A DNA stretch of 64,000 bases, from NCBI GenBank assembly GCA_030704615.1, contig CM060732.1:25916001-25980000 (forward strand). The letters run 5' to 3'. Shown in pieces: positions 1 through 64,000 of the stretch (position 1 is the first letter of the stretch; every line of letters begins with the position of its first letter). The translations under genes were made by a program, and so were the position numbers. The notes under the pieces are model-generated. The model had not been told where the DNA came from. It made no database searches and worked only from the letters and a program-made list of their open reading frames with translations. The stretch is from Takakia lepidozioides (taxonomy: Eukaryota > Plantae > Bryophyta).

Positions 1-588
1 GGCTGAGACAAAAATTACACTCATTATGCTACGCTTGCACTAGCATTCTGGTCACCACTGTGGCCCATGTTACAAGAGGGCAGAGGGGAGAGGGACAACA
101 GGATGGCAGGATGGGCATTGCTGCCACTGCCGAAGGTCGGCTCCAATGTTGGCTGTGATGTACCCTGTGAGGGCTTTGTCCCTGCAGGCTGGTATGGGTA
201 TCCTGCTTACTACACAGCTTGGATTCCAGCTTTAGCCCCTAATCTGCTAGACATGACAAAAGAGGAGATGGAGCCTTGAGGTACTTGGTGAAGAGTCAGG
301 GGAAGGTCCATGCATAAGAAGTCATGACTAATTGCCAGCTGAAAATCATCTTTGTACTGCTTTTGAGATTGGAATGGATTCTTGAGCTGTTACAAACTTC
401 TTTGTATAAATGGTAATCATTGCTCTTCCTAATTGAGAGCAAGCACTAGTTCTCTGAAAATTTGGGGTAGGTGACAAATATCCACAAATCTCAGTTTCTT
501 CGTCATCAAACATGACAAGATTCTTTAAGCAAATAATTCGAGTTCATTTAGGTGGTACAATTTGAAGGAACTGAGAATCTGTTGGCAG

Positions 589-2182
589 TATGACAGCGGG
601 GGCGCAGCAGGCACTTCGCAGGACCATGGAGATCTACTCCAATACCACACGTTTCGCCCTGGCGTGCAATGTGTCATCCAAGATCATAGAGCCCATCCAG
701 AGTCGATGCGCCATTGTTCGCTTTTCCCGGCTCTCAGATAGCGAAATCTTGGACCGCCTTCTCCGGGTTGTTGAAGCAGAAAAGGTCAGGCGCAAAACTG
801 GAAAGCTAGGGTTGTTGCATCTAAGGTGATAGTGGGATAAGAGTGATAGGTAACAAGTTCTTTGCATATCCAGCAGCGATCAGCATAGTGCCTGGTATCA
901 GCTTTGATTTCTGTCCCCCTCAGGAAGCTTATGTGCGCAAAAACCAGTTGCATGCTTTTGTGGGTGGAGTTCATGAGGCCTTACAGTTCGAGCTGACTTG
1001 TATTTCAAAGTCAAAACCACAGTTAGCAAGGGGCCATGTGAAAACTGCCACCAAGCTCGGCGAATCACAATGGGCCTATTCTCTCTTTCTCACATGCCCA
1101 AAGCCTTTCCACTGAGATTGATCTTGTCCTGAGCTTCTTGGGGTTGGGAATTGCTACATGGAAAGGTGCCATATGTGCCAGAGGGGTTGGAGGCAGTGGT
1201 GTTCACAGCGGATGGTGACATGCGACAAGCTCTCAACAACTTACAAGCCACATTCAGTGGGTTCCAATTTCTCAGCCAGGACAACGTTTTCAAGGTGGAA
1301 GTATCACTTGCAACATTGTCTCGACACAATTATGATTGTCTGCTGTGTCGTGCTGTATTCATGAGTGCACGCAAGCTCCCTCTTGTTTCCTTCTATCTAT
1401 ACACATAGGTCTGTACTTGTTTTCTCCTCTCTGCTGACGCTTGTGTCATAGCTCATTAAGCTTTAGGGTCGCTGTGGCAGGTATGTGATCAGCCGCACCC
1501 TCTACTCGTGTTGACCATTGTAAAACATACACTAGCGGGAAACATCGATGATGCATACACAGGACTCAAACAGCTTTATGATCTGGGATACTCTGCATCT
1601 GACATCATCACCACTCTATTTAGAGTGGTCAAGAACTATGATATGGCTGAGTTTCTGAAGTTGGAATATATACGGGTATGTTTGTCTTTGTAACCATTTT
1701 TGTTAAATTGATTTTGGTTAGTGTTGAGGTCTGCTTTATGATGTGGTATTTTTCATTTCTTGATGATGCATTCGAATGAGCATGGAATGACACCCTTGGG
1801 AAAAGGTGTGCAGAATTACGTGTGAAAATGTTAGAGAAATTGAATAGCACTTGTCGAGGACAGGAGTTCAACATATGTTAGGAGCATGTTTCTCCATGAC
1901 GTCCACACCTCAGTTCTTTCTTTTACACGCCACAGGACCACACCCTCAGATCCTTGTAGTTGACCAGGTCACCCATCAATTTTTTGCTTGGAAAGCATGA
2001 TGAGCAGAGGTTGGTGTACATGGAAAACTGGTTCTTTTATGTTATATTGATATCTGAATGGATGTGTGGGGCAGGAAGTGGGTTTTGCGCACATGCGTAT
2101 TGCTGATGGAGTGGGCACGCTTTTGCAGTTGTCAGGGCTTTTAGCCAAGCTTTGCAAGGTTCGAGACAAAGCAAAGACTTAG
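589..2182 (+). CDS. RFC2: Replication factor C small subunit 2 (yeast Rfc4-like), 3' exons only; 5' exons lie upstream of the window
   Basis: Exons ~589-784 ([27 protein letters not shown]...[10 protein letters not shown]), 1166-1294 ([27 protein letters not shown]), 1481-1675 (VCDQPHP...LKLEYIR) and 2075-2182 ([13 protein letters not shown]...KAKT*), with GT-AG boundaries. SRC motif of clamp loaders is present. Confidence 0.93.
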
Positions 2183-3012
2183 AAATTCCCATAGAACCTA
2201 AAATAGGCAGGTTTTCCATCCTCAAGTCTTCCATTGAGGGTCTTTCATATTCTACACCTGAATAAGACAGTGCATACTGAAAAATTGCTGTCACTAGAGA
2301 CATGTTGCACTTGGTACTAGATCGTTTCTTGGACTTACGGGTATCATCTCTGCAGTGCCCTCCCGCCTTTCGGAGCATTTTTGTACTTATAACATGGAGA
2401 ATTGTGGACCTAGTGGCATGTACATCCTTGTTTTTGTTAACTGCACTATATTTCCATGAATTGTAGCAAGCACACAAGTAGCTGCCATGTCTGAGCTTCT
2501 ATCAAACCTAGATGATAAAAATGGTGGCTTGCATGAAACAAGATCAGGACTGCTAGGAAAGTTAATTTACTGCAAGGTATAACAGGGTGAGATGCAAACA
2601 AGTTTGGAAGACAACATGCAAGGATCCAGGTATCTGAATTGCTACTTGAAATTTTAGAAAAGCAGGAGCATCCTGAAAAGCCCTAAAACGACTTTTTTCT
2701 ATTTTCGGTTGGTGTATCTTCTTTTTGGCTTTTCCCGTTAGTAAAAGGCAGCGTTTGCTTTTGTAAACCCTAAAACATGCCTGCGTATTGCGTTGTGCAT
2801 TCTTCTTCATCTTGTTCGTCGTCATCCGAGCTTTCTTCTTCGGACGCTGAAGGATCGCTTTGCTGGTGTTCGACTCGTGGGTTTGGGTCTCGCAGTTTTT
2901 CTCTTTCAAAAGAGTCTTGTGGGTTTTTGAGTCTTGCAGTCTGTTCTGCTAGAAAAGCTTGTCTTCCCTTCTCTTCTGCCCAGTGGGCGTGGGTTAGAAG
3001 TGTATCGACAAG

Positions 3013-3792
3013 ATGCCGGCCACGGCAGGGCGCGTGCGGATGCCCGCTAACAACCGGGTGCATAGTAGTGCGGCTCTTCAGACTCATGGTATCTGGCAGA
3101 GTGCAATAGGGTATGATCCATATGCCCCCGACCAGAAGCATCGATCTGACGACCGGGCACCAGACTCTGCAGTTGGAGGTGCTGCATCGGCCACTGATGA
3201 GCAAAACGCATATGACAGCTTTCAAGGCCTTCTTGCCTTGGCTCGTCTTACAGGGTCTAATGCTGACGAGGCAAGGGGGGCTTGCAAAAAGTGTGGAAGA
3301 GTAGGCCATCTCACCTTTCAGTGCCGCAACTTTCTTACTGCCAAAGAGGAGGCAGCGGCAGCAGCAGCAGCAGCTGTGGCTTTGGAGCGAGAGAGGGGCA
3401 GTGGCAAAGGCAAAGATCACGACGGTGCAGGCACGCTACCGAATGGGGAGAGTTCGGAGGAGGAAAGCGAGATTTCAGATAGCGATGAAGACTCTGAAAT
3501 GGAGAGGGCACTTGCCAGGCTTGGCAACAAGACGAAGAGTAGCAGAGTGAGAGTGCGGGAAAGAGAGAGGTCTGAGTCCCCCAAGCGTAAGAAGTCCAAA
3601 TCTTCATCATCGAAATCGTCGAAGAAGAGACGGGAGGTATCTTCAGACGTCAGTGATGATGACAGGTCTGACCGCAAGAAGTATTCGAGAAAGAGACACA
3701 AATCCAGCAGGAGACACAAGGATGTGTCGGAGTCCGACAGACCAGGTAAGGAGAGCAGGCGGAGCAAGCATCACCACCACTCACGTCGATGA
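3013..3792 (+). CDS. CXIP4: CAX-interacting protein 4-like zinc-knuckle protein with K/R/S-rich tail (intronless CDS)
   Basis: Conserved N-terminus MPATAGRVRMPANNRVHSSAALQTHGIWQSAIGYDPY, CCHC knuckle CKKCGRVGHLTFQC, acidic then RS/K-rich C-terminus. Confidence 0.9.
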   Translation: MPATAGRVRMPANNRVHSSAALQTHGIWQSAIGYDPYAPDQKHRSDDRAPDSAVGGAASATDEQNAYDSFQGLLALARLTGSNADEARGACKKCGRVGHLTFQCRNFLTAKEEAAAAAAAAVALERERGSGKGKDHDGAGTLPNGESSEEESEISDSDEDSEMERALARLGNKTKSSRVRVRERERSESPKRKKSKSSSSKSSKKRREVSSDVSDDDRSDRKKYSRKRHKSSRRHKDVSESDRPGKESRRSKHHHHSRR

Positions 3793-6700
3793 GTGGAAGA
3801 CATTTGAACCCAATAGGAGGTTGCCTAGAGTGTATCTTTGTTCATTCTTACGAGATCTCTGGTCCATCTGCAACTGTATGATATAACTCAAACATCGTTT
3901 GTTCGAGTATGAGGCAGATTGCACTGTCAGTGTTGAGAGCATTTTGATATTGATCATTTAGGGTTGGAAAACGACCATCAATGTACTTTTACTTCTAATC
4001 AAAGAAATTTCATCTGTTCACATTATCTTTGTGACCTTAGAGTGAATTTCAAAGAAATGCTTTCCGTGATTGAATGCCACAGTAGTCAGCTTTCTGTGAG
4101 CTTACCATGGTCATGATCACTGTTGGATATGATTATCAAACAGAAGCAGTGAAGTTTTAGAAACCTAAACCTGATTGCAGAGTGTTCTGCAATGATTCCA
4201 TCGATAGGCAGGAGGAAAATTGTAATGGGAGTGAAAGTTTTCCAGCAAGAAAGGCTTAACAAGGGAAGCCCCCCAAAGTGGAAGAAGACTGGGTACTGTT
4301 AGGGGATCATCGAGCACCTCGGTACTTGAAATACTAAATTTTTTCCTAACCAGCAGAAGAATGGTTCCTCTCTGAACCCACCAGGGTTACAAATGGGAGA
4401 TTCAGCTCCCCATTCAAAGGACCGGATTTGTTACAGAAGGAAGAGTGCACAATCTGCTGGACTCCACATTTCTGAATTCCAACTTGGCTGCAAGTCAAGA
4501 TGTAAAGTTGAAGCATCTCTTCACCGAGGGGAAAATCTGATGTTCCGGCTGCCCCAATACGCAAGGAATAGCAGGGAGTTTCATCTGCTCAACCTATAAC
4601 GCAAGATAAGAAAACTCTAGAAGGCCAAATACTTTATAGCACCAGGTTGCAAGTTTTTAGTGATGACCGAATTTCTCATTTGCTCTATATTCTGTGGCAA
4701 GGTGGTCCATTAATTTGTTTGGGTTGGGCACCTTCATGGCACAGCATCATGGTTACTTGTGAAACTCTCAGAAAGAAAGAGAGCCTTGAAGATAGTGTTG
4801 AACTAATTAATCTTTGTTTGGTCTCTTGTTTGTAGATGTTTCTAGAGGATTACATGCTCAGTGTTGACTGTTTGTCTCAGGTGCACGAAAGGAAGGGTAA
4901 TAATGATTGCTATTCTTTGCATCAATGCTGGTCCACCAGAATTTCTCACACCTCCATCTGGGCAACTATCCAGTCTTTGTTCCGTGGACACTCTATATAT
5001 CCTTTCCCAAACAGCAGCCATTTTTCCCAATCGGGCTGTCTTCCTGAACGTTCTCTAAGCCATTGCTGATGGCTTCTGATTTCCACTATCTGTGGAAGAG
5101 GTAGCAAAACCAAAGGGTTGTTACTTTTTAAAACTTGCCAGACTTTCTTGGTTCTGATGCAATGAGTAGCACTACCAGCACCAAACTGTTGGCTGTGTTC
5201 ATAGATCACTGGTACTTTGATTGCTACTTGCAAATCTGCACACTGATCCTGATGGACCAAGCATCTGAGATGATCGTTGAGTGCAGTAGTAAAACATCAG
5301 TAGCTGCTGGAAGTTCAACAAGGCCTGACACACACTTAGGCCTGACACGTGTGTAGGTAAGCCTACGGGAGAGACGAACTAATTAAAGATTCTATTTGGA
5401 TCACCTTAGGCCTATCTGAATGATTGGAAGCATTTATGTATTTATCTATATTGGGTATGCTTTAGAATGTTTTAGAATTAATATGTATTTGATTTTTTTT
5501 TAATTAATTGGGATCATGTGCCCACTGCCCAAGTGGACCCACTCAAGATTTAAGGTACTTAGTACTTTAGACTACCAACCAAGACCCAAGACCAACCTAT
5601 GGACGAATTTGCTTCAAATTGTTTCAAACATTGGTCCCTACATGCATGTAATAGATTTATATTTGGATGAGTATTTGGTATATATTTGGACCACATACAG
5701 ACCAAGTACATATTCACCTCGGATCCTTTATAAAATCGGTGTACAAGCATATGGCGTTGTAATGGTATGTAACAAATGCATCGAATACATGCAAGCCCTG
5801 CAGATTGTAGTATAAATTGGTTGTAAATTTTTGACATAATCTAGAAGTTTGATTGCTAAGTAAATGGATTTGTGGTCGTCAATATGCTTCTTTTGTTCCA
5901 GACAAACAATGTTATGTAGGTGAATTAATCCATATATGATCTAATTGAGAGTTATAATCTGTCGTAGGTTCATTGAATGTAAGATTAAAGTTGTAGTTTT
6001 TCATGAATGACTGAAGTGAGTCAGATTTTGAGTCTGTTGGGTTTGTGAAGAATAATATTTAAATCTCCAATAAAAATCGTTGGACAATTTTTCGGTGCTC
6101 GATCATATAATTATGCAAGGGCTCTTCATGAAAGTTAGTGATAGTCAACAGATTCATATGCAAAATACGTTGGAGCTCCAGTCGAATAGTAATGCAAAAT
6201 GCAAAATTTAAAAAAACAAAAATCTCTAAAAAAGACTCAATGCTCCCATTAGATATGGAAATGTCTAGTACTTGACAGCATATACAATGCCCAGAGTTAC
6301 TCTTTTCTTAAATGCGTAGAATTTCGTGTGCAAAACAATTACAAACAGTATCACATTGAATACAAGAAGTGTTGGTTTGGGAGTCCAACTCATTAAAGCA
6401 CTATGATGGTAATATATATGTTTAGATTTGCTGATGAAAGCATATTCCTTACTCCAATACATACCTAATTCCAATTTGTAATCAAAAGTTTCGTTGGCGA
6501 AAACATGTGTCACAAAATTTTAGCTGACAAATGTTTAGATGGGAATCCGACAACGTAATCGAGAAAGTTAAGAAGATATTTTGCATATAAAAGAAGGATG
6601 TGGGTTGTATGAATGTCTCTAATTCCCAAAGACACCATTGTATACTATGAAGAAAACAAATTCATACGTGAGAACAATACCCAATTAACCCCGAACAATT

Positions 6701-9345
6701 AGTGACTTATTTTGTATTACAGTTGCGGCCCATTGCATTTAGTTGGTATATTGCATGCAAAACAAGTTTTGAGGGAGTGCAATATCTCCCCTTCATATCC
6801 AAATCAATGATCACCCCTCTAGAAAACCAGTTTCATTTACAAAAACCATATCCATGTCACCCCAAACTATAATTGACATAGCTTTAAAAGTATATGATTA
6901 ACACAACCCACATAGTTAATCGGGTATTTCGACTATAAAAAGGGTTAAAACACTATGAAGTGTTTTGTCCTCGGTCGATCAGTCCTCTAGATGGAATATG
7001 TTCATTCAATTTGGCACGATCGGATTCAGTCTGATGAGATTTCAATTAGAAGGGGGTCTGTTGTGTCATAAGCGTCATGCCACATTAACATACATCGCTG
7101 TCGAACCACGTTTCCTTGCATATGCTCTTAGACATTTATGCAACAATCGCCCCTTTAGTAAGGCATCCCCTCTGCTTGAGCCCAAAGACTACGAGATATC
7201 ATGCAGCTCTCTCACTTTTTCAGCGCATAGCAGTATCAAGGTAGATGGCTGAAGTACCACTGCTAGTTACAGAAACCATGAGTTGCAGCACCGAGCAAGA
7301 TCCTCTGATGCGCCATGGAGAACATCAACTGACATCTTGCGATGTCGAAGGTGCTAAAGACTCTTCATGAAGTCTTGCTATGAGAATGCGGTAGGTGGTG
7401 AGGGGCGTTTCATCTCCATGGGGATGACCTGCTGGGCCCACGCATCAATGGGGGGTAGCTGACACTCTTTCAAGTGGATCCCATTCTTCTAAATGTTGTC
7501 CTTTAATGTGGTGGTCCCAATTGTCCATCTTCACCAGGCTGGCATAGCCCCCCCTTTTGCACCAAAACAGAATTTGTAAGTTCACATATGGAAACAAAAA
7601 CCAAAACCAAAACAATTCTAGCAACACTGGTGGGATTTCACAAGCTTTTGATTCAGAAGTGTGGTCCATAGCTACACCTTATTGCATGCTTTACAATTCA
7701 CTTTTGCTTTGAAAGCAGACATGTTATGGGTATAAACAAGATGATCTCTAGATTCACATCGAGCAAATGGGGGAAGCATTCAATCATAACTTTGCAATTT
7801 CATGTAGACCACGTGTGACTTGGAAGTTTCAAATAATCAGAAGTCCAAAACACTATATTGAAATCAGCCCATATACCACCTTGTTGAGCACTGGTGGACA
7901 TTTTATTGAAGTATACTTCTTCTGAGTGTACTCCGTATAATAAATGCAGGAATTTAGGAGCATGTTCTCTAATTGAGTAATTAGCCACACGAGGATGGTT
8001 TGAATTCAAAACTTCCTTTAAATGTTGAACGACAATTATCGCACTGTTAGCGAAGACAATCTAGTTTTTTTTAGGTACACAATTGTGCGGAAAAAACAAT
8101 CGTATGCCCCCAAGGCAGGGGAATATAATGGTGTAGCATGGCTCATACAGCTCTTGTTGATTTCCAGCAAGCTGAATCATCTAAGCCTAAGGAGCCCGGT
8201 TGCAGGTATGGACGTGACGCCGCAGTAACACGTCAGCGTCGGCTTCACGTCGCGTCCATAAGAAGACATTCATCGCGGTAATTTTTTTATTTTTTATTTT
8301 TTACCTTCTTTTGCCACATTGGCGACAGCGAGGACGAAGGTGACCGGCCAGGTCACGGCTTGTCGAGGCGACCATGCAAGCGCCGGTCGCCGGTCGCCGG
8401 GCGGGATGGGGCGCCAGCCCGGACGACCGCCACGTCAGCCATGTGGGCGACCACCACATTGCGCTGGTGGCCGCCACGTGGTGGACATCTTCCGGAAGGC
8501 ACTTGGGTGACCGCTTTTGAGCGGTCGCCCATATAGGGGGGAAGGAGGCCATTCTTGGCTCTCACTTTCACTCTTCCCCTTTAGCTCTGTGGGTGTGGGA
8601 TGCTTTGCATTCTGCCGAGCGGAGTTAGAGGAAGATGGAAGCCATTGACACGGAGGAGGAGGTTTTGTCTCCGATTTTTATAAAATTGTGGGCTTTTTCC
8701 TACCCCCGCATCCCATCTTTGGCTTCCAAACCCATTTTCTCAATTCATTAGGTGGGGACTAAATAGATCTTTGTGTATTTTGGATTTGGGCCCCCCTTGT
8801 GGTGTGTTACATTTTACTGTGATTTTGCTGAAATTGATGAGTTTCGGTCAAACGAGGTGACTGGAGCATGTACACTAGGTCTTTACATCATATAGAAATA
8901 AAGGAGAGTTGTGTAAAGGCTATATAATATTACGAACGTTATAAAAATGACGGAGGAGGGGGGGCAACGGCGTAGGCACCGAGAGGAGGCGGTCGAACCA
9001 GGCCTCGCAGGGAAGAGAGGTGCCAAAGGGAAGAAACAAGACCTCAATTGGGACGTTTACGATAGGCCGGAAATTCAAGCGGCCGATGGATATGATGCTT
9101 TCCGGAGAACAAACTGTGGACTATGGGGATGTGTAAAAAATTCGTGAAAATGTGTCACTTAACCGTTTGTGGCCCAGGCCAAGGCATCAGATACACACTC
9201 GGAACAATTGCTGCGACGCCCCAACTTGCACAAATGCACATTTTTGCCAGAGGGCCGAAGATGTATACAAGACATTGTGGGGACAACCAAAGTTGTACCG
9301 AAACTCCATACCATATACATTGGCAGCCGTGGTGTATGTTGAGTT

Positions 9346-11215
9346 TTGCATAGGCGTGTGGATTGGCAGACAGCCACAAAACGAAAAGGAATGAAGCAGT
9401 ACACCCTTAGCGACATCCTCGACACATATGAGCCCCAGCCCCAAAGCAAGTTGAATGCAGCTACAGCAACAGTAGCACTACCATCACCCCAACGCGAGTT
9501 GAATGCACCTGCAGCAACAATAGCACTGCTATTGTCCCAATCCGTATTGAATGCACCCGAAGCAACTGCAGCACAGTCTTTGTTGGAAAACGAATTGCAA
9601 GCCAAAGACCGACGTATCGCGGAGTTGGAGGACATGGTGAATAGGCAAAGGCGTCAAATAGAGGAATTGGATAGACAGTCCTCAATATTGGTCGACGATG
9701 TCATTGCACAAATAACTTATAATATTCCCAGCCCGCCCCGGTCGTCATTTGCTGTTGCACAGGATGCAAGGCTTGAATGTGAACAGAGGACAAAAGGCAA
9801 GGACCCTATGGTGGTGAGGGGTGAGTGTTCGGGAACAACTATTCAATCCGACACAACAATTGTTGTGGAAAATCTCATTAAGAAACGTGATACCACAAGG
9901 GTGACTGCAAATCGGCTGGCCAGGGTAGTACACCTCAAAAGGTTCGTGCCACGTGAAGAGATGTGGACGGAGTGGGTCATGTGGGCGAGAACTTTGGCAT
10001 CAGAAGAGGTTCAGAAAGAACATGCACTATATCGACTACAACAAGCTGCACGGATGTCAGATCGTGTTGTGCAGAACATTTATGCAAACATGCAGCGCTA
10101 TGAGGCATTTGCCACTAACCGAGAAAAAGAAAATGATGAAGAAAGAAAGAAACGTGAAGGCCAAGACGTATCCGCCGCATTTGCCACCCATACATCCGAG
10201 TTTGACTCATTTCACGGTGTGGGATGATTTACATGGCATGTTTGACCGTTGTGAACATAGAGTTGGTGGAGGCAATGAGAGCATAATTTGGGAATTTGAA
10301 ATGGAGGAGGAGTGGGATACTAGTGAGACACAAATGTCATCTCACTTGTTCGACAACAAGCGAGTGGAGTGCTCACGTCCTCCAATACCATCATGGATCA
10401 AAGATGGCTCGTGTTGTCCAGTTTGCCTTAATCCATATGGTCCGGAGGGTGCATACTTGTTGGGAAGTTGTGGACATATGTTTCACATAACTTGTTTGAA
10501 GTCGGTGGCTCTGATAAGCAACACATGTCTGTCATGTCGTGCGCCAATACACCGACGTTACTATGAGCTATTTGGGTTGGAGGATGTGATGCCCATAGGG
10601 TATGAGCTCAATCGACACAATTTCCCTTTGAACCAGGAACCTCACAATTTTTTGAACGGCAAACACTAGGGGAAGACGTTGGCATGGAATGCCGATACGA
10701 GGATGTATGGCATGATATCCGATCGAACGTTCGATATCAATGAGTTTTGGATGACATCTAATTGGGAAATCACAAAACGTGCTCGTTGCATAGAAGATCC
10801 AGATCAACGGGAGTTGTTTTGTCGAAACCTTGGAGGACATAGGGGAATAAGAAGCAAGAGGTTTTTTTGGTTGCCCGAGAACCCACCAAACGGAGTGAAC
10901 CTTTCCTCATACAATGGTAATCCGATTGGCCGGCATCTGCTGCTACATAGCCTTGAGCGTGTTGCCAAATCATGGATCCGAATGAACGACACAATGACGG
11001 AACGCAAAGAGCGGCGGCTGCGTTGCAATCCCGCATATGAGGATGCGGATGAAAAGAAAATCAACAGATATGCCAAGGCCATTAGGCAAGTCGTTAGAAC
11101 GTGGCAAATGAGTCTAGAAAGCGTGTTAGTGGGTGTGAAATCCATTGATCTCCCAAATGTCCAGGACCTTGTAGCTACCTTGGAGGCCGCTAAAATTGTC
11201 GCCAACAATGTTTAA
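9346..11215 (+). pseudogene. Disrupted ORF of unknown family with coiled-coil region and RING-H2 finger; probably transposon-borne
   Basis: Three consecutive ORFs (9346-10227, 9953-10669, 10679-11215) joined by one frameshift and one in-frame stop. RING-H2 pattern CPVC...CGHMFHITC...CLSC at ~10415-10540. Three 16-aa (48-bp) repeats LNAxxAT at ~9451-9590. Confidence 0.55.
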
Positions 11216-12313
11216 CTCGCCGCCTCGTTGCCTCCAAAATGATAGTCAGCAGAGTGACAATCAATACTCCCCGGAGTCACTCCGCATGATGGCAAGGGTG
11301 GACGAGGAACGTGTTAGGCTCGGGCCACCACCTCGCACTCGATACCAGACCTGAGCTCACTTGTGCATTCATCCGGACGCCGCTTCTACACACTCAGCGT
11401 TGTCATCAACCCCACGTCCGGCGATGCCATCTGCAACTTCAGGGAGTGAAACACAAGAGACTATAGATTTATCCGAATAGCCTCGCTCTTACATATTAGT
11501 AATTACAACTATGAATAGATCTTTTTGTCGATGATATTATTCCTATAACTTCTAATAGCTTTGTAAAATTTCAACATAGCATTTCATGCCCGAATTTTGA
11601 AGCATTGCCCATGAGGCATGTCTTTCGTGATTTGACTATGGCGCCCAATGCTTGTGGATGACCTTGAAACACTCTTACTCATTATTCTGGAATTTTCAAT
11701 TTGAATTTTGCATGGACCACGGTTGTACGTCATATTTGTTGAACTGAATAACTGTTAACTAGAATAATTTTGATTGACCTGATAGGGATTTAATGTAGAA
11801 CTTCATAGTGTCGATGAGTAAGTTATAACTTATTAACAAGTCCACCGTTGTTGTCAAGTTGCGGTTTGGAATTTTAATCAAGTCCAACGGCATACATGAA
11901 TATTTCATAGGGATACTCAATTTCAGAGTGAATAGTTCTCAATACAATGCATGCCAAAATGTGAATATTGCGCGGTCTACTCTGCTGGACAACCGCGGTT
12001 GTTGTATATCCCATCTTGTTCGTCATTGATCCAGCATCATTTGGCATTATTGATATTATTTTATATGAACATCATGGTGCATGCACATTCCACTTTGCAT
12101 ACATTCATAGTTTCATAATTATATAAATGCAAGTTCCGAACCAATTTCATATTTCATACGAAAGCAAACGGGGCTACATGTATTCCAATAGTTTAGTGGA
12201 CCGCGACATATTCACCGCCTGAGGCCTATACAGCAAGTGACGATGCCGGTAATTCTACTAGTTTGGATAGCTCCCAAGCGGGAGATGATGCAGAGGGCAA
12301 TGATGCAGAGGGC

Positions 12314-13010
12314 TGTCGTGCGCATACATATCGCTACACAACTACATCGCTGTCCAAAAACACACAACACATGTGCACACCACACACTAGTATACCACTA
12401 GTCCACCACTAGTCCAGCCACTAGTCCAACCACTAGGCTACAACTAGTCAGTCACTAGGCTGCCACTATGCTGCCCACTATGGCAGTCACTAGTCCACAC
12501 AATGATAAAGAAGAAGAATACAAGCACGAGCTCACAAATCTGAAGCATAAACTCATGCATATATAACCTCATCACTCAAATACAAGTTAAGCCAAGTGCA
12601 CCCCACGCCATGGGGAATCCACACTACGGCGCCATAGCTAGGCGCGGTGAGGCTCAACTCGAGAAAGATGAGCCTTCCGCGCTTGTCGTGAAGATAACCA
12701 CTCCAGGGCCTAAATCTGTCTTGACCCCTGGATTAACACTTGGGCCAATCCCAAATGTCAATATGTAAAAGCTAGCTATTTCTTAGCTAGTTTCACACTA
12801 GTGGTAAAATAACTTGACAGCTGTCGTGCGCATACATATCGCTACACAACTACATCGCTGTCCAAAACCACACAACACATGTGCACACCACACACTAGTA
12901 TACCACTAGTCCACCACTAGTCCAACCACTAGTCCAACCACTAGGCTACAACTAGTCAGTCACTAGGCTGCCACTATGCTGCCCACTATGGCAGTCACTA
13001 GTCCACACAA
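12314..13010 (+). repeat. Left terminal repeat complex: A1 (12314-12502), B1 (12503-12656), C1 (12657-12819), GC spacer, A2 (12822-13010)
   Basis: A1 and A2 are 189-bp direct repeats with 2 mismatches by manual comparison. B1 and C1 recur at the right end. Confidence 0.92.
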
Positions 13011-13269
13011 TTGCCCCCCTAGCTGGTGCTTAGGTCCCTCTAAGTCCAAGTAGCCACAAGATGTGATAGTGACCATAGCCTCACTAAGTCCTCCACCACT
13101 ATCCCTACTACACTCAAACTCGATAGACCAAGAGGCCGGGTGCAAGAGTTGCCCCATCGTTAGTCGCCGTCTTGCAACCTGTGAACTTGAGCTTGGGATC
13201 TCATGTATTGACTTTTATGAGCTTGGCCTCCCATGTCTTCTTAGCTGCCTCCAGTCATGTCCACTGCCA

Positions 13270-14640
13270 CTATCCCAAGCAGTGTGGACACAACCAATCT
13301 CCGTCAGGAACCTTCTCAAGAGGTGGTGTCAAGCATCCCATATGCCAACCCCTTGAGCATCGATAACACACCAGCATGGTGGCTGCCCCTTTGGCAGACC
13401 CACAGAGCATGCACCTCAAACCTGCAGGTACCACTGCTAAGTTTGGGTCAACTCTGCCATCGACATTGGGAAGGTGACATGGCGCACAATTACGCACATG
13501 GTCCTTCCAAGTCATGCCATCCCGACCCTCTAAGATCAGGACCCATGAGGGCAACACCTCTCGAACCCTCAGAATAACACGCCCTGCAGTAACATCCAGA
13601 GTTGTAGGAGCAGTCTGCTGCAAATAAACATAGTCACCAGGGCTAAACCTCCGAACCCCAGGACGATATCCTCCACCACATATAGTGGCATACATCAACG
13701 TATCACGGTGTTGTGCAATGGCAAGGTTCTCAAAAGCCATGGGCATGACTTTCTTGAACAACTCTGCATGCTGATCACATGCACGTACCCACACGTCCGG
13801 ATCGTCAAGGTTAAGGACTTGAGCAGTGTCCCTACGAATGGCTGCAGGCAAATCCGACTCTCGGCCAAAGAGAAGGAAATATGGTGAGAAGGAGGCAAGT
13901 GATGCTTGTTTGCTGAACCTGTAGCCCATGGCTAACCAAGGAACCTGAAGATCCCAATCTCCTAGGTGTCCCTTCTGCAAGCCATACTTGCGCAAACCCC
14001 TCTTCACCGTCTGAACAACTCTCTCTGCTAAGCCATCGGCCTCAGGATGATCCCGAGAAGTGGTGCGGTGGTCTATCAAGGCTTTATCACACAAAGCCTG
14101 AAACTCCCCCAAGAACTCTCTCCCTTGGTCCGTGAGTACCTCAGCTGGAGCACCAAATCGGCTAAGCACACGATCCAAGAATGCATACGCAGCCCCCTCA
14201 ATAGCCTTGTCAGGCAATGGAACCAACTCAATCCACTTGGAGAAGTGCTCCACCATCACCAACACATATATGTGGTGGCGCATAGTCAGTGGCAACGGTC
14301 CTGCGAAGTCAAGACTCCACCTGTAGCCCAATCCCATGATTGGTAAAGGATGCAACTGTGGTGTAGAGGCGTTGAATGAAGCACGCATCCTGTCACACAC
14401 CATGCACCTAGCCACGAACTGTTGCACCTCTGTATGCATACCACGCCACCAATACTGCCCCTGCAGTAAACTGTGAGTGCGTCGCACTCCAAAATGCCCC
14501 AACTCCTCATGGGCATGCCGCACTAACCATGCACGCTGTGTGGGGTGAGGCACAATCCTCACCCGACCATCCTCCCACACTCGAAGTAGGTGTATCCCCT
14601 CCCACTTGAACCTCTTGGCTCGTTGCAGGATCCGATCCTC
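13270..14640 (-). pseudogene. Retroviral-type integrase (HHCC + DDE) with C-terminal PHD finger
   Basis: HEELGH...CMVC zinc motif; SLDFAGPLP, TDQGREF, GLAER catalytic triad; C-terminal C4HC3 finger CMLC...CYRC...WHMGC...WLCPHC. Frameshift near 14640 relative to the RNase H frame. Confidence 0.93.
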
Positions 14641-14899
14641 TCCCTGGCAGTCAAAGTGGCTGCCGTGTCTCCCGTGCGGAGGTAGTCCAACACAGCCGAA
14701 TCCTCATGTATATCTCTGGCACCACCTGGCTTATCACTAGCCTCAGGGTCCTCAGACACTCCGTCTACAGTCATCCCTGTTGTAGGTCCAACCTGACCTC
14801 CCGATGCCAAGATACACAAAAATGCAGATGCGTGCCATCCCGGCACCATCTCCTCATCCGTCTCACCATGCCACCGAGCTCCAGTGTCATCCCGCTGGC

Positions 14900-16244
14900 T
14901 CATGCATGGATTATGACTCAATCCATCCGCATCCCGATTGACCAAACCTGGTCGATGCACAACCTGAAAGTCATACTCCTGGAGTATGAGTGCCCACCGT
15001 GCAAGCTTCCCCGTAAGCTTGTCTGACTCCATCAACCACTTGAGTGGCTGGTGATCTGTGACAAGGGTGAAAAGATTGCCGTATAGATAGCACCTGAAGT
15101 GTGCCACGGCCCACACTGCAGCTAAGCACTCTCCCTCATATGAGCTGTACTTAGCCTCTGCAGCGTTGTTTGAGCGGCTAGCATAAGCAACTACGAACTC
15201 TCTTCCCTCATCATCCACCTGTGTGAGCACCGCTCCAAGCCCCAACATGCTCCAATCCGTATGCAGCTGAAAGGGACGCCCCCTGATAGGTCGTCTCAGG
15301 ATAGGCGCCGAGATCAACCTCGCCTTGAGCTCTTGAAAAGCTCGTTCCTGCTCATCTTCCCACTGCTACTCCTGGTCCACCTTGGTCAGCTTGGTTAGAG
15401 CCTTTGCAATGGTACTAAATCCCTTGACAAACCGTCTATAATAGTTTGCCAACCCCATGAAAGCTCGAACTCGGCTCACATCCGTGGGGCATGGAATTTG
15501 TGCAATGGCCTCTACCTTAGTCTGCTGTACCCCCAATCCTCCAGGATATATCATGTGACCCAGATACTCAATCTGGTTGTGGAAAAACTTGCACTTCCCC
15601 GGATGCAACTTCAATCCGTGCGCTCTCAAGCGCTCCAATACCACCTGAAGGTGTCTCTCATGCTCCTCCATCGTAACACTAAAGATGATGATGTCATCTA
15701 TGTAGCACCGAGCAAAGTCCACCCTTGCTAGAATCCTATCCATGACTCTCTGAAACTCTGCAGGAGCATTCTTAAGCCCAAATGGTAAGAACCGCCACTG
15801 ATATAGGCAATCCTTGCCGTGCTCATTGATCCCCCAGAATGTCGTCTTCTGCTTGTCCGCCTCCTTGATTGGCAACTGGTGATATCCGGATCGTAAATCC
15901 AAAGTGCTAAAGACCTTAGCATGCCCGATGGCATCAAAGATCTCCTCCGGTGTTGGCATGGCATACTTATCGGACTTGGTCTGACGATTTACAGGCCGGT
16001 AATCACCGCACATACGTCTCTCCGTCCAATTGCCATAGACATCCTTCTTGGCTGACATCACTGTGGCTGAAGCATGCTCTCCACCAGAGAGCTCCACCAA
16101 ACCTGCCTCCCAGAGATCTTGAGTCCTCATCTGAATCAAAGACCTCTCCATGTCACTGTATCTATAGGGTCTCCGAAAGATTGGCGTGTCAGTGGCCAAC
16201 TCAATACGGATCTCTTGACCCTTCAGTGCTCCCAAGTCCTTCAA
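14900..16244 (-). pseudogene. Reverse transcriptase and RNase H of the retrotransposon
   Basis: RMCGDYRPVN, LDLRSGYHQ, LPFGLKNAPAEFQR, YIDD, YLGH; RNase H TDWSMLGLGAVL, EGECLA, TDHQPL, DADGLS. One in-frame TAG at 15366-15368. Confidence 0.95.
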
Positions 16245-16699
16245 ACTGAAGGCAAAGCAATTTCTGTAAGCCCTCAGGAACCGCTGTATACGTCGTCTCT
16301 CTCCTCCGGTGACAATGGGTCCAATGTCAGGCTCCCAATTGTCCTCCGTAACTGCAACCTTAAGTCCCGTGGGCTTAGAGGTAGAGGACGCGTCCCATGG
16401 TTGCTATGCTGCAACCTCTTGAGCAGTACTCCCTGCCTGCTCAGTCAATGACAAGACCTCATCCTGCCCCATCATCTCATCATTGAGGACCTCCTCAACC
16501 CGAGAAGAATCCCCAACCTCATCTATCACAGCCGCCTTGGCTGCCAACTCCCTCTGAACCTCGAGCACCTCCCACGTGTGCCATGGATGAATACGCCCTG
16601 TGGTCCTCACTGGCTCGCCCCCACTCACTGCCTGTACCGTCTCGGTAGGCAGAGAGACCATCGAGGGAAGTGTACTCCGCACTCTGCGTTGCTCAGCCA

Positions 16700-17660
16700 G
16701 AGCCAAGCTGATAATCCAGGTCAAGCAATTGAGATCCATTGCTTGCCCCAACACTTGACGACGTGATGCCTCAGAAAGAGACGACACCGCCGTGGTACCA
16801 GTGGTAAAACCCATTGCCCGCTCACGCTCGTCAGCATTAGGCTCCACTAACTGCTGCAACTGAGCATCCCACATGAGGCCAGGTCCACTATCCCGGAAAG
16901 CATGCGATCCTGGGAAGCTGAGCAGTGTAGGTAATGCTGCTCGTGGTTGACCCACCTTGTTGACCACTGCCAAAGGCGAACGGTCATTGTGTCTCACACG
17001 CTAAGACTGCCTCCCTGTGTCCAGAATGCTATCCACTGTGAGATGTGCTGGCCGCTGCACCCCATCAAATGCACGCTTGAGCAGTGCGGGTGGCATCAAG
17101 TTAGTCCACCATAGCCATGGACGATGAGCCCGTGACCCCACTGTAGGTGCATCTAGCAACACTGCTGACCCAAGCCATGACCGGACTTGATGCACACCGG
17201 CCATCACCCTGGCCCGAGAATCGCCCATCAGTGGCACATTCTCCAAGATGTATGCTGGAGATACAGCTTGATGAAGCTGCAAGTGACGCAAAACCCGCAC
17301 CATCTCCCAAAACAGACCCGACCTTGAGTCTTGCAATCCATTGCCATGCCCGGCTGATGAATGCCCTTGGCAGGGCCAACCTGCCACTACCAGATCAATG
17401 GAGCCAACCCGCTCCAAATCCTACGCCCCCAGCAACGAAATGTCTGCTGACAAGGCCTGCTGATATCCACGAATTGTAGACACCGACAACAACTCAGGAT
17501 ACCGCTGCACCAACTGAGCAACATGACGAAGTGAAACGCGCCGTGCAGTCTCATCCCTCTCCACATACAGGTAACGCCGAACTCGTACACCTGCCTGTAA
17601 CACAGCAGCCAATCCGGTGCTGATCCCGCCAAACAAGTCCAGAAGACAAATGCCTTCATC
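16700..17660 (-). pseudogene. C5 cytosine DNA methyltransferase domain (DNMT3-like, non-permuted), in frame within pol; interrupted by two TAG stops
   Basis: Motif I LDLFGGI (~17630), motif II YVE, motif IV AGWPCQ (~17370), motif VI ILENV (~17240), motif VIII AHRPWLWWTN, motif IX/X ERERAMGF...RRQVLGQAM. ORFs 17421-18503, 17001-17417 and 16404-16997 share one frame. Confidence 0.9.
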
Positions 17661-17999
17661 CGGATACTGCCACACAATTGGTGTGGTGTCCAATGGAGAC
17701 AACTGAGGTGGTCCTGGTGCAATCCCCGCACTCTCCTCCTCTCCTGATGGTACAAAAGCCTCCACCCAGGCTTGTTGCACCCGTCGATCAGCATCCCGCT
17801 GCAAATCCTTGCTCGTGCCCCACAATGGAGTCTGAGCAACCATGGTAGGCAACTCCGCCATACCATACATGTCCATCTGCTCTCCCGGAGGTGGCACATC
17901 CTCTGAATGAGCGTTGCCCTCAAGCAACTCTCTAGGCCAACTCACTGCTGCTGTGAATGCTGCTAGTGTCGGCATCTTGCCTCGCTGGGCAACCGCAAC

Positions 18000-18503
18000 T
18001 CCTCCTATGAACGTCACAGGGAGCTGCACACGCCGGCCCTCCCCTGACTGCCATGCAGGCCTATAGGAAGCTGACTCCTCCCAAAAATCCAGGGTGAAGC
18101 CCATGGGATACAACACTGCCCCACCAACCAGGACATCGTATGAGACCGCGTCTGTCACAATGGCCTTGGCTCGCATCACTGAGCCATCTGTAGGGTGATC
18201 CGGCCGTAGTCTGATAGCCAACTCACGCCGTGCCATGCCTCGAGCCTGCTCCGATCCTCCCAGAGACGTCTGTATCTGGAAAGGACAAGGCTCCATATTC
18301 GCCTCCGTGAGGCCCAAGCCTGCAATAGCAGCTCTGCCCAGCATCAATGGCTGAGCTCCCGAGTCCAACAAGACCCGCAGTGGCCGGTACCTCTTGCCTG
18401 CCGGTCCACTCAAACAGAAAATGCCATCCTGGTTGTCTAACATGACAACTCCAGGTGTCACCATGGCGCGCTCAATGGCTGGCCTAGCTGGCAGCTCCAT
18501 CAA
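18000..18503 (-). pseudogene. Retropepsin-like aspartic protease domain of the polyprotein
   Basis: VLLDSGAQPLML catalytic motif at ~18360 and YDVLVG C-terminal motif. Confidence 0.8.
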
Positions 18504-18772
18504 CCTGGCAGCTGCAGCTTGCCATGGCGCCGTCGTGTCTTGACCCTCAAATCCGAGGATCCCTCCGGCACTACACCTCCCACTATCTCCGCAGAAGATG
18601 AAGTAACCTCCTCACTCTCACAGAGTGTAGCTGCCAGCCTAGACACCTCAGCTAGTCTTACCCCCGGGCGCCGCAATCATGGTAGCCGAGAACAATGGAG
18701 TCTGGCACACAGATGTGGCCGCTCCTAGCAGCACACTAGCTGCCGTAGCCTTGGCAACACTAGGTAGTGGTG

Positions 18773-19537
18773 CTACCCGTGTAGCTCTCCCAATGGCATA
18801 GTAACCTCCGCCTCGGTAACAGTCGGGCGAGAACTAGGTGCCATGGATGGCGTCGACACTGTCTCCGCCAATGTGAATGACTGAGGAAGCCTAGCCCGAC
18901 GGCTTGCCTCCCCACGCTGTGGATCCAACTCCACCTCTGCACCTCGTGGCTCAGAAACTCGTGTTGCTCCTCGAGTCACGGCTGCAGCAGACTCCACCTG
19001 CACTAGTGGTAGTGCTGCTTCACACATGAATCCCATGCCTCCCATATCTCCTCCCTCAGGAGCAGGAGGTGGACCATCCGGCCTTAGAGCCGGTACCACC
19101 TGAGCTGTAGCCATGGCAGCGAGCCTCTGCTCTAGCTGCTGAAGCCGGTTGGCCATGCCTTGGTCAACCCCCTGACCTCCGCGTCCTTGGCCATGTTGAG
19201 CTGGCCCTTGGCCTGCACCTTGTGGCTGGCCACCTCGTCCTCTCTGGGCTGCTCCACCTCGCCCCCGGCCACCATTGTTCCCTTGGAACTGGCCTGGGCG
19301 CAACTCAGGATGCAAACCATAACACTGGGCCTCTCCATGCCCGTGCTTGCCACAATGCCCACATTGCAACTGTGCAGGCTGTGCATGTGCCGGCCCTTTG
19401 CCTCCCTCTGGGCAATCCTTCTTGACATGGGGTCCTCCACATGTCCAGCACACCACATCCGCCCGTTGTTGGCCAGCAAATGAAGGGAGAGACCCCTGCA
19501 TCTGAGGTCCTCTTTGCCCTTCCCTGAGCCTCACCAC
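18773..19537 (-). pseudogene. Gag nucleocapsid region: two zinc knuckles and G/Q/R-rich tract; no capsid domain visible
   Basis: CWTCGGPHVKKDC and CGHCGKHGHGEAQC, followed by RGG-rich sequence. Confidence 0.8.
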
Positions 19538-19840
19538 GCCTAGCTATGACGCCGTAGTGTGGATTCCCCATGGCGTGGGGTGCACTTGGCTTGACTTGTA
19601 TTTGAGTGATGAGGTTATATATGCGTGAGTTTATGCTTCAGATTTGTGAGCTCGTGCTTGTATTCTTCTTCTTTATCACTCGAGAAAGATGAGCCTTCCG
19701 CGCTTGCCGTGAAGATAGCCACTCCAGGGCCTAAATCTGCCTTGACCCCTGGATTGACACTTGGGCCAATCCCAAATGTCAATATATAAAAGCTAGCTAT
19801 TTCCTAGCTAGTTTCACACTAGTGGTAAAATAACTTGACA
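19525..19840 (+). repeat. Right terminal repeat complex: inverted copy of B (19525-19678) followed by direct copy of C (19678-19840)
   Basis: 19525-19678 is the reverse complement of 12503-12656 (4 mismatches). 19678-19840 is a direct repeat of 12657-12819 (6 mismatches). Confidence 0.92.
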
Positions 19841-20661
19841 GGGCAATGAATATGATGCACATGGTTTCAACGAGGACGATGATACAATGCCTTTGTTGTT
19901 TGATGACTTACTCACAGATAATGTGGTGCATCATGTGGCTCATATTGGAGCCATCCGCACTACAGTGCATGATACGGACCACCACCCGCATGTGCATCCT
20001 CTTGTGACATTGCCAAGCAGTGCAGTCAACTTCGGCCTTCACCCAAGCGTGGATGAGGAACGTGGCTCAGATAGTATTCCGATTGGGAACGAAACCAATG
20101 AAAATGTGGAAGTACACATGGCGGCAATTTTTACCCTCCCGTCCATCACAACACCGCAAACAACAGAGGAAGTTGAAGAGCCCGAGTCGCACGAGAATGT
20201 GACAAAAAACATGGCAAGCGCTCCTGTGACGTGAGGACAGGCACTTCGGTCATCCCAAATGCAGATAGAAATGTCTCTGGTGGATCCATCGGATGACGAT
20301 CATTTGCCATTGCAGGTCCATCTGAACCGACAGTCCACCCATGTCAATCGACTCTCATATCATGTCGGCGGACCCTCAGCAGCGCATCACCGTGGCCCCC
20401 ATTCTGGTACGAGAATACAAAATCCCCCACAAGCGGCGAAAAGGCAAAAAACTATACAAAGTTTCATTGGTGATCGCAACACACGTGGGCCAGATACTAT
20501 CGATGGAATTACTGATCGCAACGGGAATAGGCCGATGCGGCAAATGAAGATCAAACGGGGTCAGATGCGTCTAAAAATGCCCGATGCAACCACAACAGCC
20601 ACCGAGGACGATGACAATACCGACCATGGCGCTGGCGGTGAAGTGCAGGGGGATTCGGACT

Positions 20662-21240
20662 TCACGCTGGTGGGGCCAGCAAGATTGTCATCCCGTCGTA
20701 GAAATAGAAACAATTAGGAAGACGGACATCTTCGTAGGCAAGACCTTGCAAGACGGTTGAGTCTTCAGATTGCAAATTCCTCTCGTACCATGCTACAGTA
20801 TCATCCCCCGCTTGAGCCCGTAATAGCCGTGAATTGATATATACATATACCAATTTCTCGGCCCTATCCGGATGCAACCTGTTCCGAATCTTGCTATGCA
20901 CGAATGAATAACTACTCCAATCACGTTCACAGGAAGACGTGGAGCACACTTGTGCAAGAACGCGCTTTGCGATAGGGGTCAATGTCCTTGCTCCGACGCC
21001 AATCAAATCTCACCATTCATGCGGCTGCATATTAAGTTCTTTTGGATCCGGAAGGTTTGTGGAAAGGGTCACGACGATCCGAGAAACTTTGATACTCTGA
21101 TATAGCGCTCTCCCCCTGATTTGGAGGGGCCGATTTCATAAGTGTCCGTAGCAATCCCGCTTTCGCATCGACATCATTTCTCAACATGTTGTTGTCAAGT
21201 TGAAATGGATTCAACAATGCCCCAGCACCATGCAAGTCTG
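20662..21240 (-). pseudogene. hAT transposase C-terminal fragment (dimerization domain)
   Basis: LTPIAKRVLAQVCSTSSCERDWSSYSFVHSKIRNRLHPDRAEKLVYVYIN and upstream LHGAGALLNP match plant hAT C-terminal consensus. Confidence 0.85.
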
Positions 21241-21995
21241 TAGTGGCCATTTTACATGTTGCTGAAGGTTCATCAATAGCAACCATGCCTTTCCCATAAC
21301 TGGTTTCTTTCCATCGAACTCCCGCAACACAACAAGGGCTAGCTCCACCATGTGCACAAATGTCGCGCACCTCACTTCGGTAAGCTCCACTTCAAGTCAT
21401 AGTTACTCGCTTTGATGCGCGCGCCTAACTCCCAACCTGGCCGCCGGGCCAACTCGGAGCTTCGGCTGCTCACCGGGACATAACGGTCCCCATTTTCTCC
21501 CCCAACAGACCCTCCACCAATTTGGGCCTAGTGGAAATTCCCTTTGGTAGATGGCAGTCCGGAATAGCTCCCCACTCCTTGGTCGCTTTCCGGCTCCCAC
21601 GCTTACTCACTAGTTTTTGGTCACCAACGGGCTTGCACCGTTCTCGGGGTTACTATTCCCTATATATACTTCTGTGACTGTCCTCGGGGGTTTCACAAAC
21701 AACCATGCCATTTTATGGCGAACCACCACAAAGCATTTGGTCCCTTCAAATACTGATGTGAGAGAGTCTACAAAGTTGCATGTGAGAAAACCCAACAACA
21801 AAACTTTGGTGCAATCCAATCAATTGCTCCACACTCGTGGGGCTGACGTAAAATGGTCAGCCGATCTGCCACATGTTTGGATTTGAGCAGGCCAGCCCCG
21901 TTGTCAGTTGGTCGGTCGTAGCGTTCCTGCATGCCCCGTTTCCCGTTCTATTCTATTTGGTTAATGGTAGGGTGGAGGGTTGGGGGATTGCGGAA

Positions 21996-24703
21996 ATGAG
22001 GGGGAGCCTCGTTCACTTAGTGCAGTTTCTCTGGGGCCGGTCATCACCTCTCATGCGTGACCCACCTGGTCCAATTGGTATATCTCGCTTACCAAATGAA
22101 TTCTTCAGTGTTTACAAGTTTTTGAGCAAAGCACTCAGATATTGGATTCTGCAGAGTTTGAGCGGAAACCAAAGGGACAGAACCTGTGGTAAGATACTTG
22201 AAACTTTTGTGGCTTTCAATGTGGTCTTGGGAGTGTTTTGCATCGGTCAGCCCAGGTGGTTGATTTATTCCTTGGTATGATGTAGGTGAGATCAGGCAGG
22301 CTTGCAGTCTAGTCACTTCTAATGGAAAGGGACAATCTGGCCGAAAGTACCAGCATGAACGCAAAGAGTCAGATGAAGTATCCATACAAGGGAAAATCGA
22401 GACGGCGACGAGGGTTCTAAGCTGTGGAGATGCCGGTAGTGGGGCCCTTGGACACACAGAGAGCTATGGAGGGGACGCTTATGAGCCAAGAGAGGTGGAT
22501 GGCATTCCCTCCAACATTGTGGGTGTGGGGGCAGGACACTATCACTCCTTGGCTGTCACACAATCAGGGGAGCTTTGGGCCTGGGGGCGTAATGCAGAGG
22601 GCCAGCTTGGTCCAAGAGTCAAAGATTCCAGGTTGGTTTGCGTTCCAGCCTTTTGTGTTTTGCTCATTTACTTCTGTTATTTCAATCTGTTGGATGCAGG
22701 GAATGTGGTCCAAATAATCCCAGCCTTAATCATCAGTTTAGAACTACGACAGTATACCTTAACTGGCTATGTTGGAGTGTAACATACTGGTAATTTTACT
22801 ACATAAAATAAGTTACTTCAATCAAGTGTCATCATGGGGAGGTGCTTTGCCCAACAGGTTGCATTGCCCTTCAATGTCAATCTTGGTCTTAAGCTAGACA
22901 TAGCCGCCTTGTTTCAGGCCCCTTGCCTACTCACAGATGGTTTGTAGATCAAACTCTCTGTCTCTTTTACCATGTCTTGAATTCTCTTGGACACACAATC
23001 ACTGACTTGTGTGCCCTGATGGATTGAGGCTCAGAAATTCAAAGCTGTCAACAGATTCCAGATTGGGTTTAAGTTTTGCAGTTAACTATATACTTTTCAT
23101 TATCCTATACTATGATTATTGAGAGGAGCGTTGAATGAAACCGTCAGAGAAACATGGCACCGACCTCAAAAGGTGAAGGGATTGGAGAGTGTTCAAGTGA
23201 AGGTGGCAGCAGCATCAGGGGTGGTCTCGATGGCTATAGCAACCGATGGATCGCTGTGGGCATGGGGCAAGTCCAAGCGAGGACAGCTGGGCTTGGGCCC
23301 TGGCATTACAGAAGCTGAAGTCCCACGGCGAGTTGGGGCCTTGGCTGGGGAACAAGTAGTGCAGGTGCATAGGTACTACTACCCTTTCTTCCCCTCCCCT
23401 ACTCCTTTGTCCTCTATGCAATAAAAAGCTACCAGTGTGTTATGAAGCATAGGCCTACCAAGGCCCCAAACATGGGTATGTTCTGTTTAGAGTTGTTCAA
23501 GATTTAAGTTGCACAGGGACCGGCAGCAACTAAGAACATTGTTTCTCCTTAGCTGTGTCTATTGGGATATATCTAGCAGGGGTTGGCCAAGGCTGGAGAA
23601 TTCTGTAAAGAAGAGTACGCTTCCTAACAAACCTTTTACTGCATGGCAGGTAGCTTTGGGGTGGGGCCATGCGCTTGCATGCACAACCAAAGGCCACTTG
23701 TATAGCTGGGGTTATGCTGCAGATGGCAGGCTTGGATTTTGGCCAGAGATTTCACCACGGGAAAGAGCAGTTGTGGAAACTGTAACACCTAAAAGTGAAA
23801 TGGGGAAGACTTTGAGTATGCAGGAGCTTGCAGAGAAGCAGGTGCATGAGGATATGGAGAGAGAAAAGATGCCAGTGCTGCAGTGGGAGCCATCCCCTGT
23901 GGGTTTTCTGAGTGGTCAGTTCATCACCGAGATTGCATGCGGGTTTGATCACTCACTTGCACTTACTGGTAAGTGGTCTGAGGTCTGACCCCCGCAGGCA
24001 TTTTAAAGTATCTTTGTTTATTTGTTTGTTTGGTGTCTCTCTAGAGTGTGCTCCACTGCATCAGTTGGTGATATCACAAATGTCATTACTACATCCCAAC
24101 ATTATGGACTGGTAAAGGGTCAGTGTCTTTGCCTGCAGTACAGGTGTTGGTTTGCTGAGTTCTTTCCAAGGATACAGTGCCTGATACATGTTTTATGCAG
24201 ATTGTGGTCAAATATTCAGCTTTGGAGACAACAGTCTTGGTCAACTTGGTAGGAAGATGGCAAAGGCTCCCACTCAACCAACCAACCTGACATCTGAGAA
24301 CCCGGTGCATTGTGTTGATGGTCGGCTTGCAATTAGCAGAATAGTACACATTGGTGCAGGGCTTGGTCACTCACTAGCCATTGATTCAGAAGGAGCAATT
24401 TTCTCATGGGGTTGGAATGCTGGATGCCAGCTAGGAAGAGAAGGGAACATGGACACCTCCAGTCCTGGGGAAATAAAAGATCTTCAAGGAAAAGGAGTTG
24501 TGGCTGTGGCTGGGGGCCGGGTTCATTCACTGGCCTTTACATCAAAGGGTGAAATTTGGGTCTGGGGAAGTGGGAAAAATGGAAGGCTGGGACTAGGGGG
24601 CCCTTCTGATGAGCCATTTCCTTTTCCTATTGAAAGCCTTGGGCATGTCACTGTGGTGCAAGCTGCTTGTGGATTTGATCATACACTTGTTCTTGTGAAG
24701 TAA
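21996..24703 (+). CDS. RCC1-repeat (UVR8/RUG2-like) beta-propeller protein, multi-exon
   Basis: Repeats VGAGHYHSLAVTQSGELWAWGRNAEGQLG, VALGWGHALA, IACGFDHSLAL, VAGGRVHSLAF...GRLG. Exons ~21996-22077, 22286-22631, 23148-23364, 23650-23968, 24201-24703; the start exon is inferred from frame-compatible splice sites. Confidence 0.88.
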
Positions 24704-25309
24704 CAAACTGTATAATCATCTATATTTCAAGCATTCAGTGATGTGACAAGCCCTGGGGTGAATGTCATGTATAAATAAGATACATCATTGCTGTTAATTG
24801 GTTTGGTTTTTGATTCAGCATTAAAACTTCCTCTTAATCTATGTGAACATTTTGCTTAAAGCAAACAATGTGCCATGAGGCTAAATTGCAGATAAAAATG
24901 AACTCCAAAGTGAACTCTAATGGGCACCCATTTTGCTGCTCCACTCCTGGGGTGCCAGTAGCAGAGTGTTTGCACACAATGAACTACGGAGGATGATGCA
25001 AAAATAAGACCATCCACTATTAGTGGGATATGGAGGCATTTGAAATACATTGAGTCTCGAGCTCTTTGCTCGACAACATACCGACGTGCACTATTTCATG
25101 ACAACAGGGTTGAATATCCTTGACCTTTCAAAAGTTCAATATTTTATATCCAACATGAAAACAACTGTTATTTAACGTTCTTGTACACTCCTTGTACACT
25201 CCGTCACGATAGGATTGCAATAATATCATACAAAAGCTGCAATGGCACCAACCTCTAAGAGCTCACTACTCATTCTCAACTTGGCTCTTAGCATTGTAAC
25301 TGCAGGTGT

Positions 25310-28208
25310 CTAGGATCTAGGTGAAGAGGTCTGCCTTTTGAAAAAGGAGGAGATAGAGCGTCCTAAACCAAGGCCAACTGCCTGAGCCAACTGGGTTGCC
25401 TGATTCATCCCACAAGGTCAGAGAGCATCCAATTAGACCTCCTACTGAAATACTGGCGTCCTTCTCACAACATGCGTTATACAAAATGCTTGCGGATGGC
25501 ATGAATGCAATCAGAGTACAAAACGACGCACCTATGCACACCAGTGACACTATCAAATGAGCTTTACACCACTATTAACTTAGTTTTTTACCAAGATGCA
25601 TTGATGTGACAGTCAAGACCTCAACAGTCCACAGAAGTACACCAACTGTTTGGAAAACTTCAGAAGTGCTAGATAGACTTACCTCCTGAGCAGTCTTGCG
25701 GAGGTTGATGACATCCTTGATCTGTCCTTCCAAGAATACCCATGAGTCACGGTAACCTGGCCAGATTTGCCAACGGATGCAACCACACACATGCAGCACA
25801 GAAGATGAGGAAAAATTCTTTATAAGACTTAATGTAAGTATCCACCATGAAAATGTAGTCCATAAGACTCTCACATACTTCAACACCTTCAAAAAGTGTA
25901 GAGAGCAAGGGCAGGTTGACACGTAGTCAGGCATAAGCTTGGTAGGCAGCTGTCAGTGTATCATTCACATCACAAAGTGTTTGATTCTAGCACTAAAATG
26001 CAAGAAAATAAGGAAGGCATCCTCACCCGGGGAGAAGTCGGTGAGCAGGTAGAGCTCAGTTGCAGAATAGACGGCCCCTAACAATGCCCGCTTGGTATAC
26101 CAATCCATGTCTGCAGATCGATCACCGGCTCCATGCCATATATCGTCCATCAGAACCGCTCTCTGCTTGAGTGCCGTTGGGACATTTAAAGGATTTGCCT
26201 GTTCATCAAAGTTCAGTGTTAGGTGTAACCAACCAGCTTTGGATGAAAATGCGAGACATAATCACCACCATGCCAAGGCGCGTCCGACCCCTAGGCAACT
26301 AAGCACTCACAGTAGGTATTGATCAGTCATTCCCAGACATACTTGGCTTTGACCGCTACAAGGAGGTGGGGGCTTTGACATCTTGTCTGATGATGACCTG
26401 AATGCTGAGAGCCTGAGCCCACTTTGACATATAGGGCACCTGCATCTCTAAGCGCCAGCGCACAATAGAGGCAATGCGATCGGCCAAAAGCTTCACGGAT
26501 AGCTCTTGTTCCCGAGACTCCAGCTCATCTGCCAATCTGTGGTTGCAATCGTCCATGAAGAACTGCACAATATAATAATCAAGAATAGCTGTCACTCATT
26601 ACACCAGTCAACAATACAACAACAACAATAGAAATTAGCCTCATATCCTGCTCCCCTGGGGAGCACGTCAAAACCTTAAAACCAACTTTACTCTACTTTG
26701 AAAAAGAATCGAGAGATGAATTAGATAAAAATGGACCATCAGGTATATGAAATAACTCTCGCATTCTGTAACCAGGGCAGGCCCATGAAAGAAGATACAT
26801 GCCTCTACAAGTGCTGCCTCTTTGCGAGGGAAGGAGCCCACGATAGCAGGAGACAACCCTACATCTCTTGCACCGGCAACCAGTGCCTCTTCTGTCCAAC
26901 CCAACCTAAGCTGCACCCCTCACCCCCTGGCATACTTAGAGAATGTCTAGAGCATCTAAACTGCTTCCACTCAAAATACGACATGCTTAGCCCCAGTGAA
27001 CTGAGGCTCAAGAAACACCAGAACCTAGACTGTTCCCCTTTTACCACTGTCAACAGGAGAAAACCACACGATTGAAACTTGACAGTCATGCTGCAAGAAG
27101 GCCAGCTGACAATTACTATACCACATGTGCCAGCGCTGCTCCAAGCACTTCTGTCTTTTCATCCACAACCTCCTCCTCCTGCTCAGGAACACTCCCAGTG
27201 CCTTCCTTGCTATGTCCCTCACCCTGTGGAGTTGGTTCTGCAGATCAATCATTACATTGCACTATTGAGGCATGGGGTTCTTTCGAAAGATACCCTGTCG
27301 TGAATCGTAAACCCTAAACCCTTCCTCAACAGTTGCGAAAGATGAGGCTGCAAGGAAAGCAAATTGAACCATTGGAAACGGAGCAACAGAAGTGCATCAT
27401 CCCATAATGGAATGCCCCTCTCGTCCTCTCAACCTGCTGACCTCCAAATCGATATACCATTGGTCGCTAGTTTGCATCAAAGTGGACGATTAGAAGAGCA
27501 ATGAGCGCACGACAGAAAAGGAGTTGCAAAACTTCCTTTCGAGATGGCGATCACACCATCATAGAAACTCAATTATGGATTATGTAAAACTGACAGTCTG
27601 GCCTTTCCCCTGTACATTTGCAAGTTGCATTTCACATTGCCCGAGAAATGGTATTCCATGCGTACATGCTATGTCGAACTAGAAAGTTCAGCTGAATTTC
27701 TATCCATCATGATCACTTCCGGTGCCAATTCCATTGGGGGTGCTGTCGTTCTAATTTATAGCATCCACCGCATTTGTAGATATCAGTACAAGTTTAGGGA
27801 AAGTCTAGCTGTGCTAAACTACTACCATAATGTGTAGGGCTCATCCAGAGTCGTTGCACATACTGATCATCTTTGCGAGATTGAAGCGAACACATTAGAG
27901 ATACCTGCGGTTTCCTCTCTGAGAGGTTCAGTGGAGGACCATCTTAGAACTGCAGGTGTGTTGGCTCTTGTCGTCCATTCATACTTCTGGACATTCAATG
28001 CCCTGATGGAAGGTGCGTGTTCCTGACACACCTTTGACAGTAAAGAGGCGCATCCATTGTGAGCGAGGACCTGATAAGACCTTCCAGAAACGAGGCACAA
28101 GGAAAATGAGGATAATGAAGATGTAGACATGGGAGAGCCAGGAAAAGATTCAACCCAATGCAGATCTCTAACCATACGAGCTACTCGAAATGCGCGCACG
28201 CCGGCCAT
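25310..28208 (-). CDS. COQ9: Ubiquinone biosynthesis protein COQ9, mitochondrial
   Basis: Exons encode LGWTEEALVAGARDVGLS, FFMDDCN, IVRWRLEMQVPY, DDIWHGAGDRSADMDWYTKRALLGAVY...TDFSP, GYRDSWVFL, and last exon ATQLAQAVGLGLG...PRS*. N-terminus resembles a transit peptide. Confidence 0.9.
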
Positions 28209-28898
28209 TTCCACTACTACCCTGCAAATTCTTACTGATGCTACTCCGACGATTCCGGAAACTTCAAAACTGCGAAATTCCCCAGTCCGTCTATTCTCTG
28301 CTGTCCCAATTCCTCACTACTTTCCCCTACTTAACATATGTTTGCATCGTCACTCCTCCTGTGGGCTCAGCTCAAAATTTTCTGCAATTGCAAATGCATT
28401 CTGGAGTGCTGTAAGTCGGTGTGACCATGCACAAAAAGGAGGCATCACAACATATGGCACCCTTTGGTTCGCCAGCACGAAATATAACCGACGTGGTGGA
28501 TTGCAATTAGGCGTAGTAGTCTCCAGTGTGAACTTTTCCAAATCCCGAAGTCGTGCGCTCGTGGGCTCGGGCTCAAAGAATGCTCTTGTGCAACCTCGGG
28601 TGTGCTTGCATCGATTACCACGAGAGTGTACCGGGAGGCTTGGAGACAGATCTAGTAACCAAATTCAAAGATTTTGTTTGGGGAGGATGGGTGGATCTGT
28701 GGGTCCCCCTTCCAGCGATCGAGACCGCTTCTGTCCATGATTGCAGTGCGAAGGGCAGATGAGTCGCACGTATTACTGCAGAAAATCTTCGTTCTTCACC
28801 CCGGGCCCGTGTTTTTCCCTCATGACCCAAATTATGCGTTGCCCTCAGAGTCTACATTTTTCTCTCACCTTCAAGGATTTACGTTTTTGGGTCAATAG

Positions 28899-30864
28899 GT
28901 AATGCTCTCGGTAGCCCGAGCAAGATCGGCGAGCTCGGGACGTCGTGGGCTATGGCAGAATTCAGCGGACCACAGGGATTAGCGGGCCTTGTCGAAGGGG
29001 TTCGGTGGGCGTTCAAGGCTCCAGCAAGCTGGGAGTCTGCGGGCGTGGCTACCACGACCATCTTTGTATTGGCGGCGCCGGTGCTTCTAGTGGGGCTCTC
29101 GGGCCCTGGTGTTGCCAGTGCATTCATTCTAGGCCTTTTCACATGGCGGGCATTTGGAAGCCAAGGTTGCATCGTTGTATTTATCTACTTCCTCCTTGTG
29201 AGTATTCACGTTCTTGCAGGAGAGATCGATATTTGAAATTCGAGAGGAGGTGAGATTGTCTGGTGTGGATTCTGGAGGATTTTGTCTTGTTTGTCCAGAT
29301 GCAAGTTTCTTTGGCATGAGAGAATGTACTCATAAGACGTTGTTTGCCGTAGCCTGGTGGCATGAGAGACAGAGAGAGAGGGTTGGGGGAGAGTCCATCA
29401 GATTACTTCAGCCCAGTCAGACGATTCCTCATCCCATCGTATTTTGTCTCAACTGGACACAATCACATGTAGGAGTAACTTGAAGCTTGCGGAGGCCAGA
29501 TGATGTTATACAAGTGAATGGTGGATGAAGTAATTGAGTCAGATTGTTTACTGGGAGGTGAGGGATATATTTAATGTTTGGCATGTAAGCAACTGGAAGT
29601 TTTCCAATAACTGAGAAGTGGAGTCACCTTCGGTAGAGGCAGGAGAATTTTCTGATTGGTCTTATTGATAGATGCACTGATGGGTGGATTGCAGGGTACA
29701 GCTGCAACTAAAGTGAAACTCCAAGAAAAAGCAGCTGAAGGAACTGCTGAGAAAAAGAGAGGAAGACGCGGGCCTGCAAGTGTGTGGGGGTCTGGGACAG
29801 CTGGCACTCTCTGCGCTTGGGCAACTATTGCTGGCATAGGTGGGCCTCAGTGGGAAACGTTGTGGCAGTTGGGCTTTCTGGCAAGCTTCTGCACGAAGCT
29901 CAGTGATACCATTGCAAGTGAGATTGGAAAAGGATTTGGCAAGACTACGTGAGTTTACATCCTTCACTCTTAGCACCAAGTTGGCTTGGTAGATTTTTAT
30001 ACTTACCTTGTATCCTGTGTGCCTGGCCGATTCTGCTGTGACATGTTTGATTTAGGTCTGCTGTGGATGTACTAGTGTTTAAAGTTCTGTGCCTTCTGGG
30101 TCTCATTGACGCTGTGGCCAGGTACTTGGTGACAACTCTGTCAATTGTGCCACGGGGCACAGAAGGAGCAGTCAGCTTTGAAGGCACACTTGCAGGCTTG
30201 CTCGCATCAGTGCTTCTAGCTGTTGTTGGATACACAATCAACCTGGTACATGCTTCTGTCTTTCTTCAGTACCATCCATAATACAGGACACACGGTATAG
30301 GAGACTGAACAAGTGCTCTTGTTTTCTATGCAGACAGGTATGACAGGGGCTATCATTTGTGTGATAGCTGCACAAGTAGCAAATCTTTGTGAGAGCTATA
30401 TCGGAGCTGCCCTGCAGGGCCATAAAGGCTATGAATGGGTGCCCCTCCTGTCCACTCCCTGCACTGTCTGTCCACCAAGTCCAAGCTCTGTGTTTCCCTG
30501 CCTTTCAAATTATTCTTCTCTCTTGTTGTTGTTCTGTTTTGTCCCAAACCTCAAGGCAGTATTCTGGGACCTCAGGCTGATATACAAGGTAGAGTCCACC
30601 CAGTATTTTATAAGTAGTGCGGTTAGCAAGTGCTAGCTCTCTTTGGTGTTTTCCACGTGCTCCGACAGTGCTATTGGTCTACCATGGATGCATCTGCCCA
30701 CTTTCTCTACTCTGTTTGGCTCTTGCTAGTGAGTCATTTCATTTGGCAGATACTCAACGAAACTGGGCTGAGTTGTTCTGCAGCTGAATAATGATGTGGC
30801 TAATATCATGAACATCACAATTGGAGCAACACTAGCAGTCTGGTCAAGATGGCTTCTCGGATGA
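28899..30864 (+). CDS. VTE6: Phytyl-phosphate kinase VTE6 (TMEM19/DUF92 family); transit-peptide exon upstream not resolved
   Basis: GTAATKVKLQEK...EKKRGRRGPASVWGS, ASFCTKLSDTIASEIGKGFGKTTYLVTT, VPRGTEGAVSFEGTLAG, ANLCESYIGAALQ, LNNDVANIMNITIG. Confidence 0.88.
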
Positions 30865-31861
30865 TGAAGGTTTGTATTCTGGCCTTGCTTTCTGAGGTTT
30901 CTTGCCATGGTTGAGATTCAAAAAATAAGTTTGAACAATATCATTTGGTGATCGTACACTAAGTAAAATGTATTCAGTCAGGTGTGGAGAGCTCAAGATA
31001 TATTCAATATGTTACTATTCCCATGGCCCGGTATTGACTTGTACCGGTCTATCTTAAAGCAACTGCAACTCAGAAGCCATTGGAAAGCGTTTGTTTTGTA
31101 AGAAAGAATGAGTCGAAAGTGGCTTCTCATGTGGCAGGACGATTTTGTGTCATGGATGCCATGATCCACTTTTGGAGCTAACTTGCTGCAGCTGTACGTG
31201 GTACCCGTGCATCATTCCTTTCGAATCTGGAAGTTGAGTCTTACGCTGATGTGGTGCAAATGCCCAGTATTAATGTCTTCAGATAGCTACCACCAGAAGC
31301 TTGTGGTCTGGAAGTCTGGATCGAAGTTTCCTCCACCAGGACCTTCTTTTGTCAAAATGTAAGATAGGCCGCATCATTCCCAAGCTAATGAGAGCAAAGC
31401 GTTCTAGGCAGCTACAGGGACTCATGGGATGATGATTCATGGAAAACAGGGCATCATACAGGCATGATTGCCCTTCATATTACCCACATGAGGGAATCTT
31501 GATCAAGTAGCTGCCCATGGGATCGAGTAGATATCAGTTTTGGTCACCCTATTCTTGAATGCCATGAACAGGGCTCTTTCATGTGCAAAAGTGTTTTCTT
31601 TGAAATAAATTGTTGGCAATCCAGTTGACAACTTCATTACCCTAATAGGCTTTTAAACCCTAAACTTAGCTATAAGCTGAAGGTAAATACTTTGGCTATT
31701 GTCAACGAAGGTTGGTCCCGTGGTTGTGAAAGCCTTGGAATCGGTCTGTCTCTCTAGTGCCCTGAGACATGAGAAGGCAAAGGCCCCGTCCTCCGGGCCT
31801 CACCCTACATTCTTTGTATCTGCTCTGCGAGGTTCCGTTACAACCGATCGCGACAGGGAAA

Positions 31862-32020
31862 TGACAACGACGACGTGGCTTGACGATGATGATGTGGCTA
31901 CGATGAGGTGGCGAAGATGACGTGGCACCCTATTCCTGCTCTACGCTAAACTAGTCTCCGACCTTCAGTCGTCCCTAGAGTACATTGCGAGTAATGTAAA
32001 CGCTTTTGAAAGCTACAACT
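31862..32020 (+). repeat. Short dispersed repeat, copy 1 (copy 2 at ~46990-47110)
   Basis: Both sites show GACGATG/GTGGC iterations followed by GGCACCC...CTCTA(C/T)GCTAAA...CGAC(C/T)TT(T)CAGTCGTC(C/A)C(T/C)AGA. Confidence 0.6.
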
Positions 32021-32614
32021 GCATCTACATGATTTTGGATACAATGTGATGGATACAATGTGATTTGGACTCGCAGAAGCTTTCAAGCTTGCCAACATGG
32101 TCAAGGGCCTACTTCTCTAGCATTCCATCCACACTGGTCTTCCATCTTCGTTGGATTCTACAGGATTTTGACATAGATGTATGGACTAAAGTCTCAAGGC
32201 ACTGAAACCCTGATCTGTCAATGCATATCAAAGACCTCAGGGAACAATGTCCAAGAAAATGTGATGGACTTAAGTTTTACAAAGAGTTTAACATTTATTT
32301 CATTTTGATTGGAAACATATTTTATGCGTTATATCACCTTTTTGCAATCATAAGTGTTTTGGGAGTATTACCGATGTTTATATTCACTTCATTTTTCAAT
32401 ATGAATTTGTTGAGAAAAGAGGGTTGGCTATTAATCCACCATCCAGCCATGACCCCTCTCTTGTAACTGTCCAATGCTTACTGTTTCCACTAAAGTATGG
32501 CCACCAGGTTACAATGAGTGTGGTCGCATGAACCATCTCCTCTCTCTCTACACCAAACTCTCTCATCCCAGTTTGAAACTGTAAAAATCCCCATGTTGAC
32601 CCCTCCTGTAGGAA

Positions 32615-35600
32615 TTAACGACATGAAAGAGAGTGATCTGCTGGCCACCCGAACTTCTGGAGCAAAGCCAATACCACACCATTGGTCCAGCCAAATCCAG
32701 TCTGTAATTCACACCCATATCAGTTTGCATTAGAGATGCTGAACTCGAGTGAAGGTATGGCGATCAGGGTCAAATCTTCAAGTAGTTGAAAATGAGTGTG
32801 AATGTGGAGAGTATTTTAATGCAACTCAAAAGGCAGAGAAGCATGTATTGTACCTGTGGATTATACTCCCCTCCCCCGCCTGTCTTCCCACAATACCGTA
32901 CATCATACTTTTCGATCATCTTGCCAATTGACTCAAATGCTGCAAAGTTTGAGCTTAGCCATCGTCTTGCAATATCCTGAGCCAGTTTCTTGCTTCTATG
33001 GGACTTCTTTGATGCCAAGCCTTCGATTATCATATGTTGCAAAGGAGCCCATGCATTTGGAAAATCCCTGCCCATAAATATTGATCAATAAACATGATCA
33101 ATAGCTGAAGCTTAGTAATTCGAAGCTGCCACTGGATGTGGGCCACAAATTGGTCATAGTTGACAACATTATGGAGGTGAACACGATACTTGAACTGACT
33201 GTAAGCCTCATTTTAGTTCTGAGCTGGAGCCAAACTGGCAAATTACAACTTCACAAAAATCTCTTCCTCACTTCCTCACTTCCTCCTGCGGTAAGGGCCT
33301 TACATTGTTGAAATTCCAATTTCTGCTTCCACGATATGAAGCCAGGTGGTGGAAACTGTCTCTAAATTGCCTGCTGCAGGAATGTGACCAACTTTTTCTG
33401 GACCCTGTGGCAGATTGAGGGCTTTGGGTGGGTCCCTTGAGTGTACACTATGGAAAGTGGGTGAGCTAGAGGCCATATAACTAGGTTTGGTAAGTACTGG
33501 GATGATCTGTTTTTCTGTGTATCTATCTGGACCTTAGTCATGACCACCGTCGCAATCTCCCAAATAAGCCGTGCATCCTAGTGTAACTTCAACTCAAGTG
33601 ATGGGTAAATTGGAGAAAGAAGGTCATAGCAGCTCGGGCAAACTTTGAAGAACTATGAAGTGATGTTAAGTACCAACCATTGCTGTCCCGTTTCTTTCAG
33701 AGAAGTTGCAATGCCCGCTGGATGCAGTAATCCGGAACTGGTGAGGGCGTCCATCACCTTCCCTAATCTAGCGTCCCCTGAACCCAGAATGCTCTTAGGT
33801 GATGAGGCTGATTATTGCATGTCTGCCACAATTCATACACCCATATAATTGAATAGACGTGTATGTAAAAGAGATGTCACATACTTGGCGAAAGTACCCC
33901 GCACCAAAGAGGCACGAAATTGGAGGCATAAATATGCCTGTTTTGGCTGCCACTGTCCCATCCGTATAGACACTGCAGAATAGAGAGAAAGTGTTACTTT
34001 GACAGATACCAGTCACTCCAACAAATATAACATCATGCTTCCCGAATCTTTGTTTCGAAACAGAGACCCTAGACAGTTGTGTGTTAAGGATCTCACCTTC
34101 TGATCATTGATGGAGCCCACTTCACTACTGTCTAAGGGAAGCCAATAATCAAACCATTGGCCCCTCTCCTCATTCCATAAAATGCTGTCAATGGCCAACT
34201 TTCGTGCCTTGGCTGCGTTAGAAAAACGTTGATGTGTTGCATTGTCACCAGTGGCATTTGCAAAGAAGGCTATGTTCAGCTCGGACTGCACAGATGCACC
34301 ACCTGAGTCAGAAAGAGTCACAAAAGGGCTCTAGAAGTGATTTGAAAGGGTTGGTAACCTGCAGGGATTATCTTGCACACGTTACATCGAAGCCAAAGTT
34401 TGCAGGGTGCAGCCAATGAGTCTGTTGCTCTCTGACAACCGAACATAAATCAGAAAGAAAGCAGATCCGCTACCTCAGTACGTCATCCCCAAAAACCAAC
34501 AGGCAGGTCCATTAGAATACATAGTCTCCATCCCTGCCCTTACCTTTTCTTTCATTCAAAGAAACAGTGCATGGATAAAGGGTACCTGAAGAAGAAACGA
34601 ATTGAGATCCACGGGCACAATGGAGGATGTACGCAGAGAAGATAGATTTTGCTGGTCCCTGCAATTCAAGTGGAAAGCAGAAGGGCAAGCTAAGATAGTC
34701 GGTAATGTCAACACTGCAAAATGCGTGGGGAAGGTATGTTCAATCCAGGCATATTATAAAGACTTACGCCATCCATCGGGAACTGAAATCCCAGCCTGAC
34801 TCAGCAGCTGTGGCTATGTCACGGTACAGTTGCGCTTGTTTGTCCTTACGCATGCCTTTTGCAATTCCCATATCCTGGATTCAAAAACCCAAGACTCAGT
34901 TACATATAGAACATGTGACTTTCTGCCTTAGCTTCACAATCCCTCACCCACACAATTGTACGAACCTTCCTATGGAAATGCCATTCACCTGTCTGACCAG
35001 ATCCCCAAACGGTCCTTAATTAGCAGTTGGTCAAGGACAAGGCTCAACCTAAACTTACTAGTGCTACATACTGAGTAAGAACCACAATTGACTATAAACC
35101 AGACGCAAAAACAACATATATAAGATGGCAGAGCTTGAAGGGAAGGTCCTTTGTTGGTGTAACACTTTTAAGGTGGAATAATGATGTAGCCTTGTCGGCA
35201 TGGACCTCGTTAGGGATCAACTCTTCCTTTTGGGTGGCAATCTCATAATGGAATTTAGAATTCTCTCCATGTCAATATTGTCCCGTTAGCAAGATTGAGT
35301 TGTACCCAGCTCCCTGGTGGCAATATGGATGATACTTGGTGTGACGAATATATATATTAGAAAGAACACCACTGTGGTAAATACATAGAATACTATCACA
35401 GCTCAATTACCAAGGTGGTTTTGGGAATTTTATATCCCACCCTCTCCCCGCAGGTCTCTTCTATGCCATGAAACATGCCAGCATCACTGCAACAAGAGAT
35501 TTGTGTCTAAGTTCAAGGAACCATCTCCTATTAAATTGCTTACAATTGTGGAGGACTCTGGTCGAGGTTTGTCCCAATTAGCATAGTAGCGGCTGAGCCG

Positions 35601-37558
35601 GTGCTGAGTACCTCGGGAGTCTTGCACCACTACTTGATGAGGCTCTGCACCCATAACAGAAAAATTGGAGAAAACTTGGAAGTTGCTGCAACCTATCCCC
35701 TCCTTATTTGGGCGACACCAGACCCATGCACCTTGCAATCTATGGCATTTGAAGCTTTGTAATTCAATCTCCAACTAGATTAGTGTGATCATAGTTTCAC
35801 AGACAATCTCTTGCTTAGTGTACTATAATAACAATTCACCTGAGGTCCAGAACTTGTGCTCTCGGAGAAGAACTGGCAAGGCCCTCTCCACCAGACTACG
35901 GTTACCATCTTCAATGTAGATGGCATGCACCATCATACTCAAAAGTGGAGGCTGGCTTCCTTAGTCAACATATATCCCATCCAGGCCCACACACATTCTT
36001 AGAGACCCCAACAGGCTGCCACATTGATGAGGCAAGAACTTCCCAAACACCGAGTATTACACTCCAACTAAAAATACATATCATAAAACCAGAGAATGCT
36101 CACCTGCGATTTTCATAGTATGTCCTAGCACCATTCGGCACAAATCCATATATCTCGGCAAGTGCCAACAAGTTTTCCACCATACCCTTTGCTGTGTCCA
36201 CCATTTTACTTACAAGCAGACCCCTGTGGACACAACAAAGTAATAACTCATGTTAATAGTGGCATAATGTCCCTCATGTACACACATCACTCTGGGATAC
36301 TGGTGATTGGCCACTGGTGAACCCACAAAATTGAAGCTCTTTGTTTTGATTACCCTGTGCTGTCAACATTTGTTTCACTCGACATAAAATCAAAACAAAC
36401 ACCCAACAAATACTTAAGGTTGGACTGAGCAGCAGAGAGATGGAAGGGTCTTTATGAAAGGGGGGGGGGGGGGGGGGGGGGGGATGAAAAAAGAAAACAC
36501 CTGATAACCCAATAACTGTCCCAGTAGTAGACCTCTCTGAATCGTGCTCCCGGCACAACAATGGCCTTCTTCAATGGGAGCAGTGTATGCTGGTCCGGCT
36601 CTCTCTCTACTTTGGGGGCCACCTGGCGGGCAAGGATCAGCCACAGGGAGTGGACCTGCAAGGCCCACTTCCGTGCCTTAGAATTTCTAACAAGAGGCAG
36701 GAAATTCGGAGGGTTTGGGTGATAATCGAGTGGTGTGTCTGGTATCAGATCACTCTCGGGCTCGCTGAAATAATCCTTGAGAAAGTGTTGCAATGTGTCT
36801 GTAAGACAGAATTGGACCTCGGATCAATACATATGAGGAAGAGAAGAGAAACATCAAAGGACACCCCTTCATGAGGTTCTGCTATTAATAAACAGGTCAA
36901 TGAGGAAACCATAGTGAACTTCCCAAAGCGACAGATGAAGTATTTACCAGCTATATTATCTGCAACTTATCTTTACAGATTATCTCCTAGACAATGCTTG
37001 CGACAGACGATCCCATGCAGCTTCAAACCCACTTTGCGAAATTTCCAGAGTGACAAACTATGAAAGCAAACCGTCCACAATAATTCGGCACCAAGTTCGC
37101 TGCCTGTGGAAAAGAAACTGGTTCCTTGCAAGATACAAACTATTGAAAGAATTCACACTCAAGCCCGCGGTCAAGCATGTCAGAGCAACGTTGTCAAAAA
37201 CAGTCCCCACTGTGATAGCAAAATTTCAGACGGACCAGGCATTTATACCGAAAGTTAAACCAAGTCCTGAGACAGACAAAGCGAACCAAAGACAAGTCTA
37301 CAAACAAAACTGAAAAACGAGAGAAGGCGGACCTGATGCAATGGTGTCATTCTCCGAGCGGGGTAAGGATCCAAACACTTTGATGGTGACATTGACGGGA
37401 AACTTCAATGGCAAATCAACATAATACTTTGGGTCGAAATTGGGACCCCCACCGAAAGATGCCAGCGCCGCTGATTGCACTGCCATCAAGAAGGTCAAAA
37501 GTTCGGACACCGACGATGGGGACGGTGATCGGACACACCCGCCAAGCGCCATCGCCAT
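32615..37558 (-). CDS. TRE1: Alpha,alpha-trehalase (GH37), multi-exon
   Basis: DPKYYVDLP, VPGARFREVYYWDSYW, GFVPNGARTYYENRSQPP, PRPES, AESGWDFSSRW, VPVDLN, WDFPNAWAPLQH, EKYD...GGGGEYNPQTGFGWTNG; stop at 32615-32617. Confidence 0.95.
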
Positions 37559-40156
37559 GCGCTCTCTGCCTTCCACCGCACCACCCTCCCACGCACTGCA
37601 ATGTTCGCAGCCCGGCACCCACCCACGTCAACCACCCTGATGATGAAAGCCTCGCTGCTTCAAATCAGTGTTTACAATACATGTACGTATATCTATCTGG
37701 TATACAGTTTGTTAATATGTATTTGTAATGTATTAACCCTTCACTCCCTATCCAACCTAAAAATAGGGATATCTTGCCTAGATTTTATTGAAATTAAATG
37801 ATTGCTGAAGCAAAAATTTGCTGACAACAGGATGGTCCGCACCCACAAACTGAATTGAAAGCATTTGGAGCATCCTGACCTACAAATTTTTGCAAAGACC
37901 CTCGGGTTTGGTAAGGAGAGGGGTCTGGTAGGTTGAGCACCTGCGTGGCAACTTTGTATTGCTGCGTGCAAGAGCCAGCTCCAAAACACTTGGCCCCACT
38001 TAGGCCCATTTTGGAAAATTCACCATTGGATTCCCAAAAACATTTGACGTTATGAGGAGAATCATAAGACCTCATTCTCTCATGGCTTGGATAGAAAAAA
38101 ATCTTGGATTTCTACACACTTTATGACAATGTTAGAAATTCCACGTCGGAAGGCAATAGCCCTATGGGGTCAAGTGACACCATAAGTTATGCTTGCTTCG
38201 GCAACGCGTCCACTTAAAAAAAATAAAAAATAAAAAAATAAAAAATCCATGTTTTGACCCATATCTGAACTCCCCAAAGAGCGCATACAAAGGAGCATGT
38301 AGCATTCTTTGGCCATTTGGCATTAAACTTTGTATTGCATACTTTAGGGCCGTGGGTGCGGCGGGCCCAGCAAAAATCAACCCGATACTGCCATATCTTG
38401 GTCAAACATGACATTGCAGGTTTCTCAAATCACCCCCCCCCCAAAAAAAAACAACCCCCACCAATCTTAAAATTCTTGTGGTGGGATTCTTTGTAATTTG
38501 GTATATTGTTGTATGCCATACAGACAGTCTACCGCTTCCTGGCAGTAAAAATTCTGGTGGTGCCCCAAAGGGGTCTTTGGCCCTGTCACTGGGTCACAGA
38601 TCTGGAGTTCATTCTTACACACTTTGCATCGCTGAGGAGTTCCAAACTTCGCCGGGAAGCTCCTTCACCCGTCGTTTGCTCCGATGCAGCACTTGGTTTG
38701 TCGCGATATTTCATCGTTGTACAGATTGTTTCCTTCAATTGCCAAGACTCCTCGCCGCGTGCTCCTACTGGACTTGAAAGGCGGGAGAATAGAGAGATTA
38801 CAATTCGGGACTGGAACAATCGTTATGTATTGTTTCGAACAGGTGCATGTTATCGTTACTGATACCGAATTGGCAGCCTAACTCGTTGTCGATGCACCAA
38901 ACTTGGTGACAAATTATAATTAGATGCCTCGTAGCTGCCCGTAAATTTTCAAGAGAATCGGGGAAGAAAAGCCACACCTTAGGTAGCAACTGATTTATAA
39001 GGTTCATACTTTTGGATGTACTAAGAAAAATTTAAGGGAAAAAAAAACTCTATTTGTAGAAAGTTAAGGGTTAATAGGTCTGTATTTTGAATTGTCCAAA
39101 GATACACATAAAAATAAATTATCATTAGCAATTAATGTTATTATATCTATAACTAAAGGGTCCGAAATTCTGGCAGGGCTATTCCTGAAGGTCGAAAAAA
39201 GGGAGAGGATTGCAGCAGCCAATGGATAAGGAGGGCACTGGGGTGGAAAGGGTGAATTGCGAGGCCACGTGTAGAGGCTAGCAGAGAAGTAGGAGGGTGG
39301 GCCATCCTTCTACTTCCATAGCTTTCCATGAGACGAGAAGGTAAAAGGCTGCATTTTTCTTCCGCTTCCACCTCGCTTTGGCATGCCTCCCTCAGAAAAT
39401 TAAAAATTATCTGGAACCTATATCATCTTCAAGTATATAGTAATGTCAATAAATAGAAGTGTCAGTAGTCCCAAATTCTGAACGGAATATATCTATATAA
39501 TTACGCTTACCGTCTTTGATAAGAGTCTTCCTCTCCATATATTCTATATATTAGATATATTCTATAGCATAAAGTATGGTGTCTCTTGACTAAATCAAAG
39601 AGCTACTACCTTCCAGCGCGAAGGTGCACACCAACTTGATCCAGAACCACTATGGCCTTCCGATGGAAATTAGATATCCATCTTTATGTCAAACACACTT
39701 ATGCGATTTGAGCCCATGACAACTAGTGAAATGGTATTATGTCCTAACCACTTGGCTATGATCTATTGGATAGGGAACTTTTTTTTAAAACTTCTATTGG
39801 ATAGGGAACTGTCCAAATACTAAAGTCACAAGCGGCAGTTACCACCGTGGTGGATGACTTAGGATTATGACATTGCAACAGTGTAGAGCGTAGGCTTATA
39901 TCCATAGGCTTATATCAGCAAAATTGGAAATAGATACCACACAAGCCGCAGTTGGGTATCAACAGGAAATGAGTGTCTTTAATGAAAAAGTTCACAGAAG
40001 AGGATGAAATATAAAAGGGTGGCAGAAATGACCTAAAACAAAGGTCTTTCATTGTAGGTCTTTCATTTAGGTCATATTTATCCGCTTTTACAGAAATTAC
40101 TGTCTTTAATGAAAAAGTTCAATTAAAAATGAAAAGACGTCACAGAAAAGCACGTT

Positions 40157-42250
40157 CACTTAGCTCTTTTATTTTTAGGTCTTTTATTTAAGTTATTTAT
40201 AACTACTATGGAAGGACCTCACAAGAAGAACACTACTTACTCAAACTCACTTGTTTTCTTCTTGTTCTGTCGCTTCTTTCTCTAGTTGCAAAGCATTGTC
40301 TCTCTTTAAGTTTGAAGCTATGGCAAGAGCGGTCAAACGAAAGTGCCCTCTGTTTGTGTGTAGATGATCTAGATCTTACAGTCCAAGATGCAGCTTTTGA
40401 GGGTCTTATACTGAGCAGATATGACAATATCAACAAGCCATCTAGAAGACTCCCCAAGTACATGGTTATATTTGCATTGTGATCTCACGGATAGGTTTGG
40501 TTTGACAACAGTCGGTGTTACTGTCCCGGGGTCATTGGTCCAGACCCACTCGGATAAAGTCTACAAAATACATATTTACAGTTGGAGAATTTCTCTGTAC
40601 GTCCTAAACTTAAGTTTGAGAAAGACGATTTGATGTACTACTTGAAGATTACAGCAATAGTGACGGTTGCAAACTTCTCATGGAATCTTTTTGAGAAAAC
40701 ATTGATGGTGTCTTTGTAAAAGAAGTTGAGTACTGGAGGGATGTGAAATGGTGGTATGACCCACGTCACAAGGGAGGCGGAAGTAATCTTCAAGCAGTAT
40801 ATCAAATCGCCTTTCTCAAACTTTAGTTTAGGATGCATGAAAAAATTCTCCAAGCGCAAATATGCGCCTTTGTAGATTTTTTTTGAGTGGGTCTGGACCA
40901 GTGTTGGGCGGTTACCTGTTGGGACCCAGGTTAACCGCCGGTTCAGGTTCAGGTTAACCGGAACCGGGCCCATTCCTGCAGAACCCGACCCGGAACTGGA
41001 ACCTGCCAACGGCATAACCGAACCGGCGGTTCCTGCTGGGTGTGAGAACCGGAGAATTGGGGCGTAGTGGGATAAAAATAGGTTCCGGTTCTTGAACCCT
41101 TGTGGGCCCTTGGCATAACATGTGGAGAGCTGGTGGGCCCATGGCAAAACTTCTTTAATGCTCTCAAGCCTCCTCAGATCTTGGGTTCAATGCTTGAAGG
41201 CTATGAGATTCTATGTTCAATGCTTCAGCGCCATGAGATCTTGGGTTCAATCTCCAGCTCCATGATATCCTTGCTAAGTTCATTAATCATGCCAATACTT
41301 GCCAGGTAGCTGAATAGTAATTTCAACCCATAAAATTTTACCCGTTTTCTTCTACCAGTTTATTTAGAGTATTTTTGTTTGTTTTTTTTGTGTTAGTGAA
41401 AACTAATAAAATCGTTGGATTTTAGTTCAAATATGTGAATACACTGCTATTTAATCTACCGGACTGATAAAATATTTTAAATCTAATTAACATATTTTAA
41501 AAATAGAACCGGAACCTAAAAGGGAACCGGTGCTTTTTATCAGCAACTAACCGGTAACCGGAACCGCCCCCATGTTTAAAAGTTGGATCCAGAACCGGAC
41601 TGGAACCGGCTCAATAAAAAAAAACCGGAACCGTCTCTTGAAATAATTGTGGAACCGGAACCGAAGGTTCCTTCACAAATGCAAGAACCGCCCAACACTG
41701 GTCTGGACCAATGACCAATGGTGGTATGACCTGCGTCACAAGGGAGGCGGAAGTAATCTTCAAGCAGTACATCAAATCGCCTTTCTCGAACTTTAGTTTA
41801 GGACGCATGGAAAATTCTCCAAGCGCAAATATGCGCCTTTGTACAATTTCTCTGAGTGGGTTTGGACCAATGACCCCGAAATAGTAACACTGACTGTTGT
41901 CAAACCAAACATAACCGTGAGATCTCAATGCAACCATGTTCTTGGGAAAACCTGAATAGATGGTTTGTTGGTATTGTCTTATCTGCTCAATATAAGATCC
42001 TCAAAAATTGTATCTTGGACTGTATGATCTAGGTTATCTACACACAACAGATGGTGCTCTCGTTTGACCGCTCCTGCCATAGCTTCAAATAGCTTAAAGA
42101 GAGAAAACGCTTTGAAACTAGAGAAGGAAGAGGCAGAACAAGCATAAAACAAGATTGAGTGAGTGTGCTTTTCTTGTGAGGTCCTTTCATAGTAGTTATG
42201 AGACCAATGACGTAAATGGAAGACCTAAAAATAAAAAGAGCTAAATGTGA
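40157..42250. mobile_element. Non-autonomous foldback/MULE-like element with ~500-bp diverged terminal inverted repeats
   Basis: 40157-40652 aligns by eye with the reverse complement of 41753-42250 (e.g. TTAGCTCTTTTATTTTTAGGTCTT vs AAGACCTAAAAATAAAAAGAGCTAA). No coding capacity; TSD not resolved. Confidence 0.8.
40899..41700. mobile_element. Non-autonomous hAT element (802 bp) nested in the foldback element
   Basis: Perfect 15-bp TIR CAGTGTTGGGCGGTT; perfect 8-bp TSD GTCTGGAC (40891-40898 and 41701-41708); many subterminal AACCG(G) motifs. Confidence 0.93.
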
Positions 42251-43456
42251 TCAGCATTTTTTCTATTGGCGATTTTTCGCCATTTGGCCGCCTGAAAATC
42301 CCCTTGGCGAATGAAACAAAGGGAAAAACAAAGGGAAAAAGACGTCTAAATAAGGCAGTTTTTGCCAAAAATGGGGGATCTTATAAAAGTCCTCGCCAGT
42401 GGACCCAAGGGGTAGCACAAATGTGGACATGGCGGCCCCATGTCAGGGTTATCTGACGAGCCAGATGAGAAGTGGATTGAGGGTTGTGGGGCCTCCTCCG
42501 TTTCCATGGAGTTGCTCGTCGCCTCTCTTGCCTACGCACTTGGAAAGCTTCTCGCCGCATGCAATCTAGGCACCTTTGCCTAGATTTGCAGGGTGTAAAT
42601 GTTTGATTGATATCTTGAACATAGGCCATGAGGTTCTAACAATTATATCTGCTAGTGATTATATGCAATTGTAATTACAGTTCCATTTCTTTGCAATGAA
42701 TGGTAGACCTATATTCCTTGATCTTAGCAAGTATGGTGCAAGTTTAATCGTGGGCTGCAGGAACCTATGCTGCCTTGGACAGGGTCCTATGGGACTGAGG
42801 CTCAACTCCTCCTCAGGGTAAATGTCCATGTCAAAATCTGATGATCTCTATGTGTGCTTGGGGGCTGGTTTGTATGCTTGGGAGCTAGTCTATATGCTAG
42901 CCTTAGGGGGGTGCCAAATAACACTATTTGTAATATGTCATAAGCCATAACTATAGACCTCATTTGTACCAATTACCTTGTGATTTTAACATAGAAAGAG
43001 TTCCGCCTATTATGGCTTTCAGCTATTTCTGTACTTCGCCTTCCATTGCTCATCAACATCCATTCGATTCGCCAAATATGACAAGAGCGGAAATACATGT
43101 AGCCTACCAGCTCGAGGAAAATTACCTAGAGTGGGCCACTTGCAGTGACTACCCTACGCTCAATAATATAGCCACTCCTTATTAAAAACGCTGAATGTGA
43201 CATGAACGTAGGAGATGAGATGAGCTCCATGCGCTGGGAACAGCGCATCCCCACCAACATCCTTCCTAACATTTCACATGGAAGTCCAACTCCTCCGTTC
43301 GTGTTGAGGCTCCACGTAAGCACCCCGTCACACATCTTTCTCGATGTACTTGCCCTCATGTACGTACGTCAGGGTGTGGTCTACGATGTATTACCGAATA
43401 TACAGCAAAATGTGCTGACGACAAAACCATTAAAATACACCCTTAGGACTTTATTG

Positions 43457-43865
43457 TAGGGCTCAGAATTTTGTGTGGCCTCGTTGTAATGAGGCTACCT
43501 GCATGAAGGTAATTACATATTACCTCCATGGAGATAGTTGTAGCCGCCTACCACCGGAACAGTGTTTTTCTTTTTGGTGAAAAATCGCAAAATGGCCACC
43601 TCAAAACATTTCTCTTGTAGCCACTCCTGCTATTTTTCAAATTTAAGGAAAAAATCACCGCATCGGAACTACTCACGTTCAGGGAATGGAACCCGAGTCC
43701 TGCATGTCCACATTAACATCGACACACCGCCAGACCACAACCCCCACCAAGCCAGAGATTTGAAGTTTGTTTTATATATAAGAGAAAAATGCAAGTAGGG
43801 ATCGTTTTAACGTAGCGGGCCCGCTGTCAGGTCCCTGTCCAGGCCACACAAAATTCAGAGGCCTG
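43457..43865. mobile_element. Old hAT-like MITE
   Basis: About 25-bp TIR with a 16-bp perfect core GAATTTTGTGTGGCCT (43466-43481 vs 43841-43856) and (T/C)AGG termini. Flanking 8-mers match only 5/8. Confidence 0.55.
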
Positions 43866-44139
43866 CTGTAGTCGGACATCATTGTCTTCTACCACAAAGC
43901 GGGTAGTTGGCAGATGCATCTTAATTTTGGAGCTCACGAATGGTCCCTCATCGAAGTTGATTTAAGCAAAGTGAGTCGAAATGTAGATAGCACATGCACA
44001 GCCCATCGAGGGTGCCAATGCACAAAGAGGCTGAATTTCCCATCTGAAATTTGATTGTGTCGTCCAGAAGCAGAATTCCAGGAAAAGAGAGAAGAAGAGC
44101 ATCCTCCCAAGACTCGAAGATGTCGACCTGAATTCCATC

Positions 44140-44308
44140 ACGGAGCTCTGTTCATGCTGGCCAGATATATCACCTTGCTCCCATCTGGTCTGTCCAATGT
44201 AATTGACGTCACCTTCTATACCTTAGTTTTGAAGCCCTCGATGTCGGTGAGCTTTCCATTCTGCAAAACTGCAGTCACTCTCTGTGCAAACCGCACGACA
44301 CATGGCTT
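44140..44308 (-). pseudogene. DUF538-family gene fragment
   Basis: Minus-strand translation KPCVVRFAQRVTAVLQNGKLTDIEGFKTKV*KVTSITLD...SKVIY resembles the C-terminal half of plant DUF538 proteins. Contains an internal stop and apparent deletions. Confidence 0.5.
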
Positions 44309-44440
44309 TTTAGGGGGTCAGATTATGTTCCAAAATCGATCCCCGATCTTAAGCTCCCCACAGAGTTTGAAATTAGTAATTTCGCTGCATAGTGTATGGC
44401 AGATTTCAGAATCTGCTGCGACATTTGCATCCACAATGGG

Positions 44441-45766
44441 AACTTAGCTTTTATGCAAGAAATCTCTGACATATGAAGGTCAACAGATTGTTGACCAAGC
44501 AAGGATCTGTAAACCAAGCCTACATCCAGGGACACACTATCTTAAATATGCTACAGTAAGCACATGATTCCCAGCTAACTCATTCAAACTCAAGAATCTA
44601 CCATGAATCAATATCTTCATTTCTGTGCGGAGAGAAATTTCTTCGGTCGATCGCCAGGTTGAATGTGACAGTCGCTAAACGAAGTACCGAATATATTCGT
44701 AGTAGTAATCTTGTTAATTGAACATCCAACTTCTGGCCACTTATCCATGATCATATCCACTTATCGAAATCCATCAGATCAGCGATGTCTAATTCATGGA
44801 TAGTGGAGAATGCAAAAGTAGAGCCCTCCACACCCATCGCTACATAGTCCTTCGTCTCATTCTTCTCAGGACCTCGTTCAGACTAGTAACTTCCATCTTG
44901 TCAACGACCTCAGAACCTGTTTCTACCGCAGCCACCTCCTTCACGAGTACCCAGCTCAAGAATCTTCACTGCCTCGATAATCGGCTAACCCGGCTCAAGA
45001 TTCTTCAGTGCCTCGATAATCGGCTCACTAGTGTCTGTACTGGTACTTCCATCAATGCATTGACTACCTGCAGTCGTATTCTGTGCACCAAACTATTTAG
45101 CTTCTATTCAAGAAATCTGTGACAGTACTTCATATGAAGGTCAACAAATTGTTGATCAAGCAAGAATCTCTCAACTATGCCTACATCCAGGGACACACTA
45201 GTTAATATGGTACAGTAAACACATGATTCCCAGCTAACTCATTCAAACTCAAGAATATACCATGAATCTTCACTCGAAGTTCATTTATGTGTGGAGAGAA
45301 ATTTCTTCAGTGTACTCGTGGCATGGATCGGCAGGTTGAATGTGACAGTCGCTAAATGAGTACCGAATATATTGGTAGTAGTAATCTAACAGTTGTTAAT
45401 TGAACTCATCCATGATTATTACCTAGTCGCAATCCATCAATCAGGGATATCTTCATGGATAGTGTAGAATAGAATGAAAAAGTTGAGCCCTCCACACCCA
45501 TCGCTACATTGTCCTTTTTCTCATTCTTCTCGGGACTTTGCTTAAGACTAGTTACATCCATCATGTCAACGACCTCAGAACCTGTTTCTACAGCAGGCAC
45601 CTTCTTCGTACCCAGCTCAAGAATCTTCACTGCCTCGATAATCGGCTAACCCGGCTCAAGATTCTTCATTGTCTCGATAATCGGCTTACGAGTGTCCGTA
45701 GTGGTACTTCCATCACATTGACTACATTGACTACCCACAGCAGTATTCTTCTGTGCACCAAACTAC
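44441..45766. repeat. Diverged tandem duplication of ~660 bp, each copy with an internal 39-bp tandem repeat
   Basis: Copy 1 ~44441-45095, copy 2 ~45096-45766. 39-bp units start at 44950/44989 and 45611/45650. Confidence 0.88.
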
Positions 45767-47668
45767 GTGTAGATTTCAAGACATGAAGCAGCTTCTCATG
45801 GCCCGCTTTCAACTCACGCTCAATAATAACCTTCGCATCCAACTCTTGACAAACTTAGGATCTTTAAATGGCTCAAAATATCCTCCTTATAGACAATCTC
45901 ATTGTCACTTGACGTCGAAGCATTAGATGCAGAATAAGTGAGAATAAGTGAGAACAGAAGATGAGAAGATGAGATGGACCAGTTGTCAAATTCGAACTGA
46001 TATCATGAATGCGTTTCATATTTTCTGAACATTGGTTTGTCCGACAGGTGCTTTAGAAGGCTGAATCCCTCAATGACATTGTAGTATGGATTATGGAGGC
46101 AAGATGCTTGCAGTGCCACCAAATCCGCTTGAAACATGGACAGGAGCATCCGCCTGTGCTCCTCTGGAGGTACCCGTCAAATCTTCCCTTGTGTCTTGTG
46201 TAACTCCTCTTAGTCCATTGTGAAATGTCGAGACCAAGTGTGAGTTACCCCGAATGGCGCCATGTAACGGGGTATAACCCCCAATGGAGTCTGCACTCCC
46301 TCCATGTACCCAAGTGTCACCCTGACTGGAGTTACACTGCCGTCAGTTCCCCATCACTCTATGCTCCTTGTTTGTTCTTCTTTCTTCTTCACTTTTCTTT
46401 TTCCCAGGCCAGTGGTAATGGACGCATACCACCTCAAAAGTGGTTGTGGGTCCAATCCACCAATTGGTGTCACAAAGGTGTCCACCTTACCGCCAAAAGG
46501 CACTAGACCTTCAGGGTCAAGAGACACCGTAATTTACACTTCATTCGGGAGGCATCATACTTCTTTTTCCTTTATTTTTCCGATTCAGATTCTCATATTC
46601 CTTACTTCAAACTCCTTACTTCAAACCTCCCTCGCCACTTCAATCCAAGAGAGACATCTTTCAGGTTACATCAGCTATTTCCACTGTCTACAGTGTGTAC
46701 CGCAAGTGCAGAACTCAAACTCAAACCCCGAGGTACACTCAAGTCTAGTGTTTTCAGTGTGTACCGCAAGTGCAGAACTGTACTGCGTGTCAAGTGTCGA
46801 ACAAGATGCTTATACAATTACACTGTGTTGGAAGGATACAGATGACTTTCAGCAAATGCAACAGCAGGGCATAGATCAACCTGTTGTGCCTTCCGTAACA
46901 AAGTTGCTGCTTCTCCAGGGGTTCTTTACATGCTAAGAACAAAAAGAGAGCAAGAAACAAGCAGGTGCGACGTTCAGGATGTTGGACATGGTGAAGACGA
47001 CGATGTGGCGGATGACGATGATGCGGCACCCATTTCTCCTCTATGCTAAATCGACTTTTCAGTCGTCACCAGAATTTACAATCCTCCGAAGTAGGAAAAC
47101 TTGAAACATCCGTACATACGGATGTTTCAGTATCAGTAATCTTACCCTGACAACCTGCAGATTTTTGAGTGATCGGTCAGATCTGGATGTTTGACCTGAC
47201 TGTATGCCCATTTTGGAGGATCCACTGGACTCCCTCAGACCTCCATTTGCCAAAAACTACCATGGAGGTACCGTTGACTGGCATGGCAGCCCACACAAGT
47301 TTCAGTGTAGTAACAGCGGCACACTCTGACAGTGTACTGGACTCTGATTTGAATTTTAGGTGGAACATTTGATCCTGAGCACTTGAGCATCAGACATCAT
47401 TCCATTGCATTTGGAGCACATCTGCCCCTTCTCTGCCCACCCCGTCTCTCCAGGTTGATCAATTTGTCAGCCAACAGGGTTTTATGGTGTCCTCAACTGC
47501 AGGGTTATGTGGCAGTATACACTTCAGGTTGGAACCCTTGACTGTTCATGCAAGCCACATCTTCTTTAGACATGCTTGTTCTACCGTTGTTTTCATCCTG
47601 AGCACCAAGGTTAGAGAACTGTCAGCATTTTGAGCAATTGCTTTTTTCTTTCGGGCACGTGGCTCATT

Positions 47669-49906
47669 TCACCAGTAATCCCCACATGAACAATCCCCAT
47701 CTTGGAAGTGGTGAAAGCGGCTGGCATCCCGTACAACAACTGCTCGCCCAACAACCTTTGAGATGAACTTAGTGGCGGTGTGGCAGTCACCACACACCCT
47801 AAGGTTCTTGATGATGCGGATAGGCACCCCTGGGGGCGTACTAATGAGCCCAAAAGCAATGGCTAGCTTCTCACTGTGGTGGCAAAGAGAAAGTTCCTTT
47901 TGCTCTTCCTCCAACTCACGTAATACAAAGCGTGTGTCAGGCACATACCCTGCCTCCTTCATCTGCCCAGACAACCTGTTCAGCTCGGCGTGGATTTCGT
48001 CGATCCGTGGATGCAAATTGTCATTTACAATAAATGTATGTACACGGTTGTCCACCTCAATGGAGGTGCACCCTGGCTCCTTTCTGACACCTCTATCTTC
48101 CATAATTTTTCTCATCTTCGCTTTCTCTTCATATCTGCCTGCCGAAGCATAGATATTTGATAGCAGCACATAAGCTGCGGAGTTTTCTGGATCCAACTCA
48201 AGAATACATTTTGCAACATGCTCGGCTAGCTTCACATTGCCATGAATCTTGCAGGCACCAAGTAAGGCACCCCACACTGAAGCATTTGGTTCCACTGGCA
48301 TTTTCTTGATGAGATCTTCTGCCTCCTCCAATTTCCCTGAACGGCCAAGAAGGTCCACCATGCAGCCAAAGTGTTCCACTGTGGGTGTGAGGCTATGATC
48401 TCGACTCATGGAATCGAAGTAGTGACGGCCTTCATTCAGTAGGCCAACATGGCTACACACAGAGAGAAGAGAAATAAAAGTGATACCGTTCGGCTTCAAG
48501 CCTTCTCGTTGCATTTGTTCAAAAAGTTGCAAGGCTTCCTTCCCACACCCATGCTGGGCACATCCTGCAATCATAGCATTCCATGAGATAATGTTTCGTT
48601 CAGCCATATTATTGAACACACGAAATGCATCCATCATGCTCCCGCATTTGGCATACATGTCAACCAGGGCAGTCTCCAAATTAATATATGGCGCTATTCC
48701 AGCTTTGGTGATGTCAACATGGACCTGTCTGCCCTTTTCCAGGGCTCCTAAGCTGGCACACGCATTGAGAACGCAGGTGAACGTAACCCTATCGGGCGTC
48801 ACCCGTGCCAACTGCATTTGCTCATATATCTCTAAAGCCTCCCTACCACACCCGTTCTGAGCATATCCTGCGATCATGGCATTCCATGTGATCACATCTC
48901 GTTCAACCGTACTCTCAAACACTTGATGTGCATCCTTCATGCTCCCACATTTGCTATACATGTCCACAAGGGCAGTGTCCAACTTAGTATATGATGCAAT
49001 TCCACCTTTGATGATGTCCGCATGGACCTCCTTGGCTGTTTCCAGAGCTCCAAGGCTGGAACATGCATTGAGAACACAAATGAATGTGACCTTGTCGGGC
49101 ATCACACCTTCCTGTTGCATTTGCTTGTAGATCTTCAAAGCCTCTGTGTGACATTCAAGCTGGGTATATCCTCCAATCATAGCGTTCCATGAGACCACAT
49201 CCCGATTAACCATTTCTTCGAACACTTGACGTGCATCCTCCATGCTCCCACATTTGGCATACATGTCAACAAGGCTATTCTCCAGATTAGTATATGATAA
49301 GATTCCAGCTTTGATGACATCTGCGTGGACCTTTTTCCCCTCTTCGAGAGCTCCTAGGCGGGCACATGCATTGAAAATGCAAATGAAAGTAACCCTGTCA
49401 GGCGTCATCCCTTGCCTTTGCATTTGCTCATACATCATGAAAGCCTCTTCAGCAGGCCCATGCTTGGCATATCCTGCCATCATTATAGTCCAAGCAAACA
49501 AATCTCGTTCAGGCATTTGGTCGAACACTTGACGTGCTGTCGCCATTTTCCCACACTTTGAATACATGTTGACAAGGGTGCTCAGTAGATAGATGTTTGG
49601 TTTGAGTCCACTTTTAATAATGTGGGCATGCACTTGCTTTCCCTTTACTAGGTCTTTCATGTTGACGCACTCCTGCAAGAGACATAAGTAAGTATTAGAG
49701 TCTCCCTGAATGCCTTCTTGGTCCAAAAGGTGCAGTGCCTTCTTCAATTGTCCTGCCTTACATAGTGTCCTCACATCCACAATAGAACAGTTTTTGATGG
49801 CTCCTTCTGTTGGTCCCCTTTTATAAGCAGTGGTGATGGTCGAGGTGCAACCCCTGCTGCCAGTCTGTTGTCCAATAAGCAGCTGTGCCTGCTGCAAACT
49901 TGACAT
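47669..49906 (-). CDS. PLS-class pentatricopeptide repeat protein with E/E+/DYW cytidine deaminase domain (organellar RNA editing factor)
   Basis: Uninterrupted ORF with P-L-S triplets, PG box (KEPGCT), HSEKLA, CGDCH and terminal CSCGDYW. First ATG at 49906. Confidence 0.96.
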
Positions 49907-52319
49907 CCTGCATGACTGAAACTTCTTCGTTACAAAGCTTTTCACCCCAAACTCACATAATATACGTCTACTAAGAATTCATCTTCCTAAGAGCAGGTGT
50001 TCTCTCTGAGAAAAAACTGTACCAACTCTCTATGTCTGAATTGGAGCTCTTCAATGATTATCAAAACAATACCCATTGTATTCTTGGCTGGAAACTGCAT
50101 GGTTTATGACGCCATCCCAACCATCACCGGACTGTGCTCGAACTTGTATCATAGCAGCTAGTGCGGTTTTCACCCAAGGCGGATTCGACCAACCGTCAAT
50201 CCAAAGGACCTCCTTTGTCCGTTTATGCCGGAAGTCCGGTGATCTCGGGCTTCTCTGAGAAAACCACCGGTGTGCAGCTGAGCATCGATAGCTTCAACCA
50301 CAGCCTCACCAGGCTACAACCACCAACACTCCATACGTATCATTTAAAAGACCCCAACATATGTTTGAGCAAACCAACTGCAATGCTTTTGTAGAGTAAC
50401 AATAATACTAACCGAGCTTCATTGTTACAAATCAAAGCTGAAAGAGCATGGCCCAGTCCAGATGAACGGTTTCCTCTTCTAGGAAGGGGTAACCAAGAGA
50501 TAAACTGACCTTATCAGACCTGTTGTCCCACCATTGCGAAGGATCTGACATGAACTCCCGCCAACGGCGTTCTATACTTACTCCTTCGCCTGCACGTGAA
50601 CACCATTGAAACTAAGTTAGCAGATTGACTTCTTATCTCACAATAGGGGTTCGATAAATTTAGTCTCTCTCTCTTCTCTCTCTCTTCTCTCAGGAAATTC
50701 TCAGAAGTTTCAGGTGATACTGAAAAGAGCTGATGGAGAGAGAAAAGGGTGCTAGTGGAGAGAGTACACCGGTGTCGATCACCCGCATTCCTCTACATCC
50801 CCTGAATGACCATTCTTCGACCTAAATGCTTGAACCGTACTGGCACAAATCCAAGACCAAAAAGAAGATAACAAAACCAGCTTCAATTCCGCACCTTTTC
50901 TCGGTCCCCTTGGAGGCTGGGGAAGCGTTACAGCCATCACTTGCAAGGGCCGCTTGCCCAGCATTGCCATGCTGGATGCCCATGTCAAACCCGCAGCCTG
51001 GCCTGTCAATCTGCTGCATGCTTTGAGTCCTCCCTCCCGCTCCTCGCACAAGGACTTGATTACGGTGATGTCTTTGTGCTCGCTCGGAAGAAGAATCGAG
51101 CACGCTGCCATCCCCGTCTCCCCCCCCGTCGCCATCTGCGAGCTCAGCTCCCGAGCGACGGAATCGGTTCGAAATAGGAATCTGTTAAGCATATTTAGAC
51201 AGACCGAACCTAGGGCACAATATCGTTTCTAAAAATGGTTTCTAATATTAACCTCCGAGTAACCCCCCTGCAGGTTGTTTGGTGCTTGCAGTCTGTACTG
51301 GGGTTACTCCCTAAGCTAAGCTAACCTAACTCGGGTCCAGGGAAGCAGGAAGCCAGTCGGTGTTGCAGAGGTGTGCATGCCGCCCTCTCAACCGAGGCAC
51401 GAAATTGTGTGTGGGAGAGGAGAGATTGATGTACTTACGAGAGGAATTGAGGTTGCGAGGGAGTGATTGCGTTGCAATTTTGTTTTGGGTTGTGCTGAAT
51501 GCTTGCTTTAGCGATCACGTGGCTGCTTAGGGAACGCATGTGATTCAGACGGTTTTCCAGTACCACAGCCATCTGCTGGTACTGGGAGTCGATCCAGTTG
51601 CGGAATTCCAGAACAAACAAGATGACAGCAATGAGAAGGAGTGGAGGTTGACAGCAGGGATCTGTCACTGGTGAGGAAGGCGACAGATTGAAGCGTTGAT
51701 ATAGAGCGACACACATGAGCGACGCTCAGGCGATCCATGTACTACAGCATGGGTCATGCAGAAGGAGCGGACTGGCGTAGCGAGGGCGAGAGACGATGGC
51801 CACTGCCCTGTTTCTGACTGCCTGTCGGCGTAGGCTTTACCACAACGCTCAGCACCTTTATTCGAGGTACTCTTCTTAATAACGGGCAGTATTGAGGAAG
51901 GATTGTGGATGGTCATGATGTGTGTTGACAATGAGATGGTGAGAGGGGTAAGAGTCCCAGGAAGGTGGATTAGAAAATCTTTGTGACCACATCAAATTTA
52001 GGAACCGCAGTGATTGACATGAGTAATTTTGGACAGTCATCCAGACTAGGCCCTAATTCACGCCATCTCTCCCCCCTTTTTACATGTTTCTGTCAGAATT
52101 TGACCTAGTCTGAGAATTATAGCCAAAACCTTGGTCTTCTTGCAGAATTGCTGTAGTTGGTGAAATTTGAACCATTATAGACAGTACAGTGGTCATATCA
52201 ACACCAGGCAACACCGTGCTTGCTACGGGGAGCCCTTCCCATTTGTGCAGATTTTCTTACGGAAACATGCTCACAGTTTACAACTTAATGGAAAGCTTTT
52301 GCTGCTGATTCTGGGGCAG

Positions 52320-55300
52320 GCACCACACGCATGGAGGCTGCAAGCAACAGTGTGCCAATAGGGGGGTACCCGGGTGCCATCATTATGGTGGCAATGTATT
52401 CACACATGGATTCGCACAGACCTTGTCAAAGAATTTCAAAGCTGACCATTTTCAACCACTTTCAGTCAGGAGTGGGGTAGGAGACACAATGATTGCTGGA
52501 AGGGTGAGAGCTAGAGAATTCAATTCCAGGTATGAGGCCACATTTAATGGGCTGTCAGAGCTTGGTCGTGAGCTTTTAAAAGAGGTTCGGCAGGTCGTGC
52601 ATGCGACTGGAGAGTCAGTCGCAGCTGTTAGGGCAGATGTAAGATCCCAGGGGCAGGTGGCATGGCAGACCTTGTCTAACAAGGGCTACTTTAGGAAGCC
52701 CTTACTACCTCCATTGGGCAAGATTGTGAGTGCCACCAGCCTAGCTTGTGCACGCTCGCAGGTGGTACCCCGTATCTTTGCTGTAATGGTGGGGGAGGCT
52801 ACTTGGGCTCACCACAACACTGCTGTAGCTGAACAGCTTCAATTTACTCCTTCTGTTTACAGCCACACACAGTTTCACCCTGCATATCTACTTGCAATTC
52901 TACATTCGCTCCTGGAGGGTCTGATACTGTTGCTACGAGCAGCCTTCCTGGCAGCTCTTTTTACACCTGCGGTGGTTTTTGCCCCATTTGCGGACGCGTT
53001 TGGAGGAAAATATCGCCGACAATGGTTGCATTTGGTGCACTTTTCACTGGAGCATGCAGGTGCTGCATTTATCAAGTGGGGTCAGTGGGCAGCTACCCGG
53101 CCTGACCTTTTCCCCAGAGATCTTTGCAAAGAGCTATCAAAGCTGCATTCAAAGGCACCAGCTCATGATTTCGCGCAGACCCGACGGACAGTTGAAGGTG
53201 CTTTCGGACGGAAATTGCAGGAGATTTTTGAAGATTTTGAGGAGGAACCTGTGGCCTCCGGAAGTGTAGCCCAGGTGCACCGGGCTGTCTTACGGTTCCG
53301 GTACCCTGGCCAGAAGTCCAAGCCTATGCTAGTAGCTGTTAAGGTGCGGCACCCTGGGGTCACTGAAGTGATTCGCCGTGATTTCACCATTATAAATGCA
53401 ATAGCCAGGATCTCGGGTATTCTGCCTGGCCTGGGCTGGTTGAGGCTGGAGGAGAGTGTCCAACAGTTTGCGGTGTTCATGTTGACCCAGGTACTCTTGT
53501 TGTTTCCCCTCACCAGGACAGAAGATATTAATCTCTTCCACTTCTCTCCTGCTTCCCCCAGAGAGTCGTGCAAGGCCATTACTCGTACCTCATTTTTCTT
53601 TGCGTCCATCATGTTTGTAGGAGGTTTGGCCAAACTGCTGTTCTGGTGCTGTCTTGTGAGGTTTGGGTTTATCCTGAATGGGGATCAACTATGGGAATGC
53701 AGGTTGATCTTGCAAGGGAGGCAGCCCATCTGAGCCGATTTATCTACAACTTCCGGAGATGGAAGGATGTCTCATTCCCGAAGCCTCTCTACCCACTCGT
53801 GCACCCGGCTGTTTTAGTGGAAACATATGAGCAAGGAGAAAGTGTGTCCCGTTTTGTGGATCGCCCTGGCAAGCATTGTCTTAATAGTGCTCTTGCTTCC
53901 ATTGGCACACATACCTTATTGAAAATGCTACTGGTACTCTCCTTATTCTGTTGTAAAGACCTGTCTTCTCTGCCCTTATTCCCTTCCTTTCAAATGTTCA
54001 TTGTGATGCTTTGACTCACATGCAAGTATATGGGGATGGAGCTAGTCAGCCCACCTTCAAATATGTTTTAGCATTGTCTACAAGTCATATGTCTTGGACT
54101 GAGCAGTGCGTGTGAATTCAATGGGTCCTATAATAACACAAAAAACCTCAATAACGCGGGGAAGTGCTTTTGTTTGTGGGCGGTGACCAGGTTGACAATT
54201 TCATTCATGCAGACATGCACCCGGGGAACATTCTGGTGCGTATGGAGCGTGGAAATTCCTCCCCAGGAAAGCGAATGTTTCGTTCCCGGCCACATGTAGT
54301 CTTGCTAGATGTTGGCATGACGGCAGAGCTATCACATAGGGACAGACACACCCTTCTTGAGTTTCTTAAGGCCGTGGCCTTAAAGGATGGACGTCAGGCA
54401 GCTGAATGCACCCTCAAATTTTCTCGGGCCCAGAGTTGTCCCAATCCATCTGCATTCATTGATGTGAGTCTTACTTGCTTTTTGAATTCTTGCTTTTTGG
54501 ACAGACAAGCTTTGTTTAACTCTGATAAATATTTGCTTAAAGGCGTCTCATGTATGAGGTGAAGAAGGCTGTTCTGAAGCAATTAGTTGTTCCTTCCACA
54601 CTGTCAGCCTACTCAGCTTGTTCTGTGAAAGCCATAACTGATTTCACGTCTTTAAAGTCGTGCATTGGTGCATACAGGATGTTTTCTCAGGGTTATCTTA
54701 TTGTCTGTTACAATATGGCCTGCTGCCAGTCTTTGAATTTCTGTGTGCCAATTGTTGACATGGTGTCCCCCCTCTTTGTGGGTCTGGTGAGTGGTAGATG
54801 CATGTATTAACCTGGAAATTGGAGAATTCCTTCTGCAGGATGTTGAGCAAGTCTTTCAGTACTGGGGGACTGAGGAGGGGGATGCATTGCACGCCGGGGA
54901 TTGCATGCAGGAGCTGCTAGAGCAAGTGCGGCGTCACAAAGTCAATATTGATGGCGACGTCTGCACCGTCCTAGTCACCACCCTTGTTCTGGAGGTTTGC
55001 GAGCTTTATCACAATATTTGTGTGAAAGAAGTGTGGTGCATTATCCTATGTGTATAAGTGTATTAATTAATTATGTGCCTTCTGTCACCTTGGCACCTCT
55101 TTTTTCTTCCATCTCTGCCCCCTAAGCACTCACTCCTCCAAAAAGGCTGATGTTGTTTTGTTCTTCTGAGGTTGGAAGTTCACTTGCAGTATGTATAGTG
55201 TTTTTGAATTTCAGAGTCCTCGGGTGCTGATATAGTTTGCTATGGCAGGGATGGCAACGGAAGCTGGACCCGGAGATAAATCTTGTAGATACACTGCATG

Positions 55301-55368
55301 ATTTGCTCTTCAAAGTGGATTGGGCAAGCTCTCTTTCCTATACCATTGATGGGCTTATGGGCCCTTAA
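52320..55368 (+). CDS. ABC1/UbiB atypical kinase (ADCK2-like, probably mitochondrial); upstream exon(s) not resolved
   Basis: AFIKWGQWAATRPDLFP (KxGQ), ASGSVAQVH, VAVKVRHP, HADMHPGN, LLDVGM, VLEGWQRKLDP; stop at 55366-55368. Confidence 0.92.
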
Positions 55369-56765
55369 TAAATTTTTTGACTCTGATATTTGCCACATTA
55401 GTCTTGTACAAAAGTATTGATTAATTGGTCAAATCACACAATATATTTGTCATAGTCATGTCACATGCATGCTGTCATCTTCAGACAAGCTTTCACTCAA
55501 ACATCTTTGCATTGTCCGACATATTGCCCTAAAGCCCACTATGCCTCTTGAAGCTGATTCTGCACCACCCATGAGGTATCTGTTGCAAATTATAGAGTAC
55601 ATACAGGGACGAAGCTCATAAGTCAGGGTTCTAAGCCCTGGCATAGTTTAGGTGAGATTGCAAAAACGTTGGACCTGAAGAAATACTCAAATTGATGGAC
55701 AGATCACTAATATTGGCAGAGATGAACTAACCATATCCAAGGTGGCGCACAAAAGAACGCTCAATTTTTCTTGTAAAAAAGAGACAGGGAATGGTGCTCT
55801 CATGATCAAATCGGAACAGGACATAACCTTGCAAGTGTATAAGGTTTTCAGGGGGAGGGGAATCTCCTAGGGCCACACTGGAAACAATTGCATCTCCAGA
55901 GAGGAGCACCTAAAAATTACTAAAAATACCAGATGATATAACAGCAAACAATCACCAACTGTTAGAGGGGCACAAAGGTTAAATCCACTGGTGCTTGCTA
56001 CAAAGAGCTTCAAAACTTAAATGAGCTTTCAGCTTAGAGTTTCTGTTTGATGTCTCAAGCATTCAAACTACATAGAAAAGGAAAATAAATCTGTCCAAAT
56101 CGAATTGAAAATTCTCTAACCATACAGAGAGAAATTAGGAAATCATGATGTGTGCACAAGTTTATTTCCAGAATAGTACCTCATTGAAGGGGATAATACA
56201 TAGAACCCAAAGCACCCCCAACTTCTAAGTAAAACTGACCTTGGGAGTTAAAAGAGCTTGATTAAATACTCCTGGACAGCCTATATCATGTCGTCACGAG
56301 AAAAACTGAAAGTACAGTCAGTTAACCTTCCCCACACAGGCCAGGCAATACACTGGGTCTAGGAATCAGTTGTCCACCTTCTCGATGGTCACAAATCTGG
56401 TCATTGCAAAGCTTGATTACAGCACTAACATCTGCGAGATGTCTACTAGCCAGATGCGCAGTAGCACATCACACAAGTATCTACATCTAGAAACCATAGT
56501 ATCTGGGTATAGGTGAGGATCGGTACATAAATAAGCAACATCTACATGGAGGGCGGCACTGCAAAAAGGTATTAACTCCACAAAAAACCAACTTAATTTG
56601 AAGCAGACCACCGTTTGATGTTGTATGTTTAGGGTAACATGGGGGAGTCAAGTCTGTGTCTCAATGAACTCCGCAATTAATGAATTCTGTAAATCTACAA
56701 TGTTGTTTTGGCCTAAGATATTGAATGGCTCATACCAGCAAACCTCCATTCGTACCTTCAGACTC

Positions 56766-59700
56766 TCAGTACTTTCCAGGTGCCAGAATTCTGCCGATTC
56801 GTTGCACCGCATCTGCCGGTACTTCCCTGCCCGGAACGCTCACCTTCAGCAGACTTGAGTACCTGCAGCATTTCCCATAGTTTGCTCTCATGTCGGGCTC
56901 TACTTTCAACTTCGATCCACAAGAGGTGGAAGAAGACTCAAAATGCAGCCTAGACCTCATCCAAGGGCCTTAGACACACAATGTATGCCTCACAGAATGA
57001 CGAGAAAACTATGACAGTTATCTAAGCATTTCCCTACAAAGAGAGTTGATGTGAGGCACACGTACTCTGAAAAAGAGAACAGAGCATCATGCTCTGTTAC
57101 AAAAGCAATAAGTGCCTGCACCAGAGAAACCCAACCATTCCGATCCATTTTAGATCCTGAGAAAAATGCCTCTGGCAAGATCCACAACTTTCCATAGCCG
57201 CATGAGCAAGAGAGGGTTACCTCAAAGGGGAGGTTGAGGCATTCAAAATAGGTGCGCACACGGTCCAGACGTTCCTCCAAAAAGTCACCACTGCTTGCTG
57301 CAAGTGATGCTAATGCCTGGCATCCCATTCCCACCAGCCTCCCTTCAGTGAGCATATGCAGTTAAGAAGAAAGCTGAGATCCTGCACATATTCTCTGACC
57401 TCCTTTCTGTGGAATCAAAATGCGAAATGGGACTTCTCAGAAGAAATTATTACATCCACAAAAGGCCCAGAGAGGAAGATAGGACCTGCTGGAGGGCAAT
57501 GCAATTTCGGCAAATTTGACGTACTCCCAGCATATTTACTGAATTCATTTCATTCAAAGCCTGCCATCGAACCACCAATTTAAGAACACAGAAGTACCAT
57601 AAGATGTTGACATAAGATTGCTTCCGTTCTCGTCAAAATACAGTAGATTTGTCTGTAGGAATGCTGTTAAGCTTTCAACACTGTAAATGTGGTTGATGGA
57701 TATATTAGTCTATTAGTCTTCCATCTCTCACCATGAGTGTAACCAAAGGTTGGACGATAAGCATGGTTATGGTCAAAAGAGCTGACAGCAGGCCTGCAGG
57801 TGCACTGTGAGTATGTCGTGACATATTCGCAAATTCCCATAGTGGAGGAACGTGAATGCCTCACAGGCTTCCCAGTAGTATCCAATCCCAGTCATCCATG
57901 ATTGGAAGATAAAGATGACGCTTATCACATGTAAATATCAGAAAATAATGTCAAGCTTGACCTATCCATATGTTTCGTCACACACCACTAACCTTCATCC
58001 CTGCCAACCAGAGGGGTTTATTTGGCCCACAGCTGCTAAGACAATCTATCTATTTGTATACATATATGTGTCAACCTGAGGGCCTAATAAACTCTGAACT
58101 CACCTTTGCGACCACCAAAGATCAAATGAGATAGCCCCACATAGGAAACCAGAAAGAATGCTGTCTGATATCTTGGAGGGTCAATCTAGAATATAACAAA
58201 ACTTGACTATATCTAACACTGACCAGCTCTCTCCGGGTGTAGACATACTGAGTTCTACTAAGCACTGAAAGCTCCTAAGCAATCTAGCAGCCAATGTGGC
58301 CCTACCGATGTCAACAATTGTGGGCCATATATTTTTGTCAATAACTACATACAGCTCCAACCTCATAAATAGGAACGACAATCACCTTAATGAACGCAGT
58401 CGCTGACACACTGCAGATACCACCAAAGACATAGCTTCGTTTCAAAGGTGGTACATATGCAGCCATTTCCTCGTCTCTCCTTGCGATCTGTTGCATGGTC
58501 AACCAAAAACCATCAACCTACTGCCTGCCATGTGCGAGTTAGGACCAATAAAGGCTGCATACCAAGTACACCTGCAAGGAAGGACATGCTACGATATAAA
58601 AGTATTACATCAATCTAACCATTTTACAGAACCTTTCCAATTCTTGAAGGGATCTACCAAAGAACAGTCCTGTCAGATGCACTTGGACACACAGAAAGGA
58701 GCTCCACTGCAAATTCTTGCAGGTTACATCTACACGGCTGTACACAAACACTCAATTATAATTCAAGGGGAAAGACCTGAGTTGTAAGCGCCACAACAAA
58801 GTCTTCGGGCTCTTCAGCATCCTGGTCACTGAGATAAACCCTCCCTGCCATGCTCTGCCCTCCATGCCACAGCACATTCCTTAAAGGTTCAGCACCTAGA
58901 CCACACCTTCCATTGTGTTGAACCAGAAAGATTTTCTTGCTCAAATGGACAGTTTGAAATGAAGTTTGAGAGTCACAAGTTTGGCACACCATGCCCAGCT
59001 TGTTCTAGAGCCACATATGGTACGAAATTCGAAATTAGAGGACAACCCTAAACTAACATATACGTCACAATGCTACTTCCACTTGTACTAAAGCTTCAGA
59101 TAGGCAGAATCCTACTCTGTTCTTGACCAGCAGGATAACAGACCATGATAGATGCATGTAAGTCAATAAGGGGGAGAATCTGGAAATGAAACATGCACCA
59201 GCCCATCAAAGTTAACCCACACACCGTCAGTGCACAGGGTGCATCAGTGGTACCAAAAAAACTTTAGAATCCCCATACCTGGAGATGACAAATGGCTTCC
59301 AATTGCATTTCCACCCTAAGTGTACGCAAGCACTCTGCAGACAAGGCACTGTACTTCTCAGCCAGGATACCAAGCCCTGCAGTGAGTGCACTGCTTGTAC
59401 GCCGGTGGTGATGGACTTGATGCAGCGAGTTCTTCCTCTTCATTGGGGATCCTGGTGACGTATGCTGCCCCAACCTGCTTAACCGGGTCCCCATTAATTG
59501 CTGTCAACGTGGAAGACTAGAAACATAGAATACCTACTCTAATCATGGAAAGGTGCATTCATCAAGAAGTTTGAAAGAAATTACTCCACCCATGGAAGGA
59601 AGAGGGCCAACAGTGGCTAACCAAGAGCATGAGTGAGAAGTACCACAGATCAGTCACAAGAATAATGACCCAATCAGGAAAAACCAGCATCCTTGTGACA

Positions 59701-62700
59701 GTTTTAAAGTTACTGTGTTGTTGCCAAAACCAGCAGCTATTTAGGCATGCTATCAAGTAACGTCTACTCAAAGTCAAAGTAAACTGCTGTCACACACACC
59801 ACACTACACATGGAAGGTGGCAGAAAGAAGATGTGGGCACAGGAAAGAACAGTTGTGAATAAGGCACATACTGTTGAGCGGACTCAGAAAGATAGTCCAA
59901 AGAGTCACTGAGAGCAGCCAGCAGCATCAGCTTGTGATTGTCCAAAATCAGTTGTTCCTGATGTCCATTGTATCCACTCTCCAGTCAGCAATCACTGGGC
60001 CTTTGGGGAACAAGCTGGCAGGAGAAGGACCCTCCCAACTGACTCAAAGTGTGTCCTTTCTCTTGTGAATGGTCAATGATAGGTATGTAATACCACAAAG
60101 GCTTTCTCATGATGTTTGCTAGTTCAACTTTACTCCCACAGAATCCCCATCTAAAAGCAATCAACATTTCCTCACTTCTCAGAAACTGCTAAATACACTT
60201 TGACCACTGTGAGTCCCATAGTATTCAACACAGGTACTGAGGATGATATGCTTTTCCCAAGAAAACATGAAGAAAAAACCTCCACGGTGCATCAAACACC
60301 ACGAGAAAAAATGTGCTCAAGAAACCTAATAAATACAAAATACATTTGATCTGACCCCCTTCCTTCGTATGCATCCCTAGACATGGACAATATAACTATC
60401 TTTAGAGAGATTGATGACCTGTTTGATGGGGCACAGGCTAAGCAGAAGATTATTCATCTCCATTTCCACTTCCAAGCCTTCAGCATCAAGAGGTGCATCC
60501 ACTGTCACTTTCTGCCCGAGTTGACTAAGGTAGGTTGCTTCCAGCAGAGCATTGGCAGGCTCTTGTTTCATCAAATTTAGGACATCTGGCCGTCCAATGA
60601 CACTGGAACTTAGGCTGCCCAGAACAGCCTGCACATTTGACCAAACCACGATCAGTGAATACAATACGGATCTCCATTAATTGAACCTGCCACTTGGATA
60701 TGAAATGCTTTGACCCTTGCAATCCTGCGCTACCTCCCGATCTACAAGTGTTTTGCTCACCCAGCCTCGAAAGTAGAAGCGCGATCAAATTTACCTGTGT
60801 CAACAGTCCATTACCTCAGTATATGCAGCACGACAACGTTCAAGAGTGCGATCAAGGAGTGTTTGAACCAGCTCCAAAATTTCAGCTGCATACATGGGCA
60901 TTGCTTGTGCCCATCCCAGCACCTGGCATCACTCCAACTATTATAACGTCATACCCCTCAACACCAAAACTGGACTGTTCCAAGCAAAAGCTCACATGGT
61001 CGATGGCAGTAAGGCTATGGCAAGCCAACGTTCGCAAGGAACGGCATGCATACATTCTCTCAGATGGAAGTGCCAATATAATAACAATATCATCACTCAT
61101 CAAAGAAGAATTGGGAAACTTCAATACTTCTTTGCCATGAAAGGTTATAAGCCCTCATGAGAAGAGTTTTATCCTTCCACACTCCAAAACTGGGCAGTTT
61201 GGAGAGACCTTCTCAATTCAGCAACAGGAGCAGGAAGACATGCCACTTACTTCAGTGACCAGATGATTTGCTGCAAGAGGTCCTTGCAACACCGGCCTGC
61301 CCTTTTCAACCGACGACTCATACAATGCCCCTGGGTGAGCTTTCAACCGAAATGCAGATGGGCCTGTATGAGATACCAATAGCTTAAAAAGGTCAAGAAA
61401 CTATACTAATGAACTGTAAGTTCCAAGAAGTCATAGCATGAACTTCCTCAAGAGTACTTACATCAGAGAGTCTGGTGCTCACGTATTGCAAGAACTACAA
61501 CTCATGTGGTCTCCTTTTAATAACTGATCTTACTTTCACAGAAATAAATGGGTTAAAAGCTAGGACTGTCTTAGTTTTCAGCTAGACAGCCTCCTTACTG
61601 AGACCAGTTATCCTAATAGTGCAGCCTACACTGAGGTGTAGTAAACTGATCTTGCAGACATCTCAATCCAGCACACCACAAGCTTGCATTAGAAACCCTC
61701 CACAGGCTAAAAACCAGTGTTGTACAGACTTTTATTATCATTGTCTTGCCAAGTAAATACATCTACTCTGATCACACATTACTAACATGATTCATGGGGC
61801 AAAACTGGCACCAATTTCACCAATAGAGTAGGCTAAATAACTCCACACTATCCCAACCCTACCTCCCACTCTGTTCAGTCAAGCAGAGAAGCAGCTTACT
61901 TGCAAGGGCATCCGCCACTCGAGTACGGTAGTCCACATACACAATTGGTAGAAATTGATCCTTCACAAAATTCTCGATAAAACCTTGAAGACCATCATTC
62001 CTGAATCCATAAACGAAGTGATATCACCAACACATTATAACCAGCCATCTGTCACACAAGTCCTGCTAAACCTTGTATCAATCGAGTAATTAATACGGAC
62101 AGAGAACAAGATCAGGTGTAGCACCCAGTGTAGAAAACATTATGCTCGCTAAAATACTTACGTTTGTCCTAGTATAACTTCCAGGTTTGAGTATTTCTTA
62201 CCCAAGATTTGAGTATTTCTTAGGTAGTAAGGACATGACCTTGTCCGTGAACTGCAACCAACAAAGCCCATACCAACCACGGCCATACATTTAGCACGGA
62301 TAGAAGCTCCACTCTCTCCTTAAGACATATATTAAGCTTGATATGGCTGATTTGTACAAACACAGTTTTGCTGAAGATGCTCAGTGCACAATGGCTTCTC
62401 AGAGATTCATGTATCTTCCCTACACAAACCCAACGAGAAATTGTAATGGTCCTTCCTGGTAGGCCATTTGACGATTCTACAAGGCATATCCTCCCAAACT
62501 AGCCCTGTTGATCTGACACACCCAACCACTATTGCCACCGCACATGCTTTTTCTATTTGAGGTTACTACAGGTTAAACTGATGCTCTTAGTAGGACATAA
62601 ACTTCAAACCTCCAACAAAAAATCAAATATTTACAACATGCAGGAAGCTAAGGCTCTTGGACTTGCTTCCCTATATATTTCTCCAGCATAAACATGTCAC

Positions 62701-64000
62701 CATTGTCCACAATAACAATCCACAAGGTCTGGTCTGAACGCTGATAAACTGGTGTGGTTACTCAAGTACCTGAAGTACAGGGCGGTAAACAGCTGATGTG
62801 AGATAAATTCCACGTTCCGGAAGAACAGCACTGGTACCATAACCTTCTTGTGAAACGGTTGAGTTCCGGCGGATGCGACCATGACGTAAGCTATCGCCAC
62901 TTAGCCGGTCATTTGCTTCTACACCATCAAAAACTCATGAGAGTTGGAAAAAGACGAAATACAGGAATTTTTCTAAATCTGTACGTATGTACACAAGCTA
63001 GGCTGCAATTGGTGGACACACACACACTTGATAGGCAATGAATTCATCGAGACTCCAATTCAGGGTGAGGAATTGCCCTGCATCAATACACAGTAAGCCG
63101 CTATGACTTGAGAGCCATCCGTCCAACCATAGATTGTTGTGGGCCTTGGAATGGGATTGTTTGTACATCAGACACATCTAAGACCAATGGACTTTTGCCA
63201 TTTCTAGGGGAATGGCACAAATAGCGCAAACAACAAGTGTCCGTTCAGGACATAGCCAGGTACGTTAGTCTTGGCTATCTACTATGCAGTAGATCTCCCG
63301 TTGTTTACTGCCTTAGAACCAGGTACAGTAGCCTAGCATCTACAAGATAGGGGTTGAATAGCAAACCAGGTAAAGTGAGGACGGTGTCAGTGAAGCGGAA
63401 AGCGAACGACAATCCCTCCTCAGACCCTGTTTTCCTGCAAACACGTACCCTGTCAGTGGTCAACAAATCCCCACCTCTCTTCTGTGGACATAATGGAGTT
63501 TCTATTTGCAATTGCCCAGACCCGGCATCCAACCTGTGTTGGTAATTGCATGTACGTGGCTGTGCAAGTTACATTGAAGGCATATCTTGTGTGCATTTCT
63601 GACCCAACCTCTGCAAGCTGTTAAAAAAAGGGAATAGTTGTGGGGGAAGGAGAGGGAGGTGAGCAAACTTTGTGTCTGTGTCCCCCTCATCCTTTTTATT
63701 TGCTGCGTGACGCTTCCTGCATGGCACCAGAGAGAAGAGAGCAGGTGGGGAACGTGAGACCAACAGAGAGAGTGTGATCAGGTATAGTGGCATCCAACAA
63801 AAAATGCCATTGGATAGATGGGCTCCCCACCAGGCTAAACCAGCTCCAAAAGGTTCCCTGGAACTCTCCTACAAATGTCCTCTGATGCATATACTTTCTG
63901 TTGGGGTGTCTGAGCATGGGCAGTTTGCTAAACTAGCCACAAAAACTGCTTTTGATTCCTTTGAAAACACAGCCGGTGTCAATCACTGCACATTTAATTG
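56766..64000 (-). CDS. SEC8: Exocyst complex component SEC8/EXOC4, 3' portion; 5' exons continue beyond the window
   Basis: Exons encode SEEGLSFAFRFTD (~63400), QEGYGTSAVLPERGIYLTSAVYRPVLQ (~62800), FIENFVKDQFLP, ECLRTLRVEMQLE, DQDAEEPEDFV, QICRNCIALQQ, LDRVRTYFE, YSSLLKVSVPGRE. Confidence 0.92.

Follow-up and report, generated by a model that had tools for sequence, protein, structure and literature searches.

A Ty3/gypsy element in a land-plant genome carries an integral DNMT3-type methyltransferase, a conserved in-frame stop codon and split terminal repeats

Introduction

The closest described counterpart of the element reported here is KnitGypsy-Dnmt3 of Klebsormidium nitens, a gypsy element with a Dnmt3 within it, for which a figure legend mentions DIRS-like repeats (de Mendoza et al, 2018; PMC5890265). 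In yeast, its Dnmt3 produced no de novo methylation, an outcome that the authors call inconclusive, and CG methylation was observed for SymbioDIRS-Dnmt3 (PMC5890265). By its published description, in the portions of that paper considered here, KnitGypsy-Dnmt3 shares with our element an intronless, non-permuted Dnmt3 that lies in the polyprotein frame and is under purifying selection, as well as DIRS-like split repeats combined with gypsy domains. It differs in having the DNMT in one ORF with RT and RNase H, where the clade studied here has a conserved stop in between, and in its host, ours being a land plant. The term PHD does not occur in the main text of PMC5890265, and self-priming, target-site duplications (TSDs) and a junction palindrome are absent from the parts of its text examined.

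Single traits recall other systems, as these are described in the portions of the sources considered here. In Tf1, Tj1 and Tcn1 (PMC4600332, PMC6317226), the primer site is complementary to the predicted RNA 5′ end, as in the present family, which differs by its split ends and by a PHD finger, not a chromodomain, at the integrase end. The foamy virus integrase, likewise of the DDE type, cleaves the palindromic junction of a two-LTR circle (PMC1180852), and a similar reaction is proposed below; the foamy virus palindrome is the LTR-LTR join, whereas in our element the palindrome is internal to the predicted LTR and integration leaves the LTR-LTR join in place. Ngaro/PAT split-direct-repeat elements have the same A1-ORFs-B1-A2-B2 layout, but our element has a DDE integrase and a protease instead of a tyrosine recombinase, together with a polypurine tract (PPT) and 4-bp TSDs. 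UAG-CAR-YYA is the readthrough signal of TMV (PMC2754532, PMC2194720); in stable lines of Arabidopsis it is read through at 6-10% (PMC2754532). In-frame stops are also found in MuLV, Tca2 and SIRE1 (PMC2194720); here too a TMV-type stop precedes the polymerase part, but it stands after Gag-PR-DNMT3, not after gag or pol, and its readthrough is predicted.

A 2019 review, in the part considered here (PMC6338049), names ‘land plants, such as tracheophytes’ as lacking methylase transposons. The wording ‘streptophytes (Gypsy-DNMT3)’ appears in a 2026 preprint, whose text contains none of the terms Marchantia, land plant and bryophyte. Five further sources (PMC9289625, PMC11244446, PMC9985172, 10.1101/2021.11.30.470311, 10.1101/2022.06.16.496473), in the portions considered here, contain nothing on this element family apart from a description of PHD fingers in a gypsy element of Chlamydomonas. 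In the available parts of the literature covered, which included few subscription journals and neither Repbase nor theses, we found no description of bryophyte copies, of the readthrough site, of self-priming or of the junction model. Here, we analyse such an element in a stretch of 64,000 nucleotides of Takakia lepidozioides DNA, referred to as the window.

Results

Domain order and classification of the element

The element, which is dead in this copy, has the order gag-PR-DNMT3-RT-RH-INT-PHD on the minus strand (Table 1). With X at each TAG, the minus-strand frame 18611->14559 reads through the protease, the C5-methyltransferase motif set, RT and RNase H and contains four TAG codons; before the integrase, the reading frame shifts near 14636, which it does not do in many other contigs of the family. 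Besides PF00145, the Pfam profiles RVT_1, RT_RNaseH, rve, Integrase_H2C2 and PHD match the window element, and its protease has no Pfam match.

Membership in Ty3/gypsy is indicated by the gag-PR-RT-RH-INT order with a DDE integrase, and by TG..CA ends, a 4-bp TSD, a PPT and a (self-)primer site; two whole LTRs as terminal direct repeats are not found, the repeats of the window element and its relatives being arranged as A..B-A-B. DIRS/Ngaro membership was rejected on the rve and H2C2 matches, the protease motif and the TSDs, with no tyrosine recombinase found. We found no match to a chromodomain after the integrase, the chromovirus trait of Tcn1 and Chlamyvir, and a PHD finger stands there instead. 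The solved PHD fingers nearest to it are those of CHD4, KDM5B, KDM5A and ATXR5, all of which we take to be readers of unmethylated H3K4.

Table 1. Features of the element, in window positions
Feature	Position	Strand	Remark
Whole element, 7527 bp	12314..19840	-	ends TGTC...GACA
TSD, left copy, 4 bp	12310..12313		
TSD, right copy, 4 bp	19841..19844		
5′ repeat A1	19525..19840	-	inner 154 bp (19525-19678) inverted in window copy
Predicted self-primer, 17 nt	19679..19695	-	reverse complement directly 3′ of A1 in other family copies
gag, 3′ part	18773..19535	-	CCHC knuckles at 19450-19412 and 19363-19322
Aspartic protease	18012..18491	-	LLDSGA 18371-18354; alignment to relatives matching Asp_protease_2
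DNMT3-type C5 cytosine methyltransferase	16689..17690	-	motifs I-X non-permuted; PF00145, structure matches
Methylase motif DLFGG	17639-17625	-	
Methylase motif YVERD		-	
Methylase motif GWPCQG	17381-17364	-	
Methylase motif ILENV	17249-17235	-	
Methylase motif RAHRPWLWWTN	17132-17100	-	
Methylase motif ERERAMGF	16829-16806	-	
Methylase motif RQVLGQAMD	16760-16734	-	
Conserved in-frame TAG, then CAA CCA	16398..16406	-	UAG-CAR-YYA, predicted readthrough site
Reverse transcriptase core	15549..16019	-	YIDD 15704-15690; PF00078, E 3.6e-33
RNase H	14973..15362	-	PF17917/PF17919; premature TAG 15368-15366 just 5′ of domain
DDE integrase, HHCC zinc finger and core	14044..14541	-	PF17921 and PF00665
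C-terminal PHD finger	13279..13413	-	PF00628, E 1.9e-9
PPT	13013..13020	-	directly 5′ of B1
Repeat B1	12822..13011	-	188/190 identical to B2
Palindromic B1/A2 junction GACA-GC-TGTC	12816..12825	-	same sequence as element ends when joined
Repeat A2, native orientation	12504..12819	-	vs A1: 156/162 and 150/154 identical
Repeat B2	12314..12503	-	3′ end of element

The methylase domain is of the DNMT3 type

PF00145 matches the window methylase with an E value of 8e-12 and 45.7 bits, against a cut-off of 22. By sequence, the best match among solved structures is DNMT3A (E 1.2e-10), which is colinear with the domain. DRM2 can be aligned in a permuted register only, and a DRM-type (permuted) origin was therefore rejected. 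An AlphaFold model of the domain (pLDDT 86.9) has DNMT3A/B as its top Foldseek matches (TM 0.65-0.70); a look-up of the methylase in the ESM Atlas returned generic C5 methylase clusters only. From these best sequence and fold matches, the methylase is assigned to the non-permuted DNMT3 type.

Among 62 aligned domains, the catalytic Cys is kept in 59, the motif VI Glu and Asn in 62 and 61, and the two Arg residues of motif VIII in 54 and 56, respectively, the second of these being Trp in the window copy. As catalytic residues are conserved across the family, the ancestral methylase was likely active. A GWECQ form of motif IV, with Glu for Pro before the catalytic Cys, occurs in 18/62 domains, including Closterium and a family that has no stop (loci L057-L097; proteins P0047, P0052, P0055, P0057, P0299, P0300 and P0308).

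The domain could also have been kept for binding, to DNA or chromatin or in particle assembly, or for methylating host or target DNA and not the cDNA. We regard this as a possible but less probable role: across deep splits the family keeps the catalytic Cys, the motif VI Glu and Asn and the motif VIII Arg, even if the Pro-to-Glu exchange in 18 of the domains, a Phe-to-Cys exchange in motif I of 12/62, the inactivity of the Klebsormidium domain in yeast and the predicted Gag-level expression (see below), which would suit a structural function, all point towards it.

The methylase is an integral part of an element family

Our metagenome scan yielded at least 600 pattern matches, 307 of which were confirmed, and the best 80 of these 307 were fetched as loci. 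In these 80, the protease lies 5′ of the methylase in 66 and RT 3′ of it in 62; where the fetched loci had room (n = 64 for each side), the protease was absent from 3 and RT from 5. The methylase domain further matched 81 longer proteins, the named relatives being from Calypogeia fissa (75% identity), Marchantia polymorpha (61-75%), Sphagnum (50-59%) and Closterium (37-43%), as well as from the chlorophyte Hariotina; no named Klebsormidium protein is among the matches listed for the domain. Copies from Marchantia, Calypogeia and Sphagnum can already be found in public proteomes, for the most part annotated as hypothetical or unnamed. In the Marchantia cluster, 4 of 15 listed members (P0095, P0096, P0097 and P0100) are on the V sex chromosome. 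P0275, a family member labelled as a protein of a bacterial MAG (Obscuribacterales), probably stems from transposon DNA of a plant or alga that ended up in the MAG through binning. In IMG/VR, 17 virus-contig loci have 29-48% identity over part of the methylase domain, and were left out of the analysis. Note that the contig depth summed across the element exceeds that of its flanks by about three orders of magnitude, which reflects many related contigs and is not a copy number.

Quick trees were computed from 62 methylase rows and 37 RT-RH rows, with SH-aLRT support only and without host DNMT1, DNMT3 or DRM sequences, and both recovered the same groups. The clade holding the window has full support; it also includes Marchantia, Calypogeia and Sphagnum in the methylase tree, and in the RT tree Marchantia and the loci L018-L032. 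An RT-only search gave 148 new proteins, the 45 most similar of which were examined and 33 of those put into the tree: long methylase-free relatives fall outside the methylase clade, with the exception of P0475, which ends shortly after RNase H. The charophyte Closterium is placed there in the same RT clade as our element. The dN/dS of the methylase is 0.11-0.14 among loci L034, L035 and L046, that is, purifying selection, and is similar to that of the protease (0.10-0.14). Between the window and L018-L032 it is ~0.07-0.09, with dS near saturation, and between decayed sister copies 0.24-0.50.

Taken together, the flanking protease and RT, purifying selection, the matching trees and the RT-only search indicate that the domain is ancient and, with near certainty, an integral and conserved part of the element family. 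In a sister clade (P0056, P0061, P0062 from Hariotina, P0068 and others), the same methylase stands between RNase H and the integrase, implying that the domain moved within the polyprotein.

The preliminary description of this DNA had proposed a profile search on the stop-corrected frame, separate methylase and RT trees and a dN/dS estimate. These analyses (the profiles PF00145, RVT_1 and rve all matched), together with the order in the loci and the RT-only search, bear out its view that the methylase is integral cargo and not a later insertion, and the motifs as located here agree with its full motif set in frame with protease and RT. Its DNMT3-like, non-permuted assignment likewise stands, as does the land-plant host, which is evident from genes elsewhere in the window: an intact single ORF of 769 aa for a PLS-E-DYW PPR editing factor (47669-49978, minus strand), and an RCC1 exon whose best plant match is the moss Ceratodon (59%; Marchantia 49-50%, most seed plants 38-48%). 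On these two grounds, algal contamination was rejected.

The RCC1-repeat gene (22264-24703, plus strand) is accompanied in the window by an ABC1 kinase gene (52309-54014, plus) and a zinc-knuckle ORF (2998-3792, plus). Long nested inverted repeats (82-89%) and direct repeats spaced by 970 bp at 40239-42164 are possibly a fold-back or DNA transposon, and 44470-45715 is a tandem duplication with a period of ~660 bp, 89-94% identical.

A conserved stop codon separates the methylase from the reverse transcriptase

In a related family, which groups with proteins from Sphagnum, a stop occupies the site between DNMT3 and RT in 31 of the 32 copies that cover it (23 TAG and 8 TAA), and over the 1159 codons scored the next most stop-rich codon has 9/21. 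The TAG between DNMT3 and RT is thus conserved and not a product of decay. Of 99 proteins with at least 45% identity, 77 terminate 60-200 aa past the domain, 19 stop before that and 3 continue; of the 47 that are more distant, 44 continue into Pol, the cluster members in both counts not being independent of one another.

The window stop (16406-16404) is followed by the bases listed in Table 1, and TAG CAG TTA is found in L034 and L035 and TAG CAA TCA in L046 and L091, so that all five carry the TMV-type signal, an in-frame UAG followed by CAR-YYA. Around it, the linkers of these three lineages (the window; L034/L035; L046/L091) are otherwise divergent. In the Sphagnum-grouping family the context is CAACCC in 30/32, which departs from the consensus at one base, and an in-frame ATG follows two codons later. 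RNA folds 3′ of the stop contain stems, but no structure common across lineages. The stop is missing from Closterium and from a second family of 37 loci, both of which have DNMT and RT in one uninterrupted ORF, so that readthrough is not needed for the design as such.

Given a conserved stop with a TMV-type signal, the DNMT3 is likely part of the abundant Gag-PR protein rather than of Pol. Were the codon instead a true terminator, RT-RH-INT would have to be produced by reinitiation or from an RNA that is spliced or has its own start, and the ATG just past the stop in one family could serve this purpose, as could a removal of the stop region, which the Marchantia and Sphagnum gene models P0008, P0010, P0013 and P0045 seem to skip. 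We consider this unlikely: in the window the first Met lies ~85 codons 3′ of the stop, within conserved RT N-terminal sequence, and the three divergent linkers stay in frame and vary solely at the degenerate positions of CAR-YYA. The introns of the four gene models are themselves probably false.

Split repeats, self-priming and insertion

The A1..B1-A2-B2 layout of the window element is also complete in L049, L060, L062, L064, L072 and L095, which belong to two families. An exact 4-bp TSD flanks 8 of the 10 copies with both ends, the exceptions being L060, with none, and L042, with only 3 of 4 bases. At every locus where it is seen, the B1/A2 junction reads GACA-NN-TGTC, with some decay. In both families, a G-rich tract (the PPT) stands directly 5′ of B1 and a primer site directly 3′ of A1, which delimits B+A (508 bp in the window) as the LTR; the integrated ends nevertheless lie at the B/A junction. 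The A2/B2 join resembles two predicted cDNA ends joined with an overlap of 0-2 nt. Within the A and B repeat pairs, copy-specific variants are common to both members and no difference between copies 1 and 2 is fixed (0), as for LTRs, so that both repeat copies are renewed in every cycle.

By eye, no TGG-type tRNA primer site is evident after A1, and the 64-kb window contains no tRNA genes. A1 is followed by a sequence reverse-complementary to an internal part of A; the match is exact over 15-17 nt in L049, L060, L064 and L076 and degraded to 6-11 nt in the other four of the eight loci tested (controls, 4-8 nt). In the family of the window copy, 20 contigs of public run X1 continue from the end of A into the 17-nt complement, after which their sequence departs from that of the window (behind 19694). 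The stem starts ~31 nt after a TATA box in L060, L064 and L076, and its sequence differs between the two families. Note that the fold z-scores of ~-4 obtained for the priming stem are inflated, the folded stretches having been hand-picked.

Six loci (L023, L026, L036, L047, L058 and L088) have a B-only 3′ end, in which PPT-B is followed by the flank without A2-B2, and L036 has a clean 4-bp duplication. These ends could be one-LTR-circle insertions, products of B1xB2 recombination or assembly collapse. In L041, an A end is joined to a piece of the primer site and to a B start, but the locus is rearranged and ambiguous and was left out of the analysis.

In the replication model proposed for split-direct-repeat (DIRS/Ngaro) elements, the internal junction templates the element ends. 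A route of this kind, with RNA running through B2, the internal B1-A2 junction templating the ends and the integrase replacing the recombinase, appears rather improbable here, as in both families PPT and primer site are placed precisely at the B1 start and the A1 end, respectively, the A2/B2 join looks like the predicted cDNA ends, and priming after A1 would leave B2 uncopied from RNA. It would nevertheless agree with the single insertion orientation: of 24 loci whose 5′ end is visible (with 22 different flanks), 0 have a mirror insertion (A-B-A-internal-B), an absence that a symmetric two-LTR circle leaves unexplained, so that the route keeps some weight; the repeat layout is also that described for DIRS (PMC5890265, the part of the peer-review file considered here).

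State of the window copy and its insertion site

Three of the four TAG codons in the window frame, at 17423-17421 and 17003-17001, both in the methylase, and at the edge of RNase H, are premature and not common to relatives, unlike the one at 16406-16404; the stop at 17003-17001 is absent from aligned relatives. Other family contigs, which come from public runs, are free of the stop at 17423-17421 and of both frameshifts (near 14636 and near 18788). The gag of the window copy has lost ~1.9 kb from its 5′ part, A1 being separated from the methylase by 2159 bp, compared with 3998-4255 bp in 9 relatives, and a loose contig end lies at 19535. The inverted 154 bp of A1 lie between the self-priming repeats, and the opposite-strand joint 19525/19678 is present in 4 of 4 public runs. 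The window repeat pairs are identical at 494/506 positions. Two statements of the preliminary description therefore have to be revised. The frame is not ‘broken only by TAG point stops’, given the two frameshifts, the gag loss, the inversion and the conservation of one TAG; nor do the data support a methylase ‘built into’ the polyprotein of pol, as Gag-PR-DNMT3 and RT-RH-INT are parted by a conserved stop in this bryophyte clade.

The inversion and deletion are private to the window copy and the six B-only ends are maybe collapsed repeats, which could suggest misassembly or a nested insertion behind the repeat layout or the methylase fusion. This is extremely improbable: the same layout recurs with exact duplications at independent loci of two families, and the empty site is present in reads, as a joint 12308->19840 in contigs of public runs X1, X3 and X5, with the two element flanks together forming one open frame. 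The frame split by the element is acidic and ~170 codons long (12200-12313 and 19845-20240), and RING-finger ORFs adjoin it (9343-11215).

Discussion

The methylase-in-gypsy type of element is known; beyond it, the family described here has a conserved stop, a self-primer stem and split ends. To account for these traits we propose the following cycle. The stop would very probably be read through at a few percent, placing DNMT3 at a Gag-like level, packed in excess over RT and IN. From the observed primer site and PPT, Tf1-like self-priming would, with similarly good probability, produce a linear B.A-internal-B.A cDNA. The cDNA ends may well then be joined into a two-LTR circle, with the integrase cutting at the upstream GACA-NN-TGTC to give A-internal-B-A-B. 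Within the particle, DNMT3 might finally methylate the cDNA, and integration might be steered by the PHD finger, a step about which we are somewhat doubtful. For the model as a whole, a bryophyte gypsy family combining readthrough, self-priming, circle insertion and predicted cDNA methylation, we lean slightly in favour. Its most extended form is tentative and on balance unlikely: a green-lineage clade, represented in Marchantia, with attachment sites inside the LTR and obligatory integration of circular cDNA, in which a leaky stop of viral type in bryophytes loads DNMT3 into the particle at a Gag-like level, the cDNA is premethylated and the PHD finger chooses the chromatin.

Elements of this kind are likely mis-called or missed by standard LTR finders. 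If the model is true, the integrase would be a natural DDE integrase whose recognised ends are distinct from the LTR ends, which bears on LTR circles as genuine integration intermediates. The expected enzyme dose would shift from a Pol level to a Gag level. Land plants, among them the genetic model Marchantia, would then have methylase-bearing retrotransposons, and the role of retrotransposon DNMTs would become directly testable.
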